NCBI GenBank assembly: GCA_017937305.1
Contig: JAGBDV010000020.1
Coordinates: 57,309 to 121,308 of the forward strand
DNA from: Bacilli bacterium
GTDB taxonomy: Bacteria > Bacillota_I > Bacilli_A > ML615J-28 > CAG-313
Length of the DNA stretch: 64,000 nucleotides
Direction of reading: 5' to 3'
The notes under the pieces were generated by a model, which worked only from the letters and a program-made list of their open reading frames with translations, was not told where the DNA came from and ran no database searches. Shown here piece by piece: positions 1 through 64,000 of the stretch (its first letter is position 1; each line of letters opens with the position of its first letter). A program made the translations under genes and the position numbers.

Positions 1-3000
1 GCGTTACTGTATTATCAAGTGCATTACCTGAAATTGTCTTTACAGAATATAGCCCTAACATGTTAAAAGGTGCTAGTCAAACTATTGGTTATAAGTTTAA
101 TCCAATTTATACTGATGCACAAGTAAGATGGGAATCTGCTAACCCAGATGTTGCAGTAGTTGACGAAAATGGTAAAGTTACTGCTGTTGCTGTTGGTGAA
201 GCTACTATCATTGCTTATGCTACTGATGGTGTTGATGAAAAAGCATTCGTATTAAAATTAAGTGTTAGTGAAAGTGATTTTGCTATTGAATACGTATTAA
301 ATGGTGGTGTTAACTCTGAAGCTAACCCTGCTGGTTATAATACTTTAAATACTCCACTTGAACTTCAACCTGCTACAAAACTTGGTTACAACTTCCTTGG
401 CTGGTATGCTGATGAAGAATTAACTCAAGAAGCTGGTAAGATTGCTGAAGGTTCTACAGGTGATGTTAAAGTTTATGCTAAGTGGGAAATTGTTAACTAC
501 AACATCAATTATGATCTTGATGGTGGTGTTAATGCTGAAGGTAACCCTGCTACATATACTGTAGAAGATGAAATCGTTCTTGGTGAACCTACTAAAGAAA
601 ATCACTCATTCTTAGGATGGGTTGATGCTGAAGGTAACACTGTTACTAAGATTGCTAAAGGCAGTGTTGGTGATGTTGCTGTTAAAGCTACTTGGAAATT
701 AGATGTATTTAATATTTCTTATGATCTAAATGGTGGTTCATTTGTTACTGGATATCCTTATGCATCTCATGCAGAATTAGTTGCTGATTTCGTTGTTGAT
801 TTCAATAAACATTCAGGTAAAACTGTTGCTGCTGATGGTTCTGACTTCTTCGCAAGAAGCTGGATGGCTGATGGTTCAAGTGCTGGTTATAAGTTCTTAA
901 CAAGTGCTGAATATGGTGCTAAATGGAGTTGGTTAATAAAATTAATCAATGATGGACGTGTTGCTAGAGGTGCTGCTGAACTTCAATCTACTGATGGACA
1001 AGCTGAAGCTCGTGGTGAAGTTCATACATTCTTAAATTTAACTGGTACTGCTAATACAGCTGGTTATGGTACAGATCGTACTGGTTTAACATTTGAAGAA
1101 TATGCTCCTAAATATTTACCATGTGATCCAAGTATTCCTGCTGTTGTATATCAATATGCAGTAGGTGTTGAAACATTATTACCTCTTGCTCAAAAAGCTG
1201 ATCATGAATTTATCGGATGGAGTGTTGCTAAAGAAGAAACAATTACTACTTCTGCTAATAGCAACTTCTGGGGTAACTATGCTAACCATATCTTCCTATT
1301 TAAATCAGCTAATGATGCAAAAGCTAAATTCTCGTTCCGTGCTTATATTGCACGTCAAGAAGATGGCTCATACGTTGTAACTAAGATTCAACAATCTGGA
1401 GAAGTTTCAGCTGTTGAAGGAGATTATACTTTATGTATTTCTGATAGTTATGGTAAATATGCTGAAACTAAAGCATTTAGAGAAGCTATTCAAGTTGGTG
1501 ACATCGTTAGTTTCGATGGTGATCCTTCTACTGGTAATACAACAATTAGCTTAGTTAAAATCTATGATAAGATTTCTGCTGATCAAATTGGAGATCTTAA
1601 CTTCAAGGCTTTATTTGCTGAATTAAGAGATGATTATGAATTATCATATGAATTAGATGGTGGTAAACTTTCTGATGGTGCTCCTAAACAATATTTATGT
1701 TCAACAGGATTAAAATTAGAAATGACTGCTTCTAAACCTGGTTACAAATTCTTAGGTTGGAGCTTAAGTAAAGGTGGAGAAATTATTGAAGAAATCCCTG
1801 CTGGAACAAGAGATCCTCAAACATTATATGCTATTTATGAAGCTGAAACTTACAAGATTGAATATGATACTAATGGTGGTACATTCTCAGTTGATTCTGT
1901 AGCTTATATTTATGATAATTATGAAGCAATTGTTGCTGATTTCTTAGCTGATTACTCTGCTAAATATGGATTATCTGGCTTAACTGCTGCAAACTTCAAC
2001 TCTAAATCTGCTAACTATGGCCTAGCTGCATTCTGGAAAGATGCTACTTTAGCTTCTAAGTGGGCTTGGTTACAAGAATTTATGTTAACTTACAATCCAA
2101 ATTACTCTGGTTTATCATACATGAAGAATGCTTCAAGTGCTGCTAATTACAACAAGTATTGGCGTGCTAACTTAGCTGCATTCCTACAACAAGGTAAAGT
2201 TACTTCTCCACTTTCTATGGACTTTACAGGACTTGACACTGAAGCTTGGTGGGCTGCATCAGTTCCAACTAAGATTGTTACAGTTGCTGCAAATCCTAAG
2301 TATGAATATACAGTAGAAGAACTTCCATTTGTTATTGAAGTTCCTATGCGTGATGGTGTAGAATTTGTTGGTTGGTGTTTCAATAATAAATATCGTGATG
2401 AATTCTTATCATTACCTGCTGGTACAGTTGGTGATATTAAACTATATGCTAAATGGTCTGATACTGAAGAAGTATATGAAACATTTGCTATTAATTATGA
2501 ACTAGACTTTGGACGTATTGAAGGTGAATATGTAAATTCTTATGTAGAAACAATCGGTGTTGCATCTCTTCCTACTCCTGTTAAAGTTGGTTATACATTC
2601 TTAGGTTGGACACTTGCTGCTGATTCTAGTGAATATGTAACTTCAATTGGTACAGAAGTTGTTGGTGATGTTACTTTATATGCTCAATGGGCAGAAAAAG
2701 AATCTTCAATGCCTAAAGTAATTAAAGTTGGTGCTGAAGAAGAATATAAGACTTTAGCTGATGCTATTGCTGCTGCTTCTAAGGGTGATACAATCGTACT
2801 TGCTGCTGGTGAATATGCTGGTGCTACAATTGATAAAGCATTAACTATTAAAGGTCCTAATGCTGGTGTTAACCCTAACACTGCAACTCGTGGTGATGAA
2901 GCTATCCTTTCTGGTGTATTAAAGATTTCTGCTGATAATGTTACTATTGATGGTATTGCATTAACTGGTGCTGGTAAACTTAAAGCTGATACTACTCAAA

Positions 3001-6000
3001 ATATTTCTAATTTAACATTTGTTAATATTTATGTATATGATTCAACTGTTAACGTTGGTAATGTAAGTACAGTTGCTCCATTTGAATTAAATGTTGATGG
3101 TTCTAATTTTGTTTCTGATGTATTAATCGCTAATTCTAAGATTATTACAAGCAACATTTCAAATGACCGTCCAATGATCGTTTATGCAACTAATATTAAG
3201 AACTTAACTATGGATAATAACTCATTTGTTGGTAGAAGAGTTAACTACAATGATGCTGTTAAACTTGGTAATGGTGCTTCTGTTGGTGTTACTGGTAATT
3301 TAATCATTACTAACAACTATTTTGAAAACTATGCTCAATACTTAATTTGGTTACAAAAATTTGGTGCTGTTAATGTATTAGTTGAAAACAATACATTCTT
3401 AAATAATGGTCAAACTGCAGGTTCTCACTGTGCTATCAGATTCCAAGCATATACTGGTGCTGCTACTGATGAAGTTAACTGTGAAATGTACTACAATACA
3501 GTTGATAATTCATACTTGTTATTAAAAGTTGATGCTGCTCCTGATGGTGCTAAATTTGTATGTAATTATAATACTGTTCAAAATAGTAAAGATACTCTTA
3601 TTGTTAAGAATGCTACTAAAGCTACTGTAACTTGTGATAGCAACTACTGGGCATTTGATTCTGTAACTGATGCAATGTTCGTTAATGCTACTCATACTAA
3701 CGATTTAACTGATGCTGAATCAATTCCTTCAAAAGAAGAATCTTGGTTAGAAGGTAAATTAATCGTTGGTGCTGATGCTGCTTATAAGACTCTTGCTGAA
3801 GCTTTAGCTGCTGCTAAAGAAGGCGATGAAATTTATTTAACAGCTGGTACTTATGATGAAGCTGTAACAATCACTGTTGCTAACTTAACAATTTATGGTC
3901 CTAACCATGGTGTTGCTGGTACTGCTGAACGTGCTGCTGAAGCTGTTCTTGCTCAACCTTTAACAGTTGAAGCTGCAGGATTTACAGTTGATGGTGTTCA
4001 ATTTGGTGCTGGATGTAATGTAGTTGTTAAAGCTAATAATGCTACAATTACTAATGTTCATAGTGTATCTACTAAGTTTGCAAAAGCTGGTGGAACTAAC
4101 CGTACTGCTGTTGTAACAACATCTGGTAAAGTTTCTAACTTTGAATTATCTAACTCATTCTTCAATACAGGTGCATCTTCTTACTTAAAAGGTGTATTTG
4201 CTAATGATGAAGCTGTTACAAATGCATTATTCAAGAATAACTTCTTTACTCATGAAAATACTGATAACACTTCAATTTCAGACTGTATCGCAATGTATAA
4301 CTCTGCTGGTGTTATTGAATTTATCGGTAATACATTTGAATGGGTAACTGATGACTGGTGTATTATGTTAGGTTCTACTGGTTGTGCTGCTGATGTTATT
4401 AACGTAATTGATAATAACTTCATTGGTAAGACTGTTGATGGATCTGAACTTTATACTTGTGGTATTATGCTACGTTGTGCTCCTGCTGGTTCAAAAGTTA
4501 ATGTAATCCATAACTATTTTGGTACATTAGCTGGTACTATTATTTCTGGTAGAAATTCAAAAGCTGGTGCTGAATATAATATTAAATACAATGTATTTGA
4601 AAATATGACTTACCGTCAAGATTCATCTAATATTGGTTCTGCTGCATTCAATTATGAAGGTAACTATTATGGTAAACCTGTTCACTCAAGTGCTACATAT
4701 TGTACAGACTATGGTACAGTAACTGATAAAGCTGTTTGTGATGAATTATATGTTGCTTGGAAAGTTGTTCAAGAAATTGGTACTCCTGAAGTTTATTCTA
4801 ACTTAAGTTATGAATTAAATGGTGGTACAATTGCTGCTGGTTATGACGTTAAATACTTAGAAGGTCAAAAAGTTGCTCTTTATGGTGCTACTAAAGAAGG
4901 TTATAAATTCTTAGGTTGGTCATTAGATGCTGAAGGAACAAAAGTTTATAAAGAAATCCAAAAAGATTGGACTGGCGATATCAAACTTTATGCTCAATAT
5001 GCTGAAATCTTTGACGTTGAATACGATCTAGATGGTGGTGCTGCTGAAGGTTTAGTTACATCTGCTGTTGATGGTACTAAAGTTGAACTTCCTACTCCTG
5101 AAAAATACGGTCACATCTTCTTAGGATGGACTTTAGAAAAAGGAACTGAAGATTATATTAAGAGTGTTGTTGTTACTGCTGATACTAAACTTTATGCTAA
5201 TTGGTTAGAAGCTACATTCTTCTATGTAGATTATGAACTAAATGGTGGTAGTATCTTATATGCTTCAAGAGATGCATTAATCGCTGATTGGCTAGTAGAC
5301 TACAACCTAGTATTAGGTAAGAGCTATGCTTCTACTGCTGATATCGCTACAGGTAACTTTGCTGATATCGATTATCATACATTCTTAGATTCTAAGACTG
5401 TTCTTAACAATGGTCAAACTCCAAGAGAAAAATGGTTATGGTTAGCTGAATACTTATATGAATTATCTGTAAGAGATGTTGCTTCTAATAACTGTAACGT
5501 TCTTGGTTTAAGAGCTTTAATTAATCAAACTGGTTATAGTGGTGATGCTATTTATGGTGTATCTTATGCATTCCGTGCATTCTTATTAGGTAGAACAATT
5601 CGTCCTAATTCAAGTTATACTTCAGTTGACCATTCAGTTTATGAAAATGCTAATGGTTTCTGGGCTAAATTAAGTGCTTCTGAACCTAAGCATTATGGAT
5701 ACTATGAAGAAACAGTATTACCTGCTGCTAACTTAGAAAATTACAAGTTTGCTGGTTGGTATAAAGATGCTGAATTCACTGGTGAACCTGTTACTAAGGT
5801 TTCTCATGCTGATGATGGATTAAAACTTTATGCTAAATTCGTTGAAGCTACTCCTGTAACAAGTGTAACTATTGATAATAAATTTGCTGAAATGAAGAGA
5901 TTTGAAACTTACCAATTAACTTGGACAGTTAATCCTTCTGATGCAAGCATCCAACAAGTTGCATTCGCATCAAGCAATCCTGAAGTTGCTAGTGTTGATG

Positions 6001-7556
6001 ATAAAGGTTTAATCACAGCAGTTGCTGATGGTAAGACTACTATTACAATTACTTCTAAATCTGCATCTGGTGCAAAAGATTCATTCGAATTAGTTGTTTA
6101 CTCTCCAGATCATTTCGAAATTGCTTATGAAACAGAAAGTTATGTTGCAATTGATGGTACAGTTAACTTACTTGCTGAATACATCAAACGTGATGGTTCT
6201 AAAGAAGCTCTAACTTGGTCTTCTGTAACTCCTGAAATTGCTACAGTTGATGCTAATGGTAAAGTTACTGGTGTTAATGCTGGTGTTGCTACTATTCGTG
6301 TAGCTGTTACAAGCAATACTGAAATCTATCAAGATTTCGTTGTAACTGTTCTTGAAGCTGAAGTTTCTGAAGCAGTTCAACATGTTATTGATGCTCATGA
6401 AAGTAATGTATTTACTAGATACGATTTAGGTATTGGTGCTGGCTCTGCTCCTGCATACTATGCTGATATCTTTGGATCAATTAGTAAGATTCTTTACAAT
6501 CAACCATTAGTAATTGATGAACAATTCAAATCTGCTGGTGATGCTACTGGTAACTACTATGTAAATGAAGGTATCGAATTCGTTACTGTTCACTACACAG
6601 GTAATATGGCTCCTGGTTCAACAGCTAAAGCTAATGCTAATTACTTCGTTCAAGCTTCAAGTGGTGTATCTATCCACTATGTTACTGGTAATGATGGTGT
6701 TTATAGCTGCTTAAGCCACGATAAAGGTGCATGGCATGCTGGTGACTCTGGTGCTTACTCTACTGTTGGTGCATTCAAGTGGATGCCTACAGGTGTTATG
6801 TATGATGATTGTGATCTATTAAAAGTTAAATTCACTGCTTCTGATGACTTCTATTATGAAATCAATGGTAAGAAGACAACAATTCCACTACCTAAGACTT
6901 ATAATCATAAAGAAAGAAATACTGATCACATTTACAATGCTGATGGTACAATTTCTGCTCAACCTGATTATGATAACTGGGGTCAAACATTTGCTAATAG
7001 AACTCCTGAAAGCTTCTTCAATGATCAAGACTTCCCTATCACTGTTGTAGATGGTGAATACTACATGGGTACAACTTGGTGGAGTTATGGTCAAGTTTAC
7101 GAAGGACGTATCTGTGGTTCTGGTGGTAATAGAAACTCTATCGGTATCGAATCTGCAGTTAACCCTGAATCAGACTTATGGTTAACATGGCAAAAGACTG
7201 CACAATTAGTTGCTCAATTATGTGTTCAATATGACTTAGGTCTTGAAAGAATTAAAGGTCACCACTTCTTTGATGGTAAGGATTGTCCTCAACCATTATT
7301 AGAAAATGATCTTGAAATTTGGTGGGAATTCATCGAATTAGTAAGATATGAAATGGCTCTATTAACAACATTAAAAGATGCTGGATTCAAACTTACTGTT
7401 GATGAAAACTGTGCTTCATTCGTTGGTGAAAACGGACGTATTGAATCTCAACCTGAATTTGCTCAAGTTATCGAATATACAGTAGAAGTTACTGTTGGTG
7501 ATAAAGTTGAAACTATCACTCTTGCTTCATCTGTAAATGGTATTTACAGCAAATAA
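1..7556 (+). CDS. Giant surface protein, 5'-partial (open to window edge). Big_2 Ig-like domain at N-terminus; many Listeria-Bacteroides (Flg_new) repeats; two tandem right-handed parallel beta-helix (PbH1) modules (~2715-3680, ~3760-4790); two Big_2 domains (5860-6350); C-terminal Amidase_2 (MurNAc-L-Ala amidase/PGRP) domain (~6360-7310).
   Basis: The 60..7556 frame stays open upstream to position 3 (TVLSSALPEIVFTEYSPNM looks like Big_2). YxLNGG...GYxFxGW repeat units recur throughout. The YKTLA(D/E)A(I/L)AAAxxGDxIxLxAGxY beta-helix starts occur twice. The amidase region carries AWHAG, NSIGIE and HHF..GKDCP motifs. Confidence 0.8.
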   Translation, partial: VTVLSSALPEIVFTEYSPNMLKGASQTIGYKFNPIYTDAQVRWESANPDVAVVDENGKVTAVAVGEATIIAYATDGVDEKAFVLKLSVSESDFAIEYVLNGGVNSEANPAGYNTLNTPLELQPATKLGYNFLGWYADEELTQEAGKIAEGSTGDVKVYAKWEIVNYNINYDLDGGVNAEGNPATYTVEDEIVLGEPTKENHSFLGWVDAEGNTVTKIAKGSVGDVAVKATWKLDVFNISYDLNGGSFVTGYPYASHAELVADFVVDFNKHSGKTVAADGSDFFARSWMADGSSAGYKFLTSAEYGAKWSWLIKLINDGRVARGAAELQSTDGQAEARGEVHTFLNLTGTANTAGYGTDRTGLTFEEYAPKYLPCDPSIPAVVYQYAVGVETLLPLAQKADHEFIGWSVAKEETITTSANSNFWGNYANHIFLFKSANDAKAKFSFRAYIARQEDGSYVVTKIQQSGEVSAVEGDYTLCISDSYGKYAETKAFREAIQVGDIVSFDGDPSTGNTTISLVKIYDKISADQIGDLNFKALFAELRDDYELSYELDGGKLSDGAPKQYLCSTGLKLEMTASKPGYKFLGWSLSKGGEIIEEIPAGTRDPQTLYAIYEAETYKIEYDTNGGTFSVDSVAYIYDNYEAIVADFLADYSAKYGLSGLTAANFNSKSANYGLAAFWKDATLASKWAWLQEFMLTYNPNYSGLSYMKNASSAANYNKYWRANLAAFLQQGKVTSPLSMDFTGLDTEAWWAASVPTKIVTVAANPKYEYTVEELPFVIEVPMRDGVEFVGWCFNNKYRDEFLSLPAGTVGDIKLYAKWSDTEEVYETFAINYELDFGRIEGEYVNSYVETIGVASLPTPVKVGYTFLGWTLAADSSEYVTSIGTEVVGDVTLYAQWAEKESSMPKVIKVGAEEEYKTLADAIAAASKGDTIVLAAGEYAGATIDKALTIKGPNAGVNPNTATRGDEAILSGVLKISADNVTIDGIALTGAGKLKADTTQNISNLTFVNIYVYDSTVNVGNVSTVAPFELNVDGSNFVSDVLIANSKIITSNISNDRPMIVYATNIKNLTMDNNSFVGRRVNYNDAVKLGNGASVGVTGNLIITNNYFENYAQYLIWLQKFGAVNVLVENNTFLNNGQTAGSHCAIRFQAYTGAATDEVNCEMYYNTVDNSYLLLKVDAAPDGAKFVCNYNTVQNSKDTLIVKNATKATVTCDSNYWAFDSVTDAMFVNATHTNDLTDAESIPSKEESWLEGKLIVGADAAYKTLAEALAAAKEGDEIYLTAGTYDEAVTITVANLTIYGPNHGVAGTAERAAEAVLAQPLTVEAAGFTVDGVQFGAGCNVVVKANNATITNVHSVSTKFAKAGGTNRTAVVTTSGKVSNFELSNSFFNTGASSYLKGVFANDEAVTNALFKNNFFTHENTDNTSISDCIAMYNSAGVIEFIGNTFEWVTDDWCIMLGSTGCAADVINVIDNNFIGKTVDGSELYTCGIMLRCAPAGSKVNVIHNYFGTLAGTIISGRNSKAGAEYNIKYNVFENMTYRQDSSNIGSAAFNYEGNYYGKPVHSSATYCTDYGTVTDKAVCDELYVAWKVVQEIGTPEVYSNLSYELNGGTIAAGYDVKYLEGQKVALYGATKEGYKFLGWSLDAEGTKVYKEIQKDWTGDIKLYAQYAEIFDVEYDLDGGAAEGLVTSAVDGTKVELPTPEKYGHIFLGWTLEKGTEDYIKSVVVTADTKLYANWLEATFFYVDYELNGGSILYASRDALIADWLVDYNLVLGKSYASTADIATGNFADIDYHTFLDSKTVLNNGQTPREKWLWLAEYLYELSVRDVASNNCNVLGLRALINQTGYSGDAIYGVSYAFRAFLLGRTIRPNSSYTSVDHSVYENANGFWAKLSASEPKHYGYYEETVLPAANLENYKFAGWYKDAEFTGEPVTKVSHADDGLKLYAKFVEATPVTSVTIDNKFAEMKRFETYQLTWTVNPSDASIQQVAFASSNPEVASVDDKGLITAVADGKTTITITSKSASGAKDSFELVVYSPDHFEIAYETESYVAIDGTVNLLAEYIKRDGSKEALTWSSVTPEIATVDANGKVTGVNAGVATIRVAVTSNTEIYQDFVVTVLEAEVSEAVQHVIDAHESNVFTRYDLGIGAGSAPAYYADIFGSISKILYNQPLVIDEQFKSAGDATGNYYVNEGIEFVTVHYTGNMAPGSTAKANANYFVQASSGVSIHYVTGNDGVYSCLSHDKGAWHAGDSGAYSTVGAFKWMPTGVMYDDCDLLKVKFTASDDFYYEINGKKTTIPLPKTYNHKERNTDHIYNADGTISAQPDYDNWGQTFANRTPESFFNDQDFPITVVDGEYYMGTTWWSYGQVYEGRICGSGGNRNSIGIESAVNPESDLWLTWQKTAQLVAQLCVQYDLGLERIKGHHFFDGKDCPQPLLENDLEIWWEFIELVRYEMALLTTLKDAGFKLTVDENCASFVGENGRIESQPEFAQVIEYTVEVTVGDKVETITLASSVNGIYSK

Positions 7557-7568
7557 TTAAACAAATTA

Positions 7569-7609
7569 AAATGGTTAATGCGAAAGCATTAGCCATTTTC
7601 TTTTTTTTT
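7569..7609 (+). terminator. Rho-independent terminator: 12-bp stem with GAAA loop, then a T-run.
   Basis: aatggttaatgc-gaaa-gcattagccatt followed by ttcttttttttt, directly after the giant-gene stop. Confidence 0.8.
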
Positions 7610-7619
7610 AAATTATAAA

Positions 7620-7628
7620 GTGGTATAA
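7620..7628 (+). promoter_or_regulatory. Extended -10 (TGgTATAAT) promoter element upstream of map.
   Basis: tggtataat lies 27 bp before the map ATG. Similar TGaTATAAT boxes occur at 14240, 35206, 36624, 44092 and 46044. Confidence 0.45.
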
Positions 7629-7654
7629 TATATAAGATAAAAGAGGTGAATATA

Positions 7655-8479
7655 ATGAATGAAGCTTATGAAAAGATTAAAAATCGTTTATTAGAATATA
7701 AAAAGAAAAACTATATAGTTCCTACTGAAAAAATGATTAAAACAAAAGAACAAATTGAAGGAATTAAGGCTGCTGGTGTAATTAATACGGCAATTCTTGA
7801 TATGGTGGAAGAAAACATTAAAGCTGGAATGTCTACAGAAGATATTAATAAACTTGTTCATAATTTTACTATTTCTCATGGGGCTATTCCTGCTCCACTT
7901 AATTATGAAGGGTTTCCTAAAAGTGTGTGTGTATCTGTAAACGATTCAGTATGTCATGGAATTCCATCAAAAAAATTGATACTTAAAAATGGAGATATTG
8001 TAAATGTAGATGTTACTACAATTTATAAAGGTTATTATGCCGATGCATCAAGAATGTATATTATTGGTGAAGCAAAGGAAAATGCTAAAAAGTTAGTAAA
8101 AGTTACTAAAGAATGTTTAGAACTTGCTGTTAATGCAATAGTTCCATGGGAGACTAGACTTGGTGATCTAGGCGATATTATTCTTACCCATGCAAGAAAA
8201 AATGGATATAGTGTAGTTAGAGAAATTGGTGGTCATGGTGTAGGACTTGAAATGCATGAAGATCCATATGTTTCTCATGTAGGAAAAAAAGGGACTGGAA
8301 TGCTAATTGTACCGGGTATGGTATTTACTATTGAACCAATGGTAAATGAAGGAAGTAGATTAATTTATCAAGATAGTAGAAATGGTTGGACTATTTATAC
8401 TTATGATGGAAAGTTATCTGCACAGTGGGAGCATACTATTGTTGTAACAGAAGATGGTTGTGAAATTATAACTCATTAA
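7655..8479 (+). CDS. map: Methionine aminopeptidase type I.
   Basis: Full-length MetAP-I fold motifs are present (HGIP, DxVNVDV, EIGGHGVGLEMHEDP, FTIEPM). ATG 7655 has a GAGGTG RBS with 6-nt spacing; the tracked start at 7646 is a GTG inside the RBS. Confidence 0.9.
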   Translation: MNEAYEKIKNRLLEYKKKNYIVPTEKMIKTKEQIEGIKAAGVINTAILDMVEENIKAGMSTEDINKLVHNFTISHGAIPAPLNYEGFPKSVCVSVNDSVCHGIPSKKLILKNGDIVNVDVTTIYKGYYADASRMYIIGEAKENAKKLVKVTKECLELAVNAIVPWETRLGDLGDIILTHARKNGYSVVREIGGHGVGLEMHEDPYVSHVGKKGTGMLIVPGMVFTIEPMVNEGSRLIYQDSRNGWTIYTYDGKLSAQWEHTIVVTEDGCEIITH

Positions 8480-8498
8480 TTAAGAGGAGAATAGCTTT

Positions 8499-10253
8499 AT
8501 GAAAGAAATTTTACTAACATTTAAAAGACTAACATGGTTCTTTAAAGCAAATCTTAAAAATTATTTATTTTGTGCATTAGCACTATTATTTGTTTCTGTA
8601 ATGCCAGTAATCCCTACTAAGGTACTTGGTATTGCAATAGATGATATAGTTATGGGGAGTGTAACTATAGATAGAATAATTCTATACATTATGGGGTTAT
8701 TAGTAATTCCAGTATTTATATATTGTGTAAATATTTATTATCATTATACAATGAATAAACTAGGTCAAGATATTTCATATAAATTAAGAGAACAGTATCT
8801 TGAACATTTATTTGAACTGGACTCTTCAATTTATGAAAAATATACTAAAGGTGATTTAATAGCAAGAATATCAAATGATTTAACTACAGTAAGTGGCCTA
8901 GCAACATCTTTTTTGCAAAATGTTATTTATTATTTTGTCACTATTGTTGCTTCAATAACTATGATGGTAGTTATTAATCCTATTCTTTGTCTTGTATCCA
9001 TTGTATTTATGCCTTTTGCGATATTTATTTTAAATAATATCAGAAAGAGAAAAAGACAATATTATAAAAAACATCATGAAATTTATGGGGAAATGACAGA
9101 AAATGTTCTTGAATCCATCGAAAGTGCAAAAACAGTTAGAGCATATGGTATGGAAGAAGAAGACTATAAAAAGACTAAAACAGCAATTGATAATGATACT
9201 AACTCTTGGTGGTATATTCAAATGTTTGAGTCATTATTTGTACCAATGTTTGAACTTATTTATGCTGTAGCGTATTTTATTGCAATAGGATTAGGTACTT
9301 ACATGGTGATTAAATCTATCATATCTCCTGGTGATTTAGTTAGTTTCTTACTATATGTTGGAATGCTTTATGGTCCACTAATTGGTTTAAGTAATGTCTT
9401 AAACACAATTAGTAGCATTAATATTGCATCACAAAGATTCTTTGAAATTATGGATTTAGATACTGAAGTCCATGATGTTACAAATCCATTAAATATAATG
9501 AAATTTAATGAAATAAAATTTAAAGATGTAAACTTTAAATTTCCATTTGATGATTTTAACGTTTTATCCAATATTAATTTAACAATAAAAAGTGGTGAAA
9601 CAATAGGTATAGTTGGTCCTACTGGAAGTGGTAAATCTACTTTAATAAGACAATTATTAAGAGAATTTAATATTAGTAGTGGAACTATTTTGATTGATGA
9701 TATTCCAATTGAGAATTATAAGATAGATGACATTAGAATGATGGTAGGTTATGTTCCTCAAGAACATATTTTGTTTAGAAGAAGTGTTGATGATAATATT
9801 TTAATAGGTAATCCTAAAGCCTCACATGAAGAAATTGATAATGCAATGACAGTTGCAGATTTTAAAAAAGATTTAAATGAATTATCAAGTGGTGAACACA
9901 CTTTAGTAAGTGAACTAGGTGGATCTTTATCTGGTGGACAACGTCAAAGATTGTCAATAGCACGTGCTTTAGTAAAAGATCCTGAAATTTTAATTTTAGA
10001 TGATTCTTTAAGTGCTGTTGATGCATTAACTGAAACAAATATTATTAAACAATTAAAAGAAACAAGAGTAGGTAAGACTAATATTATTGTTGCACATTGT
10101 TTTAGTGCGATAGCTCTTGCAGATAAAATTATCGTTCTACAAGGTGGAAAAATAACCGATATAGGTACTCATCATGAATTATTAAAATATGATAACTGGT
10201 ATAAGATGCAATATCTTATTCAAATAAAAGGTGATAATCATGAAGAACTATAG
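8499..10253 (+). CDS. ABC transporter permease/ATP-binding protein (type I exporter, half-transporter).
   Basis: Six-TM N-terminal domain; Walker A GPTGSGKST; LSGGQRQR signature; Walker B ILILDD. Confidence 0.85.
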   Translation: MKEILLTFKRLTWFFKANLKNYLFCALALLFVSVMPVIPTKVLGIAIDDIVMGSVTIDRIILYIMGLLVIPVFIYCVNIYYHYTMNKLGQDISYKLREQYLEHLFELDSSIYEKYTKGDLIARISNDLTTVSGLATSFLQNVIYYFVTIVASITMMVVINPILCLVSIVFMPFAIFILNNIRKRKRQYYKKHHEIYGEMTENVLESIESAKTVRAYGMEEEDYKKTKTAIDNDTNSWWYIQMFESLFVPMFELIYAVAYFIAIGLGTYMVIKSIISPGDLVSFLLYVGMLYGPLIGLSNVLNTISSINIASQRFFEIMDLDTEVHDVTNPLNIMKFNEIKFKDVNFKFPFDDFNVLSNINLTIKSGETIGIVGPTGSGKSTLIRQLLREFNISSGTILIDDIPIENYKIDDIRMMVGYVPQEHILFRRSVDDNILIGNPKASHEEIDNAMTVADFKKDLNELSSGEHTLVSELGGSLSGGQRQRLSIARALVKDPEILILDDSLSAVDALTETNIIKQLKETRVGKTNIIVAHCFSAIALADKIIVLQGGKITDIGTHHELLKYDNWYKMQYLIQIKGDNHEEL

Positions 10254-12285
10254 AAGATTATTTAAATTTTTAAAGGGGAAAATGCATTGGTTTTTCATTA
10301 GCTTATTAATGATTATTATCATTCAGGCTCTAGCATTCGTTTCTCCACTTTTAGTTAAAACTGTTTTAGATGATTATATTTTGGGTATTGAATATGAATG
10401 GAAGCAAGTAGAGGAGAATGATGAATATACTGTTTCATATAATAATTTATTTTATAAACAAACTAGATTCATAGACGAAAATGACACTATAATTAAAGAT
10501 GTTAGTATTGTCCTTTATAAAAATGGTTTTTATTTTATTGATGATAAGGTAGTTGGTGGAAACAAAGAAATTAAAGAAGAAAATGACTTATTTATTTTAA
10601 ATACCTCATTTGATGGTAAGAATATTTCTTATGAAGCTATTAAATTAAACAAAGTTGAAGTGTTTGCATTTTATGAACCAGTAATACCTCACTTAGTGTT
10701 CTTTATAATAGTTATTTTTGTAAAAACTATTATTACAATAGTATGTGGCTTTATACAAGCATTCTCTATTAATAAGGTAGTTAACTATTTAGCTAACGAA
10801 GGAAGAACAAGAGCATTTAAAAATATTGAATTTTTACCAATTTCATATTTTGAAGAAGAACCTGCTGGGAAAATGGCAACAAGAATTACTAAAGATGTAG
10901 ATGGTATGATCATTATGTATCGTCAATTATTATTGCTATTTGCAACAGCTATCTTAAGTTTTATCCTTGCTTATGTAGGAATGTTTATTCTAAATTATAA
11001 ATTAGCTCTATTAACGTTTATAGCTTATCCAATAATATATTTATGGATTAGATTCTTCTTGAAGAAATTGAAGAATATCGCAGAAAGAGTAAATGAATCA
11101 AGAAGTTTACTTACTGCTAAAATAAACGAAATAATTAATGGTATTCAAATTTTACAAGTATTTAATTTTAAAAAGCAAACTGTTGATGAATTTAATCAAA
11201 TAAACGAAGACTACCGCAAAGAACAATTAAAAGAAGTAAAGCTTAGTACTACTCTTGGTTGGAATATGATTAATATTATGAGAGCATCTATAACAACATT
11301 AATTGTTGTGTATTTTGGAATTCAACATTTGAATGTTGCAGATGTGATTATTACGGCTGGATTAATATATGCCTATAATGATTATTTATCAAGAATTGTA
11401 GAACCAATTAATATTATTTTTACTCAAATTGGTGCATTTGAGCATTCACATGTTCAAGTAGATCGTATTCATAAAATTATTGAAGCTCCTATTGAAAATA
11501 AAGATAAAGAATTTATTGAAAGATATAAAGGAGATATAAAATTTGATAACGTATGGTTTAGTTATATTAAAGGCGAATATGTTTTAAAAGGTGTTACTAT
11601 TGATATTAAAGCAGGTCAAATGGTGGGTTTAGTTGGTCACACTGGTAGTGGAAAGAGCTCTATGATGAATTTATTACTAAGATTTTATGATATAACAGAT
11701 CCATTATCTGGAGCTATTTATGTAGATAATATGGATATTAGTAAGATTTCAAAAAGAACATATCGTTCTAATATTGGTATTGTTTTACAAGAACCTATTA
11801 TGTTAAAAGGTGATATTGCTTCAAATATTAGATTTGGCTTAGATAACATTAGTGATGAAGAGATAGTACGCGTCTTAACTGCTATGGGTGGGGACAAATT
11901 AATTAAAAAATTCCCTGATGGTATACATCAAGAACTTTCAAGAAAAGGTGTAAATATGAGTGCTGGAGAAAAACAAATTATTAGTTTAGCTCGCGCAATT
12001 ATTCGTAATCCATCTATTTTAATTATGGATGAAGCTACTTCACACATCGATACAGAGACGGAAAATATCATAAAGCAATCTTTGGAGTATGCGTGTAAAA
12101 ATAGAACTGTAATTGTAATTGCACATAGACTTTCTACCATTTATAATGCTGATAATATTATTGTTTTAGACCATGGAATTAAAGTAGAAGAAGGTAATCA
12201 TGACTCTTTAGTAAAACAAAATGGTGTTTACGCAAATATATATCGGTCTCAGGTTGCAAACATCAAAGATCTTAAGAATTTGTAA
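10240..12285 (+). CDS. ABC transporter permease/ATP-binding protein; heterodimer partner of the upstream exporter.
   Basis: GHTGSGKSS Walker A, MSAGEKQ signature, IMDEATS Walker B. Overlaps the upstream gene by 14 nt, implying translational coupling. ATG 10240 is preferred over GTG 10231. Confidence 0.85.
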   Translation: MKNYRRLFKFLKGKMHWFFISLLMIIIIQALAFVSPLLVKTVLDDYILGIEYEWKQVEENDEYTVSYNNLFYKQTRFIDENDTIIKDVSIVLYKNGFYFIDDKVVGGNKEIKEENDLFILNTSFDGKNISYEAIKLNKVEVFAFYEPVIPHLVFFIIVIFVKTIITIVCGFIQAFSINKVVNYLANEGRTRAFKNIEFLPISYFEEEPAGKMATRITKDVDGMIIMYRQLLLLFATAILSFILAYVGMFILNYKLALLTFIAYPIIYLWIRFFLKKLKNIAERVNESRSLLTAKINEIINGIQILQVFNFKKQTVDEFNQINEDYRKEQLKEVKLSTTLGWNMINIMRASITTLIVVYFGIQHLNVADVIITAGLIYAYNDYLSRIVEPINIIFTQIGAFEHSHVQVDRIHKIIEAPIENKDKEFIERYKGDIKFDNVWFSYIKGEYVLKGVTIDIKAGQMVGLVGHTGSGKSSMMNLLLRFYDITDPLSGAIYVDNMDISKISKRTYRSNIGIVLQEPIMLKGDIASNIRFGLDNISDEEIVRVLTAMGGDKLIKKFPDGIHQELSRKGVNMSAGEKQIISLARAIIRNPSILIMDEATSHIDTETENIIKQSLEYACKNRTVIVIAHRLSTIYNADNIIVLDHGIKVEEGNHDSLVKQNGVYANIYRSQVANIKDLKNL

Positions 12286-12357
12286 GACTTTAATGTTGAA
12301 AAAAAACACTTAATGGTGTAAAATATATTTAAATAAAAATTAAATTAGGAGGAAAAA

Positions 12358-13284
12358 ATGTTTAGATTTTTAAGTGCTGCAACTGATACTACAGTTCCAG
12401 AAACTGGTGAAGTCGTTGAAGAATTAAGTCTATTTGACAAAATTTTTAGTTTTGATTGGGGACTACCTGAACCTATTCAAAATTTTGTTAACAAATGTAT
12501 TGAAGTAGTAGTTGTTTTCATTGTTTTATTGATTTTATGTAAAATTGTTGATATGATTACTAAGAGAATGCGTAAACGCATGATTAAACGTAATGTTGAA
12601 AAGACAATTGTTCAAGTTGTTTATTATTTATCTAATAAAATTGTTAAATTATTACTTTTACTTATGGCAATTGGATTCTTAGGTGTTGATACATCAAGTG
12701 TTGCAGGATTAATTACTGCTGCTGGTTTAGGTGTAAGTTTAGCTGTTCAAGGAACATTATCTAACTTTGCAGGTGGTATTTTAATTCTATTCTTAAGACC
12801 ATTTAAAGTTGATGACTTTATTGAATGTCAAGGTACAAGCGGAACAGTTGAAGATATTAGAATTTTCTATACACATTTAAGAACACCTGATAACAAAGTT
12901 GTATTAATTCCAAATGGTGCTTTAATTGGTGGAAATGTAATTAATTACAGTACAAAAGCTACACGTAGAGTTGATTTAGTATTTGCAATTGATTATGAAG
13001 CTGATTATAAACAAGCTAAAGAGATTATTTTAGATGTATGTGCTAAGCATCAATTAATTTTAGAAGATCCTGCTCCTGCAGTTAGAATTGCTGAATGGGC
13101 TGCTTCATCAATTAATCTTTCTTGTAAAGTTTGGGTAAAGAATGAAAACTATTGGGATGTTACATTCGATTTATTAGAAACTGTGTACGATGAAATGAAT
13201 AAAGCTGGTATTAAAATTCCATATAACCAACTTGAAATTTCTTATCGTGATGCTTTAAAACAACAAGAAAAAGAAAACAAATAA
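12358..13284 (+). CDS. Small-conductance mechanosensitive channel (MscS family).
   Basis: Three-TM domain followed by an MscS beta-domain: PFKVDDFIE..GTSGTVEDIRIFYTHLRTPDNKVVLIPNG. Confidence 0.8.
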   Translation: MFRFLSAATDTTVPETGEVVEELSLFDKIFSFDWGLPEPIQNFVNKCIEVVVVFIVLLILCKIVDMITKRMRKRMIKRNVEKTIVQVVYYLSNKIVKLLLLLMAIGFLGVDTSSVAGLITAAGLGVSLAVQGTLSNFAGGILILFLRPFKVDDFIECQGTSGTVEDIRIFYTHLRTPDNKVVLIPNGALIGGNVINYSTKATRRVDLVFAIDYEADYKQAKEIILDVCAKHQLILEDPAPAVRIAEWAASSINLSCKVWVKNENYWDVTFDLLETVYDEMNKAGIKIPYNQLEISYRDALKQQEKENK

Positions 13285-13290
13285 AAAAAT

Positions 13291-13318
13291 AAAGCTCAAA
13301 GAAATTTGAGCTTTTTTT
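13291..13318 (+). terminator. Rho-independent terminator after the mscS-like gene.
   Basis: aaagctcaaa-gaa-atttgagcttt followed by tttt. Confidence 0.75.
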
Positions 13319-13334
13319 AAAATGAGGAATATTT

Positions 13335-14201
13335 ATGAAAGAAAATAAAATTGCTGTAATAGGATTAAGTGGAGAATCTATTTTTATGAAAATGGACCAT
13401 TTTAACCAAGAGGGTGAAACTGTAATAGCTAGTACATATCATGTTGAATATGGTGGTAAAGGATTTAATCAAGCCGTTGCTGCTAAAAGATTTGGTGCTA
13501 ATGTATCATTTCTTACATTGTGTGGTGATGATGAAATTGCAGAAAAAGTAGAAAAAACACTTAAAGATGAAAATATTAATTCTATAGTTATTAAAAGAAA
13601 AGCATCACGTAGTGCATCAGCTTGTATTATGATTGATAAGAATGGAAGAAATAGAGTTGTTTGTTATCCTGGTGTATCTAGCATGATGACTAAGGAAGAT
13701 GTAAGATTATTTGAAAATGAAATTAAAACAAGTAAATACTTATTATTACAACTTGAAATGAGTGATGAATCATTAGAAGAAGCAGTGAGACTTGCAAAAA
13801 AATATGATACTTTAGTTGTATTAAATCCTGCTCCAGCTAAAGAATTACCAATTGGATTATTAAAAGATGTTTATTTACTTACTCCTAATGAACAAGAAGC
13901 TAATGTTATCTTTAAAGATAAAAAATTAGATGAATTAGAATTTGAAAATGTTATTATTACGCTTGGAGAAAAAGGCTCTGTAGTAAAAGAAAAGAATGAA
14001 TTATCAGTAATTACTGCAAAGAAAGTGACGGCAATAAATACAACTGGTGCTGGAGATACATATAATGGTGTATTAGTTGCTGCCCTTTTAGAAGGGAATA
14101 ATTTATTAGAATCTGCTAAACTTGCAGGCATTGCATCTACAATTTCAGTGACTAAGGAGTTTGTAATTGATTCAATTCCTTATCGTAAGGATATTAAATA
14201 A
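13335..14201 (+). CDS. rbsK: Ribokinase (PfkB family).
   Basis: N-terminal GG dipeptide motif (YGGKGFNQA) and C-terminal NTTGAGDTYNG anion-hole motif. Confidence 0.8.
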   Translation: MKENKIAVIGLSGESIFMKMDHFNQEGETVIASTYHVEYGGKGFNQAVAAKRFGANVSFLTLCGDDEIAEKVEKTLKDENINSIVIKRKASRSASACIMIDKNGRNRVVCYPGVSSMMTKEDVRLFENEIKTSKYLLLQLEMSDESLEEAVRLAKKYDTLVVLNPAPAKELPIGLLKDVYLLTPNEQEANVIFKDKKLDELEFENVIITLGEKGSVVKEKNELSVITAKKVTAINTTGAGDTYNGVLVAALLEGNNLLESAKLAGIASTISVTKEFVIDSIPYRKDIK

Positions 14202-14287
14202 AAACTTATACTTTAAACTTGAATATAATATTAATTTATGGTATAATAAGTATGTTAAAAGTAAAATCAAAAGGAGAATAATTTTAT

Positions 14288-16084
14288 ATGATTTACAAGA
14301 CTATATTAACACCAGAAGAAGCATCAAAAGACTTCTTAGAAAATGAAAAACAATTCCACTTAGGTGTTATTCCAACAGAACAATCAAATCCTATTACTAA
14401 AAATTTAAGTGCAACAATTGCAAGAAGTACTGCTGAAGGTATTAAATTAATCTTAGCTGCAGACAAGTATATTCCTGCAAAAGCTAAAGAAGCTTTCCAT
14501 ACTCCTGAATTCGAAGCATTAGTAGATGCAATCGTTAGCGCTATGAATAATCATAAGACTGTTCTATTCTCTTCAGTAGGTGCATCTGGTCGTATGGCTA
14601 TCCAATTAGATGCTGCTTGGAGATATTTCTGGACATCTTTAACACAAATTTTACCTGCTAAAAAAGAAGAATTAATGAAGATTAGTGAAGTAACTAATTC
14701 TCATACTACAGGTGGTGACCGTGCTTTAGTTCACTCAGTTGAAAACTTCGAAGACTATTTAACATTTGGTCGTCAACAAGTTATTGAAGCAAATGTAGGT
14801 CCTGGTGACGTTGTAGTTGCTTTAGCTGAATGTGGTCTTTCTGCATCTGTTAATGGTGCTGCATTACAAGGTCAAGAAAATGGATGTAAAACATTCTATT
14901 TATACTGTAATCCAAAAGAAATTTTATATGCTCACTTAGATAGAGTTAAAGAATCATTTGATCGTCCTGACATTATCAAAATTCCTCTATTTGTTGGTAA
15001 CATGGCTGTTGCTGGTTCAACTCGTATGCAAGTTACTACAGTTGAATTATTAGTTGCTGGTGCTGCTTTAGAAGCTGCTGCTTATAAATGGATGCAACAA
15101 CATCTAACTGAAGATGAATTAAAAGTTGTTAATGTTGCTGGTAAAGGTGCATTAGACTTAGATGCATATGCAGATGCTCATCAAGATTTATTAGATCAAT
15201 TATCTCAAGGTGCTGCACTTGAAGGTTTAACAAAAGCTGTTGAACTTGAATATAATACTTATATGGAAAAAGGTTTAGTTACTTATCTTACTCATGATTA
15301 TTTACTAGATATCATGACAGATACTACAGAACGTCAACCTACATTTACGCTTCCTCCATTTAAGAAATTTGCTGACAAAGAAGCACAAGTTAGCTGGGCT
15401 TATGTAAAAGACCCACTATATCCTAATACAGTTGCATGGCAACATTTATTCCGTCGTCCTATTAAAGGTTTAGAATGGGGTAAAGAAGATTATATTAGAA
15501 TGAACGCTGATCAACAAATCATTAACAATCCTCCACATGTAAGTGGTGAAGAAGTATTAGATTACAACATTGGTAATGAAGTTGATGAATCTCGTTATTC
15601 ACGTAAACCAGCAAGACTTTTATGTATGGATATTAACAATTCTGCTAATAAAGATGTTCTTGCTTGGTTCAATAATGAAAAAGGTAAATTCTCTGAAGGT
15701 TATGTAATTCGTTTTGGTGAAATCACTGATGAAGTTAAGAATGATAAAGAAATTCATATTCCAGTTAAACTTCCTCGTACATGTACAGATTTAATGACTC
15801 ACTTATTAATTAAATTATCATTTAACTTAATGTCTACAGCTACAATGGCTAAGATGGGTAGAGTATTTGGAAACTGGATGGTTCAAGTTTTACCTACTAA
15901 TAAGAAGTTAATTGACCGTTCTACAAGAATTATTGCAAACCTTGCAAAGATTCCTTATGAACAAGCAAACCTTGAATTCTTCAAATCTTATTATAATCGT
16001 AAACCAGAAGATGAATACAAACAATCTTATGTTGTTGAAACATTATTAAGACTTGGTTTCGATCCAACTAAAGATATCGAATAA
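14288..16084 (+). CDS. SIS-domain protein of the MurQ/GckR family (N-acetylmuramic acid-6-phosphate etherase-like), double length (~600 aa).
   Basis: MurQ-like motifs in order: TEQSNPITKNLS, GASGRM, CNP, GSTRMQ, and LMSTATMAKMGRVFGNWMVQVLPTNKKL (MurQ has [27 protein letters not shown]). Confidence 0.55.
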   Translation: MIYKTILTPEEASKDFLENEKQFHLGVIPTEQSNPITKNLSATIARSTAEGIKLILAADKYIPAKAKEAFHTPEFEALVDAIVSAMNNHKTVLFSSVGASGRMAIQLDAAWRYFWTSLTQILPAKKEELMKISEVTNSHTTGGDRALVHSVENFEDYLTFGRQQVIEANVGPGDVVVALAECGLSASVNGAALQGQENGCKTFYLYCNPKEILYAHLDRVKESFDRPDIIKIPLFVGNMAVAGSTRMQVTTVELLVAGAALEAAAYKWMQQHLTEDELKVVNVAGKGALDLDAYADAHQDLLDQLSQGAALEGLTKAVELEYNTYMEKGLVTYLTHDYLLDIMTDTTERQPTFTLPPFKKFADKEAQVSWAYVKDPLYPNTVAWQHLFRRPIKGLEWGKEDYIRMNADQQIINNPPHVSGEEVLDYNIGNEVDESRYSRKPARLLCMDINNSANKDVLAWFNNEKGKFSEGYVIRFGEITDEVKNDKEIHIPVKLPRTCTDLMTHLLIKLSFNLMSTATMAKMGRVFGNWMVQVLPTNKKLIDRSTRIIANLAKIPYEQANLEFFKSYYNRKPEDEYKQSYVVETLLRLGFDPTKDIE

Positions 16085-16099
16085 TTTTAATAATTAAAT

Positions 16100-16126
16100 A
16101 ACTCCCTTTATGGGAGTTATTTTTAT
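16100..16126 (+). terminator. Rho-independent terminator.
   Basis: aactccc-tttat-gggagtt followed by atttttat. Confidence 0.7.
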
Positions 16127-16201
16127 GTTAATTCTTTTTTATAGAAAAATAATGAAAAATTTGTTATAATAATTAAAGTATTTTTTATTTAAGGAGTAAT
16201 T

Positions 16202-17746
16202 ATGAGTTTACTTAATGTTACTAATGTAAGCCATGGATTTGGTGAAAGAGTTATATTAAAAAATGCATCATTTAGATTATTAAAAGGTGAACATATAGGG
16301 CTAGTTGGTGCTAATGGTGAAGGTAAATCTACCTTTATAAACATTTTAATGGGAAAAGAACTTCCAGAAGAAGGTAAAATTGAGTGGGCTAAACATTTAA
16401 AAGTTGGATACTTAGATCAATTTTCTTCACTTATACCAGGTGTGACAATTAGAGAAACACTTAGAACTGCATTTAAAGACATGTTTTTATATGAAGAAGA
16501 AATTAATAATCTTTACATGCAAATGGGTGAAATGACTGAAGAAGAAATGAATGAAGCATTAGAAGAAATTGGTGAAATGCAAAGTTATTTAGAAAATTCA
16601 GGTTTTTATCTAATTGATAGTAAAATAGAAGAAGTTGCATTTGGACTTGGACTTAAAGAAATTGGTCTAGACTCACTAGTAGATGAGTTATCTGGTGGGC
16701 AACGTGCAAAAGTTCTTTTAACAAAATTATTATTAGAAAATCCACAAGTATTAATTCTAGATGAACCGACTAACTTTTTAGATGAAATTCACGTTACATG
16801 GCTTAAAAACTATTTACTTAATTTTGAAAATGCATTTATTGTAATTTCACATGATGAAATCTTTTTAAATGAAGTTGTTAATGTTATTTATCATATTGAT
16901 AATGGGGTACTTACAAGATATTCTGGAAATCTTGATTATTTTAAACAGGCATATGAGGTTAAAATGCGTCAACTAGATGCTGCATATGAGGCTCAACAAA
17001 AAGAAATTGCAAAAATGGAAGATTTTATTGCCCGCAATAAAGCTAGAGTTGCAACACGTAGTATGGCAAATAGTAGACAAAAGAAACTTGACAAGATGGA
17101 ATTAATTGATAAAGGGAAAGAAAAGATTAAACCTCACTTTGTTTTTAAATTTTCTAAAACTACTGGTAAAGTATTATTTAGATGTGAAGATTTAGTTATT
17201 GGTTATGATAAACCTCTTTCTAAACCTATTAATTTAGAAATCTTAAGAGGTGAAAGAGTTGTTATTAAAGGTAGTAATGGTATAGGAAAAACTACTTTAG
17301 TAAAATCCTTAATAGGAGATTTAAAACCTATCAGTGGAAATGTTATAAAAAGTCCAGCTGTTGATATAAATTATTTTGAACAAGAAGCCCCTGGTAATAG
17401 AAATACTCCATTTGAAGAAATTAGGGATTCATTTCCAACTTTAAATAATGGTGAAATTCATTATTTCTTATCAGCATCAGGACTTACAAATCAAAATATT
17501 GAATCTCAAATTATTACTTTATCTGGTGGTGAAGCTGCAAAGGTAAGACTTTGTAAGTTAACTATTCAAGATAGTAATTGTTTAATTCTGGATGAACCAA
17601 CTAACCATTTAGATGTTCTTGCAAAAGAAGCTTTAAAAGAAGCTATAGAAGAATATGAAGGAACAGTTATTTTAGTTTGTCATGAACCTGATTTTTATGA
17701 AGGCTTAAATTTTAGAGTAATTGATGCTGAAAAACATAGTATTTAG
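16202..17746 (+). CDS. ABC-F family ATPase: two ABC domains with an ~80-aa interdomain linker and no TM domain.
   Basis: Two Walker A motifs (GANGEGKST, GSNGIGKTT) and two signature motifs (LSGGQRAK, LSGGEAAK). Subfamily (translation factor versus ARE) cannot be decided from sequence. Confidence 0.85.
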   Translation: MSLLNVTNVSHGFGERVILKNASFRLLKGEHIGLVGANGEGKSTFINILMGKELPEEGKIEWAKHLKVGYLDQFSSLIPGVTIRETLRTAFKDMFLYEEEINNLYMQMGEMTEEEMNEALEEIGEMQSYLENSGFYLIDSKIEEVAFGLGLKEIGLDSLVDELSGGQRAKVLLTKLLLENPQVLILDEPTNFLDEIHVTWLKNYLLNFENAFIVISHDEIFLNEVVNVIYHIDNGVLTRYSGNLDYFKQAYEVKMRQLDAAYEAQQKEIAKMEDFIARNKARVATRSMANSRQKKLDKMELIDKGKEKIKPHFVFKFSKTTGKVLFRCEDLVIGYDKPLSKPINLEILRGERVVIKGSNGIGKTTLVKSLIGDLKPISGNVIKSPAVDINYFEQEAPGNRNTPFEEIRDSFPTLNNGEIHYFLSASGLTNQNIESQIITLSGGEAAKVRLCKLTIQDSNCLILDEPTNHLDVLAKEALKEAIEEYEGTVILVCHEPDFYEGLNFRVIDAEKHSI

Positions 17747-17908
17747 TTTTAAATTAAAAGTGTCAATAAAACAAAAAATAGCTTATTTTACTTATATTTT
17801 TTAGCTATAAGTTATAAAAAAATTTAAAAATAACCCATCTGTAAGAAGATGAGTAATAATTAAAATTAATAATTTATCATCAAATTATCGAAAGGAGAAA
17901 AAGAAAAA

Positions 17909-19285
17909 ATGTTAAAAAAATTTATAGGAAATAAACAATTTTATAAAACTTTATTAGTAGTTTGTATACCTATTGTTTTATCCCAATTAATAACGCAATT
18001 TGTTGGTCTTCTTGATAATTTAATGGTAGGACAACTTTCTCCAGCAGAATATAATGGTGTTGCAATAGCAAATCAATTTATGTTTATCTTTAATTTAGCA
18101 GTTTTTGGGGCTACTGCAGGACCTAGTATATTTGCAACACAATATCATGGAGCTAAAAATATTGAAGGTGTTAAAGAAACTATTAGGTATAAATGGATTA
18201 TTAGCATAGTAATCTTATTAATCGGTATATTGGTATTTACACTTTTTGATGATTCATTATTTAACTTATTTATTCATGAGGAAAATTTAGATAGTGTAAA
18301 TCCAGCTGATGTAATTAAATATGGCAAGGAATACCTTTCAGTGATGATTTTTGGATTATTACCATTTGTTATCACTGAAATTTATAGCACAAATTTAAGA
18401 GAAGCAAAACAAACATTTGTACCAATGCTTTCAAACATTATTGCAGTAGTGTTAAATTTAGTATTAAATTACATTTTAATTTTTGGAAACTTTGGTTTAC
18501 CTGCTCTTGGTGTTAAAGGTGCAGCCATAGCAACAGTAATTTCAAGAGTTATTGGTTGTGCAGTTGTTGTTGTTTTTGCTCACTGCAATAAAAAATATAA
18601 TTTTGTTAATTGTATTTTTAAAAGATTTTTACCATCTAAAAGTTCGTTTGTTAATATCTTTAAGGGATCATATTTATTGTTAATTAATGAATTTTTGTGG
18701 TCATTTGGAATGACGCTATTAAATTATTGCTTCTCATTTAAGGGATTAGAAGTTGTAGCTGCCATGAATATTGTATCTACTGTTAGTAACTTATTTGGTT
18801 TACTTGGAACATCAGTAGGTATTGGTATTTCAGTTATACTCGGACAACAACTTGGTTCTAATCAACTAATTGAAGCAAAAGAAGATAGTAATAAATATAT
18901 CTTCTTCGCAATTATATTAGGTATTTTTATTACTGTTTTAATGTTTTTCATTAAAGATCCAATTTTATCGCTTTATAAGTTTGATAGAAGTATTTTAGAT
19001 ATTGCAAGCACTTTAATAATTATTTCTAGTGCGATGGTAGTCGTAAGAACTTACAGTATCACATGTTATTTCATAATAAGAAGTGGTGGAAAGATATTTA
19101 TAACTTTCCTTTTTGATAGTGTATTTACGATTGTTATTAGATTTGGAGTAACGTTCTTATTTGTTAAACTTACTGATTTAAATATTTTCTATATTTATTT
19201 TATTTCAGAATCTTTAGAGATTATTAAAATTATTATTGGGACTATTTTAGTTAAAAAAGGTATTTGGGTAAATAAATTAGATTAA
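17909..19285 (+). CDS. MATE family efflux transporter.
   Basis: 12-TM protein with MATE-like N-terminus (QLITQFVGLLDNLMVGQL). Confidence 0.75.
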   Translation: MLKKFIGNKQFYKTLLVVCIPIVLSQLITQFVGLLDNLMVGQLSPAEYNGVAIANQFMFIFNLAVFGATAGPSIFATQYHGAKNIEGVKETIRYKWIISIVILLIGILVFTLFDDSLFNLFIHEENLDSVNPADVIKYGKEYLSVMIFGLLPFVITEIYSTNLREAKQTFVPMLSNIIAVVLNLVLNYILIFGNFGLPALGVKGAAIATVISRVIGCAVVVVFAHCNKKYNFVNCIFKRFLPSKSSFVNIFKGSYLLLINEFLWSFGMTLLNYCFSFKGLEVVAAMNIVSTVSNLFGLLGTSVGIGISVILGQQLGSNQLIEAKEDSNKYIFFAIILGIFITVLMFFIKDPILSLYKFDRSILDIASTLIIISSAMVVVRTYSITCYFIIRSGGKIFITFLFDSVFTIVIRFGVTFLFVKLTDLNIFYIYFISESLEIIKIIIGTILVKKGIWVNKLD

Positions 19286-19316
19286 AAAAAAGTCAATGAA
19301 TTCATTGACTTTTTAT
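19284..19316. terminator. Bidirectional terminator between convergent genes.
   Basis: A-run, then aagtcaatgaattcattgactt, then T-run. Confidence 0.75.
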
Positions 19317-20128
19317 TCTTTTGGTTCTTGATAACAAATACCAATATTTAAATCACCAAATTTTTTTGCGTATTGGTAAGTATTAGGACGCTCAAAGTTT
19401 TGGAAAGTAACAGGAATAGAATTTTCTGGTTTTGATTCCTCTGCAACTTCTAAATAATGATTGAATATTTCTTTTTCAAATACTGTCATTAGATGTCCTG
19501 TAATAAAATGTGTAAAATCAAGTTTCATTACGCGTTTTAACATGTTAATATAAGTTTTTTTATCAGTTGACTCTTCTAAGAACATCCATATCATAGAAAT
19601 AGCAGCATCTCCAGTAAATAAAAGTTTATGTTCATGTATTAAAAGGCCAATTGAACCTTTTGTATGCCCTTCCATACCAATTATTTCTACATGCATATTA
19701 CCTAAATCTAAAATAGTTCCATTATCTATTAATTTATAATTTGCTAGCTTTTTATTTATGTATTCAGTGCAATTATATGTTTCATCAATTAAACCTAATT
19801 TTTTTGCAGATTCAATATTTTTTGTTCGTTTTTCTATTCCATTATGTTTAATATATAATTGTTCATCAAGTCTAGGTATATAAACTTCATCAAATAAATA
19901 AGCACCTGATGAGTGGTCCATATGCCCATGTGTACATATAACAATGTATGGTGTATCAATATATGACTCTACTAATTCTCTAATATTAAATATACCGTAA
20001 CCACAGTCAACTACAATCGCTTTACTTTCTCCTTTTATAATAGAAAAGCAGACTCCTTGAGGGTCTCTAAAATGATATATAAATGGATATGGATTCATTA
20101 CATTAAAATTCATCATATAATACCTCAC
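19313..20128 (-). CDS. MBL-fold metallo-hydrolase.
   Basis: HGHMDHSSG motif and downstream His/Asp ligands (TGD, GH). Confidence 0.75.
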   Translation of the reverse strand: MRYYMMNFNVMNPYPFIYHFRDPQGVCFSIIKGESKAIVVDCGYGIFNIRELVESYIDTPYIVICTHGHMDHSSGAYLFDEVYIPRLDEQLYIKHNGIEKRTKNIESAKKLGLIDETYNCTEYINKKLANYKLIDNGTILDLGNMHVEIIGMEGHTKGSIGLLIHEHKLLFTGDAAISMIWMFLEESTDKKTYINMLKRVMKLDFTHFITGHLMTVFEKEIFNHYLEVAEESKPENSIPVTFQNFERPNTYQYAKKFGDLNIGICYQEPKE

Positions 20129-20245
20129 TTCGGTAATTATTATAGCATAAAACTACAAAAAAAGTTAAAAGTTTAATAATAATATGTCAAAAAAAACATC
20201 TTGATTACCTATTAATAATTTGATACAATAACATTAGGTGATGAT

Positions 20246-20812
20246 ATGTTTTATTTATTTTTAATGGGCTGTACTTATTATTCATATAATTTATATAAAA
20301 AATATTTTAAAATAGATTTTAAATGTATAGTTTGTTATTTAATTGTTAACTTAATAAGTATTATATATTATAAATTTAATAATAAGTTAGATTCAGTATT
20401 TTTTCATATAGTAATAATTCATTTATTATTATCGTTTATAATAGATATAAAAGAAATGTGGATAGCTGATTATACTATTATTAGTGTATTAATAATTAAT
20501 ATTATTAGAACTATTTTTAATTTTTATTATAATCATGTAACGATATATGAAGGAACTATTTTTATGTTTTTGTTTATTCTTATAGTCTTATTATCACAAT
20601 TAATATTAAAAAAAGAATTAATGGGTTTTGGGGATTTAAAACTATTTTTTGTATTGAGTTTTAATTATTCATTTGTCAATGCAATATGTTTATTAATGTG
20701 TTCGGCAGTAATAGGAATAATTTATTATTTTATATTTAATAAGAAAAATGAGTTTCCATTTGGACCAGCTATAATAATTGCTTATATAGCTATTGAAATA
20801 TTAAAAAGTTAG
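20246..20812 (+). CDS. A24-family prepilin peptidase-like membrane protein (peptidase domain only; TadV/ComC-like).
   Basis: Multi-TM protein with FIIDIKEMWI (first Asp), MGFGDLKLFFVL (the GGGDVKL-like second Asp) and C-terminal FPFGPAIIIAYIAI, as in PilD. Confidence 0.55.
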   Translation: MFYLFLMGCTYYSYNLYKKYFKIDFKCIVCYLIVNLISIIYYKFNNKLDSVFFHIVIIHLLLSFIIDIKEMWIADYTIISVLIINIIRTIFNFYYNHVTIYEGTIFMFLFILIVLLSQLILKKELMGFGDLKLFFVLSFNYSFVNAICLLMCSAVIGIIYYFIFNKKNEFPFGPAIIIAYIAIEILKS

Positions 20813-20836
20813 TAGTTAAGTACTACTAACTTTTTA
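20809..20836. terminator. Bidirectional terminator hairpin.
   Basis: ttagtagt-taag-tactactaa followed by cttttt. Confidence 0.6.
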
Positions 20837-20838
20837 TG

Positions 20839-21066
20839 TTATCTTGCTAAGAATAAATGTTTAAATACTAAACACCAAATAACGTCTAGCCAACCAAATA
20901 GAACACCACCAGGGATTGTTAAGATTGCAAGAATTAAAGATAATAAGCCTTTTCTTTCTGCAAAGTGTCCCCATCTTACACCAAGTTCGATAATCCAGTT
21001 ACAAACAGGGATTAATAGTAAGATAATTTGAACTAGTCTAGGTAATGAGTTAAACCATTTTTTCAT
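20839..21066 (-). CDS. Small two-TM membrane protein, function unknown.
   Basis: ORF with a good hydrophobicity pattern, flanked by a terminator. Confidence 0.4.
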   Translation of the reverse strand: MKKWFNSLPRLVQIILLLIPVCNWIIELGVRWGHFAERKGLLSLILAILTIPGGVLFGWLDVIWCLVFKHLFLAR

Positions 21067-21155
21067 TTTTAAATCCTCCTTGATTTATGGTATTATTATA
21101 ACATAAATTGATAAATTTTGTTGTATTTTTTATAAAAATATTGATTTAATAAGTA

Positions 21156-21908
21156 TTAAACTTTTTTCTTATAAGAATATTTACAAATTAATGTTTTGTT
21201 TGTATTTTTAGGGTTGCTAAAGATTAGTTCTTTAGAAAAATCAAAACTATTAAAAGTAAAGCATAAGTCTAAAAAGTATAAATAAATTCCCATATCAATT
21301 TGATTATAATATTTCATTATTTTAAGAGGAATAAATCCAAATTTTGCAGCTTTATTATTTCTATATACAAATAACTCATTATTTTGGTTTACTATATACC
21401 AAGGTTGTGAATTTACTGCACTTGGGGCAAGGATAACTGAGTTTGAAAATGGTAGTAAATCTCCTTCCCAAGTTTCTTTTAATGGTTTTCTTTTAAATGA
21501 ATTTAAATCGGTTCTAAAGTCGTTTTTTGATACTTTTGCAATACAAATCATTATTACATATTTTAGTCCATCTAAAGAATCAGTTTTAGTTTTACCAAGT
21601 CCGCACCAAAGCGTACCAATATTGTTGGATGTTAAGTAAAGGTCTATTTGCTCACCAATATATCCTATATTTTCTAGATAAAAATTTGTTTCTTCACTAT
21701 AAAATAAAAGACACAATTCAGCTCCAAGTTTACATGAGGTTTGGCTTTCTTTGACAATGTCAACCTTAATTTTAATGTTTTCATCAAGTGGTTTAGCGTT
21801 TTTTATTGCATCATTAACAATTTTTAAATCTTGATTTGTTAGTGGTATAGTATTTTTAAATTTATGAAATGATTTTCTTCTAAATATTTGATTATAAAGA
21901 TCAACCAT
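21156..21908 (-). CDS. Nitroreductase-family protein.
   Basis: IFRRKSFHKF near the N-terminus and APSAVNSQPW (the nitroreductase NxQPW motif). Confidence 0.65.
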   Translation of the reverse strand: MVDLYNQIFRRKSFHKFKNTIPLTNQDLKIVNDAIKNAKPLDENIKIKVDIVKESQTSCKLGAELCLLFYSEETNFYLENIGYIGEQIDLYLTSNNIGTLWCGLGKTKTDSLDGLKYVIMICIAKVSKNDFRTDLNSFKRKPLKETWEGDLLPFSNSVILAPSAVNSQPWYIVNQNNELFVYRNNKAAKFGFIPLKIMKYYNQIDMGIYLYFLDLCFTFNSFDFSKELIFSNPKNTNKTLICKYSYKKKV

Positions 21909-21913
21909 ATTAG

Positions 21914-22516
21914 TTATTCCTTATTAATAATTTTATCAATATTATGAGAAAAATGGATAACTTTAGGATTGTAAGCTAATATGTTATTCCAATCCTTTGT
22001 TAATGTTAAGTTATTTGGGTAAGCTTTAATATATTCATAAGGTTCTAGATCACCAACAAAGCAATTACCATCATCAAGTATTACTGCAATACTGTCTGTG
22101 CTGTGACTATTTGTTTTAATTATTTCTCCATTTATTCCAAGACTTTTTAAAAATGATCTACTCTTGATTGTTGTAATAATTAATGCGTTATTCTCATTTA
22201 TTGGTTTATATCTATTATTAGAATCTCTTTTAAATATTTCATCTGAAAAGTGAATGCTATTTAGCTGGTTGTCAACTAGAAGAAGCTTAATATTAAAATC
22301 CATTAATTCACTGATTAAACCGATATGATCTGGATGGTAATGTGTTGCGGTAACATAATTAATATCAGATACTTTGATATTTGCTTGTTTTATTGCTTTA
22401 AAAAATTCATTTAAAGTACCATAGATGTCTGTATCAATTAGTAAATTACTTTTTTCACCTTTTATTATATAAGTTTTTGTATTTCCATATTGTAGTAAAA
22501 TTATATTATTTTTCAT
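21914..22516 (-). CDS. MBL-fold metallo-hydrolase.
   Basis: TATHYHPDHIG motif. Confidence 0.7.
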   Translation of the reverse strand: MKNNIILLQYGNTKTYIIKGEKSNLLIDTDIYGTLNEFFKAIKQANIKVSDINYVTATHYHPDHIGLISELMDFNIKLLLVDNQLNSIHFSDEIFKRDSNNRYKPINENNALIITTIKSRSFLKSLGINGEIIKTNSHSTDSIAVILDDGNCFVGDLEPYEYIKAYPNNLTLTKDWNNILAYNPKVIHFSHNIDKIINKE

Positions 22517-22587
22517 AATTTCATTTTAACATAAAATAACTTGTTTTACATTTATAATGATTACTTTTTATTTTTTAATAAAAGAAA

Positions 22588-22614
22588 AAAATTGCATCAT
22601 TTAGATGCAAAATC
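22588..22614 (-). terminator. Minus-strand terminator (gcatctaaatgatgc hairpin plus T-run) at the end of the KilA-N remnant.
   Basis: On the minus strand: gcatctaaatgatgc followed by aattttttt. Confidence 0.55.
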
Positions 22615-22635
22615 TTATAAATTAGGCCTTAAAAT

Positions 22636-23026
22636 CTATAACTTAATTTCTGGAGAAGTCCATGAAGCAAATTCTAAAACTATATCCCTATGAGCATATG
22701 ACCCACCATTATATCTACCTGCTTTTACTTTTAGTCCTATAGCATTAGATAATTCAATTCATTTCTTTGGCGAAATTGTAAAAGCATTTTGGCAAGGTTT
22801 ACTTTTAAACCCCTCGAAATCGGTGGGTTTAAAAATTTTCATTATTAATTAATTCCCATAATTTTAAAAACCCAATTGTATCGACTCTTCTAATCCAACT
22901 AGCAATAACCATATTAGTGTCGTCATCATTCCTTATTTTTGCAATATCTGCTAAACTAATATAATCATCCTCATTGATTTGGACAATTGTTATTTCTTTA
23001 TCTTTAACAATTATTTTACTTATAAT
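22636..23026 (-). pseudogene. KilA-N domain protein pseudogene: three consecutive fragments in different frames, no ATG start, premature stops.
   Basis: Minus-strand translation gives ISKIIVKDKEITIVQINEDDYISLADIAKIRNDDDTNMVIASWIRRVDTIGFLKLWELINNENF*, then after a frameshift FKPTDFEGFKSKPCQNAFTISPKK*, then after another frameshift IELSNAIGLKVKAGRYNGGSYAHRDIVLEFASWTSPEIKL*. These are collinear with KilA-N N-terminal domain proteins. Confidence 0.75.
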
Positions 23027-23106
23027 TTATACCTCTTACCACCTATATTATGTAATAAAGTTGATTATTAATCAACTAATTTAACGAGAAAATAAGCCAT
23101 CAATGC

Positions 23107-23130
23107 TGACTTATAGACACATACTAATGC
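23107..23130. repeat. Direct repeat copy 1 (tgacttatagacacatActaatg); candidate distal att site of an integrated remnant.
   Basis: 22/23 nt identical to 24012-24034, which abuts and overlaps the tRNA-Leu 3' end. Confidence 0.6.
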
Positions 23131-23184
23131 CTAACTGCTACTATATCTATCTTTTTATGAGATGTGTGGGACTATAAGTCTTTT

Positions 23185-23448
23185 TTAAAATTTCTTTAAT
23201 ATGTCATGGTGACCGATATCAACTAAAATAATTAGTTCTTCATGTTCAAAATACCATATAATTCTTATATCCATATTAATGCTACTTTCATAAAGATCTT
23301 TTTGACCTTTTATCTTTTTTGTTCTTAATGATGGATGTAATACATTTTCCACAAACAACTTCATTTTATTTTGAAACTGAATTTGTTCATTATTAGTAAG
23401 ATTATTAAAAGCTTTTTTAAATCTTTCAGTATATGCTAATTTATACAT
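23185..23448 (-). CDS. Type II toxin, RelE/ParE superfamily.
   Basis: 87 aa with ...RIIWYFEHEELIILVDIGHHD, characteristic of RelE/YoeB-like mRNA interferases. Directly downstream of and 4 nt apart from the antitoxin gene. Confidence 0.65.
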   Translation of the reverse strand: MYKLAYTERFKKAFNNLTNNEQIQFQNKMKLFVENVLHPSLRTKKIKGQKDLYESSINMDIRIIWYFEHEELIILVDIGHHDILKKF

Positions 23449-23451
23449 AAG

Positions 23452-23718
23452 CTATTCCTTACTATCATCTTTAAGACTCTTTAATAAATCATCTACATTA
23501 TTAAATGTATTATATTCGAATTTTACATCCTCCCTCAATACTTGGATTTCTTCTGCTAATTTTAATATATATTCTTTAGGGTATACAGCGACAGGTTCAA
23601 GCTTAATACTACCATTTTCAATTGATGCTTCAAATTTATCTCCTTCTTGTAAATTTAAATTTTTTACAATTTCCTTTGGCAACGTGATTTGTGATTTCTT
23701 TCTTAATTCAATAATCAT
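23452..23718 (-). CDS. Type II antitoxin, AbrB/MazE/SpoVT-type looped-hinge helix DNA-binding domain.
   Basis: 88 aa beginning MIIELRKKSQITLPKEIVKNLNLQEGDKFE (swapped-hairpin AbrB fold motif) with an acidic C-terminal tail. Confidence 0.65.
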   Translation of the reverse strand: MIIELRKKSQITLPKEIVKNLNLQEGDKFEASIENGSIKLEPVAVYPKEYILKLAEEIQVLREDVKFEYNTFNNVDDLLKSLKDDSKE

Positions 23719-24011
23719 AATATCCTCCTTGTTGGAAATTCCTACTTTCCTACTATTATTATATCATACCTAAATAAAATTATCAACTATTTTAAATAAA
23801 AAAAGAATTCAAATCTTATTAACCGACTATTTTTCCAACATCTCTAAAATAACCTTTATTCAAATCCCTTTAATTGAACAAAAACTAACATATTCATAGA
23901 AAATAAAAAAATTGCTCCAAATACGGAACAAAATCTTTTAAATAGGTAAACCTAACAGGTTTTAACCTCTATATTTTCACTATAAACATTATGAATCAAA
24001 GATTCATATTA

Positions 24012-24035
24012 TGACTTATAGACACATTCTAATGG
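24012..24035. repeat. Direct repeat copy 2 (tgacttatagacacatTctaatgg), overlapping the 3' end of tRNA-Leu.
   Basis: See copy 1. An adjacent palindrome atgaatc-aaa-gattcat lies at 23988-24009. Confidence 0.6.
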
Positions 24036-24118
24036 TGCCAGTGGCGGGACTCGAACCCGCACGGTATTGCTACCAAAGGATTTTGAGTCCTTCGCGTCTA
24101 CCATTTCACCACACTGGC
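24033..24118 (-). tRNA. tRNA-Leu (anticodon CAA), 86 nt with encoded CCA.
   Basis: Reverse complement is GCCAGTG...; acceptor stem GCCAGTG/CACTGGC; anticodon loop CU-CAA-AA; long variable arm; T-arm GGTTCGAGTCC. Confidence 0.9.
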
Positions 24119-24240
24119 TTATATTATTATTATATCAAATATTTTAAGTTTTTGCAAGACAATTAAATAAGTAATTACTTTATATAATTATTTGATTGAA
24201 AAAAAAGTCTAAAAATGATAAAATAAGATGAGGTGATTAT

Positions 24241-24648
24241 ATGAATTGTAGTGATTTTCTTATTAGTTTAAAAAATGAATTTAATGTTCTTGGAGTAACT
24301 GATATAGTTATTAAAGATAAAACTTTAATCATTCCAATTGATGAAGAAGAAGGAATGCCAGCTTATAAGATTGCTGCTACAATGATTGAAGAAGGTTACT
24401 TATCAATTTATACTTCTTTTAAACACAACGCAGTGTTAAAAAAAGAACTAGTAGAGTTATTAAAAGTTATTAATACATTTAATGAGCAATCATTCTTAAA
24501 GTTTATTTTAATGAAAGAGTTTATTAAAGTTGAATATAACATTGCTGAATTAGATAAAGAAGATGTTTTGAAAGTTATTAGAATAATTTCAATAATACCT
24601 AATATTTTATTTGAATTTTATAAAGATTTAGTTAAGTATATAGCTTAA
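24241..24648 (+). CDS. Hypothetical cytoplasmic protein (135 aa).
   Basis: ORF with an RBS. No motif recognised. Confidence 0.4.
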   Translation: MNCSDFLISLKNEFNVLGVTDIVIKDKTLIIPIDEEEGMPAYKIAATMIEEGYLSIYTSFKHNAVLKKELVELLKVINTFNEQSFLKFILMKEFIKVEYNIAELDKEDVLKVIRIISIIPNILFEFYKDLVKYIA

Positions 24649-24663
24649 TAAATGGAGATAAAT

Positions 24664-25896
24664 ATGAAAAAAAAGAAAAAGGAAAATTTAAAACCTAATG
24701 GTTTTGCGTGGCTTGTTTATCGAACTTACTCAGCTATTGCAATGAAATTAAAGTTTAATGTGAAATATGATCGTAGTGAATTCAATAACCGAAATAAAAA
24801 AGAAGGTTGTGTAGTTTTATATAATCATGCATGTAACTATGATCATTTTATTTCAACTGCTTTTTTTAAAAGAACAAAAGTTAATTATGTTATTTCAAAT
24901 CGTTTTATGTTTAATCCTTTAATTAGGTTTGTTTTAGGACTTGTTAAAGCAATTCATCGTGATCAATTTAAAAATGATACAACTTCTATTCTTAAGATGA
25001 AAAGAGTAATTGAACGTGGTGGTATTATTGCAATAGCACCTGCTGGACAAGTATCTATTCATGGAAATATGCCATATATTAATCCTGTAATAGTGAAGCT
25101 ACTTAAAATGTGTAAAGCTGATGTTTATACTTTACAAACAACAGGGTCATATCTTGCTGCTCCAAAATGGTGTTTATCGAAGCGTAAGTATCCAATAAGT
25201 GTTAAATGTGTGAAAACTTTATCTAAGGAAGAAATTAAATCTTTTGATACAGACACATTATATTATAAGATTATAAACGATTTAAATATGTGTGATAGAG
25301 TTTATCAGCAAGTTGCAAAAATTGAAATTAAAGGTAAAAATTTGACAAATGGTTTAGAAAATATTTTGTTTATTTGTCCTAAATGTGAAAAAAAATATTC
25401 ATTTGAAAGTATTAATAATACTTTAAAATGTAATTGTTGTGGTAATACTGTAATTTATAATAAATATGGTTTCTTAGAAAAAGAGTCTGATTCTGATGTT
25501 ATTTTAAAAGATGAAGCATTGTGGTGTGAATATCAGAAACATCAAATTATGGGACTAATTAAAGCCAATAATTATCATTTTGAATCAAATGTATCTTTTT
25601 ATTCTAACCCCAATAAAGAGTTTAAATTAGAACTAGTAGGACGTGGAAAGTTAATTTTTGATAATGATTCTTTAAAATATATTGGTACATATTTAGATAA
25701 AAAGATAGTTAAAGAATTTAATTTAAAAATTTTATCACAATTTCCTTTTTCACCAAATGTAAGATTTAATATTCCAGATGATGAAGGAATGCTTGAATTT
25801 GTTCCTGATAATAAACAAGAAGTATTTGAATGGGCTACCTTAATTGATGCTTATCATACTTTAAAAGTAGAGGAAAAAGAAGATGCCGCAAGTTAA
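24664..25896 (+). CDS. Lysophospholipid/1-acyl-glycerol-3-phosphate acyltransferase (PlsC/LPLAT family) with C-terminal zinc-ribbon.
   Basis: HX4D motif (YNHACNYDH), PAGQ acyltransferase motif, CPKC...CNCC ribbon. ATG 24664 has GGAG at 6-nt spacing; the tracked 24652 ATG lies inside the RBS. Confidence 0.65.
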   Translation: MKKKKKENLKPNGFAWLVYRTYSAIAMKLKFNVKYDRSEFNNRNKKEGCVVLYNHACNYDHFISTAFFKRTKVNYVISNRFMFNPLIRFVLGLVKAIHRDQFKNDTTSILKMKRVIERGGIIAIAPAGQVSIHGNMPYINPVIVKLLKMCKADVYTLQTTGSYLAAPKWCLSKRKYPISVKCVKTLSKEEIKSFDTDTLYYKIINDLNMCDRVYQQVAKIEIKGKNLTNGLENILFICPKCEKKYSFESINNTLKCNCCGNTVIYNKYGFLEKESDSDVILKDEALWCEYQKHQIMGLIKANNYHFESNVSFYSNPNKEFKLELVGRGKLIFDNDSLKYIGTYLDKKIVKEFNLKILSQFPFSPNVRFNIPDDEGMLEFVPDNKQEVFEWATLIDAYHTLKVEEKEDAAS

Positions 25897-27223
25897 AACA
25901 AAAGTTGAAAAGTATAATAATGATTTAAAAGGGGTAATTTCTTATAATAATAAAGAATATGCCATTGATAATTTAATTGTTGGTGAAGAAGTAGAACTAG
26001 ACATTTCTAAAGATCAAAGTAGAGTTAACTTAAAAAAAGTATTAAAAGAATCTTCTAATAGGGTTAAACCTGAATGTGGAATATATAATAAGTGTGGTGG
26101 GTGTAGTTTACTTCATATTAAATATCAAGAACAATTAAACATAAAGACTGCTTTTGTAGAAAATTTATTTTTTGAAACATTTAATAAATATTATAAAGTT
26201 AATGACTGTCTTGGAATGAAAGAACCTTGGCATTACAGAAATAAAAATCAAATAGTATTTAAGAATGTTAAAGGTGGTAAATCACGTATTGCAAGTGGTT
26301 TTTATGAAGTTTCATCACATAATCTAGTTGAATTTGAAACATGTAAAGTTCAAGATGAATTGAGTGATAAAATCGTAGGTATCATTAAAGAATTAATGAT
26401 TAAAATGCGTTATAATGCATTTGATGAAGATAGGGGTACAGGACTTATTAGACATGTCTTAATTAAAAGAAGTGCATCAACTAAAGAAGTAATGGTTGTT
26501 ATTGTAACAGGTTCTGAAATTTTTCCTGGATGTCAAAATTTTGTAAAAGCACTTACTTCTAGATGTAAAGATATTACAACTATTATTCAAAATGTAAATA
26601 ATAGAAAAACAAGTGCTGTACTTGGTGATAAAGAAAAAGTATTGTATGGTAAAGGATTTATTACTGATATTTTACTTGGGAAAAAGTTTAAAATATCAGC
26701 TAAATCTTTTTATCAAATTAATTCTTCACAATGTGAAGTATTATATACTAAAGCTTTAGAACTTGCAAACTTATCAAAAACTGATATTTTATTTGATGCA
26801 TACTCAGGTGTTGGAACAATTGGTCTTATTGCAAGTGATAAAGTAAATAAAGTAATAAGTGTTGAACTTGTAAAAGATGCCGTTAGTGATGCTATTCAAA
26901 ATGCTAAAATGAATAATATCAAAAATGTTCATTTTTTCTGTGATGATGCATCTAACTTTATGAAAAATATGGCTGTTAAGAAAGAAAAAGTAGATGTTTT
27001 AATTATGGACCCTCCAAGAAAAGGTTCAGATGAACGTTTCTTAAATGCTGCAATTAAACTATCTCCAAAGAAAATAGTTTATATTTCATGTGACCCAAGA
27101 ACACAAGTAATTGATTTAAAACATTTATTATCTAATGGTTATCAAATAACAGCAATTCAACCAGTTGATATGTTTCCACACACAAGTCATATCGAAAATA
27201 TCGTGTGTTTGATTAGAAAGTAA
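25883..27223 (+). CDS. rlmD: 23S rRNA (uracil-C5)-methyltransferase RlmD/RumA family (TRAM + 4Fe-4S + SAM MTase).
   Basis: N-terminal TRAM domain; Cys cluster CGIYNKCGGC; SAM motif DAYSGVGTIG; MDPPRKG; C-terminal catalytic Cys (SCDP). Confidence 0.8.
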   Translation: MPQVKTKVEKYNNDLKGVISYNNKEYAIDNLIVGEEVELDISKDQSRVNLKKVLKESSNRVKPECGIYNKCGGCSLLHIKYQEQLNIKTAFVENLFFETFNKYYKVNDCLGMKEPWHYRNKNQIVFKNVKGGKSRIASGFYEVSSHNLVEFETCKVQDELSDKIVGIIKELMIKMRYNAFDEDRGTGLIRHVLIKRSASTKEVMVVIVTGSEIFPGCQNFVKALTSRCKDITTIIQNVNNRKTSAVLGDKEKVLYGKGFITDILLGKKFKISAKSFYQINSSQCEVLYTKALELANLSKTDILFDAYSGVGTIGLIASDKVNKVISVELVKDAVSDAIQNAKMNNIKNVHFFCDDASNFMKNMAVKKEKVDVLIMDPPRKGSDERFLNAAIKLSPKKIVYISCDPRTQVIDLKHLLSNGYQITAIQPVDMFPHTSHIENIVCLIRK

Positions 27224-27232
27224 GGTGAAGTT

Positions 27233-27871
27233 ATGAATAAATATGAAGGAATAAATTTTGAAAAAGAATTACCAGAGGGATATAAACAAGCATTATATAT
27301 TAATGCTAAAAGTGTTAAGATGGGGTTATTAATGAATTTTATTGCGTTAATAGTACTAATAATAGTTATGGTGCTAGCTTTTTTATCTTTAAAATTATAC
27401 GATCAACCATTAATGAAAAAACTTAATAATGATGATGTTGAATATCATATATCATTTATAAGTCCGTTTATATTTCTTTTTTCCATGATTGCGTATATTG
27501 TTTTACATGAATTAGTTCATGGTATTGCATACAAGAAATTAACAAATGAAAAATTAACATTTGGTCTTAGCTGGAGTTGTGCTTTTTGTGGTGTACCTAA
27601 TATTTACACCTACCGTAAAACTGCAATAATTTCAGTTCTTGCTCCATTCGTGTTTTTTTCCATTGTTTTCATAATTATACTTGTTATATTATATTTTGTT
27701 AATCCTATTTATTATTTAATGGCCGCATTTATATTTGGACTACATGTTGGTGGATGTAGTGGGGATTTATATGTTTATATTTTATTTAAAACAAAATTTA
27801 AAAATAAAAATACTCTTATGAGAGATACTGGTCCAGAACAATTTTTCTATATCAAAGAAGATAATAATTAA
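27233..27871 (+). CDS. DUF3267-family putative membrane zincin-like protein.
   Basis: HELVHG motif within a polytopic membrane protein. Confidence 0.5.
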   Translation: MNKYEGINFEKELPEGYKQALYINAKSVKMGLLMNFIALIVLIIVMVLAFLSLKLYDQPLMKKLNNDDVEYHISFISPFIFLFSMIAYIVLHELVHGIAYKKLTNEKLTFGLSWSCAFCGVPNIYTYRKTAIISVLAPFVFFSIVFIIILVILYFVNPIYYLMAAFIFGLHVGGCSGDLYVYILFKTKFKNKNTLMRDTGPEQFFYIKEDNN

Positions 27872-27911
27872 TTTTTAAATATATTGTAAAGTTGTTGGAA
27901 TTTGTTATTAC

Positions 27912-28616
27912 ATGGTGTTTAAAATTAGATTAATAGAAGAAAAAGATAATTTAGAAATAGAAAAAATTATTCGTGATTGTTTAATAGAATATGGAGTTAA
28001 TCATGAAGGTACCGCATGGCCCGATGAATTCTTATGTAGATTATCTTTTGTTTATAGTGAGCCTAAAACTGCTTATTATGTGGCAGTTGATGAAAATGAA
28101 AATATTGTTGGTGGATGTGGTGTTGGGAAAATTGAAGGAGTAGAAAACACTTGTGAACTACAAAAAATGTATTGTATAAAAAGTGTTAGAAATACCACTG
28201 TTTTAAAACAATTACTTGATGCATGCTTAAGTTTTGCGAAGAAATATTATAATTCTGTGTATTTAGAAATTCTTGAAAATAGGGATGATGAAAAGGAATT
28301 TTTTGAAAAAAATGGGTTTAAGAAAACTAATGAAAGACTTGGTGATACAGGAAATAATAATAATGCGTCTTATTTATTAAAATTTAAGACAGTAGGTTTT
28401 TTAGAAGAGTTTTTTGGAGAATTTTTTGTAGAATTAATTGGTATAATAATTTGTTTTGTTGCGGGGATTTTTATTTGTTCATTATTTCCTAAAAAATGTC
28501 AAGAAGAATTAGATATTGAAGGTATAATTGGAATAGGTGGCGGAGGCCTTTTAATTTTTGGATTATTATTAGGGGCAATTGTTTATTTATTTAAACGCAG
28601 AAAGGATAAAAAATAA
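27912..28616 (+). CDS. GNAT N-acetyltransferase with C-terminal TM anchor.
   Basis: GNAT motif A region (VGGCGVGK..). Two C-terminal TM helices. Confidence 0.55.
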   Translation: MVFKIRLIEEKDNLEIEKIIRDCLIEYGVNHEGTAWPDEFLCRLSFVYSEPKTAYYVAVDENENIVGGCGVGKIEGVENTCELQKMYCIKSVRNTTVLKQLLDACLSFAKKYYNSVYLEILENRDDEKEFFEKNGFKKTNERLGDTGNNNNASYLLKFKTVGFLEEFFGEFFVELIGIIICFVAGIFICSLFPKKCQEELDIEGIIGIGGGGLLIFGLLLGAIVYLFKRRKDKK

Positions 28617-30943
28617 TGAAAAAAATTATCGTTATGTTATTGATGATTTGTTCAGTATTTATGATTACAGGTTGTAAACCTAAAGAATATACTGTAACTT
28701 TAAAATTAGAAGATGGTACTGTATTTGAAGAACTAGTTGTTGAAGAAAAAGTAAGTGTTGATCTTAAAACTCCATCAAAAGAAGGTCATACATTTGCTGG
28801 ATGGTACGATGGTGATGTATTAGTAAATGGTAATGAAGGTTTTGAATCTGATACAGTTTTAACTGCTAAATTTAATATCAATTCATATACTTATAAGTTT
28901 ATTGTAGAAGGTACTATTGTAAAAGAAGAAACTCTTGAATATGGATCAACAATTCCATATCCAGAAGAACCTACAAAAGAGGCTACTGCGGAAAATTCTT
29001 ATGTATTTTCTAGATGGGATAATGATGCTACAACACTTTTAAAAGATGAAGTATTTAATGCAGTATTTGAAAGTAGTAAAAATTCTTATACTTATAAATT
29101 TGTAGATGATAATAATAAGGTTATTAAAGAAGAAACACTTGAATATGGTTCTAGTATTGTATATCCAGAAGATCCAGAAAAAGAAGCAACAGCTGAATAT
29201 ACGTATACATTTACTGGTTGGGATAATGATGCTACAGTATTAACTGAAAATATTGTTTTTAAAGCAACTTATTCTAAAGTAAAGAATCAATATACTTATA
29301 AATTCCTAGATGAAGATGGTTCATTATTAAAAGAAGAAACTGTTGATTATGGTACAATGCCTGTTGCACCAAGTGATCCTGTAAAAGAAGCAACTACTGA
29401 GTTTGAATATGAATTTATTGGATGGGATAAAACTATTTCTAAAGTTACAGGTAATGTAGAATATACTGCAGTGTATAAAGAAATCGAAATTAAGGAAGAA
29501 ATTACTTCACTTGATGGCCTTAAGATTTCTTTCTTAGGTGATAGTATTACTACATTCTATGCTGAAGGCTCAGAAATGAATAGCTATTATGGTGGTGAAA
29601 ACCAATTCTATTATCCTAGATATTCAACATCAATTAAAACTGTTGATTTAACTTGGTGGTATAAATTAATTAAAAATAACAATATGGTACTTGGCATTAA
29701 TAACTCATGGAGTGGTTCTCAAGCGTGTGGTACTGGTAATTCAGCTGGTCAATCTGATGCAAGAATTAATACTTTAAATGAAAATGGTAATCCTGATATC
29801 GTTATTGTATATCTTGGTACTAATGATATTGGAAGCAATAGAACAACAGCTGATTTAGATAAAGCTATTAATACAATTATTACTAAGATTAATGCTTTAT
29901 GCGATGCTCAAATTTTCTTAACTACACTTGGTTATACTACATATTCTGGTGGAAGTTATACTGAAGCTAAACGTATCGAATATAACGCTAAACTTCGAGA
30001 AATTGCAGCTGCAAAAGGCTGTGGAATTGTACCACTTGATGAATATGTTGTTGATGATAACTATATGATTTATTTAGGTGATGCACTTCACTACAATGCT
30101 AAAGGAGCAGAATTACTTTCTTTAATTGCTGAAAAGGCATTAAAAGAATATAATAATATTGAGTTTACTAAAGAAATTGTTGTAGAACATCAAGAACCAC
30201 TTCCTGAAGGTGTTGTTGGAATGATTACTGCAACAACTGATTCTAACTTCTGGGGAGTATATGCAACAGAAGTATTCTTAGCTCCTACTTCAATCACTAA
30301 TCCTACTTTTAGTTTACGTATTGAACTTACTAAGAATGCTGATAATGGTAAATATTATGTTATTAAAATCCAACAATCTGGCGAATCTACTCCTTATACT
30401 GGTGATTTAGTAATTATTATTTCTGATAGTCATAATGATGCAAAAGCTCTTAAGACACAAGTGCAAAATGTAACTGTGGGTTGTATTGCTGAATTTGATG
30501 AATCAATCGGTTTCCCTGTTGAAATTATTTTTAAAGAATGTGATGGTGATGCTCCTTCAGTGGAACCTGATGAACCAGAGGTTGAAGACAATCCTGCAGT
30601 TGAAGGTCAACTTCATGTAGGTGCATATAATAATGGTGTATGGGCAGAAAACATTTATACTAAAGCTGCTTTAATTTATTCAGATGATTATATAGATAAG
30701 AAGAGCACTTATATTAATTATTATATGATTAAATTAAATTATGATGATGCAACTTCTAAATATAAAATTGCTGAATTAAAAACTATTGATGTTGCGTGTG
30801 ACTTTACTGAAAGTTGTGATTTATATGTTTTAATTTATCGAGATTTTGATGGTAAAACATATTTTATTAACGCAAAAGTTGGTGGTTTAGTTACTATTAA
30901 TGGTGATTATACATCTGGTAGTTGTAATCTATTATTTGAATAA
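28616..30943 (+). CDS. Surface lipoprotein: 5 Flg_new repeats, an SGNH/GDSL hydrolase domain, and a C-terminal domain shared with the giant protein.
   Basis: Lipobox MITGC. YTYKF...F(S/T)GWD repeats. GDSITT (SGNH block I) and DALHYN (block V). C-terminal DSNFWGVYA...YYVIKIQQSGE is homologous to giant-protein residues encoded ~1270-1620. Confidence 0.75.
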   Translation: MKKIIVMLLMICSVFMITGCKPKEYTVTLKLEDGTVFEELVVEEKVSVDLKTPSKEGHTFAGWYDGDVLVNGNEGFESDTVLTAKFNINSYTYKFIVEGTIVKEETLEYGSTIPYPEEPTKEATAENSYVFSRWDNDATTLLKDEVFNAVFESSKNSYTYKFVDDNNKVIKEETLEYGSSIVYPEDPEKEATAEYTYTFTGWDNDATVLTENIVFKATYSKVKNQYTYKFLDEDGSLLKEETVDYGTMPVAPSDPVKEATTEFEYEFIGWDKTISKVTGNVEYTAVYKEIEIKEEITSLDGLKISFLGDSITTFYAEGSEMNSYYGGENQFYYPRYSTSIKTVDLTWWYKLIKNNNMVLGINNSWSGSQACGTGNSAGQSDARINTLNENGNPDIVIVYLGTNDIGSNRTTADLDKAINTIITKINALCDAQIFLTTLGYTTYSGGSYTEAKRIEYNAKLREIAAAKGCGIVPLDEYVVDDNYMIYLGDALHYNAKGAELLSLIAEKALKEYNNIEFTKEIVVEHQEPLPEGVVGMITATTDSNFWGVYATEVFLAPTSITNPTFSLRIELTKNADNGKYYVIKIQQSGESTPYTGDLVIIISDSHNDAKALKTQVQNVTVGCIAEFDESIGFPVEIIFKECDGDAPSVEPDEPEVEDNPAVEGQLHVGAYNNGVWAENIYTKAALIYSDDYIDKKSTYINYYMIKLNYDDATSKYKIAELKTIDVACDFTESCDLYVLIYRDFDGKTYFINAKVGGLVTINGDYTSGSCNLLFE

Positions 30944-30951
30944 AATAAATT

Positions 30952-30988
30952 GATGATTAAAGATTATCTTTAATCATCTTTTTTTTAT
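30952..30988 (+). terminator. Rho-independent terminator (11-bp stem).
   Basis: gatgattaaag-attat-ctttaatcatc followed by ttttttttt. Confidence 0.8.
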
Positions 30989-31072
30989 TTTTATAATTTT
31001 TATTTTTCTACAAATTATTAATAATAAATATAGTATAGTTTACTTGAGTATTTAAAGTTAAAGGTGCACATT

Positions 31073-31564
31073 ATGATTTATAAAAATAAAAATAATTATT
31101 ATAGTTTTATGCTATCTCTAATTATAATATTTTCTTTAGCAATTATTATTTTATTAATTAGTAATTTTAATAATTGTAAAAATAATAGAATAAGTTTTTA
31201 TGATGATAATGTAAAAATAATTAATTTTAAAGATTTAACACTTATACCAGGACATAAAACTGATTATACAGTATTAATAAATGGTAATTACAGTAAGAAT
31301 TATATACTTGAGTTATTTTTTTTAGAAAATAATAATAATCAAATTAATAATTATTTATATGTTGAATTATTAATTGATGATGAAGTTATTTATGAAAATA
31401 CGTTTAATGAAGCTAAAAGTGATACAATAAGGTTTTCAAAATTTATTAAAAGAAATGAACCATTAAAAATTAAAGTTGTTTATTATTTAGATAAAAATAC
31501 AGGAAATGAAATTCAAAATGAAGAAATTGATATTGAATTAAAAATTATAAAAAGGAGTAAATAA
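31073..31564 (+). CDS. Small N-terminally anchored protein, first gene of the sipW-tasA-like operon (TapA-like position; function unknown).
   Basis: N-terminal TM with no SipW-type AxF motif. Weak similarity to the TasA beta-strand region (LTLIPGHKTDYTVLINGNYS). Contains a T8 run at 31316-31323. Confidence 0.5.
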   Translation: MIYKNKNNYYSFMLSLIIIFSLAIIILLISNFNNCKNNRISFYDDNVKIINFKDLTLIPGHKTDYTVLINGNYSKNYILELFFLENNNNQINNYLYVELLIDDEVIYENTFNEAKSDTIRFSKFIKRNEPLKIKVVYYLDKNTGNEIQNEEIDIELKIIKRSK

Positions 31565-31566
31565 TC

Positions 31567-32271
31567 ATGATTAAAAAAATATTTAAAATTTTATCAGATA
31601 TATTATTATATTGTTTTATCTTTTTAGGACTTATTACAATTATTATTACTTTATCTTCTAAAAAAGATAGCGATGGAGCTACTAACATATTTAATTATCA
31701 ATTAAGATTAGTAATTACTGATTCTATGGATAAATGTAGTGAAACTAATGTGTCTAAATATAAAATAAAAAGTATTCCTAAAAATTCACTAGTATTAATT
31801 AAAAAAATTAAAGATAATGATTATAAAAAAATAAAAGAAGGAGATGTTTTAACTTTTAGATATTTATATACTGAACAAGTGACTATAACTCATCGTGTTA
31901 AATCAATTGTAGAAAAAGACACTGGTGGTTATATTATTGAACTTGTAGGTGATAATAAAACAGGTGAGTCAGAATTACTAGTGCAAACTATAGATACATC
32001 TATTGAAGAGAGTCCAAATTATATTATTGGAGAAGTTGTTTATACTTCAATAATTATTGGCTTTATTTTAAATATGTTAAAAAGTTCTTTAGGTATCGTT
32101 TTTATTATAATAATACCTTCATTTATAATAATATTACTTGAAGTAATTAAAATTATTAATATGACAATAATAGAAAAAAGAAAACTTGCAGAAAAAAAAG
32201 CAAATGAAAAAGAACAAGAAATACTAGAGTTAAAGAAAAAAATAAGAGAAATTGAAAGTAAAGGTATTTAA
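31567..32271 (+). CDS. sipW: Signal peptidase I, archaeal/ER (SipW) type, with C-terminal TM plus coiled-coil extension.
   Basis: VITDSMDK (Ser motif), GDVLTF, TITHRV (His motif), VGDNK. Sits between TasA-like genes. Confidence 0.75.
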   Translation: MIKKIFKILSDILLYCFIFLGLITIIITLSSKKDSDGATNIFNYQLRLVITDSMDKCSETNVSKYKIKSIPKNSLVLIKKIKDNDYKKIKEGDVLTFRYLYTEQVTITHRVKSIVEKDTGGYIIELVGDNKTGESELLVQTIDTSIEESPNYIIGEVVYTSIIIGFILNMLKSSLGIVFIIIIPSFIIILLEVIKIINMTIIEKRKLAEKKANEKEQEILELKKKIREIESKGI

Positions 32272-32332
32272 ATTGGTTGAAACATATAGTTTTATATGTA
32301 TCAATATAATATTTTAGAAAGGGGGATTTATT

Positions 32333-32968
32333 ATGAAAAATAAAATTAAAATATTATTTATTTCGTATGCAGTAATTTTACTTTGTACATGTTTTATTGT
32401 TACAGGGACTTATGCGCTATTTACAGATAGTGCTAAAGTTACTAACCATTTAAAAGCAGGTAATTTGGATATTAAATTAGAAAGAGTTAATTTAGAATAT
32501 CAAGTGTTAAATGAGGAAGGATATTTAGAAAAATATTCAAGTCAAGATAGGGTTAATTTTACTGGTATTGTTGGTAAAAATATTTTTGGCCTTGATTCAA
32601 AAGATATTTTAATAGTTCCAGGAAGTTATTTTGAAGCTACTTTAGAAATTAAAAATAATGGTAATGTAGCATTTGAATACTCTTGTGAAATTATTTTAAG
32701 TCAAGCGGTTAATGAACTTTCAAAACAAGTAGTTGTAACAATTACAGATTCTAATAATGCAGTATCTATTATGAATTTAAGTGATGTAAGTAATGGTTAT
32801 ACATTTAAACTTGGTGAAATGAATAATAATGTATTAACTGATTCATTTACTATTAGATTAGAATTTTTAGATGATGCAAAAAATAATTTAGAAGTAGATA
32901 ATAATTCAGCGAAAAATCAAGAATTATCATTTGATTTAGTAGTTGAAGCAGTTCAAAAAGAAAATTAA
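32333..32968 (+). CDS. TasA/camelysin (peptidase M73) family secreted protein with SipW-cognate signal peptide.
   Basis: Signal ...VTGTYALFTDSA; AGNLDI; PGSYFEATLEIKNNGN; C-terminal FDLVVEAVQ (TasA has SFEATQ). Confidence 0.75.
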   Translation: MKNKIKILFISYAVILLCTCFIVTGTYALFTDSAKVTNHLKAGNLDIKLERVNLEYQVLNEEGYLEKYSSQDRVNFTGIVGKNIFGLDSKDILIVPGSYFEATLEIKNNGNVAFEYSCEIILSQAVNELSKQVVVTITDSNNAVSIMNLSDVSNGYTFKLGEMNNNVLTDSFTIRLEFLDDAKNNLEVDNNSAKNQELSFDLVVEAVQKEN

Positions 32969-32999
32969 TTATTAATTAATAGTTAGGAAGGGAAAAGGT

Positions 33000-35129
33000 A
33001 TGAAAAAGAAAATCTTATTATCATCAATTCTTACTATTGCATTATGTTTAAGTTTAATTGCAGGAAGTACTTTTGCATTATTTACAAGTGAAAGTAAAGT
33101 AAATATTGCAGTTACTTCAGGTAAGGTTGAAATGCTTGCAAGTGTATCTGATTTAGAAACATGGTCACTTGAAGATGATAAGGCATTAGCTGGAAGAACG
33201 GATGGAACATTTACTCAAGGAGGAAATGTAACGTTTACTGATTCTGTTCTTTCAATTAATAAAATTATTCCAGGTGATAAGGTTAGTTTTTTAGTAACTG
33301 GTACAAATAATAGTAATGTAACTATAATGTATCGTACTGTTATTAAATGCTTATCTGGAGAAGTTTTAATGGATGGCATGAAAGTTACAATTGATGGAGA
33401 AACTTATTTTGGATTAAATAGTTATGTTACTAGTTGGGCTACTCTTACTGAAGGTAGTCATATGAAAGAATTAGAAGTTAGTGTTGAATTACCAGAAGAA
33501 GCAGGAAATATCTACCAAGATTTAAATGCAGAATTATTAGTTTTAGTTGAAGCTATTCAAGGTAATGCAACAGTTAAAGATGAAAAAGAAGTTGTTTTAG
33601 TAAACTTTTGGGATGGAACAAGTGATGAGGAAAGTTTACTTGAAAAAACTGATACAGTAAATAAAGAAGTAATAATTGAAACAGCTGAAGAATTAGCTGC
33701 ATTTAGAGATAATGTTAATAATGGAAATACATATAAAGATTATACTGTTAAATTAATTAGTGATATTGATTTAAATGGAGTAAACTGGACACCAATTGGC
33801 ACTAATGCTGATTCAAAAAATAAATTCCATGGTACATTTGATGGAAATAATAACACGATTTATAATTTAGTAGTTAATCAAAAAGAAGGTTATCATGCAG
33901 CAGGATTATTTGGTGCTTTAAATGGTACTGTTAAGAATTTAGTAATTGAAAATGCAGAAGTATCTAGTATTTCAACAGGATCTGCTACAGATAATGGTAC
34001 TGCAATTGTTGCAGGATCAATCTATATAAAAGGATCTATGGATAATGTAACTGTAAAAAATTCAAAAGTAAATGGTAACAGATATGTTGCAGCAATTAGT
34101 GGTTATGTATATGGTAATATTACAAATTGTACAGTAATTGGTTGTGATATTGTTGCTGAAATGGATAATTTAACAGGAAAATATGATAATGGTGATAAAG
34201 TAGGTGCTATTGCAGGTTATATGGCTGGTGAGGCTACTTATGTTTTAAATGGAAATAAAGTATTAAATTGTACATTATCAGCAGAAAGAGATGTAGCAGG
34301 TATTGTTGGTGTTGCATCAAATCTAAAAGAATTTGAAAATAATAGTGTTGATGATGTTACAATTAAATATCATTCAGTTAAGTCTTATAAAACAGCTTCT
34401 GAAATTGTATCAGAAAGAGTTGCAATTACCGTTCCATCATCAAATACATTTAATAATGTAGAAATTATTCTAGATGTAATGTCTATAAATAATGTAAAAG
34501 ACGCTTTAGATTCAGGCTTAGATGTAACTTTAATGCAAGATGTATCTGGTCAAGCTACTGATTCAAACGGGTATGGTGCAACAGGTGTTTACGTAAATGG
34601 TTCAACATTAGATGGTAATGGCAATACAATTAGTGTATCAAATGCTAATGGAACATGGGATTCTGCTGTTGGTACTAATGGTGGAACAATTAAAAATTTA
34701 AATATTGAAGGAGCATTTAGAGGGATCTTTACTGGTGGATTAAATAGTGATTTATATTTAGATAATGTATATGTAGATAAAGTATGTTATACATTTAATG
34801 CTGATGGTACTTATGCTGATACTTATTCATTAATTGTAACAAATTCAACATTTAATGGCTGGACAAGTTATAGTGATATTTTTAAAGAAGTATCATTTAC
34901 AAATTGTAATTTTGGTAAGGGTACTGGTGGATACACATATGCGTATATGAGACCATATAATGATTCAACATTTACAAGTTGTGTATTTGAAGAAAATTAT
35001 TTATTTGATTCAAGCAAAGCTACTAGTACTTTTGTTAATTGTTATGTAGGTAATACTTTAATTACTCAAGAAAATGTAACTGCTTTATTAGGTAGTAGTG
35101 CAAGTAATATTGTAGTGCTTAATAACTAA
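33000..35129 (+). CDS. Large secreted protein: SipW-cognate signal plus TasA-like N-terminal domain fused to GLUG-motif repeat (beta-helix-like) region.
   Basis: Signal ...AGSTFALFTSES. The first ~190 aa are TasA-like. Then HAAGLFGALNGTVKNLVIENAEV, VAAISGYVYGNITNCTV and VGAIAGYMAGEA (GLUG motifs). Confidence 0.7.
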   Translation: MKKKILLSSILTIALCLSLIAGSTFALFTSESKVNIAVTSGKVEMLASVSDLETWSLEDDKALAGRTDGTFTQGGNVTFTDSVLSINKIIPGDKVSFLVTGTNNSNVTIMYRTVIKCLSGEVLMDGMKVTIDGETYFGLNSYVTSWATLTEGSHMKELEVSVELPEEAGNIYQDLNAELLVLVEAIQGNATVKDEKEVVLVNFWDGTSDEESLLEKTDTVNKEVIIETAEELAAFRDNVNNGNTYKDYTVKLISDIDLNGVNWTPIGTNADSKNKFHGTFDGNNNTIYNLVVNQKEGYHAAGLFGALNGTVKNLVIENAEVSSISTGSATDNGTAIVAGSIYIKGSMDNVTVKNSKVNGNRYVAAISGYVYGNITNCTVIGCDIVAEMDNLTGKYDNGDKVGAIAGYMAGEATYVLNGNKVLNCTLSAERDVAGIVGVASNLKEFENNSVDDVTIKYHSVKSYKTASEIVSERVAITVPSSNTFNNVEIILDVMSINNVKDALDSGLDVTLMQDVSGQATDSNGYGATGVYVNGSTLDGNGNTISVSNANGTWDSAVGTNGGTIKNLNIEGAFRGIFTGGLNSDLYLDNVYVDKVCYTFNADGTYADTYSLIVTNSTFNGWTSYSDIFKEVSFTNCNFGKGTGGYTYAYMRPYNDSTFTSCVFEENYLFDSSKATSTFVNCYVGNTLITQENVTALLGSSASNIVVLNN

Positions 35130-35135
35130 TTTGCT

Positions 35136-35163
35136 GGAAGTTCTTTAAGAACTTCCTTTTTTA
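35136..35163 (+). terminator. Rho-independent terminator.
   Basis: ggaagttctt-taa-gaacttcc followed by tttttt. Confidence 0.8.
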
Positions 35164-35252
35164 TTTCAACATTTTTTATGAATTATGTTGTTTGATTGAT
35201 ATAAAAAATTTGATATAATATTAGTGTGAAATAAAAAGGAGGACATTAAAAT

Positions 35253-35609
35253 ATGAATACAGACAAAATTCTTGCAGAAAAGATTGCAAGTGAATATGTA
35301 AAAAAAGAAACTAGTAAAATTGTAGCATTAAAGAAATTAGATGCTAAAGCTAAACAAGGAGCGCAAATATTTGCTTATACATTTGGTATTGTTATGGCAC
35401 TATTATTTGGTACTGGCATGTGTCTTGCAATGGAAGAAATCAGTCTTTTTGCAGGATATGATATGTTAGTAGGTGTTATTTTTGGTTTAATTGGTATTGC
35501 TGGTATGGCAATTAATTATACTATTTATAAAAAAATCTTAAACTACGGAAAACAAAAATACGGAAACGATATAATTTTATTAGCTAAAGAAATAGCAGAG
35601 GAAAAATAA
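35253..35609 (+). CDS. Small two-TM membrane protein, unknown function.
   Basis: ORF with RBS AAGGAGG. Upstream of and co-oriented with the TetR gene. Confidence 0.4.
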   Translation: MNTDKILAEKIASEYVKKETSKIVALKKLDAKAKQGAQIFAYTFGIVMALLFGTGMCLAMEEISLFAGYDMLVGVIFGLIGIAGMAINYTIYKKILNYGKQKYGNDIILLAKEIAEEK

Positions 35610-35623
35610 ATTAAGGAGCGCTT

Positions 35624-36205
35624 ATGAATAAGAATGAGAGTAAGTATTTTAATACTGCATTGCTCATGGATGAAGCATTATTAATATTACTTGAAACTAA
35701 AGAGTTTGAATTCATAACAATTAAAGAAATTTGCTTAAAAGCTGGAGTAAATAGATCTACATTTTATCTACATTACCAAAATGTAAATGAACTATTAGTT
35801 GAAGCTATTGAAATGGTTAATAAAAGATTTTATGAATCTTTTAAAAATAAAAAATTTGATGTGTATAAAGCTTCAAAAGATGAATCATTCTTTATTACTT
35901 TAAATTATTTAATACCTTATTTAAATTTCGTAAAAGATAATAAGAGGATTTTTAAACTTATTCATGATAAACCAGAGATTTTTGGTAGTAAAAAACTTAC
36001 TGAGTATATGTATAAGAATCTTTTCAGTCCAATTCTTGATAAGTATAATGTTAAAGATGAAGATAAGGAATATGTATTTACATTTTTCACTCAAGGTACT
36101 CTTGCGATAGTACTTAGATGGGTAGGTAAAGGATGTATTGAAAATGTTGAAGATTTAGCTAATACAATCATTAGTTTAATTGGTTATGAAAATAAAAAGG
36201 ATTAA
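35624..36205 (+). CDS. TetR/AcrR family transcriptional regulator.
   Basis: N-terminal HTH TIKEICLKAGVNRSTFYLHYQN. Confidence 0.8.
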   Translation: MNKNESKYFNTALLMDEALLILLETKEFEFITIKEICLKAGVNRSTFYLHYQNVNELLVEAIEMVNKRFYESFKNKKFDVYKASKDESFFITLNYLIPYLNFVKDNKRIFKLIHDKPEIFGSKKLTEYMYKNLFSPILDKYNVKDEDKEYVFTFFTQGTLAIVLRWVGKGCIENVEDLANTIISLIGYENKKD

Positions 36206-36224
36206 CTTTCGTTAATCCTTTTGC
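36196..36224. terminator. Bidirectional hairpin between the TetR gene and the convergent small membrane-protein gene.
   Basis: aaaaggattaa-ctttcg-ttaatcctttt. Confidence 0.6.
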
Positions 36225-36447
36225 TTCATTTTAATATAGTATTTAATTAAATGGAATAAGTTAATAATTATTAAACAAAAATTCATTAATACAATAGGAT
36301 ATGCTCCAATAATTAATGAGTAAATTGCTGAAATCACTGAACCACATATGTTTACGATTCTTAATTTAATTAATGATGCCATCATCATTGAAATTATTAT
36401 TAGAATTGTACCAATATAACCAAATATTTCTAAATATATATATTCAT
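36212..36447 (-). pseudogene. Small 3-TM membrane protein gene (~77 aa) out of frame after its ATG because of an (AT)5 tract. Possible phase-variable or frameshifted gene.
   Basis: Minus strand: GGAGG at 36453-36457, ATG at 36447-36445, then (AT)5 at 36434-36443, then TAG. Removing one AT unit gives MNIYLEIFGYIGTILIIISMMMASLIKLRIVNICGSVISAIYSLIIGAYPIVLMNFCLIIINLFHLIKYYIKMKQKD*. Length 236 nt, which is 3n+2. Confidence 0.5.
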
Positions 36448-36664
36448 TTTAACCTCCTAAATAATTAATATATGGTAGTTAACCATTAGGTGGTTTGTAG
36501 AAACATTTGTCCATATCACAAATTTATACCATTCTAGATTAGTATTATATCAATTATTAATTAATTTTTCAAGTAAAATCATAAATAAATGATATTTGAT
36601 TAATTTGATTATTACATTATTATATGATATAATATGCTTATATAAATAAGAAAAGAGAGAAAAA

Positions 36665-38809
36665 ATGAAAAAAATTATTTGGTTAAGTATCATAGTATTT
36701 AGTTTACTCAGTTTTAGTTGTTCTAAAAAGCAATATGAAGTAAAATTTATAGGATTAAATGGTGAAATAATTGAGTCTTTTAAATTATTCAAAGATGATG
36801 AAGTTAATTATCCAGAGGCTCCTACTATTGAAGGCTATGATTTTATTAAATGGGATAAAGAAATTAAACATATAAGTGAAGATACAGTTATTACTGCTAT
36901 TTATGAAATTAAAACATATAATGTTAATTTCTATGATGAAAATGATGAGTTATTAGAAACTTTAAAAGTTTTATATAATTCTAGTGTTTCTTATAATCAT
37001 TTATTTAATGTTGAAGGTTATAGTTTTATTGGATGGGATAAGGATTTATCACATATTACGTGTGATTTAGATGTTAAACCTTTGTTTAGTAAGAAAACTT
37101 TTTCGGTTAAGTTTTTTGATGAAGCTGATATTTTAATTAAGGAAGAAATAGTTGAGTATGGTTCATCTGCAACACCTCCAAGTGATTTATCTAAAGAAGG
37201 ACACTCGTTTATTGGATGGGATACTGAGTTTACTAATGTACTTGCTAATCTTGTAGTGTATCCAGTGTTTGAACCACAAAAATTTACAGTTAATTTTTAT
37301 GATGAATCAGGAAAACTTTTAAAAGAAGAAATTGTTGATTATGGGACATCTGCAGAAGGAATATCTGCACCAAATAAAAATGGATATAAATTTGTTAGAT
37401 GGGATGAAGACATTAACAATATTACATCTAATTTAGATGTTTATCCAATTTATGAAGAACTAACTTTTACTGTTACTTTTGTTGATCAATATGGAGATGT
37501 TTTAAAAGTAGAAGAAGTTAAGTTTAAACAATCAGCTACTGCACCTGATGCTCCAGTGTTAGATTATTATAATTTTAATAAATGGGATTTAGATTTTAGT
37601 GAGGTTATGAATAATATGACAGTTAAAGCAATCTATACAAAAGAACAACAAACTTATAGTATTTCTAATGTTAATTACTGGTTGCAAATTTTATCATCTA
37701 AATATAATATAAATAAAACAATTTTAACTCCTAGTGAAATTAATAATTATAATGATAAAATTTTAAGTGATTATGCAAAAACTGAAGTTATGGATGTTTT
37801 AAGTATTACTGGTACTAAGACTCAAAGTTATGTTAAAAACTTAATTACTTCTTATGCAAATATTAATAAATATACAATATATAATGATTCTACAAAAGTA
37901 GCTTTAACAACTTCTGAAAAAGATACCATATTATCTAATCGTAATTTAACAAGCGTTCCTTCAACTGTTACTGTTAAATATGGTATAATATCTGATTTTG
38001 CGTGGCTAAGAAGTTATCCGACAAATCATTATTCTAATAATTATAGCATGGATAGATTCCAAGAAACATCTCTTAATGTTGGTGAAGGAGTTGCAATATA
38101 CCATGAAAGTTTAGATAAACAGTGGTATTTTGTACAAGCTGAAAACTATAATGGATGGATTGAAAAGAAGTATGTCGCAGAGTGTAGTTATGATGAATTA
38201 GAAGCGTTCTTAAAACCTCAAAATAGTTTGCTTGTCATTAGTGATTATGTAACATTAGAATCATCGCATGTTCGTATGGGACAAGTATTCCCGTTAGTAT
38301 CTAAAACTTTAGATTCATATACTATGAAGTTCCCTACAAGAAATAGTGATGGTAAACTTGTGTTAAAAGATTTAACTGTTGCAAAATCTAATGATTATCA
38401 TGAAGGGTATTTAGATTATACATATTACAATGTATTTAACCAAGCATTTAAACTACTTGGTATTGATTATAGCTGGGGTGATAAAGATAAACTTGGTCGT
38501 GACTGTTCATCAACAATGAATGCGATTTATAAGTGTTTTGGTTTTATGATGCCAAGAAATACTTCTAATCAAGTTGCTATTCCAACATATGGATCAAAGG
38601 TTAGTGGTTTAACTAATGCAACAGTTAGAAACTATAAACCAGGATCATTAATTTTTACATCTAGTCATGTAATGTTATATTTAGGTGAAAATGAAAGTGG
38701 TATAGCATATTTACTTCACAATACTACATCTGGAAATGGAGAATGTATTTTACAATCTTTAAATGACTACGGTGGAAGTAGAATTAATGGTGTATTAAAA
38801 CTTCAATAA
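36665..38809 (+). CDS. Surface lipoprotein: 7 Flg_new repeats, a middle domain, and C-terminal SH3b + NlpC/P60 peptidoglycan endopeptidase domain.
   Basis: Lipobox LSFSC. Repeats (F/V)xGWD. C-terminus carries GRDCSSTMN (catalytic Cys) and SHVMLYLG (His) of NlpC/P60, preceded by an SH3b-like YGIISDFAWLRSYP. Confidence 0.75.
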   Translation: MKKIIWLSIIVFSLLSFSCSKKQYEVKFIGLNGEIIESFKLFKDDEVNYPEAPTIEGYDFIKWDKEIKHISEDTVITAIYEIKTYNVNFYDENDELLETLKVLYNSSVSYNHLFNVEGYSFIGWDKDLSHITCDLDVKPLFSKKTFSVKFFDEADILIKEEIVEYGSSATPPSDLSKEGHSFIGWDTEFTNVLANLVVYPVFEPQKFTVNFYDESGKLLKEEIVDYGTSAEGISAPNKNGYKFVRWDEDINNITSNLDVYPIYEELTFTVTFVDQYGDVLKVEEVKFKQSATAPDAPVLDYYNFNKWDLDFSEVMNNMTVKAIYTKEQQTYSISNVNYWLQILSSKYNINKTILTPSEINNYNDKILSDYAKTEVMDVLSITGTKTQSYVKNLITSYANINKYTIYNDSTKVALTTSEKDTILSNRNLTSVPSTVTVKYGIISDFAWLRSYPTNHYSNNYSMDRFQETSLNVGEGVAIYHESLDKQWYFVQAENYNGWIEKKYVAECSYDELEAFLKPQNSLLVISDYVTLESSHVRMGQVFPLVSKTLDSYTMKFPTRNSDGKLVLKDLTVAKSNDYHEGYLDYTYYNVFNQAFKLLGIDYSWGDKDKLGRDCSSTMNAIYKCFGFMMPRNTSNQVAIPTYGSKVSGLTNATVRNYKPGSLIFTSSHVMLYLGENESGIAYLLHNTTSGNGECILQSLNDYGGSRINGVLKLQ

Positions 38810-38816
38810 AATATTT

Positions 38817-38848
38817 AAGCATTAAATAGAAATATTTAATGCTTTTTA
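38817..38848 (+). terminator. Rho-independent terminator.
   Basis: aagcattaaata-gaaa-tatttaatgctt followed by tttt. Confidence 0.8.
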
Positions 38849-38910
38849 CTTTACAAAAATAAAATTTTAGTGTATCATTGTATTAGTAAAGTAATACAGT
38901 GGAGGTAGTT

Positions 38911-39270
38911 ATGAATTATAATTTTGATACGGAGCGCCCGATTTATATTCAAATAATGGATGTCATTAAAAATAATATTATTAGAGGTGAATATCTTCCA
39001 GGAAGTAAGTTACCATCGGTTAGAGAACTTTCATCTCTTTTTAAAGTAAATCCTAATACAATTGTTAAGTCATTATATTTTCTTGAAAATGAAGGTTTAA
39101 TTTATACTGACAGAACTAATGGTAAGTTTATTACTAATGATATGAATTTAATTAGTAATAATAAAAAATTATATTTAGAATTAAAATTAAATAATTTCTT
39201 AAATGATTTAAAATCAATGGGATATAATAAAGAAGATGTTATAAAATTATTAATGGAGGTAAATCATTAA
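38911..39270 (+). CDS. GntR-family (YtrA-like) transcriptional regulator.
   Basis: Winged HTH GSKLPSVRELSSLFKVNPNTIVKSL. Followed by an ABC ATPase and permease, the typical YtrA-type operon. Confidence 0.75.
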   Translation: MNYNFDTERPIYIQIMDVIKNNIIRGEYLPGSKLPSVRELSSLFKVNPNTIVKSLYFLENEGLIYTDRTNGKFITNDMNLISNNKKLYLELKLNNFLNDLKSMGYNKEDVIKLLMEVNH

Positions 39271-39980
39271 TGGAAGAATATAAAAATGGTTTAGTAGAAT
39301 TTAAAAATGTTTATAAAGTATTTGATCAAAAAGAAATACTTCATGATATTTCCTTTAAAATAAATAAAGGAAAAATTATAGGATTGCTAGGAAAAAATGG
39401 AATGGGAAAATCTACAATTATTAAATTACTTAATGGTCTTCTTACTCCAACAAGCGGTGAAGTTTTAATAAATAATAATAAACCTGGAATTGAAAGTAAG
39501 AAAATAATTTCTTATTTACCAGAAAGATCTTATTTAGATAAGTCAATGAGTATAAATGAAATATTAACTTTTTTTAGTGAATTCTATAAAGATTTTAATA
39601 TAGCCACTGCAAGAAAACTTTTATATGATTTAAATCTTGATGAAACAACAAATTTAAATAAAATGTCTAAAGGCATGCTTGAAAAATTACAACTTATATT
39701 AGTAATGTCAAGAGAAGCAGACTTATACGTTCTTGATGAACCGTTAGGTGGAGTGGACCCTGCAACAAGAGATTATATTTTAGATACAATATTATCTAAT
39801 TTTAAAGAAGGTTCAAGTATTTTAATTTCAACACATCTTATTTCTGATATTGAAAGAATATTAGATGATGTTATTTTTGTTGATCATGGTAAAATTATTT
39901 TATCTAAAAGTGCTGATGAATTAAGAAGTGAGTATAATATGAGTATTGATGAGATATTTAGGAGGATGTTTAAATGCTAA
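39270..39980 (+). CDS. ABC transporter ATP-binding protein.
   Basis: Walker A GKNGMGKST, signature MSKGMLEK, Walker B LYVLDEP. Confidence 0.8.
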   Translation: MEEYKNGLVEFKNVYKVFDQKEILHDISFKINKGKIIGLLGKNGMGKSTIIKLLNGLLTPTSGEVLINNNKPGIESKKIISYLPERSYLDKSMSINEILTFFSEFYKDFNIATARKLLYDLNLDETTNLNKMSKGMLEKLQLILVMSREADLYVLDEPLGGVDPATRDYILDTILSNFKEGSSILISTHLISDIERILDDVIFVDHGKIILSKSADELRSEYNMSIDEIFRRMFKC

Positions 39981-40768
39981 AGAAGTTATTAAAATATGAT
40001 TTAAAATGGTGTTTAAAGGTAGTTACAATTTATTTAAGTATTTGTCTAGTCTTTTCCATAATTGGAAGATTAATTGATTTATGTCCAGATTCAATCTTTT
40101 TTAAAATATTAGGTGGGGTTTGTAAAGGTGCTGCACTTAGTTTTGGAATTACAGGGCTTGTAAATGCAATAATTAGATCTTGGGTTAGAATGACTAATAA
40201 TATGTATAAAGATGAATCATACCTTACACATACAATACCAGTTTCTATTAATAAAATATATTTATCAAAGATTATTTCTACATTCATGATTTTAATTATT
40301 TGTATCATTACAATAATTATGTCATTAGTTATTATGTATTTAAACGATTCGACTATAGAAATGTTAAAAACATCTTTAAATATTATATCTAATAATTTAA
40401 ATGTATCGATTGCTGGATTTGTTTGTTTTATAACATTACTTCTCATTGCAGAAATGATTTTTATTACATTTTGCGGATATTTTGGAATTATTTTTGGCTA
40501 TAGTTTTAATAATAAGAAAATAATGCTTACATTGTTATTTGGTTTTGGTTCATATATAGTATTTTCAATATTAAGTATTGTTTTAATGATGATTATTGCA
40601 ATATTTAATGAAGATTTAAACAATATTATGTTTAAAGGCTCAGAAGTGGTTAATTATAATTTATTTAAATCACTTATTTTAATAGTAACTATTCTATATA
40701 CATTATATAGTGGAATAGTTTATTACATATCTAATAAAAAATTATCTAAAGGTATTAATATTGATTAA
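39974..40768 (+). CDS. ABC-2-type permease / polytopic membrane protein partner.
   Basis: Six-TM hydrophobic protein overlapping the ATPase gene stop. Confidence 0.6.
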   Translation: MLKKLLKYDLKWCLKVVTIYLSICLVFSIIGRLIDLCPDSIFFKILGGVCKGAALSFGITGLVNAIIRSWVRMTNNMYKDESYLTHTIPVSINKIYLSKIISTFMILIICIITIIMSLVIMYLNDSTIEMLKTSLNIISNNLNVSIAGFVCFITLLLIAEMIFITFCGYFGIIFGYSFNNKKIMLTLLFGFGSYIVFSILSIVLMMIIAIFNEDLNNIMFKGSEVVNYNLFKSLILIVTILYTLYSGIVYYISNKKLSKGINID

Positions 40769-40893
40769 TAAATAGTTAATAAAAATATAGTAAAATATAT
40801 TAAATTTCAACATTACTTTAAAAAAAGTGTTGTTTAAATTATTTAATTAGTATGATAAAATACAATTATAATATTTAAAGAGGGATTTAGTAT

Positions 40894-41364
40894 ATGAAAT
40901 TTTTATATTGTTTTTTGTATCTTTTAATTGTATCTATTGTTATTTTTTTAATAGGTAGAATTATTCCAAGAAATTGGATTAACGAAAACAGCTTTTTGTT
41001 TAAGAGTTTTAAATGGGAAAAAGAAGGAAAAATTTATGAAAAGCTTAAAATAAAAAAATGGAAGACTAAACTTCCTGATGCAAGTATATTATTAAGCAGA
41101 ATTATTCCTAAAATTTATCCAACAAAAAGGATGAAAAATAACGATAAAGAAAAAGCTATGATTTTAGTAAAAGAATCATGTGTTGCAGAGGGAACACATA
41201 AGGCGGTAAGTGTTTTAGGGCTATTTTGTATTTATATTTGGAAATCGATGGGTGGAGTAACTATTGCAGTAGTATTTTATTTATTCAATGTTCCATTTAT
41301 TTTAATTCAGCGATATAATCGTCCAAGACTAAAAAAACTTGCAAATAAATTAAATAATTGTTAA
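40894..41364 (+). CDS. CrtO-like glycosyl-4,4'-diaponeurosporenoate acyltransferase-family membrane protein.
   Basis: FKSFKWEKEGKIYEKLKIKKWKTKL and C-terminal LIQRYNRPRLKKL match the conserved blocks of that family as I recall them. Confidence 0.45.
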   Translation: MKFLYCFLYLLIVSIVIFLIGRIIPRNWINENSFLFKSFKWEKEGKIYEKLKIKKWKTKLPDASILLSRIIPKIYPTKRMKNNDKEKAMILVKESCVAEGTHKAVSVLGLFCIYIWKSMGGVTIAVVFYLFNVPFILIQRYNRPRLKKLANKLNNC

Positions 41365-41452
41365 TAAGTAAAAAATAATATTTTGTGATATAATAAAAAT
41401 GTCACAAAATATTATTTTATTTTGTTTTATATGTGTAAGGAGGATTTATTTA

Positions 41453-42502
41453 ATGAATAAATCTATAAAAGCTTTATTTTTAATAATCATCTTAAATCTA
41501 TTTTTTATTACTGGGTGTGTAAACTCAAATAAAGATTATAATTTAGTTAAAATATTTGATAAGGTTGAACCAAATAATTTACTTGTTGATGAGTTTAAAG
41601 ACGATTTTATTAATAGTAATTTCTATAATGAATCATATAAAAATATGGAAGTTGAATGTGTTGTAAGTGAAGAATTATATTCTTTAACTGATATTGGACT
41701 ATTTAATGTAATAACTGATAGTTATAGTTTATTTATTTGGCATAATGGAGAAATTTATAATTTTAATTCATTTCCATATCATACAAATAATAGAGTAATT
41801 GAATTTAGTAATTTTGCAGTAGGTGATTTAAATAATGATAATTATGATGAATTTTATTTTGCATATTATTATGGGACACCAGAAGATGCGGAAGATAAAA
41901 TTTCATTTTCTTATGTATATTGTTATGATTTAAAGTCTAATAAATTTATTGAATCAACTACTAATTATGATAGTTATTTATTCTTTAAAGCAAATGCTAA
42001 GTCTTTATATGTGATAGAGTCAAGTACAAAAGAATTAACAGAAGATTATAAGTTATTTTTTGAAATTGCTCCAAACTTTAAGAAATTTGAAATATTAAAA
42101 AATGAGTTTAGTGTTAAAACAACACTATATTCTGCCAATGTATATATAGAAAATGATTATGTTGATTTTCCGGTATTCTTTGATAATTTTTGTGGTTTAT
42201 ATTTTAATGTAAGAGTTGAAATGACTTATTTAGGTGAAACTTTCTCATATGTTAATGGGGATACTTATCTTGCAGGAGCAACAGCTTCTTTTAGTAATGG
42301 TGATTTTACAATTGAACAAGAGCCAATTGCAGCGGGTGGTGCAATAACTGAATTTACTATATTTACTAATCAAGTGATTGACCGCACTTATTACTTTTAC
42401 GATAGCATATCTAATGAAATTAAACTTGGCTCTTATGATGTTACTATTAGTTATAAAGGAGTAAGCACTAAAGTAGAAGATGTTATTAGATTCTATTATT
42501 AA
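41453..42502 (+). CDS. Lipoprotein, unknown function.
   Basis: AAGGAGG RBS, then MNKSIKALFLIIILNLFFITGC lipobox. The tracked 41399 start lacks an RBS. Confidence 0.6.
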   Translation: MNKSIKALFLIIILNLFFITGCVNSNKDYNLVKIFDKVEPNNLLVDEFKDDFINSNFYNESYKNMEVECVVSEELYSLTDIGLFNVITDSYSLFIWHNGEIYNFNSFPYHTNNRVIEFSNFAVGDLNNDNYDEFYFAYYYGTPEDAEDKISFSYVYCYDLKSNKFIESTTNYDSYLFFKANAKSLYVIESSTKELTEDYKLFFEIAPNFKKFEILKNEFSVKTTLYSANVYIENDYVDFPVFFDNFCGLYFNVRVEMTYLGETFSYVNGDTYLAGATASFSNGDFTIEQEPIAAGGAITEFTIFTNQVIDRTYYFYDSISNEIKLGSYDVTISYKGVSTKVEDVIRFYY

Positions 42503-42504
42503 AA

Positions 42505-42538
42505 AACAGAGGAAATTATTTCCTCTGTTTATTTTTTA
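42505..42538 (+). terminator. Rho-independent terminator.
   Basis: aacagaggaaa-ttat-ttcctctgtt followed by tattttttatt. Confidence 0.8.
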
Positions 42539-42713
42539 TTTATTTTTTAAGTTTGTCACTTTGTTTAAGATTGCAATACCAATAATAATTAAGATTGCAC
42601 CAACAGCGAACATTACTAGTTGTTGTTATGTAATACTTGTAATACTTTGTTTCATTTATTTGAGAAATGGATGTTAATATGATATAATTTAAAAGATTAA
42701 AAAAGGTGTATTT

Positions 42714-44042
42714 ATGAAAAAAGAAACAAAAACACAAATTAAAAATGTTATTAATTTAAGTATCCCTGCTATTCTTACACAAATAGCAACAATTATAATG
42801 CAGTATATTGACTCTGCAATGGTTGGGCGTCTTGGAGAAAATGCATCTGCTGCAATCGGGCTTGTATCTACTTCAACATGGTTATTTGGGGGGATTTTAA
42901 GTGCTTTAGCAGTTGGGTTTAGTGTGCAAATTGCGCATTATTTTGGTGCTAAAGAATTTAAAGAAGGGCGTATTGTTTTAAGACATGGATTAATTTTTTC
43001 CATATGTTTTTCATTAATTTTACTACTTATTGGTGCTTCTATTGCAAAACCACTTCCTTTTTTACTTAGAGCGGATGAATCAATATGGAATGACTCAACA
43101 TTATATTTTTTAGTTTTTGTACTTAGTCTTCCATTTATGATGTTAAATAATTTATGCGCATCAAGTCTTCAGTGTAGTGGAAATATGATAGTACCAAGTA
43201 TATTAAATGCAGTGATGTGTTTTTTAGATGTAGTATTTAATATGATTTTTATCCCACTATATGGAGTATTAGGAGCATCTATTGGTACTGCTTTATCTGT
43301 AGTGGTAACATCAATTTTAATGTTTGTAATTTGTTGTTTTATTGATAAAAAACTAAAAATTACGATTAAAGATAATTCTAAATTCAATAAACGTATAATC
43401 AATAAAGCAATTAAAATTTGTATACCTATTGCGTTAGAACAAATTGCAAGAAGTGGAGCAATGATTGTATCTACTGGAATTATAGCACCCCTTGGTAATA
43501 CTGCTATTGCAGCAAATAGTTTTGCTGTTACAGTTGAAAGTGTATGCTATATGCCTGGATTTGGAGTACAGTCTGCTGCAACAACGCTTGTTGGACAAGA
43601 AATGGGTAAGGCAGATTATAAGAAAGCTAAAAGTTATGGAAATATTTCTATTTGGCTTGGATCTTTAATCATGACGTTTATGGCTGTTTTATTATTTGTT
43701 ATTTGTCCATATATCTTTAAAATTTTAACACCTGTAAAAGAAGTACAATCACTTGCTACACTAGTTCTTAGAATCGGTTGCTTTGCAGAACCATTATATG
43801 GTGTATCGATAGTTGCATCAGGTGCACTGCGTGGTGCTGAAGATACATTTATTCCTAGCATTTTAAATTTAATTTCAATTTGGGTGGTAAGAATAACTTT
43901 ATCAGTAATTTTAGTAATACCTTTTGGTTTAGTTGGCGTATGGATTGCAAATACGATTGAACTATGTGTAAGAGGGATTTTATTACTAATTAGACAAATT
44001 ACTACTAAATATTATAATCGTAAAGTTTTATTAATTAAATAA
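42714..44042 (+). CDS. MATE family efflux transporter.
   Basis: 12-TM protein with N-terminus ILTQIATIIMQYIDSAMVGRLG, typical of MATE. Confidence 0.75.
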   Translation: MKKETKTQIKNVINLSIPAILTQIATIIMQYIDSAMVGRLGENASAAIGLVSTSTWLFGGILSALAVGFSVQIAHYFGAKEFKEGRIVLRHGLIFSICFSLILLLIGASIAKPLPFLLRADESIWNDSTLYFLVFVLSLPFMMLNNLCASSLQCSGNMIVPSILNAVMCFLDVVFNMIFIPLYGVLGASIGTALSVVVTSILMFVICCFIDKKLKITIKDNSKFNKRIINKAIKICIPIALEQIARSGAMIVSTGIIAPLGNTAIAANSFAVTVESVCYMPGFGVQSAATTLVGQEMGKADYKKAKSYGNISIWLGSLIMTFMAVLLFVICPYIFKILTPVKEVQSLATLVLRIGCFAEPLYGVSIVASGALRGAEDTFIPSILNLISIWVVRITLSVILVIPFGLVGVWIANTIELCVRGILLLIRQITTKYYNRKVLLIK

Positions 44043-44131
44043 TATATTAATTTAATTTGTTGTTAGTAAATATATAGTAATATTTATTTGTTTATGATAT
44101 AATAAAGTAAATATTTGGAGGGAATTTTATT

Positions 44132-44428
44132 ATGGATTTAGCATTATTTGCAGAAATTTTAGAAACAATTATGATTGTTAGTTTTGGTGTTTCTTGGCCA
44201 ATTTCTATTGCAAAGTCATTAAAATCTAAGACATCAGCTGGTAAAAGCCCATTATTTATTAGCATGATTATTTTTGGATATATTTGTGGTATTATTAGTA
44301 AAATTATTGCTGGTAATTATAATTTAGCTTTTTATTTCTATTGGATTAACCTTGCTACTACATCTTTTGATTTAGCTTTAAATTTATATTATAGAAATAA
44401 AGAAAAGAAAGCCTTAGAAGCTAAATAA
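44132..44428 (+). CDS. Small 3-TM membrane protein, possibly PQ-loop/SemiSWEET- or LAB_N-like.
   Basis: 98 aa with three TM helices. SWPISIAKSLKSKTSAG resembles the PQ-loop position but lacks the PQ dipeptide. Confidence 0.35.
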   Translation: MDLALFAEILETIMIVSFGVSWPISIAKSLKSKTSAGKSPLFISMIIFGYICGIISKIIAGNYNLAFYFYWINLATTSFDLALNLYYRNKEKKALEAK

Positions 44429-44431
44429 TTT

Positions 44432-44458
44432 GTCGCTAATATATTAGCGACTTTTTTT
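44432..44458 (+). terminator. Rho-independent terminator.
   Basis: gtcgctaatatattagcgac followed by ttttttt. Confidence 0.8.
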
Positions 44459-44469
44459 AAAAAGATATT

Positions 44470-44979
44470 ATGAGAAAATTATTTACTATTGATTTAAAAG
44501 ATTATAGTGATACTGATGTTGTTTATAAAAGACCTTCATCTAGAGCTATAATTATTAAAGATGGAAAGATTGCATTAGTTTATAGTAATAAGTATAATTA
44601 TTATAAGTTTCCTGGTGGAGGAATTAATGAATTTGAAGATAAAATTGATGCATTAATTAGAGAAGTAAAAGAAGAAGTTGGACTTATTGTAATAAAAAAT
44701 TCTATCAAAGAATATGGTGAAGTTAAAAGAATTCAAAAATCTAATTTTAATCAAATATTTTATCAAGAAAACTATTATTATTTATGTGATGTAGAAGATA
44801 ATTTAATGAATCAAAACCTTGATGAATATGAACAAGATGAAGAATTTATATTAAAATTTGTAGAGCCTCAAACTGCAATTACTACAAACTTTAATCATCA
44901 AGATGATATTTTTAGAAAGACTATGATTGATAGAGATGCAAAAGTTTTAGAATTATTAGTTAAAGAAGGAATTATTTAA
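44470..44979 (+). CDS. NUDIX hydrolase.
   Basis: Nudix box GGGINEFEDKIDALIREVKEEVG. Confidence 0.8.
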   Translation: MRKLFTIDLKDYSDTDVVYKRPSSRAIIIKDGKIALVYSNKYNYYKFPGGGINEFEDKIDALIREVKEEVGLIVIKNSIKEYGEVKRIQKSNFNQIFYQENYYYLCDVEDNLMNQNLDEYEQDEEFILKFVEPQTAITTNFNHQDDIFRKTMIDRDAKVLELLVKEGII

Positions 44980-44980
44980 T

Positions 44981-45457
44981 ATGAAGCTACAACTTGCAGA
45001 AATTAATGATTTAAAATATGTGAATGATTTATATAATAGTGTTAAAAATACTCCATATTGTGTATGGGATGAATATTATCCAACTTTAATAGATATAGAA
45101 TGTGATTTTACTGCTAAAACTCTTTATTTAATTAAAGAAGATAAATTAATATTGGGTGCTGTTTCTATTAACCCTGAAAATGAAATGGATGATTTAAATT
45201 GTTTCACTAAAGTTCTAAAACCTTGTGAAATAGCTAGAGTAGTTGTTAATCCGTTATATCAAAATAAAAAAATAGGTCAGTTTATGATTAATGAATTAAT
45301 TAACGAAGTAAAAAAAATAGGATATAATTCAATTAGATTAGCGGTAGAAATTAATCATATTCCGGCTATAAAACTATATGAAAAATGTGGTTTTAAAAAA
45401 GTAGGTACCAATTTTATGTATGAACATCATTATTATCTATATGAATTTGTATTTTAG
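44981..45457 (+). CDS. GNAT family N-acetyltransferase.
   Basis: RVVVNPLYQNKKIGQFM (motif A) and KCGFKK. Confidence 0.7.
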   Translation: MKLQLAEINDLKYVNDLYNSVKNTPYCVWDEYYPTLIDIECDFTAKTLYLIKEDKLILGAVSINPENEMDDLNCFTKVLKPCEIARVVVNPLYQNKKIGQFMINELINEVKKIGYNSIRLAVEINHIPAIKLYEKCGFKKVGTNFMYEHHYYLYEFVF

Positions 45458-45465
45458 GAGTGTTT

Positions 45466-45957
45466 ATGAATAAAGATTATTGTATTTTAGCTGGTGGGTG
45501 TTTTTGGTGTATAGCATATCCTTTTTATGAATTAAAAGGAGTAATAAAAGTTATTTCTGGGTATAGTGGAGGAGTTACTAATAATCCAACATACGAAGAG
45601 GTAAAATCTCAAACAACAGGTCACTATGAAGTAATTAAAATAGAGTATGACTCATCTTTAATCACTTATGAAGAAATTCTAAAAGTGTATTTAGAAAATA
45701 TTGATCCTTTTGATGATGGGGGGCAATTTATTGATCGTGGACCTAGTTATACGCTTGCTGTATTTTATCGAGATTCTAATATGAAAGAAATAGCTAAAAA
45801 AGTAATTAATAATACTTTCAATAAGCCTACTGCAATAAAACTGATCCTCGAAAAAGAGTTTTATATTGCTGAAGAGTATCATCAAGAATATGCATTAAAA
45901 AATCCAAAAGAGATAGAAGAAGAATTTAAAATTTCTTTGAGAAATTATAAAAAATAG
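45466..45957 (+). CDS. msrA: Peptide-methionine (S)-S-oxide reductase.
   Basis: Active-site GGCFWC at the N-terminus, then the conserved EV and YHQ blocks. ATG 45466 with an AGGAG RBS. Confidence 0.85.
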   Translation: MNKDYCILAGGCFWCIAYPFYELKGVIKVISGYSGGVTNNPTYEEVKSQTTGHYEVIKIEYDSSLITYEEILKVYLENIDPFDDGGQFIDRGPSYTLAVFYRDSNMKEIAKKVINNTFNKPTAIKLILEKEFYIAEEYHQEYALKNPKEIEEEFKISLRNYKK

Positions 45958-46043
45958 TATTTCGATTATTTCCTATAATAAGAAAATATGTTATTATTTA
46001 ATAAAAAAATATGTGGTTATTTGTTGATTTTTAATTTAAGTTT

Positions 46044-46052
46044 TGATATAAT
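46044..46052 (+). promoter_or_regulatory. Extended -10 (TGATATAAT) of the pyr operon promoter.
   Basis: ttttgatataat lies ~105 bp upstream of the pyrB ATG. Confidence 0.45.
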
Positions 46053-46100
46053 GTTATGGAAAAAAATAAGACTTATCTAAAAAGGTCAATAATATATTTA

Positions 46101-46131
46101 GTTTTTTTAATGGCCTTTATAGGCCTTTTTT
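46101..46131 (+). terminator. Leader terminator/attenuator-like hairpin in the pyrB 5' leader.
   Basis: U-tract (gttttttt), then ggcct-ttat-aggcc, then ttttttt, ending 25 nt before the pyrB RBS. Confidence 0.45.
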
Positions 46132-46156
46132 TCTAAAAAAATATAAGGAGAATACT

Positions 46157-47020
46157 ATGAAGAACTTATTTACTTTAGATGAACTTACTAATCAAGAAAT
46201 TATGGATATTCTTAATGATGCTATTGCTTTTAGTAATGGTAAAGATTTTTCACTTTCTGGTAAAATTGTTGCTAATTTATTTTTTGAACCTTCAACAAGG
46301 ACGGAGTATTCCTTTGTTATGGCGGAACATCTTCTTAATATGAAGCCAATTTCGTTTAACAAAGCATCTTCGTCTTTTTCTAATAAAGGGGAGACTTTTG
46401 AAGATACAGTTAAATGTTTTGAAGCATTTGGAGTAGATGCATTTGTTATTAGACATTCAGAAAATGAATATTATAAAAATCTTAACTTAAGTGTTCCACT
46501 TCTTAATGCAGGAGATGGTACTCATGCACATCCTACACAATGTTTACTTGATTTACTTACTATTTATCAAGAATTTGGATCATTTGAAGGACTAAAGGTT
46601 TGTTTTGTAGGCGACATTAAGTTCTCAAGAGTTGCTCATGAAGGAATTAAAACAATGGAACGTCTTGGAATGGAATGTTTTGTAAGTGGACCTAACATTT
46701 ATATGGAAGATGATTATAAGTTTGTTGAACTTGATGATGCAGTAAAAATGATGGATGTAATAGTATTACTACGTGTTCAAAATGAACGTCATAGTGATAA
46801 AGATCATGTAGAAAAGTCTTCATATTTAAGTTTATATGGAATGACTAAAGAACGCGCTCTTTCAATGAAAGAAGGTGCAATCATTATGCACCCTGCTCCA
46901 TTTAATCGTGGTATTGAAATTGAAGATGCTGTTTTAGATCTTCCACAATGTCGTATTTTTAAACAAATGAAAAACGGGGTGTTTGTACGTCAAGCAGTCC
47001 TAAAAAGGAGTTTTGAATAA
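46157..47020 (+). CDS. pyrB: Aspartate carbamoyltransferase catalytic subunit.
   Basis: STRTE, HPTQ and HPAP motifs. Confidence 0.9.
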   Translation: MKNLFTLDELTNQEIMDILNDAIAFSNGKDFSLSGKIVANLFFEPSTRTEYSFVMAEHLLNMKPISFNKASSSFSNKGETFEDTVKCFEAFGVDAFVIRHSENEYYKNLNLSVPLLNAGDGTHAHPTQCLLDLLTIYQEFGSFEGLKVCFVGDIKFSRVAHEGIKTMERLGMECFVSGPNIYMEDDYKFVELDDAVKMMDVIVLLRVQNERHSDKDHVEKSSYLSLYGMTKERALSMKEGAIIMHPAPFNRGIEIEDAVLDLPQCRIFKQMKNGVFVRQAVLKRSFE

Positions 47021-48267
47021 TGCTTTATACTTTAAAGGGTGGTTATGTATACACTAATAAACAAATTGTAAAAACTAATGTTATTGTAAATGATGGTAAA
47101 ATTATTGAAATTAGTGATAATGTTTTAGGTAATGTAATTGATGTTACAGGTTTATACGTAGCACCTAGTTTCATAGATCCACATGTTCACATGCGTGAAC
47201 CAGGATTTTGTGAATCTGAAACTATTAAAACAGGATCACTTGCAGCAGCGCGTGGTGGGTATACTAAAGTATTTTTAATGCCTAATACTAATCCTGTTAT
47301 TTCAAGTATTGAAGCTTATCAAAATTTATTAGAAATTATTAAAAAAGATTCAATTATTGAATGTTTTCCACTTGTGTCAATTACTAAAGATGAACAAGGA
47401 GTTGAACTTGTTGATTTTGAAAAGTTTGATGCTGTTGGTTTTTCTGATGATGGAAAACCAGTTAGTAATTCATATCTTGTTTATCAAGCAATGCTGAAAC
47501 TTAAAAGTTTAAATAAACCAATGTTATGCCATTGTGAAGATTTAGACTTAGTACATAAGGGTACATTTAATAATTCAGTTAAACAAGAAAATAGTCTTGC
47601 TTTACCTAATCTTGATATTTCAGAAACTACTAATGTTGCAAGAGATTTAGTTATTGCAGCTAAAACAGGATGTCAGTATCATGTATGTCATTTAGCTACT
47701 AAAGAATCTCTTGACTTAATTAGATTCTATAAATCAATTGGTTGTAATTGTACATGTGAGGCTACACCTCATCATATAGTTTTGAATGATGAAATGATAG
47801 AAATTACACCAGATTTTAAAATGAATCCTCCAATTAGGGGTAAGAAAGATCAAGATGCATTAATTATGGGGATTATAAATGGTGATGTAGATATGATTTC
47901 TACAGATCATGCTCCTCATAGTATTGAAAAGAAGAATAAAGAAATTAATTCTTCAGCATATGGTATTGTTGGCCTTGAGACATCGTTTCCATTACTATAT
48001 ACTAAATTAGTAAGAAGTGGATTAATAAAAGTTGAAAAATTATTTGATTTAATGAGTTATAATGTTGCTGAAACATTTAATCTTGATAATCATGAAATAT
48101 GTGTTGGTAATCATTTATCAGCAGTTGTTCTAGATTTAGATTGCGAATTTACGATTGATAAAAATAGTTTTAAATCTAAATCTAATAATACTCCATTTGA
48201 TGGATGGAAGTGTTATGGAAAAGTATTAAAAACAATATGTAAAGGAGAAATAGTCTATGAAGCCTAA
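47020..48267 (+). CDS. pyrC: Dihydroorotase.
   Basis: PSFIDPHVHMREPG metal-binding motif. Position between pyrB and carA. Confidence 0.9.
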   Translation: MLYTLKGGYVYTNKQIVKTNVIVNDGKIIEISDNVLGNVIDVTGLYVAPSFIDPHVHMREPGFCESETIKTGSLAAARGGYTKVFLMPNTNPVISSIEAYQNLLEIIKKDSIIECFPLVSITKDEQGVELVDFEKFDAVGFSDDGKPVSNSYLVYQAMLKLKSLNKPMLCHCEDLDLVHKGTFNNSVKQENSLALPNLDISETTNVARDLVIAAKTGCQYHVCHLATKESLDLIRFYKSIGCNCTCEATPHHIVLNDEMIEITPDFKMNPPIRGKKDQDALIMGIINGDVDMISTDHAPHSIEKKNKEINSSAYGIVGLETSFPLLYTKLVRSGLIKVEKLFDLMSYNVAETFNLDNHEICVGNHLSAVVLDLDCEFTIDKNSFKSKSNNTPFDGWKCYGKVLKTICKGEIVYEA

Positions 48268-49348
48268 AAAGTTAGTATTACAAAATGGAAAAGAATTTAT
48301 AGGTTTAGGAAGTGGCGATGAAAAAGTAGCAGAAGTGGTATTCCATACTGGGATGATTGGTTATTTAGATATTGTTAGTAACCCATACTATGCTGGTAAG
48401 TTTGTATGTATGACATATCCTTTAATTGGTAATTATGGTGCAAGTGATGATGAATTTGGATCAAAAGATTATCATGTTGAAGGTTTTATTGTTAAAGATA
48501 CTGATTTTATCTCTTCTAATATGCGCTATTTAGATTCAATGGATGATTTCTCTATTGCAAATGATTTACCTATTTTATGTGGTATTGATACAAGAATGCT
48601 TGCTAAAGTTATTCGTGATGAAGGTAGTATGAAAGGTATTATTACTGATGTTGATACACCTATTGAAGAAGCATTATTAAAAATTAATGCATATACCCCT
48701 ATTAAAGGAATGGTAAAAAAATTAAGCACTAAACGTCCTAATATGGTTAAAGCAAATAAACCTAAATATACAGTTGTATGCTTAGATTTAGGATGTAAAA
48801 ATAATATTATTAGTGAACTTACTAATAGAAAATGTAATGTTGTAGTATTACCATATAATACTGATGCATCTAAGATTTTATCTTATCATCCTAATGCCAT
48901 TATTGTATCTAATGGTCCAGATGAACCTTCTGAATTAGAAGTTGTAGTTAACAATTTAAAACAACTTATTGGTCGTCTTCCTATTGCAGGGATTGGACTT
49001 GGTCATTTATTAGTTGCAAAAGCAAGTGGTGCTAAAATTAAGAAAATGAAATTTGGTCATCATGGTGCTAATCAATCTGTTAAAAATTTAGTTAATAAAA
49101 AGATAATTATTACTTTACAAGGTCATAATTATGAAGTAGATAGAGAATCACTTATTAATACTTCATTAAATGTTACACTTGAAAATTTAAGTGACTTATC
49201 AATTGAAGGTGTTTCAAGTAGTGAATTATTAGTTGTTACATCAGCATTTGATGCATTTGAAGCAAGTGCTGCGCCTATAGTTAAAACAATTTATGATGAA
49301 TTAATTGATTTAATTAAATCTTCAAAAGGAGGATCAAATAATGCCTAA
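48257..49348 (+). CDS. carA: Carbamoyl-phosphate synthase small subunit homolog with glutaminase catalytic Cys and His replaced (GIGLGH instead of GICLGHQ; DAFEAS instead of QGHPEAS).
   Basis: N-terminal CPSase small-chain domain is conserved. The GATase domain has [32 protein letters not shown], where E. coli has [32 protein letters not shown]. Confidence 0.85.
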   Translation: [363 protein letters not shown]

Positions 49349-52300
49349 ACGTACTGATATTCATAAAATATTAATTATTGGTTCTGGTCCGATTGTAATT
49401 GGTCAAGCAGCTGAATTTGACTATGCTGGTACTCAAGCTTGTCTTGCGTTAAAAGAAGAAGGTTATGAAGTTGTATTAATTAATTCAAATCCTGCAACTA
49501 TTATGACAGATAAACTAGTTGCTGATAAAGTTTATATGGAACCTCTTGATTTAGAGTTTACATCAAGAATTATTCGTTATGAAAGACCTGATGCAATTTT
49601 ATGTGCACTTGGTGGTCAAACTGGTCTTAATCTTTGTGTAAGTCTATCTAAAAAAGGCGTTTTAGAAGAATGCGGTGTAAAAGTATTAGGTACTTCTATT
49701 CAAGCTATTGAAGAAGCTGAAGATAGAGAAAAGTTTAAAAATCTTTGTCAAAGAATTGGTGAACCAATTATAGAATCAGATATTGCAAATACAGCAACAC
49801 AAGCTTTAGAAATTGCTGATAGAATTGGTTATCCAATTGTTGTTAGACCAGCATTTACACTTGGTGGTACTGGGGGAGGTTTTGCAAATAATGAAGCAGA
49901 ACTTACTGATTTAGCAGATTATGCATTAAGTTTATCTCCAGTTAATCAAATTTTAATTGAAAAAAGTGTTAAAGGATATAAAGAAATTGAATTTGAAGTT
50001 ATGCGTGATGGTAACGATACTGCAATTTGTATTTGTAGTATGGAAAACATTGACCCTGTAGGCGTTCATACAGGGGATTCAATGGTTGTTGCACCATGTC
50101 AAACTCTTACAACTAAAGAATTTAGTATGCTTAAGAATGCTTCTATTAAGATTATTAGAGCTCTTGGTATAAAAGGTGGTTGTAATGTTCAATTTGCATT
50201 AGATCCTGAATCATATGATTATTATGTTATTGAAGTAAATCCTCGTGTAAGTAGATCTAGTGCACTTGCATCAAAGGCAAGTGGATTCCCTATCGCTAGA
50301 GTTACTGCAAAAATTGCATGTGGACTTAACTTAGAAGAAATTGAAATTGCTTCAGGTCAAGCTGCATTTGAACCTACACTTGATTATGTAGTATGTAAAT
50401 TTGCAAGATTCCCATTTGATAAATTCAATGATGTTGCTAAAACATTATCAACACAAATGAAAGCAACAGGTGAAGTAATGAGTTTAGGTCGTACTTTTGA
50501 AGAAGCATTCTTAAAAGGTATTAGATCACTTGAAACTAAAGTTGATCATTTATATATGGAAAAGTTTAATAATGCAGAAACAAGTGATTTATTAAAACAA
50601 ATTGAAGTTCCAACTGATGAAAGAGTCTTCATGATTGCAGAACTATTAAGAAGAGATGTAACATGTGAAGAAATTTATGAAGCTACAAAGATTGATTTAT
50701 TCTTCTTAAGAAAAATAGAAAATATTATTTTATTTGAAAAAGAATTAAAAGAAGATCATGGTTTAGAAAACTTTATTAAAGCTAAAAAATTAGGTTTTTC
50801 AGATCAATATTTAGCTAAAATTATGAATATGTCTGAACTTGATGTTTATAAGTACCGAAAAGAAAATAATATCTATCCGGTATTTAAAATGATTGATACA
50901 TGTGCTGCTGAACTTGATACTTATACTCCTTACTTTTATTCAACATATGATACTGAAAATGAATCAGTAGTTTCTGATAAAGAAAAGATTATTGTTTTAG
51001 GATCAGGTCCAATTAGAATTGGTCAAGGTGTTGAATTTGACTATTCTACAGTTCACGCTATTTGGGCAATTAAAGAAAAAGGCTACGAAGCTATTGTTAT
51101 TAATAATAACCCTGAAACAGTTTCTACTGACTATTTAGTTACCGATAAATTATATTTTGAACCTTTAACAGTTGAAGATATAATGAATATCATCGATTTA
51201 GAAAAACCGAAAGGTGTTATCGTGTCTTTAGGTGGTCAAACTGCAATTAATCTTGCAGAAAGATTAGACACACTAGGTGTTCCAATTATTGGTACTGACT
51301 GCGAAGCTATTGCAAAAGCAGAAAATAGAAAATTATTTGAAGCATTAATGCATGAATTAGATATCCCTGAACCAGAAGGTAAAACTGTATTTAATCTTGA
51401 AGATGGTTTAGCTGCTGCTCATAAAATTACTTATCCTGTACTTGTTCGTCCTTCATATGTTCTTGGTGGACGTGCAATGGAAATTGTTTATGATGATGGT
51501 CATTTAGAAAAATATTTAAATAAAGCATTTGCACTAGACCCTAATCAACCTGTATTAATTGACAAATATGTAATTGGACGTGAAATTGAAGTTGATGCAA
51601 TTTGCGATGGTGAAGATGTATTTATGCCTGGTATCATGCAACATATTGAAGGAACTGGTATTCACTCAGGAGATTCAATTAGTGTATATCCTGCATATAG
51701 CTTATCTAAAAAAGTTGAAGAAACAATTAAAGATTATACTAGACGTTTAGGTCTTGCAATAGGTATTAAAGGTTTATTTAATATTCAATATATTGTTGAT
51801 TCAAATGATTTTGTTTATATTATTGAAGTAAATCCAAGATCAAGCCGTACAATTCCATATCTATCTAAATCTAGTAAGATTAATCTTGCAAAAATTGCAA
51901 CATTTGTAATGCTAGGTGAAAAACTAAAAGATATGAATTTAACTGAACCTACACCTAATATGTATTATGTTAAAGTCCCATGTTTCTCATTCTCTAAAAT
52001 TAGAGGATTAGATACAGTACTTTCTCCTGAAATGAAATCAACTGGTGAAGCTATTGGTTATGACCAATCGCTTAATCGTGCTTTATATAAAGCTTTAAAA
52101 GCTGCAAATATGAGAGTTATTAATTATGGTACTGTTTTTGTAACTTTATCTGATCAAACTAAAGAAGAAGCTCTTCCTTTAATTAGAAGATTCTACAATT
52201 TAGGATTTAATATTGAAGCTACTAAAGGAACTGGTAAGTTCTTAAAAGAACATGGAATTAAAACAAGAATTAAAAAGAAAATATCAGAAGGTAGTGAAGA

Positions 52301-52496
52301 AATCTTAGATTCATTAAGAAAAGGACATGTTTCTTATGTAATTAATACTGTTGGTCATGTTAGAACAAATAATGATGGTTTCTTAATTAGAAGAGTAGCT
52401 GCAGAAAATAATATTACATGTTTTACTAGTCTTGATACATTAAAAGCATTACTTGATGTTCTTGATGAAATCACAATTAAGGTAGGTACAATTTAA
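49341..52496 (+). CDS. carB: Carbamoyl-phosphate synthase large subunit.
   Basis: 1051 aa with two ATP-grasp halves (IIGSGPIVIGQAAEFDY... and IVLGSGPIRIGQGVEFDY...) and a C-terminal MGS-like domain. Confidence 0.95.
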   Translation: MPKRTDIHKILIIGSGPIVIGQAAEFDYAGTQACLALKEEGYEVVLINSNPATIMTDKLVADKVYMEPLDLEFTSRIIRYERPDAILCALGGQTGLNLCVSLSKKGVLEECGVKVLGTSIQAIEEAEDREKFKNLCQRIGEPIIESDIANTATQALEIADRIGYPIVVRPAFTLGGTGGGFANNEAELTDLADYALSLSPVNQILIEKSVKGYKEIEFEVMRDGNDTAICICSMENIDPVGVHTGDSMVVAPCQTLTTKEFSMLKNASIKIIRALGIKGGCNVQFALDPESYDYYVIEVNPRVSRSSALASKASGFPIARVTAKIACGLNLEEIEIASGQAAFEPTLDYVVCKFARFPFDKFNDVAKTLSTQMKATGEVMSLGRTFEEAFLKGIRSLETKVDHLYMEKFNNAETSDLLKQIEVPTDERVFMIAELLRRDVTCEEIYEATKIDLFFLRKIENIILFEKELKEDHGLENFIKAKKLGFSDQYLAKIMNMSELDVYKYRKENNIYPVFKMIDTCAAELDTYTPYFYSTYDTENESVVSDKEKIIVLGSGPIRIGQGVEFDYSTVHAIWAIKEKGYEAIVINNNPETVSTDYLVTDKLYFEPLTVEDIMNIIDLEKPKGVIVSLGGQTAINLAERLDTLGVPIIGTDCEAIAKAENRKLFEALMHELDIPEPEGKTVFNLEDGLAAAHKITYPVLVRPSYVLGGRAMEIVYDDGHLEKYLNKAFALDPNQPVLIDKYVIGREIEVDAICDGEDVFMPGIMQHIEGTGIHSGDSISVYPAYSLSKKVEETIKDYTRRLGLAIGIKGLFNIQYIVDSNDFVYIIEVNPRSSRTIPYLSKSSKINLAKIATFVMLGEKLKDMNLTEPTPNMYYVKVPCFSFSKIRGLDTVLSPEMKSTGEAIGYDQSLNRALYKALKAANMRVINYGTVFVTLSDQTKEEALPLIRRFYNLGFNIEATKGTGKFLKEHGIKTRIKKKISEGSEEILDSLRKGHVSYVINTVGHVRTNNDGFLIRRVAAENNITCFTSLDTLKALLDVLDEITIKVGTI

Positions 52497-53239
52497 TGGT
52501 AAAAGAGAATTTAAAAGTAATTTATAATAAACAAATTGCTCTTGATACATTTGAAATGAAATTAGAAACTCTTAATATGGCATCTTTTGCAAAACCAGGA
52601 ATGTTTATTAATATTTCATTAAATGATGCATCTAAATTATTAAAAAGACCTATTTCGATTTGTCAAATTGATAATAATCATTTAATCATTACTTATAAAA
52701 TTAATGGTGAAGGAACTAAAATTTTATCAACTTATCAAAGTGGAACATCTTTAGAAGCTATTGGACCACTTGGTAATGGATTTACTTTAGTTGAAAATAA
52801 AAAAACACTAGTAGTTGGTGGAGGAATTGGTGTTCCACCACTACTAGAGCTATCTAGAAATCTAAAGAAATTAGGTAATGAATTAGTAATTATTCTTGCA
52901 TTTAGAAATAAAGAAGCAATGATTTATTTAGATGAATTTAAAAAGCTAGGTGAAGTAGCAGTAACTACTGATGATGGATCATTTGGATTTAAAGGTAATG
53001 CACTTGATTATTTACATAATAATAATATTGAATTTGATACATTATATAGTTGTGGCCCTGAAATTCTTTTAAAGAAATTAGAAGAAAAATATCAAGGATT
53101 TGAAGGTTATCTATCTTATGAAGCAAGAATGGCATGTGGTGTGGGCCTTTGTCATGGGTGTGTAAAGGGTGAAAAACATTACTGTGTATGTACAGATGGA
53201 CCTGTATTTAAGTTAGGAGTTATCTATGGCGAATGTTAG
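52496..53239 (+). CDS. pyrK: Dihydroorotate dehydrogenase electron-transfer subunit (FAD/2Fe-2S).
   Basis: FNR-like fold and C-terminal [10 protein letters not shown]...C cluster. Confidence 0.85.
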
Positions 53240-54140
53240 AGTAAAATTACCAGGTCTTGATTTAAAAAATCCTATTATTCCAGCTAGTGGAACTGCAGGA
53301 TTTGGTGAAGAACTTGCTAGTATTTATGATTTAAGTGTTCTTGGTGGTATTATGATTAAAGCTACAAGTGTTAATCCAAAAAGAGGAAATAAAACACCAA
53401 GAGTTGCAGAAACATATGGTGGAATGCTTAATTCAATTGGTCTTGAAAATCCTGGCTTAGATGTTGTAATAAATGAAAAGTTACCATTTCTAGCTAAATA
53501 TGATACTTGTGTTATCGCAAATATTTGTGGTGATTCTATTGATGAATATGTAAAAGTAGCATATGAAATTAGTAGAGTAGATAATGTAGCTGCACTAGAA
53601 CTAAATATTAGTTGTCCTAATGTTCATGGTGGAGGGATTCCATTTGGAGCAGATGAAGAAACTGTTTATGAAATTACTAAAAGAGTAAAAGAAGCATCTA
53701 TTAAACCAGTTTATGTAAAACTTAGTCCAAATGTAACTGATATTGTTAAAATGGCAAAAGCAGCTGAACGTGGCGGTGCAGATGGTCTTTCTTTAATTAA
53801 TACACTTCTTGGTATGAGAATAGACTTAAAAACAGGACGTCCTATTTTATATAATAAAAAAGGTGGATTTTCTGGGCCTGCAATTAAACCTGTTGCAATA
53901 AGAATGATTTATGATGTTTATGAAGCAGTAAATATTCCTATTATAGGTATGGGTGGTATTGCAACTGTTGATGATTGTATTGAATTCTTAATGGCTGGTG
54001 CATCGGCACTTGGTGTTGGTACAATGAATTTAGTAAATCCATATATTTGTAAAGAATTAGTAGAAGAACTACCTCTTGCTCTTGCAAAGTATGGTTTTAA
54101 AGATATAAATGAGTGCATTGGTTATGCACATCGAAAATAG
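53226..54140 (+). CDS. pyrD: Dihydroorotate dehydrogenase catalytic subunit (class 1B).
   Basis: [18 protein letters not shown] (catalytic Cys) and GIATVDD blocks. Confidence 0.9.
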
Positions 54141-54154
54141 GAGGGAAGATTAAA

Positions 54155-54850
54155 ATGGTTATTATCGCATTAGATTTTAAAGATATGGAAACTTCATTAA
54201 ATTTCTTAGATAAATTTAATGAATCATTATATGTTAAAGTTGGTATGGAATTATTTTATGGTTCAGGACTTGAAATTGTAAAAGAAATAAAAAAACGTGG
54301 ACATAAAATCTTTTTAGATTTAAAACTTCATGATATTCCTAATACTGTTAAAAAAGCTATGACTAATCTTGCAAGACTTGGTGTAGATATTATTAACTTA
54401 CATGCTGCTGGTGGTTCAAAAATGATGGCTGCAGCACTTGAAGGTTTAACTGAAGGTTCAACTGGAAAACGTCCTATTTTAATAGCTGTAACTCAACTTA
54501 CTTCAACATCTAAAGAAATGATGAATACTGAACAACTAATTCCAGGTGAAGTGATTGATTCTGTAGTTAATTATGCAAAAGTTTCAAAAGAATCAGGACT
54601 TGATGGTATTGTATGTTCACCACTTGAAGTAGAAAAAGTAAAAGAAGCTTGTGGTAAAGAATTTGTAACTGTTACACCAGGAATTCGTCTTGCATCTAAT
54701 AATGCTGATGATCAAGTTAGAATTACAACACCAGCAAAAGCTAGAGAAATTGGCTCTGATTATATTGTTGTAGGTCGTCCTATTACACAAGCAGAAAATC
54801 CAGTTGAAGCATATCATTTAATTTTAAAGGAGTTTTTAGGAAATGAGTAG
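54155..54850 (+). CDS. pyrF: Orotidine-5'-phosphate decarboxylase.
   Basis: [18 protein letters not shown] and VVGRPI motifs. ATG 54155 with GGAGGGAAG RBS; the tracked 54113 start is a GTG inside pyrD. Confidence 0.9.
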
Positions 54851-55463
54851 TGTAGAAAAGAATTTACTTAAGATTAAAGCAGTATTTTTAAGTCCTAAAG
54901 CACCATTTACATGGGCTAGTGGAATTAAATCTCCAATTTACTGTGACAATAGATTAGTTTTATCATATCCAGAAGTAAGATGTGAAATTGAACATGCATT
55001 AGCAGATTTAGTAAAAGAAAAATTCCCAGAATGTGAAATTTTAATGGGTACTGCAACAGCAGGTATTCCTCATGCTGCATATGTTTCAGAATATTTAGGT
55101 CTTCCTATGGGGTATGTAAGAAGTGGAAATAAAGATCATGGTCGTCAAAATAAAATTGAAGGGCACTATGAAAAAGGTGATAAAGTAGTAGTAGTTGAAG
55201 ATTTAATCTCTACTGGTAAATCAAGTATTGAAGTAGTTAACTCTTTAATTGAAGCAGGTGTAGAAGTAATTGGTTGTGTTGCAATCTTCTCATATGGTTT
55301 TGATGAAGCACAAAGTGCATTTGACCAAGTAAATGTTCCATATTATTCACTTGCTAACTTTAATAATCTAGTTAAAGTAGCAGTAGAAGAAGGTTACATC
55401 GAACAAGAAGATCTAGAAGATGTATTAGAATGGAGAAAATCTCCACGTACTTGGAGAGCATAA
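54843..55463 (+). CDS. pyrE: Orotate phosphoribosyltransferase.
   Basis: PRPP-binding motif [13 protein letters not shown]. Confidence 0.9.
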
Positions 55464-55466
55464 TAA

Positions 55467-55509
55467 TAAAAAAAATTAAGTTCTAACTTACGTTAGAACT
55501 TATTTTTTT
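55467..55509. terminator. Bidirectional terminator between pyrE and the convergent DedA-like gene.
   Basis: A-run, then aagttctaac-ttac-gttagaactt, then T-run. Confidence 0.8.
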
Positions 55510-56257
55510 ATTTTAAATAGTTTTTTTAACCAATTACCAATTCTATTATATAAATTAACAAACCATTCTTGGATTTGATCTGCAAATTTATAAGAAATTA
55601 TAAATGCAATAATACCAAGTACTGATAATCCAGCAATTACTGCTATTCCCCATCCGTGTAGAGGAATTAGATTTCCACCATATACTAAAATTGTACAACC
55701 AATTGAAGTAATTCTAGTAAATATTTGAATAATACTAAATGTTTTAAATTTAATTTTAGAAATCCCTGCTACACTACAAAGTAAGTCATCTGGGAAAAAT
55801 GGGAATAAGAACATAAAGAATAATAGTACAGTTTCTCTACCTTTAATTTTTTCAAGGTATTCATCAACTTTTTCTTTATCTCCTGCAACCCAGTATACAA
55901 ACTTTTTACCAAGGATTCTACCTAGATAAAATCCAAGTGATCCTCCTAAGAACATTCCAATTAAAGAGTAGAAGAATGCTTCTAAGGGTTCAAATATTAG
56001 TGTGCCAGCAAGTATTGTAACCATTCCAGGAATTGGAATAAATGTTACTTGTAGGAATGATACTGCTATATACGCAAGAGGTGCCCAAATTCCTGCTTGA
56101 CTAACGATATCTCTAATTTCTTCTTTAGAAATATCTGTAAGGCCTAATGCTTTAAATAAAAAGTATAATCCGATAACTACTGCAATTAATATAATACCAG
56201 AAATTACAAGTTTTAGAATTGATTTTTTTGCTTCTTGACTAAGAGGTTTGATAATAT
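55500..56257 (-). CDS. TVP38/TMEM64 (DedA-like) family membrane protein; N-terminus extends upstream of the first ATG with no canonical start.
   Basis: The in-frame upstream translation (KPLSQEAKKSILKLVISGIILIAVVIGLYF...VTFIPIPG) is clearly family-like. Only ATT (56255) or ATC (56252) follow the AAAGGAG RBS (56266-56260). An A7 tract lies at 56223-56229. Confidence 0.6.
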
Positions 56258-56381
56258 CACTCCTTTAAAATTAACCATACATATTATATAATTTTTTTAT
56301 TAACTTTATGTTAATTTTGCACAACAAATTTAACTTTTTTTTAACATTTTATGATATAATATAATAAATGGAGGAAAAACA

Positions 56382-57149
56382 ATGATTGGTAAAAATTTTC
56401 CAAAAGAACATATAATTGGAACTAATAATTTTAGTCATTTATTTATCATTATATGTTTCTTTATTCTTTCAATAGTACTTTCATATAAACTTAGTAAAAA
56501 AGAAGAAAGAATAATAAATAGATATTTAATAATTAGCACAATATACTTAGTAATTACTGAAATTGTTAAAATGACTTATCGCTTTATTAAAGTAGGAACA
56601 TTTAGTCATGTCTTCCCAATGCCTTTTTGTTTCTTATGTATTCCTGCTTTAATAATGTATTTTATTAATAATGATAAAATAAAGTATATTGCACGTGTAT
56701 TTTTATGTAGTGGTAGTTTAATGGGAGGAAGCCTTTATATTTTTATTCCTAATGGATCTATTGATAAATATCCATTATATCATGTAAATGCTATCCATGG
56801 ATTATCATTTCATTTTATAATGGTTGTAATTGGTCTTACATTATTATTTAAAAGAATGTATGTTCCTAAATTAAAAGATTTTAAATACTATTTTATGTTT
56901 ATGGGAACTTTTAGTGTTATTGCGTTAATATGTAATTATTATTCAGGAGGTAACGCGCTTTTCTTTGGTAATGATAGTGGTATTCCTTTTTTAAAAAAAG
57001 TTATTGAAAAATCACATTTATTACATGTAATAATAGTATTTTTAGGTGAAAGTATTTTATTATTCTTTATATTTTATGCGATTTATTCATTAATTATGAA
57101 TATAAGATTAAAATATTTAATAAAAAAAGAAGAATTACAAAAGAGCTAG
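56382..57149 (+). CDS. Polytopic integral membrane protein (YwaF/TIGR02206-like), function unknown.
   Basis: Seven predicted TM helices. No catalytic motif recognised. Confidence 0.4.
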   Translation: MIGKNFPKEHIIGTNNFSHLFIIICFFILSIVLSYKLSKKEERIINRYLIISTIYLVITEIVKMTYRFIKVGTFSHVFPMPFCFLCIPALIMYFINNDKIKYIARVFLCSGSLMGGSLYIFIPNGSIDKYPLYHVNAIHGLSFHFIMVVIGLTLLFKRMYVPKLKDFKYYFMFMGTFSVIALICNYYSGGNALFFGNDSGIPFLKKVIEKSHLLHVIIVFLGESILLFFIFYAIYSLIMNIRLKYLIKKEELQKS

Positions 57150-57177
57150 AATTCAAATTTTTGAATTCTAGCTCTTA
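57141..57177. terminator. Bidirectional terminator (17-bp palindrome around an EcoRI-like core).
   Basis: aagagctagaattcaaa-ttt-ttgaattctagctctt. Confidence 0.8.
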
Positions 57178-58473
57178 TTCATTAAATAATAATGTAATTT
57201 CAAATGTAGTTTTTGTAACAGCATAGTCAAGTGTAATGTTATTTCTTTTTGCGAATAATTCAATAGATTTTGTACCAAAACCATGCTCTTCTTTATCATT
57301 TGTTGGTAAATTATTTGTATCAAAACTAATATTACCATCATATTTATTTTTAATTTGTAAAATTAAACGTCCATTATTGTTTAGGAAGATAAATGTAACA
57401 GCTCTATTGTTCTTAAGCTTAAGGGATGCATTAATTGCATTATCTAAACAGTTAGATATTACGACTACGATTTCATTAGATGGAATTGTAAGTAGTTCTT
57501 CGAAGTTATTAATTTTAGTCTTAAAATTAATATCATTATTAATACATTGTTGTTCATAGTATTCAAGTACTGAATTAATAAGTGGATCATTACAATATCT
57601 TTTTCGTTTTGTATTTTCAATAGAAACATTATATGAATTAATTAATTCTTGTGCTTGTTCTATTTCGCCATTATTAATAAGTGTTGAAATAGTAACTAAT
57701 ACATGTTTCATATCATGTCTTAAAATTCTAAGTTCATTATCACTTTGAGCTTTAAGTTCTGAAATTTCAATTATATTTTCTATTTGTTTATTTAAAATCT
57801 CTGTATCAAAATTATTAATTAATTCTTTTTGATAACTTTTTAAAAACATATAAAATCCAGTAATTGAAACTGTATATACGCTTAATAATGCAAGACTAAA
57901 GATATTAATTTTAAGTACATTTTGTGTTGTAGTACTTATAATATTTTGGTATAGGCCAATTTCAGCAAACATTGCAACACCATAAAGAAGAAGAAGCCAT
58001 AACATTTTAGGAAGTGATGATTCAACAATATTATGTAGTTTATTATAGAAGAAATTTAAATATATAGCTGCTAAAGGGAAACAAGTAACATAGATAATCC
58101 CTCTATATAATATAGCGTTATCAGCAAACTTTAGACCAACTGCTTCAATTAATACAACAAAATATGTAAGTAAAAAGGCATTAACTATTCCTGTAAATAA
58201 AGATAATCCTTTTCTTTTTCCAATTATAAATACTAATAGTGCTTCAGGTATAAAAATACCTAAAATATTCCAAATTAATACTTTTTCAAGTTTGAAAAAT
58301 TCAAATATGTATGAATTAATGATTAGTATTGCAAGAGTAATTGGAATAACAAGTAATAATGTTTTAATTTTAGAAAATCTACTACCTGATACAATTAGTA
58401 ATAATAACATACTAAATGCAGCAGTAATTAATGTTGGAATTAACTCAAATATCTGTGTCATATTATTCACCAA
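57175..58473 (-). CDS. Sensor histidine kinase, AgrC/HPK10-like (polytopic N-terminal sensor + GHKL ATPase).
   Basis: About six N-terminal TM helices. H-box LRHDMKHVL. N-box/G-box region NCLDNAINAS ... GFGTKS. Confidence 0.75.
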   Translation of the reverse strand: MVNNMTQIFELIPTLITAAFSMLLLLIVSGSRFSKIKTLLLVIPITLAILIINSYIFEFFKLEKVLIWNILGIFIPEALLVFIIGKRKGLSLFTGIVNAFLLTYFVVLIEAVGLKFADNAILYRGIIYVTCFPLAAIYLNFFYNKLHNIVESSLPKMLWLLLLYGVAMFAEIGLYQNIISTTTQNVLKINIFSLALLSVYTVSITGFYMFLKSYQKELINNFDTEILNKQIENIIEISELKAQSDNELRILRHDMKHVLVTISTLINNGEIEQAQELINSYNVSIENTKRKRYCNDPLINSVLEYYEQQCINNDINFKTKINNFEELLTIPSNEIVVVISNCLDNAINASLKLKNNRAVTFIFLNNNGRLILQIKNKYDGNISFDTNNLPTNDKEEHGFGTKSIELFAKRNNITLDYAVTKTTFEITLLFNE

Positions 58474-59194
58474 TTAAATACTTTATGTATTCTTTCTTAA
58501 TACTTGAAAAATTTCTTTTTGCAATAGGAACGACAAAACCATTTTTCATTATAAATGATCCATCTTCAATTGCTTTTACATGATTCATATTAACAATAAA
58601 TGAGGCATGACAACTAATAAAATTATAGTTTTCATAATTAAATGGAATAGAATCTAAAAACTTAGTTCTAAGTGCCGTAGATGTAATAGATTCACCAGTA
58701 ATTAAGTGAATTACAATACGACGATCTATTGATTCAATAAAACATACTTCATTTATTTCAATAGATAAAATATTAAGTGTTTGTGTCTTAAAATTAAATG
58801 TATTTTTAGTACGATAATTAAAATTAATTGATAAATCATCAAGTACTGCATTCATTTGTTCTTCTGCAATAGGTTTAATCAAATAATGGTACGCTTTAAC
58901 AGTAAAAGCATCTACTGCAAATTCAGAAGAAGTTGTTGTAAAAATTATTACAGCATCAGGAGACACTTCTCTTATTTTTCTAGCAGTTTCAATACCATTT
59001 ATTTGCATGATTACATCAAGAAAATAAATATCAAACCCTGTATTATTAGGAAGATTTATTAATCTAATTAAATTAGCAGGATTATCAAAACAACTAATAT
59101 CTACATTAACTTGTACTTTTTGATAGTATGAAGAAACTAACTTTTTAGTATTCTCAAGTTCTAATAAACTATCATCACATATAGCTATTCGCAT
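58463..59194 (-). CDS. Response regulator, LytTR DNA-binding family (AgrA/ComE-like).
   Basis: REC domain (IAICDDS..., DVIMQINGIE, IIFTT) plus C-terminal LytTR domain (FIESIDRRIVIHL...SCHASFIVNMNHV). Confidence 0.8.
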   Translation of the reverse strand: MRIAICDDSLLELENTKKLVSSYYQKVQVNVDISCFDNPANLIRLINLPNNTGFDIYFLDVIMQINGIETARKIREVSPDAVIIFTTTSSEFAVDAFTVKAYHYLIKPIAEEQMNAVLDDLSINFNYRTKNTFNFKTQTLNILSIEINEVCFIESIDRRIVIHLITGESITSTALRTKFLDSIPFNYENYNFISCHASFIVNMNHVKAIEDGSFIMKNGFVVPIAKRNFSSIKKEYIKYLIGE

Positions 59195-59341
59195 AAGTAT
59201 TACCTCTTTTTCTACTTATATTATACCACTATTTTTAATATTAGTCAAATTGTAAATAAATAATAAATTAAATCAAAAAAAGTAAAAAAAGATAACCTAA
59301 AAAGGAAAAAATTGTTAATTAATTTACAAAATAATTTTCAT

Positions 59342-59371
59342 ATTTTCACATTTAAATGTCGAATTTTCACA
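59342..59371 (+). promoter_or_regulatory. LytTR-type operator: two perfect 9-bp direct repeats ATTTTCACA separated by exactly 12 bp, plus a third imperfect copy (ATTTTCATA, 59334-59342).
   Basis: Repeat 1 at 59342-59350, repeat 2 at 59363-59371. Ends 5 bp before the -35 of the downstream promoter. Confidence 0.7.
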
Positions 59372-59376
59372 CCAAA

Positions 59377-59405
59377 TTGACTATTAAGTACTAATTTGTT
59401 ATAAT
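59377..59405 (+). promoter_or_regulatory. Near-consensus sigma-A promoter: TTGACT, 17 bp, TATAAT.
   Basis: -35 at 59377-59382 and -10 at 59400-59405. Drives the 59480.. operon. Divergent from the LytTR regulator gene. Confidence 0.65.
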
Positions 59406-59479
59406 ATGAAAGTAAAGTGAGAAGAGTATACACATCTATCACTTTTTAAAACTTAAACTAATATAAAGGAGAAATTATT

Positions 59480-60247
59480 ATGAAAAGAAAAAGTTTAACA
59501 ATGATTCTATGTTTATTAACTTGCTTATCATTAGTAGGCGTAGGGTTCGCGTCTTGGGTTATTAGCTCAGGCGATAAAGAAACTGTATCGGGAAATGTTG
59601 TTGTAGATACTGTTTCGGATGAACGTATTGTTCTTACAGTTACTGAACCAGGTGTTAAGGATATTAAATTTGTTGGTCCATCATCTACAACTACTGCAGA
59701 TGGTTGGTTAACTACTGATAATAAAGCAGCTAACTTAGAAGTTACTTATGCTTGTACAGTTTCTAAAAAGACTGGTTCGTTTACATCTACTAGCGAAATT
59801 GCAACACCTTTAGCCACTTTAGTAGAACCTACAGAGAGTACATATACTACTGCTAAAACAAAAGGTTGTTTTGAATTGTCAACAGATGTTGGTGTTACTG
59901 CAGCTACATTAGATAAATTCTATCAAGGTATTAAAATTTCTACACCTACTCTTGAAGATGGCAAAATCAAGTTTAACGTGACAGTTCAATATAAATGGGG
60001 TTCTGAATTCGGTGGAATTAATCCGTTTGATTATTACAATGAATTAAAAACTGGTGTAAATCCTACATTTGTTAGAGACGTTAATGCAACATGTGGAGAA
60101 GCTGTAGATACAATTTCAGCTGAAGACGCTACTTGGGGAGATCATGCTTATTATTATTTAGATTTATTATCAAAATTAGATAGTAATGGTGCTACAGAAG
60201 GTGGTTTATTAAGTTATAGTTTAACTATTCAAGTTGACTTTGCTTAA
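59480..60247 (+). CDS. Secreted TasA-sized protein (255 aa) with SipW-cognate-like signal peptide; paralog 1.
   Basis: MKRK-hydrophobic-GVGFASWVISSGD (the TasA family has GGTWAAFND). Ser/Thr/Val-rich beta-region. C-terminal KWGSEFGGINPFDYYNE is shared with the next gene. Confidence 0.6.
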   Translation: MKRKSLTMILCLLTCLSLVGVGFASWVISSGDKETVSGNVVVDTVSDERIVLTVTEPGVKDIKFVGPSSTTTADGWLTTDNKAANLEVTYACTVSKKTGSFTSTSEIATPLATLVEPTESTYTTAKTKGCFELSTDVGVTAATLDKFYQGIKISTPTLEDGKIKFNVTVQYKWGSEFGGINPFDYYNELKTGVNPTFVRDVNATCGEAVDTISAEDATWGDHAYYYLDLLSKLDSNGATEGGLLSYSLTIQVDFA

Positions 60248-60285
60248 TAGTTATTTATAAAAATAATTTAGGAGGCTAGAAAATT

Positions 60286-61062
60286 ATGGCTAGATTAACA
60301 AAGAATTCTTATAAGAGAAAGATTATATTATTTGGTTTATTAGTTTTCATGTCTATCGCATTAATTTCTACAGGTTTTGCTGCATGGGTTATGTCAACTA
60401 ATGCAACAAATGATGATGCTAATGGAAATGTTTCTGTTGGTGTTGTTAAAGATGCAAGTTTAACAATTTCTAATGTTGTTATTTCATCTACTGAAAAGAG
60501 CTTTAGATTTGAACCTTTAGCTTCAGATGAATCAGGTCGTGTAAGATATGATGATGAAGAAGGTTTATATGAAAACTTAAGCATTACTGTTACAGGTCAA
60601 GTTGCACCTATTGAATATTTAGGTGAATTAAAGTATGAACTTGTTATTCCTGAATCTGTTAAGAAAGCTGCTGATGCTGGTTACATTGTTTTACCAGATT
60701 CTGCTACTTATCAATATCAAGATGGTGAAGGAAACACTGTTAAAGTTGGCAGTGGTACAGTACTTGCTGTTAGCGGAACTGAAGGTACATTTAATTTCAC
60801 ATTTACAATTGATTTTAAATGGGGTGCTAAATTTGGCAATATGAACCCTGGTTTATACTATGATACTGATGCTGCTGGAATGTTGATTTCAGATGCAGAA
60901 TGTAAGAAAGAATTACAAGATTTTAGAGCATTATTATATGGTTATGATGCAGAAATGACTGCTGCTGGTAGTGATGAAGCAGCTAGAGATACTGTTGCAG
61001 AAAATCATAAGAATGATGCTGGTCCAGTATTTACAGTATTAATTACAGCTAAGAGTAACTAA
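60286..61062 (+). CDS. Secreted TasA-sized protein (258 aa) with SipW-cognate-like signal peptide; paralog 2.
   Basis: ...STGFAAWVMSTNA, GNVSVGVVKDASLTI (paralog 1 has GNVVVDTVSDERIVLTV) and KWGAKFGNMNPGLYYDTD. Confidence 0.6.
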   Translation: MARLTKNSYKRKIILFGLLVFMSIALISTGFAAWVMSTNATNDDANGNVSVGVVKDASLTISNVVISSTEKSFRFEPLASDESGRVRYDDEEGLYENLSITVTGQVAPIEYLGELKYELVIPESVKKAADAGYIVLPDSATYQYQDGEGNTVKVGSGTVLAVSGTEGTFNFTFTIDFKWGAKFGNMNPGLYYDTDAAGMLISDAECKKELQDFRALLYGYDAEMTAAGSDEAARDTVAENHKNDAGPVFTVLITAKSN

Positions 61063-61074
61063 TAACTTATAGTT

Positions 61075-62079
61075 ATGAAGTCTACAGAAATTATTTCGCT
61101 CATAGTTACTTTCATTGGGATATTTAGTTTTGCTACTATATTTACAATTTTATATGGTAATTATGCATCAATGTCAATTAAAGAATTAAAGTCTGGTAAA
61201 CGTGACATTGAATTGATTGATGAAGTAGTCTATGAAAGACAAGAAAAAGTTAAAAGACGTAATGAAATAGTTGTTACTATTAAAAATGTGTTCTTTTATT
61301 TAACTTTATTTATTGTTGTACCTGTTTTTATCTTTTCACTTATTAGTAGATTTACTAATAATGCAATAATGATAGGTGATAGAACAGTTATGGTTGTCGC
61401 ATCTGGTTCAATGAGTTATAAAGCTGAAACTAATGATTATTTAGTAACTAATAACTTAAACGATCAATTTTCAAAATATGATATTATTATTCTAGAAAAA
61501 GTTGACAGTGCGGCTGAACTTAAAGTTTATGACACTATTGCTTTTGTAAATGATAAAGGTACAAATATCATTCATAGAATTAAGTCAATTAAATATGATG
61601 GAAGTTATGAAACTAGAGGCGATGCTGTAGAAGTAAGTGATAGTTATAATCCTGTTTTTCCTGATGTTATCGGAAGATATACAGGAAAAAAGATTGGTGG
61701 TATAGGAATGTTTGTTTTATTCTTCCAATCTTATGCGGGGATTATTACAATTGTTTCACTTGTTTATTGTTTATTAATGATTGATCGAATGTCTGAGAAA
61801 ATAAACAAGGTACAATTAGAAAGAATTGAGTACTTAGAAAAAGCTTTAGGTTTACTTGATGAAACTGAAGCTAAAGCTATGCAAGCTGCTTATTCTGAAA
61901 CTATTTATTATAAAGGTTTTGCTTATCAATTTAAAGATGGTGAATTCATCTCTAAAGATGAAATTAAGGATAGCCTTTATTTAGAAAAGTCTTCAAATAC
62001 AATTATTAAAGAAGTTACAAGTGGTGACTCTTGTGTTATTGAAGAAGAAATAATCAAAAATGACGAACAGGGAGAATAG
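61075..62079 (+). CDS. Signal peptidase I, SipW (archaeal/ER) type, with two extra N-terminal TM helices and a C-terminal TM plus coiled-coil extension.
   Basis: VVASGSMS (Ser motif), IIILEK, NIIHRIKS (His motif), RGDAVE. Confidence 0.7.
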   Translation: MKSTEIISLIVTFIGIFSFATIFTILYGNYASMSIKELKSGKRDIELIDEVVYERQEKVKRRNEIVVTIKNVFFYLTLFIVVPVFIFSLISRFTNNAIMIGDRTVMVVASGSMSYKAETNDYLVTNNLNDQFSKYDIIILEKVDSAAELKVYDTIAFVNDKGTNIIHRIKSIKYDGSYETRGDAVEVSDSYNPVFPDVIGRYTGKKIGGIGMFVLFFQSYAGIITIVSLVYCLLMIDRMSEKINKVQLERIEYLEKALGLLDETEAKAMQAAYSETIYYKGFAYQFKDGEFISKDEIKDSLYLEKSSNTIIKEVTSGDSCVIEEEIIKNDEQGE

Positions 62080-62083
62080 TGTT

Positions 62084-63883
62084 ATGAAAAAACCCTATTA
62101 TACAAGAAAAGATTTGATTGTTATCTCTTTAGCTGTATTCTATGCATTTGTTTTAATCTTTGTTGGAATGTGTTTAGAAGGAACATATTCATTCGTTAGT
62201 AGTAAAAATCCAATTGCTGCAATGGGTAAAGGATTAAGTTTCAAAACAATAGAATGTGGATTATCTGGATTTATTTGCTTAGTACTTGTTGCATTATATG
62301 TTGCAGTATTTACAGCAGTATTCATGTATGAAAGAAGATATGCAATCGTAACTAACAAGAAAACTTATGGAATTAAGATGATTATTACTTACATCTTATC
62401 ATTCCTTGCATGTGGTGTTATTTCTTTAGGTGTTGGTATTTTAATTCAAAAACCACTTACATGGGATAATATCAGTCTTGTATTATTATATGTTGGTCAA
62501 TCTTTAATTCTAACTACAATTATTTATGTTGTATTATTTGCTTTATTTGGTGGTGTAATTATGTTTGTTGTCAATTTCTTATTAATTGATAAACCATTTA
62601 AAGCATTTGAAGATAATACAGAAATTAAAGTATTAGAAGAAGATGATCCTGAAGTTGATATTACAAGTAGTTTTGATGCAAATATTGATGGTGCTACTGC
62701 TACTGGTGGTGTTGCTGCTGCTGGGGCTCCTGGTGCTGCAGGTGCATCTGAAAGTATCGTTCGTTCTGCTGAAGAACTTGACGATCGTGAAAAAGTATTC
62801 CCAGCACTTTCTACAGTTGATGTAGATTATGATGGGTATGTAGTTGATCATATCGAAAGTGAACAATTCTCTTTAGAAGAAATTTGTGTTAAGTTTAGAA
62901 ATTATCTTGCTAAAGAAGAAAAATTATACTTTGATATTGATACAATTCGTTATTTTATCAGTGCTTTAGGTACTTCTCACTTTATGATTTTAGAAGGCTT
63001 ATCTGGTACTGGTAAATCAAGTTTACCACGTTATTTTGCTAAATTTATTAATGCTGAAGTATTATTTATTCCAGTTCAAGCAACTTGGCGTGATAAGACT
63101 AACCTTATTGGTTTCTTTAATGAATTCTCTAAGACTTATACTGAAAGTGAATTCTTAATTAAACTATATAAAGCTAATTACAACCCTGATGTTCCTCATT
63201 TCTTCGTACTAGATGAAATGAACATCTCGCGTGTTGAATATTACTTTGCAGATTTCCTATCAGTTCTTGAATATCCAGAAGAAGATTGGAAATTAAAGAT
63301 TATGCAATTACCATATAACTTTATTCCACCTGCAAAATTAGAAGAAGGTATTATTCAAATACCTAATAACTCATATTTTGTTGGTACAGCTAATAAGGAT
63401 GACTCAACATTCACTATTACTGATAAAGTATATGACCGTGCTATTTCAATCGATTTTGATAATCGTAATGATGCATTTACTGTAAATGAAGAAGTATCAA
63501 CAATTACTATTAGTAATTCACATCTTCAATCACTATATAATGCAGCTAAGAATGAAGATGCTAACCGTATGAATGATGCTGATTATGCTAAATTCACTAA
63601 GATTACTGATTATATTTATGATCAATTTGATCTTACATTCGGTAACCGTATCTTAACACAAATTGACAACCTAGTGCCTATTTTTGTGGCATGTGGTGGT
63701 ACAAAAGAAGATGCTTTAGACTTCTTATTATCACGTAAAGTTATTTATAAACTAGAAGGTCGTTTTGAAGAATATGTTAAAGGTGCTTTAAAAGAACTTC
63801 TTGCTTTAATTGAAAAGACTTACGGTGCATCTGTTTTAAAACGTAGTGAAAAGACTATTAAAAGTTTAATGAGAAGGTTGTAA
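62084..63883 (+). CDS. Membrane-anchored McrB-family (AAA_5) AAA+ NTPase: ~5 TM N-terminal domain, Gly/Ala-rich linker, C-terminal McrB-like domain.
   Basis: Walker A GLSGTGKSS. Walker B/McrB motif FFVLDEMNISRVEYYFADFLSVLE (E. coli McrB has IIDEINRANLSKVFGEVMMLME). YFVGTANKDDSTFTITDKVYDRAISIDF matches McrB YIIGLMNTADRS...RRRFSF. ATG 62084 with GGGAGAA RBS. Confidence 0.65.
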   Translation: MKKPYYTRKDLIVISLAVFYAFVLIFVGMCLEGTYSFVSSKNPIAAMGKGLSFKTIECGLSGFICLVLVALYVAVFTAVFMYERRYAIVTNKKTYGIKMIITYILSFLACGVISLGVGILIQKPLTWDNISLVLLYVGQSLILTTIIYVVLFALFGGVIMFVVNFLLIDKPFKAFEDNTEIKVLEEDDPEVDITSSFDANIDGATATGGVAAAGAPGAAGASESIVRSAEELDDREKVFPALSTVDVDYDGYVVDHIESEQFSLEEICVKFRNYLAKEEKLYFDIDTIRYFISALGTSHFMILEGLSGTGKSSLPRYFAKFINAEVLFIPVQATWRDKTNLIGFFNEFSKTYTESEFLIKLYKANYNPDVPHFFVLDEMNISRVEYYFADFLSVLEYPEEDWKLKIMQLPYNFIPPAKLEEGIIQIPNNSYFVGTANKDDSTFTITDKVYDRAISIDFDNRNDAFTVNEEVSTITISNSHLQSLYNAAKNEDANRMNDADYAKFTKITDYIYDQFDLTFGNRILTQIDNLVPIFVACGGTKEDALDFLLSRKVIYKLEGRFEEYVKGALKELLALIEKTYGASVLKRSEKTIKSLMRRL

Positions 63884-63887
63884 TAAT

Positions 63888-64000
63888 ATGAAAATCATCG
63901 AAGAAAACAAACTAAAAGAAATTATCCAAATTATTAATGATTATCATAATGATAATAAAAAGATAAAAAAATTCTTTAATAATTTAGATTCACTTACATT
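63888..64000 (+). CDS. 5' end of the next ORF (partial); possible partner of the McrB-like gene.
   Basis: ATG 5 nt after the preceding stop; MKIIEENKLKEIIQIINDYHNDN... runs to the window edge. Confidence 0.3.
   Translation, partial: MKIIEENKLKEIIQIINDYHNDNKKIKKFFNNLDSLT

Follow-up and report, generated by a model that had tools for sequence, protein, structure and literature searches.

XlyA of the Bacillus subtilis prophage PBSX, and PlyL and PlyG of a B. anthracis prophage and phage gamma, consist of a contiguous catalytic domain of approximately 150–160 aa and a C-terminal wall-binding domain, and belong to a phage lysis cassette. AmiD of Escherichia coli is also an Amidase_2 protein; it is a lipoprotein, held at the membrane by a lipid on its N-terminus, and acts outside the cytoplasm. 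Amidase_2 domains combined with attachment repeats are also found in large surface proteins, namely Atl of Staphylococcus aureus, AtlE of S. epidermidis, and Aas of S. saprophyticus. Proteins of the Atl type carry the amidase near the N-terminus together with GW/SH3b-type wall-binding repeats, undergo propeptide processing, and are not lipoproteins. The Amidase_2 domain is typically compact and contiguous, with a length of approximately 125 aa, and in autolysins is usually joined to cell-wall-binding modules such as LysM, SH3b, CWB1/2, SLH, SPOR, PGB1, CW7, and others (PMC6403190). AmiD cleaves the MurNAc-L-Ala and anhydro-MurNAc-L-Ala bonds (PMC6403190).

We analysed a 64,000-nucleotide stretch of DNA from a Bacilli bacterium (GCA_017937305.1, JAGBDV010000020.1:57309-121308), hereafter called the window. 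The 3′ 7.5 kb of a surface lipoprotein gene lies at positions 1–7556 on the plus strand, as do all features of this gene given below; it is a single ORF that is already open where the window begins and closes with the stop codon at 7554–7556. The entire gene is present on the contig ena:ERZ28654807 scaffold_81, where the start codon is located approximately 330 nt 5′ of the window (L001:1175). The complete protein has 2,627 aa, of which the window encodes 2,498–2,517. Its N-terminus reads MNLRKRIFLVLVSLLVVLGIAAC followed by TSA and includes the lipobox IAAC; a basic n-region, a hydrophobic core, and a lipobox matching [LVI][ASTVI][GAS]C are all present. The giant protein is thus predicted to be an exported, membrane-anchored lipoprotein, which agrees with the giant extracellular protein of more than 2500 aa proposed in the preliminary description.

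Pfam identified eight Flg_new, three Big_2, and three Big-like domains and one Amidase_2 domain in the giant protein. The Flg_new and Big_2 modules described earlier were therefore confirmed, but the beta-helix modules described with them gave only sub-threshold Pfam matches (Pectinesterase, E 0.004; DUF1565, E 0.07). No recognised cell-wall-binding module (GW, SH3b, LysM, CWB, etc.) was found in the protein by Pfam. The gene is preceded by its own promoter-like site (TTGTCA-17-TATAAT, 11 of 12 matches), the gene upstream closes with a terminator, and a terminator-like hairpin with a 12-bp stem, a GAAA loop, and a T-run, read directly from the sequence, follows the stop codon at 7570–7609. The giant gene appears to be monocistronic. 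Its direct upstream neighbour is a paralog, and no Rfam element was found near it.

The last 398 aa of the protein (6360–7553) constitute a C-terminal module whose core is the Amidase_2 domain, previously proposed for 6360–7310. The domain (PF01510, IPR002502; NALAA-2) was matched by Pfam in two stretches with an E-value of 5.5e-19 and a score of 69.2 bits, the cut-off being 26 bits; as a sequence match, this is far beyond chance. The N-terminal half of the core (6576–6752) corresponds to XlyA residues 27–85 and contains the motifs VHYTGN, with the zinc ligand His78 at 6591–6593, and AWHAGD, with a His at 6735–6737. The C-terminal half (7119–7364), which includes the closing helix, contains NSIGIE, with Glu264 at 7149–7151, and GHHFFDGKDCP, with His301 at 7260–7262, Lys307 at 7278–7280, and Cys309 at 7284–7286. 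All four motifs originally quoted thus lie inside the proposed interval. When the translation of 6240–7553 was used as a phmmer query against the PDB, XlyA (3hmb) was matched in two pieces with an E-value of 9.4e-14, query residues 113–171 aligning with XlyA 27–85 and 294–355 with XlyA 86–147; PlyG was also matched. H29, E90, H129, K135, and C137 of PlyL align with H78, E264, H301, K307, and C309 of the module, so that the zinc ligands His/His/Cys (H78, H301, and C309) occupy the canonical PlyL/XlyA positions. These five residues are invariant in an alignment of 58 relatives.

An AF2 model of the module (pLDDT 95.2, pTM 0.94) has the T7-lysozyme/PGRP alpha/beta fold. Foldseek aligned it with XlyA at a target-normalised TM of 0.87–0.89 and an rmsd of 2.3–2.7 Å, followed by PlyL, PlyG, AmiA, LytA, and AmpD, and no non-amidase fold matched better. 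The AmiA and AmiE domains are structural matches to the module, and AmpDh2 and AmpD appeared only with an E-value of 0.05 or low in the ranking of folds. The E90A mutant of PlyL is deposited as PDB entry 2ar3. Compared with the 89%-identical ortholog in L004, the core has a dN/dS of 0.09 and by this measure is under purifying selection.

We therefore assign the module, with high confidence, as a putative zinc-dependent N-acetylmuramoyl-L-alanine amidase of the T7-lysozyme/PGRP fold. By analogy with PlyL and XlyA, the zinc would be coordinated by His78, His301, and Cys309, and catalysis would be carried out by Glu264 and Lys307. Many animal PGRPs use this fold only for binding, and the rest of the giant protein looks like an adhesin, so that the module could instead be a non-catalytic peptidoglycan-binding domain serving adhesion alone. 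This is very improbable given the low dN/dS of the core and the invariance of Glu/Lys and of each of the three zinc ligands, among them the Cys, which is missing from binding-only PGRPs. The degenerate site that the preliminary description had named as its own refutation was not found, because the zinc ligands and the catalytic Glu and Lys are intact and invariant.

The module differs from a compact contiguous domain in that its core is split by a family-specific, beta-rich insertion at 6753–7118, between the positions of XlyA residues 85 and 86. Its length of 122 aa follows from the split alignment of XlyA (27–85 and 86–147) and bears out the insertion of about 120 aa noted earlier between the AWHAG and SIGIE blocks. 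The split core is a variant feature and no reason to exclude the module from the Amidase_2 family. An insert-only model had a pLDDT of 91.8, and its best fold match in the PDB had an E-value of 1.7, that is, no match. W141, N169, G170, P178, and Y234 of the insertion are kept in at least 90% of the 58 aligned sequences, and its dN/dS against the L004 ortholog is 0.19. A search with the insertion returned 81 representatives among 1.84 billion sequences, essentially all in the same C-terminal context, suggesting that it occurs essentially only in this amidase module. The FYYEINGKKT and GEYYMGTTWW hairpins were considered as wall-binding repeats of the choline-binding type, which was unsupported; the weak repeat-like matches P0178, P0186, and P0191 (E 4.5e-6 to 8e-4) look spurious from their sequences.

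The amidase module is C-terminal as previously described, but the fold itself is not the end of the protein: a 72-aa segment precedes it and a 63-aa beta tail follows. The conserved prelude (6360–6575; HESNVF...GIGAG..YY.DI.GS.SK) comprises a helix and a beta hairpin that pack against the amidase core in the model (pLDDT 89–98), and its Y33 and S40 are kept in at least 90% of the 58 sequences. The tail, which with the stop codon covers 7365–7556, has three strands (residues 341–347, 369–379, and 382–392; pLDDT 93–98), and its G359 and Y373 are conserved among relatives. In 79 modules, the protein always ends 75–106 residues past the KxCP motif. Core, insertion, prelude, and tail are modelled as one compact 398-aa unit. 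Pfam gave nothing credible for the insertion, prelude, or tail at E-values up to 10, and NCBIfam gave no match for the 398-aa module.

These additions raise the question of whether the groove has been re-shaped for an amide other than that of peptidoglycan, such as a glycopolymer of the cell surface or an amide from the host or the diet. Approximately 10 residues separate the insertion, which has no known fold, from the strand of the catalytic Glu that follows it, the core gains surfaces from the prelude and tail, and pgsB and pgsC (poly-gamma-glutamate synthesis) are located approximately 8 kb upstream in a near-identical strain. A Mur_ligase_M gene upstream in that strain was rejected as a Mur ligase, as it is PgsB. 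The catalytic constellation is, however, unchanged, and we know of no Amidase_2 member that acts beyond MurNAc-L-Ala or anhydro-MurNAc-L-Ala bonds; another substrate is therefore unlikely in our estimate.

A scan of species genomes yielded 316 matches to the module, in uncultured gut Bacilli. The module is C-terminal in every case, mostly on lipoproteins whose length ranges from 361 to over 4,000 aa (maximum, 4,105 aa), and at least 3–5 copies are present per small genome, including tandem duplicates. Among 46 complete family members, 34 have a lipobox by regular expression, three look like lipoproteins truncated by the choice of start codon, and three have Sec-type signals. The giant gene is flanked by genes for MetAP, ABC transporters, and MscS, an arrangement that is syntenic in L004. 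A Pfam census of 148 genes flanking family members detected housekeeping neighbours only (RsmE, a MiaB-like protein, and cyclophilin).

Since the closest solved structures are the prophage and phage lysins XlyA, PlyL, and PlyG, we considered whether the module could be the endolysin of a prophage, or a remnant recently derived from a phage that became joined to a surface protein by chance. The family profile found a single weak match in IMG/VR (27% identity), too short to include the insertion, and BFVD structures matched the core only, with a query-normalised TM of at most 0.37. Phage genes are absent around the giant gene, whose neighbours are cellular, and the module is conserved in a large family of cellular lipoproteins. 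A phage origin is effectively refuted; the family is cellular.

The preliminary description suggested that, if the organism were wall-less (Acholeplasma-like), the target would have to be other bacteria. This premise was unsupported, as relatives with the same giant protein carry genes for PBP, Mur ligases, or MraY nearby. At L008/L009 the same giant protein is directly followed by rsmH and by a class B PBP that has a PASTA domain, and at L034 by rsmH. Mur ligases are encoded near family members at L020 and L038, and PBP-murE-mraY-murD are found together in a related species (L084). Judged by these genes, relatives that encode this giant protein possess a wall. In 1 Mb of loci, motif and Pfam searches detected peptidoglycan-synthesis genes only in relatives; no mur or pbp gene was found in approximately 94 kb of this species' own genome. 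The proteins MBP3504449.1, MBP3504454.1, and MBP3504492.1 come from an NCBI MAG that belongs to the species of the window. A protein search with the PBP of a relative returned only orthologs of at least 55% identity, all from other species. A literature search yielded nothing relevant on amidases of Acholeplasma or of Mollicutes that lack a wall, and nothing linking CAG-324 with RFN20.

The whole is best explained, with roughly even confidence, by an amidase on a stalked lipoprotein that acts on the producer's own wall and on wall debris. The giant protein would be exported and held on the outside of the cell membrane by a lipid on its N-terminal Cys, and the long Flg_new/Big_2 repeat stalk would keep the amidase, always the most distal element, off the membrane. 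There, it would strip stem peptides from peptidoglycan in an autolysin/adhesin-type role, in a lineage that would lack sortases and classical lyt/cwl hydrolases; these orders reportedly have no sortases and lack most lyt/cwl hydrolases (PMC10868615). We commit to the own wall as the source of the substrate only narrowly, and with much lower confidence than to the molecular function. The rsmH and class B PBP genes beside the giant protein, the Mur ligases nearby, and PBP-murE-mraY-murD in the related species argue for the own wall. Against it, the giant protein has none of the wall-binding modules usual for Amidase_2 autolysins, the rsmH/PBP adjacency was observed in only 3 of 78 loci, and the flanking-gene census gave housekeeping genes alone. 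The enzyme at the far end of the stalk may also be positioned beyond the cell's own wall. In addition, the ABC-F protein of this organism is only 68% identical to those of walled relatives, and a deficiency in peptidoglycan is predicted for part of this clade (PMC10868615, PMC7301438).

An unchanging enzyme carried by stalks that vary greatly, in several copies per genome and with tandem duplicates, exceeds the needs of housekeeping autolysis and resembles the targeting of varied outside surfaces. The amidase may thus act in trans on foreign peptidoglycan, its stalks binding other gut bacteria or wall debris and the distal enzyme removing their stem peptides, either to scavenge peptides and amino sugars or to weaken competitors or prey, an alternative that we consider possible but less probable and that includes the case of a wall-less producer. 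The size of the proteins (up to 4,105 aa) and the absence of a classical wall-binding domain by Pfam are in line with it. A 714-aa lipoprotein of the YkfC endopeptidase type, with five Flg_new repeats followed by SH3_6 and NlpC/P60, is encoded in the same window at 36665–38809, 29 kb downstream of the amidase, its SH3_6-NlpC/P60 part occupying 37640–38806; since it is a lipoprotein with five Flg_new repeats in front, it would be surface-displayed. Its best PDB matches are 3m1u, 3npf, 3h41, and 3pvq, of which 3m1u and 3h41 are gamma-D-Glu-diamino-acid endopeptidases. Enzymes of the YkfC type act on free stem peptides that begin with L-Ala, and such peptides are what an amidase produces. A MurQ/GKRP-like gene is located 7 kb downstream, but its product scored 129 bits against the NCBIfam cut-off of 168 and looks GKRP-like. 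No transporter or recycling operon linked to family members was found among the 148 flanking genes, and the walled state of the relatives also argues against action in trans.

MAGs that bear the labels Acholeplasmatales, Acholeplasma sp., or Mollicutes contain the module as well. In the form of this alternative that supposes a wall-less, peptidoglycan-deficient RFN20/Acholeplasmatales branch, the amidase-tipped lipoproteins would be a contact-dependent apparatus feeding on walled neighbours or debris. Stem peptides would be stripped and eaten through the surface YkfC-type endopeptidase and the MurQ-like enzyme, and the enzyme would be fitted for intact sacculi of foreign origin by its 122-aa insertion and accessory segments. 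We regard this as rather improbable. With the own wall as the preferred source, the released peptides would likewise be open to salvage by the YkfC-type endopeptidase, which is a candidate partner enzyme of the amidase.

The enzyme class is textbook knowledge, and annotation pipelines label relatives 'N-acetylmuramoyl-L-alanine amidase'. What is new is the package: a conserved 398-aa module with a core split by an insertion of unmatched fold, which invariably forms the far end of lipoproteins whose stalks vary widely, occurs in several copies per genome, and is confined to little-known gut lineages that fall between Erysipelotrichales and Mollicutes. Repeated loss of peptidoglycan has taken place in these lineages; CAG-288 and CAG-826 count as peptidoglycan-deficient families. 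Because the module is confined to them and expanded, it is a concrete marker for the roles of peptidoglycan hydrolases during wall loss, which may include autolysis, muropeptide scavenging, and attack on neighbours; muropeptide scavenging has been proposed from genome surveys that name no candidate enzymes. Peptidoglycan fragments freed in the gut also serve the host as immune signals. As the amidase module is small, has a high-confidence model, and is easy to express, it is experimentally tractable.

Compared with the systems described above, the module has the same fold as XlyA, PlyL/PlyG, and the CwlA type (TM 0.87–0.89 to 3rdr/3hmb), and in XlyA, PlyL, and PlyG the His/His/Cys zinc ligands and the catalytic Glu and Lys are the same, the motifs aligning residue by residue. 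It differs from the XlyA/PlyL type in that its core is split by the 122-aa insertion and wrapped in two extra segments, and in that it ends a 2,627-aa lipoprotein of a cellular family that is absent from viral collections (IMG/VR and BFVD). AmiD shares the lipid anchor, but is a small protein of the Gram-negative outer membrane that has neither a repeat stalk nor the insertion, and is related to the giant protein in sequence only at the superfamily level. Unlike in the Atl type, the amidase is C-terminal here, the repeats are Flg_new and Big_2, and a known wall-binding module is absent. The protein encoded at 36665–38809 has SH3_6 and NlpC/P60 in common with YkfC/dipeptidyl-peptidase VI (SH3b and NlpC/P60), from which it differs in being a lipoprotein of 714 aa that carries five Flg_new repeats ahead of these domains.

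The giant gene runs as a single open reading frame (ORF) from the left edge of the window, which cuts it, to a stop codon at 7554-7556. On the source contig ena:ERZ28654807 (XIEF21-1_SAMN15830134 scaffold_81, 227,763 bp), retrieved through an exact match to the protein of a neighbouring gene, its product was called at 2,627 aa, and the N-terminus (MNLRKRIFLVLVSLLVVLGIAAC-TSA) carries a lipoprotein signal peptide with the lipobox IAAC. These data agree with the extracellular protein of more than 2500 aa predicted in the preliminary description. The gene has a promoter-like site of its own (TTGTCA-17-TATAAT, 11/12 matches), situated after the upstream gene's terminator, and a hairpin with a T-run was read from the sequence 3' of the stop codon; the giant gene thus looks monocistronic. 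N-terminal to the amidase, Pfam detected eight Flg_new (Listeria-Bacteroides) repeats, three Big_2 domains and three Big-like domains. Flg_new and Big_2 modules had been recognized previously, together with beta-helix modules, which were not confirmed: the two stretches of ~350 aa concerned gave sub-threshold matches only (Pectinesterase, E 0.004; DUF1565, E 0.07).

The last 398 codons (6360-7553) contain all four motifs from which an Amidase_2 domain had been proposed. Pfam Amidase_2 matched this module in two separate stretches (E 5.5e-19, 69.2 bits against a cut-off of 26), far beyond chance. The top match among PDB sequences was the PBSX prophage amidase XlyA (E 9.4e-14), also in two pieces (XlyA 27-85 and XlyA 86-147). 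Alignment with PlyL identified, all on the plus strand, the zinc ligands H78 in VHYTGN (6591-6593; PlyL H29), H301 (7260-7262; PlyL H129) and C309 (7284-7286; PlyL C137), the latter two in GHHFFDGKDCP, and the catalytic residues E264 in NSIGIE (7149-7151; PlyL E90) and K307 in GHHFFDGKDCP (7278-7280; PlyL K135). The His of AWHAGD is at 6735-6737 (plus strand). H78, E264, H301, K307 and C309 were invariant when the 398-aa region was aligned to 57 homologues and, in pairwise alignments, also matched the XlyA equivalents of the PlyL zinc and catalytic residues. The preliminary description had named non-conserved zinc ligands or a better-fitting non-amidase fold as arguments against an amidase; the His, His and Cys ligands are all present, and no such fold was seen. 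AlphaFold2 with a 58-sequence alignment predicted one compact unit (pLDDT 95.2, pTM 0.94). In Foldseek, the core of the model matched XlyA with a target-normalised TM of 0.87-0.89 (rmsd 2.3-2.7 Å), followed by PlyL, PlyG, AmiA, LytA and AmpD. The query-normalised TM reached only ~0.36, as the matched structures offer no counterpart to more than half of the module.

The two-piece alignment places an insertion of 122 residues (6753-7118, plus strand) between consecutive XlyA residues 85 and 86, close to the ~120 aa previously estimated between the AWHAG and SIGIE blocks. It joins the chain ~10 residues ahead of the strand bearing the catalytic Glu. A 72-aa prelude (6360-6575) and a 63-aa beta tail (7365-7553), both on the plus strand, are likewise extra to the Amidase_2 core, and no Pfam or NCBIfam model matched any of the three segments, which are predicted by the model to enlarge the surface around the core. 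Modelled alone, the insertion gave a confident structure (pLDDT 91.8) with no match among PDB folds (best E 1.7). The insertion alone was scanned by full HMMER against 1.84 billion representative proteins, yielding 81 proteins of up to 4,105 aa, essentially all of which bear it 150-270 residues from the C-terminus. As nearly all matches share this placement, the insertion exists only in this module; three weak repeat-like matches looked spurious. In a single pairwise estimate against the 89%-identical ortholog of the MAG RGIG7674 (L004), dN/dS rose from 0.09 in the core through 0.19 in the insertion and 0.21 in the prelude to 0.33 in the tail, and all four parts appear to be under purifying selection. 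This selection and the invariant catalytic residues make a degenerate, binding-only domain very unlikely.

A word-indexed protein search found 284 relatives, most spanning the whole module including the insertion, and 316 encoded relatives came up when one genome of each GTDB species was scanned. The best 80 of these 316 all belong to MAGs of uncultured bacteria from the guts of ruminants, humans, chickens and other hosts, carrying the labels Bacilli, Erysipelotrichaceae, 'Staphylococcus sp. CAG:324', 'Coprobacillus sp. CAG:698', uncultured Mollicutes, Acholeplasmatales UBA11505 and Acholeplasma sp. OttesenSCG-928-E16. At the best-80 loci, the module was always C-terminal, with the protein ending 75-106 residues past the KxCP motif in 79/79 modules and the enzyme distal in position. 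At these loci, complete family proteins measured 361 to 2,303 aa and incomplete ones more than 2,400 aa. Lipoprotein signals were recognized in at least 34 of the 46 complete proteins; another three look like lipoproteins shortened by the choice of start codon, and Sec-type signals occur in three. Several MAGs carried three to five module copies, often in tandem, among the best 80 matches. In many members of ~900-1,300 aa, a Cys/His-rich motif (C-x-H-x-H-x-Y ... P-T-C-T-E-x-G-Y) directly follows the lipobox. It lies within the first ~40 residues at the family loci L041, L046, L048, L051, L052, L053, L057, L059, L062, L063, L066, L067 and L069 and in the third module ORF of L045 (10372-13098). 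This motif resembles a small zinc-binding module; the window protein lacks it.

Directly upstream of the giant gene, ending ~190 nt before it, is a tandem paralog (1-981 of L001, the source contig around the window start) whose 703-aa product combines Flg_new, Big_2 and Amidase_2. Its amidase module has a shorter form (~80 aa) of the insertion described above and shares ~30% identity with that of the window; in L088, a strain with 98% identity, the paralog gene encodes only 466 aa. The paralog subfamily is larger (537 matches), and its many 360-390-aa proteins without signal peptide might be cytoplasmic, AmpD-like recycling amidases. The giant-protein family is cellular, not viral: IMG/VR gave one match, 27% identical and without the insertion, and BFVD structures matched the core only. 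Taken jointly, a binding-only role, a phage remnant and a non-peptidoglycan substrate are improbable explanations of the module.

The window has a G+C content of 28% and uses the standard code, as long ORFs are obtained with table 11; the same species is represented by an NCBI MAG (proteins MBP3504449-MBP3504492). Judging from MAG names, the family-bearing lineages would be the orders RFN20, RF39, ML615J-28 and Acholeplasmatales, in which two genome surveys found both walled and wall-less members (PMC10868615, PMC7301438). RFN20 and ML615J-28 lack sortases, the early loss of most lyt/cwl hydrolases and PBPs is reported, and reliance on scavenged muropeptides has been suggested (PMC10868615); mraY occurs in 14% of RFN20 and 87% of RF39 genomes (PMC7301438). 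No mur, pbp or sortase gene was found within the ~94 kb covered by the window, its flanks and the near-identical strain L088, too little of the genome to argue that such genes are absent. The one Mur-ligase-like gene upstream was PgsB, with PgsC (poly-gamma-glutamate synthesis), and not a wall ligase; both genes (L088:2-1596, minus strand, ~8 kb upstream of the paralog) scored above NCBIfam cut-offs, and the organism may make a poly-gamma-glutamate capsule. The L088 stretch between them and the paralog carries class I fumarase genes and encodes a Flg_new protein of 1,163 aa, DUF6305 and two AstE/AspA-like zinc hydrolases. A complete de novo pyrimidine operon (46157-55463, plus strand; pyrB, pyrC, carA, carB, pyrK, pyrD, pyrF, pyrE) indicates a genome less reduced than those of classical Mollicutes. 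A CrtO-family gene (glycosyl-diaponeurosporenoate acyltransferase; 40894-41364, plus strand) hints at carotenoid-type membrane lipids, a trait known from Acholeplasma and staphylococci.

In the relatives L008, L009 and L034 (~7200-11100), rsmH (mraW) comes directly after the orthologous giant amidase lipoprotein gene. In L008 and L009, the next gene encodes a class B PBP (Transpeptidase, PBP_dimer and PASTA in L009), and a division/cell-wall cluster begins here. The counterpart interval of the window, up to a conserved ABC-F gene, holds MetAP, two ABC exporters, MscS, a kinase and a GKRP-like gene. Mur ligases adjoin or lie near family members in the relatives L020 and L038, and PBP-murE-mraY-murD is present in one further related species. 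The wall-less state raised conditionally in the preliminary description is thus neither supported nor contradicted, and the nearest informative genomes are walled; none of them is a close relative, with an ABC-F protein 68% identical to that of the window. We propose that the giant protein would be exported and lipid-anchored to the external face of the membrane, where a repeat stalk tens of nanometres long would present the zinc amidase at its end for cleavage of the MurNAc-L-Ala bond of peptidoglycan. We consider it about an even chance that the target is the organism's own wall, in the manner of an autolysin/adhesin with peptide salvage. Such a role would be the usual one for enzymes of this kind, the relatives are walled, and the loss of sortases and classical autolysins in the lineage agrees with it.

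In a Pfam census, the 148 genes that flank family members showed housekeeping functions only (RsmE, a MiaB-like radical-SAM enzyme, cyclophilin, MetAP) and no recurring transporter or recycling gene; the giant amidase gene is not part of an operon. Elsewhere in the window, a 714-aa lipoprotein (MKKIIWLSIIVFSLLSFSC; 36665-38809, plus strand) comprises five Flg_new repeats, SH3_6 and NlpC/P60, and its closest solved relatives are the gamma-D-glutamyl-L-diamino-acid endopeptidases 3m1u, 3h41 (YkfC) and 3npf/3pvq. The YkfC type accepts free stem peptides with N-terminal L-Ala, which are amidase products, and this lipoprotein may process stem peptides freed by the amidase. Foreign peptidoglycan, as an object of scavenging or antagonism, is a possible but less likely target. 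A constant enzyme on variable stalks, the expansion in copy number, the absence of known wall-binding modules (those of Amidase_2 are listed in PMC6403190), the YkfC-type enzyme at the surface and the published suggestion of muropeptide dependence (PMC10868615) would all favor it.

A further lipoprotein, of 775 aa (28616-30943, plus strand), joins Flg_new repeats to a GDSL lipase/esterase domain and is the third surface protein in the window with a Flg_new stalk and a hydrolase tip, which suggests a general design in this organism. The GKRP-like gene, 7 kb downstream of the amidase gene, encodes a 598-aa protein (14288-16084, plus strand; Pfam GKRP_SIS_N and GKRP lid) related to the MurNAc-6-phosphate etherase MurQ (PDB 4s12, E 5e-16) and adjoins a PfkB/ribokinase-type kinase gene (13335-14201, plus strand). 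Its score falls short of the NCBIfam cut-off, so that a role in MurNAc catabolism is no more than a lead, and the gene could serve amino-sugar salvage or something unrelated. SipW-like signal peptidases occur in two plus-strand clusters, 31567-35129 (peptidase 31567-32271) and 59480-62079 (peptidase 61075-62079), which may encode surface fibre or biofilm-matrix systems; the first also encodes proteins with SipW-dependent (TasA/camelysin-type) signal peptides (32333-32968 and 33000-35129). A purine riboswitch (36456-36551, minus strand; Rfam RF00167, 54 bits against a gathering score of 37) precedes a minus-strand gene for a small Imp-YgjV-family membrane protein. A YafQ-like toxin and MazE-like antitoxin pair (~23185-23718, minus strand) adjoins tRNA-Leu(CAA) at 24033-24118.

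The enzymatic assignment is not new, because pipelines already annotate relatives as 'N-acetylmuramoyl-L-alanine amidase (CwlA)'. In a limited literature search, we found no description of the split 398-aa module, its restriction to the gut lineages named above or the giant-lipoprotein architecture; the finding would gain considerably in interest if the producer proves wall-less. All sequence and structural tests place the module in the Amidase_2 (NALAA-2) family, nearest to the XlyA/PlyL/CwlA branch. The module is unlike a phage endolysin in context and distribution, and the giant protein is unlike Atl-type autolysins in architecture and shares with E. coli AmiD only its lipoprotein nature.

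Follow-up and report, generated by a model that had tools for sequence, protein, structure and literature searches.

A probable two-cassette array at the 3' end of tRNA-Leu(CAA) in an uncultured Bacilli bacterium

Sedentary chromosomal integrons and CALINs contain recombinase-less units of approximately 1-2.5 kb with one or a few accessory genes. At a fixed docking point in the chromosome, these cassettes are lined up head-to-tail in a single orientation; TA (toxin-antitoxin) cassettes are frequent among them, an imperfect inverted repeat extends over each boundary, and the junction identity is 2-3 nt. The locus described here, at the 3' end of a tRNA-Leu(CAA) gene, is similar in all these respects. 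In contrast to integrons, there is no IntI beside this array, the cassette family has no attC R''/R' boxes (RYYYAAC...GTTRRRY), and the crossover, which in attC falls at G|TT within R', is located on the inner side of the right arm instead of its outer edge; an integron attC site was rejected on these grounds. A GTTAGGC motif in the right end (RE) is not conserved (GTAAAGC in locus L027). Docking here occurs at the CCA end of any tRNA or tmRNA instead of a single attI, and the cassettes have a long conserved 5' backbone with its own terminator and promoter. An integron survey reportedly found integrons to be absent from Firmicutes; the hosts here are low-GC gut Bacilli.

Xer-dependent pdif modules and IMEX elements are also 1-3-kb units, often with TA genes, that lack their own recombinase and depend on an enzyme encoded elsewhere. 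Their 28-bp sites consist of short arms around a 6-bp spacer, comparable to [..GACACA][TTAGAA][TGTGTC..] in the present family, and some IMEX elements integrate by single strand exchange. Unlike theirs, the targets here are tRNA ends, not dif/pdif, and the cassette ends are not full inverted pdif pairs. Compared with the B. subtilis dif site, the likeness of the cassette tip appears to be limited to TAGAA.

CIMEs formed by accretion (ICESt1/ICESt3 model) are tandem att-flanked units without recombination genes at a tRNA-type site. They are the nearest formal category to an earlier proposal, made from the letters of this locus (hereafter the sequence-only reading), that the locus is a prophage or ICE remnant. 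However, a CIME arises by decay of a related ICE that has the same att sites. The units here are uniform, small and numerous, with a dedicated conserved backbone, and an autonomous element with the same ends was not found in 52 tip-bearing loci, annotated phages and plasmids, or further viral scans. The ssrA islands of Dehalococcoides are likewise arranged in tandem downstream of a tRNA-like gene with a direct repeat of approximately 20 bp, and some, which lack integration genes, are presumed to rely on mobilisation in trans or in cis (McMurdie et al. 2011, PMC3146451). Most of them carry a CcrB-like serine recombinase module beside attL, ssrA is the only target, and the repeat is the ssrA 3' end with the crossover in the T-loop (PMC3146451). 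At the present locus, by contrast, the repeat belongs to the element and lies outside the tRNA, the family as a whole targets many tRNAs, and there is no integration module. Tycheposons of Prochlorococcus (10.1101/2020.12.28.424599) are reported to comprise cargo elements and cargo-only satellites that build up in tandem at several tRNAs and give rise to hypervariable islands. They are larger, with tyrosine recombinases, partial tRNA duplications as att sites and one tRNA per integrase, which is not the arrangement seen here.

We analyzed a 64,000-nt stretch of Bacilli DNA (the window). ARAGORN detected a single tRNA in it, and Rfam concurred, with no family other than tRNA found by the Rfam search.

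24033..24118, minus strand: tRNA-Leu(CAA), the docking site, with its 3' CCA at 24035-24033 (ARAGORN; Rfam RF00005, 58.2 bits)
24129..24157, minus strand: promoter-like site for tRNA-Leu, TTGCAA-17-TATAAT with extended TG; putative function (consensus scan, 10/12, and position relative to the tRNA start)

The flanking genes encode a 135-aa protein without a Pfam match and an acyltransferase, and the tRNA gene is kept with the same upstream neighbours in the relatives L001, L003 and L005. Repeat searches confirmed two copies of a 23-bp direct repeat (23107-23129 and 24012-24034), identical at 22 of 23 positions and 905 bp apart from start to start. These were the only copies in the 64 kb at up to three mismatches, and a chance repeat was ruled out because none was expected (0.00 in 100 shuffles). 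The tRNA 3' end had been said to overlap the repeat; it does so, but only by the 3 nt of the CCA (24033-24035). A complete cassette extends from the one copy to the other.

23128..24032, minus strand: cassette 1, a complete 905-nt TA cassette running from TTAGAATG... to ...GTTAGGCA (absent in the same-species locus L016; same boundaries in L024, L027 and L073)
24012..24032, minus strand: left-end (LE) tip copy 1, TTAGAATGTGTCTATAAGTCA, which together with the CA of the CCA forms the repeat copy 24012-24034 (repeat searches)
23902..24032, minus strand: structured-RNA module of the LE, approximately 130 nt (RNA fold; pairing across LEs; terminator scan)
23805..23870, minus strand: conserved segment of the LE backbone, containing the boxes GGGATTTGAA (23859-23868) and AAGATTTGAA (23808-23817) (LE alignments)
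23758..23786, minus strand: cassette-internal promoter for the TA operon, TTGATA-17-TATAAT with extended TG (11/12, the best promoter-like match of the region)
23452..23718, minus strand: antitoxin gene, 88 aa, its product having a DNA-binding domain of the AbrB/MazE/SpoVT type (PF04014, TIGR01439)
23185..23448, minus strand: toxin gene, 87 aa, RelE/ParE/YafQ superfamily (profile matches below the cut-off)
23128..23180, minus strand: RE of cassette 1 (the same RE ends approximately 15 other cassettes)

The LE module combines two tip-based stems with a small hairpin and, as intrinsic terminator, a stem at 23912-23931 followed by a T-run; its predicted fold has -33.7 kcal/mol (z = -4.67). It would constitute a 3' trailer co-transcribed with the tRNA. 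Both boxes of the backbone segment match the tRNA T-loop box GGTTCAAATCC in reverse complement and may represent a protein-binding site. In the RE, the arm GACTTATAG-TCCC-ACACAT (23162-23180) is an imperfect inverted copy of the LE tip and is followed by the terminal segment ...ATAGATATAGTAGCAGTTAGGCA (23128-23150). A hairpin of the RE with the next tip was considered as a folded DNA site and discarded, as it was not significant (z = -1.2).

Inside these bounds, only the two TA genes were found, with no genes for recombination or transfer, in agreement with the earlier observation that a RelE/ParE-AbrB pair alone lies between the repeat copies. The promoter-like site is 40 nt upstream of the antitoxin start, and the 88-aa and 87-aa ORFs are separated by a 3-4-nt gap. 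As in type II RelE/ParE-AbrB systems, the antitoxin comes first and has an AbrB/SpoVT fold, and the toxin is RelE/ParE-like. The antitoxin matched PF04014 (39.7 bits against a cut-off of 24.7, E = 4.7e-10) and TIGR01439 (33.7 against 28.3), both above the cut-offs, whereas the putative toxin remained just under every curated family cut-off. Its full-length alignments scored 27.3 against 30 for PF15738 (E = 4.5e-6) and 24.0 against 27.9 for TIGR02385 (E = 4.1e-5); with PF05016 (E = 1.1e-3), this makes three models in which it lies 2-4 bits below the cut-off. A toxin protein of identical sequence was present on 22 contigs. By analogy with the TA cassettes of chromosomal integrons, the pair is most likely an addiction or stabilisation module for the array. 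A tblastn search of the whole window with large serine recombinase and IS110-family transposase seeds gave zero matches, and the 25 Pfam families listed for the 42 window ORFs included no recombinase family; no integrase was found in cassette 1 or 2, in agreement with the earlier statement that none survives.

Beyond cassette 1, the second repeat copy opens another unit.

23107..23127, minus strand: LE tip copy 2, TTAGTATGTGTCTATAAGTCA, with which cassette 2 begins and which together with the CA of the preceding RE forms the repeat copy 23107-23129 (repeat searches)
22636..23023, minus strand: KilA-N pseudogene, the cargo of cassette 2 in a decayed state and without its 3' part (conceptual translation against PF04383, E = 7e-13)
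22580..22632, minus strand: partial terminator module of an LE backbone, CCTAATTTATAAGATTTTG-hairpin-CAATTTTTTT, with its stem at 22592-22610 (repeat families D10 and D11; LE alignment; terminator scan)

The KilA-N gene is broken, as previously noted, but by one frameshift rather than at least two: compared with the intact L041 allele, it has a single +1 frameshift in a T-run near 22831-22835. The other lesions are the loss of the start codon (ATA for ATG), one in-frame TGA and a cut at approximately residue 128 of 274. Its nucleotide identity to intact alleles is 73-84%. In L016 and L041, an intact 274-aa KilA-N gene is followed by a 255-aa HTH gene; in the window, cassette 2 has neither the HTH gene nor an RE. 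KilA-N does not belong to the same element as the TA pair but opens a second cassette next to it. The third backbone fragment aligns to LE backbones with a compensatory stem and marks a deletion joint, beyond which lies either a third unit or the ancestral trailer of the tRNA. The window contains a two-cassette array plus a backbone fragment, with an intact TA cassette and a decayed KilA-N cassette.

The upstream flank of the tRNA in L016 is 99.87% identical to that of the window over 2,965 bp, and L016 was therefore assigned to the same species. In L016, tRNA-Leu-CCA is followed by a single tip, KilA-N comes immediately after it, and the TA pair is missing; a TA-less joint at the present locus would read tRNA-CCA|TTAGTATGTGTCTATAAGTCAGCATTG. 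Comparison with this relative thus revealed one repeat copy without the TA pair, the opposite of an ancestral arrangement in which both copies and the pair are already present, and supports the TA module being an insertion. The comparison shows that the TA cassette (23128-24032) was placed between the tRNA and a resident KilA-N/HTH cassette; the insertion duplicated the tip, which gave rise to the 23-bp repeat. The older KilA-N cassette decayed afterwards, its 3' part being lost by deletion into a further backbone unit. The same TA cassette also occurs behind tRNA-Lys(CTT) in L024 and tRNA-Leu(UAG) in L073 (both 90% identical) and behind the RE of another cassette in L027, with identities of 90-97.5% over the three loci and an identical toxin protein in L024 and L027. 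The tRNA-Lys of L024 is nearly identical to those of L058 and L077. For this reason, and because its flank has 32% GC, cross-phylum transfer, which a Bacteroidota-like signal peptide had brought into consideration, is not claimed for L024. Taken together, we consider it likely that two site-specific, non-autonomous cassettes make up the locus and are docked as a short array at the 3' end of tRNA-Leu(CAA). The term att-flanked islet remains apt in that the repeats are recombination-site sequences and the TA module was inserted, but the repeats are not a duplicated tRNA segment, in contrast to classical tRNA-targeting islands, whose direct repeat is a 3' piece of the tRNA of typically 15-60 nt.

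The repeat is the LE tip of a widespread, apparently undescribed family of small enzyme-less cassettes; no matching description of such cassettes was found in the literature or Rfam. The family was scanned with a 19-nt pattern (18 fixed positions and one W), which is exact by construction in 51 metagenome loci and one viral locus; the CAT before it and the A after it are also conserved in all loci but L035. The data are metagenomic assemblies throughout, and some junctions could be mis-assemblies at repeats. In 26 of the 51 metagenome loci, the tip begins one base past the 3' CCA of a tRNA or tmRNA, and the tRNAs represent 10 isoacceptors (Leu-caa, Leu-gag, Leu-tag, Lys-ctt, Ser-gct, Ser-gga, Glu-ttc, Arg-cct, Arg-ccg and His-gtg), with docking at Leu-caa limited to the window and L016. 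The tip follows the common RE in 10/51 loci, L073 having both kinds of junction, a second RE type ending in ...ACACA in 7/51, and other ...CCA-ending sequences in 7/51. Cassettes range from 0.9 to 2.5 kb and carry TA, Fic/Doc, KilA-N, nuclease or acetyltransferase genes. Complete cassettes without a recombinase were observed in the window (TA unit) and in L016, L043, L062, L068, L073 and L082.

The anatomy is shared among members. An invariant 21-nt tip stands right after ...CA and is followed, in most cassettes, by a backbone of approximately 250 nt comprising the structured RNA with its terminator, the T-loop-like boxes and the cassette promoter, in this order; the terminator insulates the tRNA transcript. 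Next come 1-4 cargo genes and an RE of approximately 50-75 nt, which also ends in ...CA. KilA-N-type cassettes have the 21-nt tip only. Among 35 distinct LEs, 98.6% of cells pair in the RNA model, compared with 32-54% with slid partners. Helices 3 and 4 show compensatory changes, and G-U pairs occur on the sense strand only.

Terminal junctions and the tRNA junction have (C)A-T alone in common, and a long identity segment is therefore excluded. The boundary forms a palindrome, GACTTATAG(TCCC)ACACAT...ATGTGTCTATAAGTC, whose right arm has the junction, CA|TTAG, on its inner side; the palindromic core given above is present in L034, L037, L041, L042, L061 and L076. We propose that the cassettes move by conservative site-specific recombination with an enzyme supplied in trans. 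Strand exchange would take place at CA|TT, the left edge of the 6-bp spacer TTAGAA between inverted arms, which are GACACA and TGTGTC in the most symmetric junctions. The junction CA|TTAGAA|TGTGTC has the layout of a tyrosine-recombinase core site and suggests a trans-acting tyrosine recombinase, and a single strand-pair exchange followed by replication is conceivable, which would account for the lack of a need for spacer homology with the target; both proposals are drawn from site geometry. Targets may be recognized through features common to tRNA and tmRNA genes, namely the ...CCA end and perhaps the T-arm, together with a tip-like trailer, which is not one of these common features. The excised form would have the RE|LE circle junction ...GTAGCAGTTAGGCA|TTAGAATGTGTCTATAAGTCATAATATG; no circular cassette or excision product was seen among circular contigs.

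In the 52 tip-bearing loci, no recombinase could be tied to the family. The LE backbone had no meaningful match to annotated plasmids and phages, and shorter patterns of the tip and of the RE in viral contigs gave matches that were almost all due to chance. A phage lineage (L091, L113, L165 and L200) has a 21/23 match at a gene start, which we judged coincidental or unexplained. A tyrosine recombinase was found at one locus, 7.6 kb from the tip, and the recombinase genes near some tips look incidental. IS110-family genes are present in three related loci only and in the opposite orientation, and an IS110/bridge-RNA system was rejected because the ends of 10 different tRNAs cannot all be paired by one invariant LE. 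Tn7-like targeting was also set aside, as TnsB/TniB/TniQ-like genes occur in L057 only.

The backbone, conserved over its approximately 250 nt, is useful to the host as a terminator of the tRNA transcript, and past the last cassette there is a degenerate tip-like sequence with a terminator; the tip-like trailer reads TTTTTGAAATCTATAGGTC... Because such post-array flanks look like degenerate tips and terminators, part of the backbone could be a native tRNA-trailer repeat. At tRNA-Glu, different strains have identical backbones with different cargo, and strains with 98-99% identity in the flanks share 77% in the KilA-N remnant, a difference suggestive of allelic exchange. These observations would fit a native trailer or terminator repeat with no dedicated recombination system, its cargo being swapped by homologous recombination after transformation or other DNA uptake. 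However, homologous exchange does not explain the base-exact first arrival at 10 tRNAs, tmRNA and non-tRNA ...CCA sites, and it leaves unexplained the conserved ...CA-ending RE at every cassette boundary and the KilA-N-type cassettes with a tip and no backbone. We consider this explanation unlikely.

Equally improbable is that the cassettes are non-autonomous transposons moved by an HUH (IS200/IS605-like or IS91/Helitron-like) or DDE transposase. No such transposase was tied to the ends; those seen are secondary IS3, IS110 or ISLre2-like insertions. The orientation-specific insertion 3' of ..CA|T without evident target duplication, the conserved sub-terminal hairpin 11-13 nt inside the left end, the inverted tip copy in the RE, and the invariant left end with more variable right ends are all consistent with transposition, and the AT or CAT at both junctions can be read as a 2-3-bp duplication. 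On the other hand, the G-U pairs of the hairpin favour RNA over single-stranded DNA, a crude motif search revealed neither an IS200/IS605-type right-end hairpin nor a Y1 gene, and a 3-nt target motif alone cannot yield the specificity for tRNA ends.

Mobilisation by the large serine recombinase of a helper element, as in the Dehalococcoides ssrA islands or SCCmec, would be compatible with the 2-3-nt junction identity, which fits a 2-bp crossover, and three loci (L034, L042 and L081) have a gene for such an enzyme 0-2.4 kb upstream of the tip. In L034 and L042, truncation at a shared internal residue has removed the catalytic N-terminus, the L034 gene being fused behind phage tail genes, and the L081 gene is interrupted by the tip. 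The sole relative in viral contigs is the same contig. The core dinucleotide also does not fit: the dyad centre of the symmetric junctions is AG, 2-3 nt to the right of the observed junction, and is excluded because targets have TT or AA at this position, while the only dinucleotide that fits all junctions, AT, is palindromic and would not fix the orientation. We rejected this enzyme on these grounds and regard such a helper as very unlikely.

Finally, the core of the sequence-only reading, in which one prophage or ICE entered at tRNA-Leu with an integrase of its own and subsequently decayed, would fit repeats that bracket a TA pair beside a tRNA gene, a decayed KilA-N gene of a domain common in phages, and the classical integrase element of L003 in the same tRNA, but it is highly improbable and already contradicted by L016, L024 and L073, since the repeat shares only CCA with the tRNA, compared with the 56 nt of tRNA duplicated by the L003 element, the TA unit is a complete 0.9-kb cassette that recurs with the same precise boundaries at other tRNAs, KilA-N and HTH in L016 form their own LE..RE unit without the TA pair, and no member cassette has an integrase.

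With the cassette reading preferred, the islet would be reclassified from dead-prophage junk to an intact, recently mobile TA cassette atop an older decayed one. Somewhat short of probable, but worth considering, is that uncultured low-GC gut Bacilli harbor an undescribed class of mobile elements, in which recombinase-less cassettes are docked in trans, exact to the base, at nearly any tRNA or tmRNA CCA and form integron-like arrays of TA, defence and surface-protein genes in a phylum reported to lack integrons, the LE doubling as a structured RNA that is transcribed together with the tRNA. This RNA might itself help in targeting or excision. The enzyme, once found, would use a compact site, the 21-nt tip plus any ...CCA end, and could serve multi-site genome insertion. 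If the family is real, it would represent integron-analogous cassette capture in Gram-positive-type gut bacteria, in which, to our knowledge, no such system is known. The recombination target would then be a feature common to all tRNA genes and not one specific tRNA, which would bear on the role of tRNA genes as hot spots for accessory DNA.

The locus around tRNA-Leu(CAA), the sole tRNA of the window, comprised the following features.

24033-24118, minus strand: tRNA-Leu(CAA)
24012-24034 and 23107-23129: repeat copies, 22/23 identical and 905 bp apart
22636-23023: KilA-N pseudogene, outside the repeat (PF04383, E = 7e-13)

No further repeat copy with up to 3 mismatches was found in the 64 kb (0.00 expected from shuffles). 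The two ORFs between the copies encoded an 88-aa AbrB/MazE-fold antitoxin, with scores exceeding curated cut-offs, and an 87-aa toxin resembling RelE/ParE/YafQ, which aligned over its full length at 2-4 bits under the cut-off. The sequence-only reading had named the tRNA, this toxin-antitoxin (TA) pair between near-identical repeats and the outlying KilA-N pseudogene, all of which were present. It was right that KilA-N is broken, but the "at least two frameshifts" proved to be one +1 frameshift, with one TGA stop, a lost start codon and truncation at approximately residue 128 of 274. It had also reported no integrase, and no recombinase was found in the window, which otherwise carries ordinary chromosomal genes, among them those for pyrimidine synthesis and ABC transporters. 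The host is uncultured, with a GC content of ~28%; the closest relatives on record, with 79-85% protein identity, are MAGs of Erysipelotrichaceae and 'Bacilli'.

Read along the tRNA-sense (minus) strand, the locus runs tRNA...CCA, TTAGAATGTGTCTATAAGTCA, a 250-nt leader, the TA operon, GACTTATAGTCCCACACATCTCATAAAAAGATAGATATAGTAGCAGTTAGGCA, TTAGTATGTGTCTATAAGTCA and KilA-N. We compared this with retrieved metagenome and viral contig loci (L-numbers). L016, from the same species, was 99.87% identical over 2,965 bp of the tRNA-upstream flank and carried tRNA...CCA, TTAGAATGTGTCTATAAGTCA and, immediately after these, KilA-N (274 aa, intact) and HTH (255 aa) genes, behind which lay a right end of the same kind (...ATAGATATCGTAGCAGTTTGGCA) and then unrelated DNA. 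Since the tip, the 21 nt that follow CA in the repeat, directly precedes KilA-N/HTH in L016, the 905-nt TA unit is inserted DNA, as had been proposed, and KilA-N/HTH forms a unit of its own whose ends match those of the TA unit. With identical boundaries, the TA unit recurred after tRNA-Lys(CTT) in L024, after tRNA-Leu(UAG) in L073 and behind the right end of another cassette in L027 (90-97.5% nucleotide identity; toxin protein identical in L024 and L027). The two separate units and the recurrence of the TA unit at other tRNAs argue against a prophage or ICE remnant; the locus is instead best read as an array of two cassettes that belong to a widespread family specific for tRNA ends.

The window array consists of tRNA-Leu, an intact TA cassette with its own promoter, a decayed KilA-N cassette with HTH gene and right end deleted, and, as its last part, a 50-nt piece of a backbone terminator module; MBL-fold and nitroreductase genes follow. 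TipAS and vWA genes, which lie beyond the array in L016 and in the related species L005, were missing from the window lineage. Many short-read contigs ended inside the backbone (window ~23925-23954), as expected if it is repeated within the same genome or community. The KilA-N remnant of another strain, L023 (825-1352), was only 77% identical to window 22600-23129, with the same structure and flanks of 98-99% identity, which suggests possible allelic replacement by recombination with other KilA-N cassettes. Two MBL-fold hydrolase genes (21914-22516 and 19313-20128) had weak precomputed Pfam matches to the anti-Pycsar Apyc1 family; the former directly follows the backbone-terminator fragment and has no counterpart there in L005.

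An exact-pattern scan for the tip, which divergent and possibly autonomous relatives would escape, recovered 51 loci from public metagenome contigs and one more from viral contigs.

Sequence preceding the tip in the 51 metagenome loci
26/51: tRNA or tmRNA 3' end
10/51: common right end, RE1 (L073 shows this as well as a tRNA junction)
7/51: second right-end type, ending ...(G/C)ACACA, often with 3-4 short direct repeats ahead
7/51: other sequences ending ...CCA, including a displaced tmRNA 3' fragment and a serine-recombinase gene 3' end
1/51: atypical (L035)

At tRNA and tmRNA junctions, the TAG of the tip began exactly two positions past the ARAGORN 3' end (CCA-T-TAG). Docking tRNAs, window and L016 included, were Leu-caa, Leu-gag, Leu-tag, Lys-ctt, Ser-gct, Ser-gga, Glu-ttc, Arg-cct, Arg-ccg and His-gtg, in addition to tmRNA. 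Cargo functions were assigned partly by eye from motifs. Complete units measured 0.9-2.5 kb, and among their cargo were AbrB-RelE and DinJ-YafQ TA pairs, Fic/Doc proteins, KilA-N plus HTH and an AlbA_2-like regulator. In units that were larger or only partly captured, the genes encoded a YhcG-type nuclease, a RhuM-like protein, GNAT acetyltransferases, an aminoglycoside phosphotransferase-like kinase, AAA ATPases, methyltransferases, lipoproteins and very large surface proteins, those with Listeria-Bacteroides repeats occurring in L034, L050, L052 and L078. A 2,498-aa ORF lies at the window start (60-7556). No unit examined had a recombinase of its own; no autonomous parent was found among the exact-tip loci, and no excision product, circular form or mobilising enzyme was seen in these data, all of which are metagenomic assemblies.

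Junctions with tRNAs, right ends and post-array DNA had only (C)A-T in common (downstream: TATTATAAATC..., TTTTTTGAAATC..., TTAAAGTAAATTG...). In the most symmetric, [..GACACA][TTAGAA][TGTGTC..], inverted arms flank a 6-bp spacer, whose left edge is exactly where the observed junction lies and where a tyrosine recombinase on the left arm would cut. Exchange of that one strand pair, with the intermediate resolved by replication, would need no spacer homology; judged from site geometry, the favoured candidate for the mobilising enzyme is a trans-acting tyrosine recombinase. The only dinucleotide fitting all junctions is the palindromic AT; a serine recombinase cutting the dyad-centre AG was excluded because targets have TT or AA there. 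A classical identity segment was excluded by the (C)A-T limit.

Several loci carried recombinase or transposase genes. IS110-family (DEDD) transposase genes lay within arrays on the opposite strand (L052:6544-7785, L078:3508-4677, oriented L080:534-1466), where those of L078 and L080 precede a cassette right end by ~275-505 nt. Such placement recalls IS1111 elements, which target integron attC sites. Large-serine-recombinase genes without the catalytic N-terminus lay upstream of tips in L034 (2417-3904, = L086:6001-7488) and L042 (9038-10177). Both start at the same internal motif (..AQEESR..), and in L034, immediately behind phage tail genes, a tail-fibre-like N-terminus is fused on; this suggests possible site-specific insertion into the recombinase gene. 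TnsB-, TniB- and TniQ-like genes of a Tn7/Tn5053-type transposition module (L057:4521-8372 in the reverse-complemented locus) precede a tip by 1.2 kb, and the sequence to the left of that tip ends ...CTCACCA. In L070 (634-4609, likewise reverse-complemented), a gene cluster for a P-loop protein, a Rep_trans-type replication initiator (IDWLSCTF motif) and a tyrosine recombinase precedes a tip by 7.6 kb; it looks like an integrated element of small size, plectrovirus-like or rolling-circle.

Other integrations were observed at these RNA genes. In L003 (950-2460), from a related species, a classical mini-element occupies the same tRNA-Leu(CAA): a ~285-aa tyrosine-integrase gene lies between the resident tRNA, whose variable arm differs, and a 56-nt stretch that duplicates the 3' half of the tRNA and matches the window tRNA at 98% identity. 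In relatives without cassettes (L005:9225-9340, L001:150-260), tRNA-Leu(CAA) has a terminator of its own, after which come a tRNA-like 3' fragment (GGTTCAAGTCTCATCGTTACGCC) and another terminator; these look like scars of older integrations. L067 has a tmRNA gene (307-680), a 5-kb island and a degenerate copy of the tmRNA 3' end (5700-5790) directly before a tip; apparently, a classical island integrated into ssrA after earlier cassette docking. In an environmental phage lineage (L113:5109-5131; also L091, L165, L200), a sequence that matches CA plus tip at 21/23 positions (CATTAGAATGTGTCTATAAGT) overlaps the start codon of a small replication-module gene, which may be coincidence.

In its working, the array most resembles a chromosomal integron, with stacked, one-way, recombinase-less, TA-rich cassettes at a fixed docking point, but each defining integron feature tested was absent from the window array. 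Dehalococcoides ssrA islands likewise stand in tandem downstream of a tRNA-like gene and have repeats of ~20 bp, but these repeats are ssrA sequence and the islands carry serine recombinases (PMC3146451). Formally, the cassettes qualify as cis- or trans-mobilisable att-flanked elements. No equivalent was found in literature full text, Rfam, or annotated phage and plasmid collections.

RE1 is an imperfect inverted tip copy (GACTTATAG-TCCC-ACACAT) with its terminal ...GTAGCAGTTAGGCA 33 nt on; its hairpin with the next tip was not significant as a DNA fold and was disrupted in some right ends. The tip itself was invariant among the loci recovered by the exact-pattern scan, and the ~110 nt after it formed a conserved structure in 35 distinct left ends: two stems on the tip, a small hairpin and an intrinsic terminator. 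Pairing held in 98.6% of cells, compared to 32-54% with slid partners, with compensatory changes in two helices. Next come two boxes, each the reverse complement of a T-loop box, and then a cassette promoter. KilA-N-type left ends have only the tip and a short terminator, so at most about 40 nt seems to be required in cis at the left. Past the last cassette, DNA resembling a degenerate tip plus terminator (TTTTTGAAATCTATAGGTC...) is what would be expected of an attB right arm, and part of the backbone is possibly native tRNA trailer. Tip partners alternate U-A/U-G and G-U/G-C, and the pairing works on the sense strand only, which points to an RNA rather than a DNA structure. This RNA would arise from the tRNA promoter as a tRNA 3' trailer ending at the terminator.

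Follow-up and report, generated by a model that had tools for sequence, protein, structure and literature searches.

Pili of the chaperone-usher type are assembled by donor-strand exchange, and their end is fixed by a subunit that is missing one element. In the TasA fibres of Bacillus subtilis, the donor strand of subunit n enters subunit n+1 and the first strand comes from an accessory protein (PMC9674648). TapA, from the tapA-sipW-tasA operon, is described as a chaperone or nucleator (PMC10151520; PMC9674648), and its fold differs from that of TasA (PMC9245690). In the sipW-bsaA-bsaB-bsaC operon of Clostridium perfringens, BsaA forms membrane-anchored oligomers that grow at the membrane, long oligomers are not formed by BsaB, and the product of bsaC, a gene of this sipW operon, is a large passenger protein (PMC11580942). 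In archaea, AbpB has been proposed as both nucleator and adhesin, and a wide occurrence of the Pfam family PF12389 among Firmicutes is on record (PMC9245690). We describe here a four-gene cassette that represents a little-studied variant of this well-known biofilm-fibre system.

Layout of the four-gene unit

The window analysed (the whole stretch of DNA, 64,000 nucleotides) comes from a gut MAG filed by NCBI as 'Bacilli bacterium'. Within it, four co-directional ORFs, P1 to P4, occupy 31073-35129 on the + strand and are bracketed by two hairpins resembling intrinsic terminators. The features are as follows.

30952..30978, + strand: upstream hairpin (12-bp stem, then a T-run)
31073..31564, + strand: P1, 163-aa membrane-anchored TasA-fold paralogue (MBP3504471.1)
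31567..32271, + strand: P2, 234-aa signal peptidase of SipW type (ER/archaeal, S26B-like), from NF046067 and the SEC11A match
32333..32968, + strand: P3, 211-aa TasA-like putative major subunit, from TIGR04088, PF12389, the AF2 model and hhalign
33000..33077, + strand: predicted P4 signal peptide of SipW-cognate type, residues 1-26, from TIGR04088 and alignment with the TasA signal region
33078..33560, + strand: N-terminal TasA-like domain of P4 (P4N), from the AF2 model and hhalign
33672..34469, + strand: GLUG-type right-handed beta-helix of P4, residues ~225-490, from the model (pLDDT >90)
34542..35129, + strand: C-terminal beta-solenoid of P4, residues 515-709 plus stop codon, from the model and homologue searches
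35136..35156, + strand: downstream hairpin (9-bp stem, then a T-run), closing the four-gene unit

The upstream hairpin is both the end of the upstream lipoprotein gene and the 5' boundary of the unit. Four intrinsic-terminator-like hairpins were observed, against 0.4 expected from shuffles, and each of P1-P4 is preceded by a Shine-Dalgarno-like sequence. The four ORFs claimed by the first-pass annotation were recovered at their sizes of 234, 211 and 709 aa for P2 to P4 and, for P1, either 163 aa from an ATG at 31073 (the NCBI annotation) or 166 aa from a GTG at 31064; the motifs it had quoted (GTYALFTDSA, AGNLDI, PGSYFEATLEIKNNG and GLFGALNGTVKNLVIENAEV) were all present. The four-gene arrangement is not due to chance, and the genes probably form one transcription unit for an extracellular fibre of SipW/TasA type whose building blocks are three paralogous TasA-fold proteins.

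A SipW-type signal peptidase

P2 is a signal peptidase of the ER type, with Ser53 (SDSM) and His109 (THR) as catalytic residues and thus Ser/His in place of a Ser/Lys dyad. H109 is the sole histidine of the protein, and S53, M54 and H109 were invariant across 15 homologues. The P2 family profile matched SEC11A (7p2p) with an E-value of 8e-13 (SEC11A/C ~1e-12), the Ser and His boxes aligning with SGSME and VHRV of human SEC11A/C. TM segments lie at the N and C termini, together with a charged coiled-coil-like tail. The SipW model NF046067 aligned over the full length of P2 with 63.4 bits (E 2e-17), below its cutoff of 190 bits; since this alignment is complete and significant yet sub-cutoff, P2 is a divergent member of the family rather than an equivalog of B. 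subtilis SipW. TIGR02228 also scored below its cutoff (31.7 against 51.85 bits), and no Pfam S24/S26 match was found for P2 at E<=1. A P2-type gene adjoins genes with a SipW-cognate signal both here (P3 and P4) and in more than 20 related loci, and the neighbourhood of peptidase, TasA-like protein and TasA-N fusion reported earlier was borne out.

The TasA-like domains of P3 and P4

P3 and P4 each combine a SipW-cognate signal with a jelly-roll domain that is homologous to TasA by profile alignment. The signal model TIGR04088 scored 24.0 bits on P3 and 20.6 bits on P4 (curated cutoff 19). In P3 the signal spans residues 1-28 with predicted cleavage at A28/L29, followed by a putative donor strand (residues 29-47) and the jelly-roll (residues 47-208); in P4, predicted cleavage at A26/L27 precedes a putative donor strand (residues 27-45) and a beta-sandwich (residues 45-187), with low pLDDT at the donor-strand segment in both models. 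The P3 family aligned with B. subtilis TasA over 172 columns (1-208 against 1-233; hhalign 94.5%, E 8e-8; the TasA sequence used was checked against 8aur_A) and the P4N family did so at 95.1% (E 3e-8), while P4N and P3 aligned with one another at 99.8%. P3 and P4N keep the donor-strand region of TasA, its PGD strand and its N..Q...A.Q strand at the C terminus. The mature TasA-like domains of P3 and P4 gave no direct sequence match to TasA in the PDB. The AF2 model of P3 (pLDDT 82.8) had the TasA fibre 8aur_A as its sole PDB match at E<=1e-3 (Foldseek E 3.5e-4, prob 1.00), with a modest TMq of 0.43. The fold evidence for P4N is weaker than for P3 and consists of a match to AbpA 7ueg (prob 0.85, E 0.075). 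Both a TasA/camelysin match and SipW-cognate signals, on which the first-pass annotation had rested its reading, were thus found, and the homology of the 211-aa protein to TasA in hhalign runs end to end, not through the signal alone.

The Pfam model PF12389 (Peptidase_M73) matched P3 with 22.9 bits (cutoff 22.5) and P4 with 15.9 bits, under the cutoff; the mature P4 N-domain by itself was not matched, and the model was found in roughly one in two P3 homologues and in 8 of the 19 P4 orthologues. Taken by its family name, this marginal match would make P3 a camelysin-type metalloprotease, a reading we consider highly improbable given that the match is confined to residues 16-50 in the signal region, that P3 has one His and no HExxH, and that the M73 name likely arose from CalY being misidentified as a peptidase (PMC11580942). 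TIGR04090 (BsaA family) covered the signal region of P3 only, with 16 bits against a cutoff of 60.

The membrane-anchored paralogue P1

P1 is, as judged by profile comparison, a paralogue with the TasA fold. Its N-terminal region holds a TM helix (residues 11-29), and neither the SipW-cognate motif nor a match to TIGR04088 was found in it. It aligned with the P3 family at 98.2% and with the P4N family at 97.2% (hhalign), and its link to TasA, to which no direct similarity was found, is transitive via P3 and P4N. Searches of NCBIfam, Pfam and the PDB returned no match for P1. P1 belongs to a distinct family, which comprises 182 clusters of ~165 aa, with the TM helix in 140/142 members and a cleavage motif in 0/142. 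The signal-anchor is apparently uncleaved, though cleavage at some non-canonical site may occur. From the TM helix to the first strand there are ~6-8 unconserved residues, with no donor-strand segment. At 7/7 independently sampled loci the SipW gene begins 2-26 nt downstream of the P1-family gene, and the pair is tight and often overlapping in related loci.

The first gene had earlier been called tapA-like, a description that suits its gene position and not its fold, since the homology of P1 is to the TasA-like jelly-roll that P3 and P4N share. TapA is marked by a macroglobulin-like beta-sandwich, by a signal that SipW cleaves and by a donor-like strand at the N terminus. Equating P1 with TapA was rejected, P1 being related to TasA-like domains and having neither a cognate signal nor an N-terminal extension.

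The passenger domains of P4

P4 (ORF 33000-35129, 709 aa) adds two beta-solenoid domains to its TasA-like N-domain, and these beta-helix/solenoid passenger domains were modelled with a pLDDT of 91.3. The top Foldseek match of P4 was 3n6z (E 3.7e-5, prob 1.00, TMt 0.50, 327 columns), and the N-domain of the IgA1 protease 7uvk also matched (prob 0.96); we infer that both fall on residues ~225-490. About five GLUG-like turns lie in residues 300-455. Pfam GLUG (PF07581) did not match full-length P4 at E<=1 and scored 13.8 bits on the beta-helix and 19.7 bits on the repeat at 361-388 when applied to these pieces (cutoff 20.5); it matched 10 of the 19 P4 orthologues at E<=0.01 (best E 1.3e-6), and PF05342 (Peptidase_M26_N) co-occurs in some relatives. 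The proposed GLUG assignment therefore misses the Pfam cutoff in P4 itself but agrees with the beta-helix fold of solved GLUG proteins. The "~500 aa" of GLUG repeats shrinks to a GLUG-type helix of ~265 aa, the last ~200 residues being a separate beta-solenoid. This C-terminal solenoid is conserved, and Bacteroidales and further gut taxa have it in proteins that lack a TasA domain. Neither a protease domain nor an HExxH motif was found in P4, and neither an LPXTG motif nor a C-terminal TM in P3 and P4.

There may also be no fibre. P2 could be a dedicated peptidase that serves several secreted proteins, and P4 a glycan-active enzyme, secreted or at the surface, of the beta-helix lyase or hydrolase type, whose TasA-like part serves for binding or as a spacer, with P3 and P1 as sandwich proteins that do not polymerise; we judge this improbable. 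The C-terminal region found without a TasA domain in Bacteroidales proteins would point to a fibre-independent function, C. perfringens BsaB forms no long oligomers (PMC11580942), and Foldseek matched P4 to GH87 (E 4.6e-5), fucoidan lyase, PL6 lyase and phage tailspikes. The enzyme matches, however, had TM-scores of only 0.12-0.20, and the best compact match was the non-catalytic GLUG domain 3n6z. The TasA donor region, PGD strand and C-terminal strand kept in P3 and P4N also speak against this reading, and an unrelated set of secreted proteins would not explain why three TasA-fold paralogues are conserved together and why the donor strand is just what one of them lacks.

Distribution of the cassette

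Many gut Firmicutes have the cassette in conserved form. Its gene set is present again in related loci L002, L003, L012, L021, L025, L069 and L070, with a permuted gene order in L003 and a large TasA-N protein with a different C-terminal domain in L025. At L007, L021, L033 and L045, at least two TasA-N fusions lie in tandem. The first-pass annotation had held a TasA fibre system to be unexpected in a possibly Mollicute-like organism; this is only weakly upheld, and the cassette is here only mildly surprising, because gut Clostridia carry it widely and an Anaeroplasmataceae MAG has it too.

Proposed fibre assembly

The cassette most likely builds a TasA-type fibre whose subunits are an anchor in the membrane, a shaft protein and a large protein that is probably an adhesin. 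P2 would cleave P3 after A28 and P4 after A26, freeing an N-terminal strand that would enter the following subunit's sandwich by donor-strand exchange, the mode known from TasA and BsaA. P3 would form the shaft, and P4 would enter the fibre by its TasA-like handle and display the beta-helix as a putative adhesin or ligand-binding head. P4 is probably the first, tip subunit, which would nucleate the fibre, or may instead decorate it; having a donor strand as well as an acceptor domain, it is not forced to the tip. P1 would keep its signal-anchor and, because it has no strand of its own to donate, would accept the last strand, thereby ending the fibre and tethering it to the cytoplasmic membrane. 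With no LPXTG or C-terminal TM in P3 or P4, retention would have to run via the TasA-like domain.

The same fibre could also be organised with P1 as a membrane-bound chaperone or nucleator of TapA/CapP kind, which would hold or prime freshly secreted subunits at SipW, and with P4 placed along the shaft or forming a homopolymer of its own. That P4 has both donor strand and acceptor sandwich suits this arrangement, the tandem TasA-N fusions of L007, L021, L033 and L045 fit a fibre decorated along its sides or more than one type of fibre, the tight P1-SipW gene pair fits an assembly factor working with the peptidase, and B. subtilis TapA offers a precedent (PMC10151520; PMC9674648). We nevertheless regard it as doubtful, for P1 keeps a complete acceptor sandwich and, having no N-terminal extension to donate, cannot nucleate in the manner proposed for TapA.

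Staying with P1 as the fibre's terminus, we tentatively suggest that the cassette may specify a whole pilus-like organelle (tip, shaft and anchor) made wholly of TasA-fold paralogues, in which P1 terminates and tethers and TasA-N is a general handle for interchangeable passengers. If this is true, gut Firmicutes and Mollicute-related Bacilli would show interchangeable passengers, GLUG beta-helices among others, on their fibres, and monoderm or wall-less bacteria would have, beside sortase and type IV pili, a third way of making adhesive pili that are anchored.

Comparison with known systems

As functional analogy only, the arrangement suggested here, with an adhesin at the tip, a shaft and a terminator or anchor, resembles chaperone-usher and sortase pili, from which it differs in having no chaperone, usher or sortase, in its unrelated proteins and in its site of assembly. 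A close counterpart is B. subtilis tapA-sipW-tasA (8aur/5of1), where a SipW-type peptidase likewise lies beside TasA-fold proteins with cognate signals. Shared with B. subtilis TasA are the cleavage/donor region with its motif G-T-[WYF]-A | x-F-[NT]-D, the PGD strand and, at the C terminus, the Q...A.Q strand, at an identity of about 20-22% that is seen by profiles only. The first gene differs, being a truncated membrane-anchored TasA paralogue instead of TapA, an additional TasA-N::beta-helix fusion gene is present, and P2, with 63 bits, lies far under the 190 bits set for a SipW equivalog.

The C. perfringens sipW-bsaA-bsaB-bsaC operon likewise places SipW and a major TasA-like polymer subunit together with a second, non-polymerising TasA-like paralogue and a protein of ~70 kDa that bears a signal and an interaction domain. 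The genes stand in another order, the C. perfringens passenger is a VWA domain where P4 has a GLUG-type beta-helix, P3 falls short of the TIGR04090 cutoff (16 against 60 bits), and an uncleaved signal-anchor such as P1 seems to have is not described for BsaB. Archaeal AbpA/AbpB (7ueg) form a TasA-homologous donor-strand-exchange filament with a multi-domain accessory protein for which roles as nucleator and adhesin have been proposed (PMC9245690), and 7ueg is among the fold matches of P4; the archaeal locus has no dedicated SipW gene, and the first domain is TapA-like in AbpB and TasA-like in P4. In fold, P4 residues ~225-490 resemble the GLUG beta-helices of BACOVA_03286 (3n6z) and of the M26 IgA1 protease N-domain (7uvk). 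P4 is without a protease domain or HExxH motif and, unlike the 3n6z and 7uvk proteins, joins its helix to a putative TasA-like polymerisation domain and a SipW signal.

Organisation of the four-gene operon

The four open reading frames lay at the places named in the first-pass annotation, which had described a tapA-sipW-tasA-like operon carrying an additional TasA::GLUG-repeat fusion, and all of the motifs quoted there were found. The features of the unit are:

30952-30978: terminator-like hairpin
31064-31564, + strand: P1, likely start ATG 31073; 163-aa product, NCBI MBP3504471.1 (hypothetical protein)
31567-32271, + strand: P2, SipW-type signal peptidase, 234 aa
32333-32968, + strand: P3, TasA-like protein, 211 aa
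33000-35129, + strand: P4, fusion with an N-terminal TasA-like domain (P4N), 709 aa
35136-35156: terminator-like hairpin

The genes are best read as one transcription unit, since they are co-directional, each has a Shine-Dalgarno-like sequence 5' of it, terminator-like hairpins bracket the unit (region count 4 vs. 0.4 expected) with none found inside it by the hairpin scan, and its G+C content is the same as that of the rest of the window. The P1 stop codon and the P2 start are 3 nt apart. In DNA this rich in AT the promoter scan gave no information (43 sites vs. 47.7 expected), and no promoter is claimed. The database record assigns the window proteins to a 'Bacilli bacterium' MAG and calls them hypothetical; in IMG, P3 bears the old TIGR04088 name.

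A promoter-like sequence, TTGATT-16-TATAAT with an extended -10 element (35192-35219), lies directly 3' of the operon terminator. The adjoining genes (35253-36205, + strand) encode a 118-aa protein with two transmembrane segments and no family match, then a TetR-family regulator; they adjoin the operon only in same-species contigs and not in L002, a related 'Bacilli bacterium' MAG. The operon is flanked by genes for large proteins with lipoprotein-like signals (Cys after a hydrophobic segment) and Flg_new repeats (28616-30943 and 36665-38809, both + strand), one with an SGNH/GDSL hydrolase domain and the other with SH3_6 and an NlpC/P60 peptidoglycan peptidase; neither gene is conserved in L002. 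A purine riboswitch (RF00167; 36456-36551, - strand; 54 bits vs. a gathering score of 37) is located 5' of a gene for a small membrane protein (36212-36388, - strand), called as a 77-aa Imp-YgjV-family (PF10688) product in identical contigs.

A divergent SipW-like signal peptidase

P2 had no Pfam match. It aligned with the entire NCBIfam SipW equivalog model (E 2e-17), at 63 bits, far under the 190-bit cutoff, which ruled it out as an equivalog of Bacillus subtilis SipW, and it also aligned with the NCBIfam archaeal-type signal peptidase model. Ser53-Met54 and His109, the sole histidine of the protein, were invariant across 15 P2 homologues from related loci, and the P2-family profile matched the human catalytic subunits SEC11A and SEC11C (E ~1e-12), the SGSME and VHRV boxes falling in register. 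The NCBIfam alignment, the invariant residues and the SEC11A/SEC11C match identify P2 as a divergent ER/archaeal-type, SipW-like Ser/His signal peptidase. Hydrophobic segments occur at its N-terminus and at residues 153-194, after which comes a Lys/Glu-rich tail. The SipW homologues in the alignment form two subtypes: one, to which P2 belongs, carries an insertion of ~14 aa behind the Ser box together with a GDN box, while the other has no insertion and carries GTTT in place of GDN, so that the usual Asp is absent.

Homology of P3 and P4 to TasA

Both P3 (24.0 bits) and P4 (20.6 bits) passed the curated 19-bit cutoff of TIGR04088, the SipW-cognate signal model. P3 also matched Pfam Peptidase_M73 marginally (22.9 vs. 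22.5 bits) over residues 16-50 only, and the mature P4 N-domain alone had no Pfam M73 match. Because the PDB sequence and profile searches with P3, P4 and the P3 family returned no TasA match, and the M73 match was limited to residues 16-50, the signal match alone was not taken as proof of homology between the mature domains. Profile and model comparisons, taken together, show the mature domains of P3 and P4N to be homologous to TasA. Using as query the B. subtilis TasA sequence, 100% identical to the fibre structure 8aur_A over residues 28-261, hhalign matched the 36-member P3 family from the signal to the C-terminal strand (94.5%, E 8e-8, 172 columns) and the P4N family likewise (95.1%, E 3e-8), with the two families also matching one another (99.8%, E 6e-29). 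For the AlphaFold model of P3 (pLDDT 82.8), the only PDB match at E<=1e-3 was the cryo-EM TasA fibre 8aur (prob 1.00, TMq 0.43). The reading as a SipW/TasA-type operon with a TasA-N fusion stands, with a beta-helix as the fused part. In the alignment the TasA cleavage site A27|A28 corresponds to A28|L29 in P3 and A26|L27 in P4, and the TasA donor-strand residues Phe29 and Phe39 correspond to F30 and L40 in P3; the putative donor-strand segments are low-confidence parts of the P3 and P4 models.

The family match also brings in the reading of P3 as a camelysin-type protease, which was rejected as hardly credible: P3 has no HExxH and one His only, and its Pfam match is confined to the signal. The camelysin name of the Peptidase_M73 family is itself likely a misidentification (PMC11580942).

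A membrane-anchored paralogue encoded by the first gene

P1 had no Pfam, NCBIfam or PDB match, and its family profile likewise found no TasA or TapA in the PDB. Word-based search returned close relatives only (>=84% identity) and exhaustive phmmer returned 182 clusters, nearly all of 155-175 aa and matched end to end. The P1 family matched the P3 family over the mature sandwich only (98.2%, E 2.8e-14), and a 60-member P1 alignment matched the P4N family (97.2%, E 3e-11, 155 columns), while direct profile comparison of P1 with TasA was not significant. These profile matches show P1 to be a TasA-fold paralogue, its link to TasA being accepted only transitively, by way of P3 and P4N. The N-terminus has a strongly hydrophobic segment in 140 of 142 P1-family representatives, none has the T-[FWY]-A-x-F-[TSN] motif, and only 6-8 unconserved polar residues separate the P1 transmembrane helix from the first strand. 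P1 thus retains the acceptor sandwich, with neither a donor-strand segment nor a recognisable SipW site. TapA has a different fold from TasA (PMC9245690), so the first gene, earlier called tapA-like, resembles tapA in position only and P1 was rejected as a TapA homologue.

Passenger domains of P4

The AlphaFold model of P4 (pLDDT 91.3) has the following parts:

residues 1-20: signal helix
residues 22-39: disordered
residues 45-187: beta-sandwich
residues ~225-490: right-handed beta-helix
residues 515-709: second beta-solenoid

Its best PDB match was 3n6z (E 3.7e-5, prob 1.00, TMt 0.50), the GLUG-bearing beta-helix BACOVA_03286 of Bacteroides ovatus, and it also matched the Gemella haemolysans IgA1 protease 7uvk (prob 0.96) and the TasA-like archaeal pilin 7ueg (prob 0.85). 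The description of ~500 aa of GLUG repeats was overstated: about five GLUG-like turns occupy residues 300-455, and P4 itself falls under the Pfam GLUG cutoff (best an isolated repeat at 361-388, 19.7 vs. 20.5 bits), with GLUG matched in 10 of 19 P4 orthologues. In Pfam the C-terminal module returned nothing beyond pentapeptide-repeat noise below threshold, and P4 has neither LPXTG nor a C-terminal transmembrane segment. P4 might instead be a secreted beta-helix enzyme, with no fibre and with P2 merely its peptidase; this we judge improbable, as beta-helix glycanases, lyases and tailspikes matched the model only at very low TM-scores.

The C-terminal region, from ~200 or ~490 depending on locus, is common to proteins of Clostridia, Negativicutes and Bacteroidales (40-62% identity) that have no TasA domain. 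Its sharing with Bacteroidales suggests that a surface module has passed between phyla in animal guts, its prevalence among the related loci being partly by construction, as these were found via a motif within the module. In Bacteroidales (Alistipes, Rikenellaceae, Muribaculaceae, Paludibacteraceae, Barnesiella) it occurs at ~33-48% identity in large proteins without a TasA-like domain; the loci concerned are L004, L008, L011, L013, L018, L020, L026, L029, L032, L037, L042, L046, L047 and L050.

Conservation and host

More than 1,387 database sequences are related to P4, and many of them combine PF12389 with GLUG, Beta_helix, Peptidase_M26_N, LRR_5 or other domains. The two closest genome matches were 'Bacilli bacterium' MAGs, L001 (70% identity; a 3.1-kb contig with only the P3-like and P4 genes visible) and L002 (61% identity; gene order identical). 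This gene order was kept in the Clostridia/Oscillospiraceae MAGs L012 and L021 and in L025, where the C-terminal domain of the large TasA-N protein differs, and the four-gene set occurred in permuted order in L003, an Anaeroplasmataceae (Mollicutes) MAG. To sidestep the bias of searching with P4, seven loci were fetched via distant P1-family members; in all seven a SipW-type gene lay 2-26 nt downstream of the P1-family gene, a P3-like gene was next in all three contigs long enough, and in the two extending further (L069, L070) a 730-806-aa TasA-N fusion followed. Some clostridial loci (L017, L024, L030, L038, L043, L045) are larger, with a pair of SipW paralogues and as many as eight TasA-like genes. 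Among these genes are several TasA-N fusions that differ in their C-terminal domain, and a block of ~190-, ~220-, ~215- and ~310-aa TasA-like genes recurs.

With the cassette widespread in gut Clostridia and present in an Anaeroplasmataceae MAG, its description as unexpected in a possibly Mollicute-like host was too strong. The reduced-genome Bacilli orders RF39, RFN20 and ML615J-28 contain both species that have peptidoglycan and species that lack it (PMC10868615). The window encodes peptidoglycan-directed enzymes (Amidase_2, NlpC/P60), and its long ORFs all read through in the standard code. The gene at 60-7556 (+ strand) encodes a giant surface protein of 2,498 aa that combines Listeria-Bacteroides (Flg_new) repeats, Big_2 domains and an N-acetylmuramoyl-L-alanine amidase domain.

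Other secretion genes in the window

An apparent second, different SipW-type locus occupies 59480-63883 (+ strand) with 57175-59194 (- strand). It encodes two paralogous secreted proteins of 255 and 258 aa (25% identity, E 1e-11; signals ...GFASWVISS and ...GFAAWVMST; no family match), then a 334-aa SipW-type peptidase that conserves Ser and His (NF046067 E 1.7e-11) and has an N-terminal extension and a long tail, and next a 607-aa transmembrane and P-loop protein, with a LytTR response regulator and GHKL kinase transcribed divergently. In hhalign its secreted proteins showed no detectable likeness to TasA (0.6%), and the locus was rejected as a TasA system. A 188-aa type IV prepilin leader peptidase (20246-20812, + strand; Peptidase_A24, E 2e-11) indicates that type IV pilin-like or pseudopilin proteins are probably produced by the host as well, which is relevant because export of Clostridium perfringens BsaC and BsaA depends on type IV pilus proteins (PMC11580942).

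A proposed fibre model and its relation to known systems

TasA fibres are a main model for Gram-positive biofilm matrices, yet nearly all knowledge of them comes from Bacillus and C. perfringens; how they are anchored and whether they carry adhesins are both unsettled. The cassette and its many relatives in uncultured gut bacteria suggest specific, testable answers: one paralogue lacks precisely the donor strand and has a membrane anchor, and another joins the polymerisation domain to a large beta-helix. The analysis shows that the system exists and that the homologies hold; cleavage sites, polymerisation, subunit order and ligand are inferred, by mapping facts on TasA, the BsaA operon and AbpB onto the anatomy of P1-P4. 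SipW would free the N-terminal strands of P3 and P4, polymerised P3 would form the shaft, and P4 would join via its TasA-like handle and display the beta-helix. Since the membrane is where new subunits emerge, P4 acting as nucleator would come to lie at the distal tip. P1, able to accept a strand but not to donate one, would stay in the membrane and so end the fibre and tether it. A variant with the same fibre, in which P1 is a chaperone or nucleator and P4 sits laterally on the shaft or polymerises alone, we consider rather unlikely.

If this model is right, hundreds to thousands of surface proteins now called 'hypothetical' in gut Clostridia and reduced-genome Bacilli would gain a role, and thin-walled or wall-less bacteria would have a way to hold a fibre on the cell. 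A donor-strand-less, membrane-anchored paralogue and a TasA domain used as a display handle, as predicted here from sequence, are widespread in metagenomes and not described in the literature searched; its coverage is incomplete, so that finding no TasA::GLUG fusion, P1-type anchor or Mollicutes SipW there is weak evidence.

Several steps are known or proposed for relatives. In TasA, subunit n lends its N-terminal strand to subunit n+1, whose sandwich is thereby completed; a subunit can extend its own strand only after being complemented itself, and TapA has been proposed as giver of the first strand (PMC9674648). In C. perfringens, BsaA oligomers are membrane-anchored, and it has been proposed that they lengthen at the membrane before SipW cuts; genes for a non-polymerising paralogue and for a 70-kDa passenger protein lie in the same operon (PMC11580942). 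The archaeal AbpB has been proposed as both nucleator and adhesin (PMC9245690).
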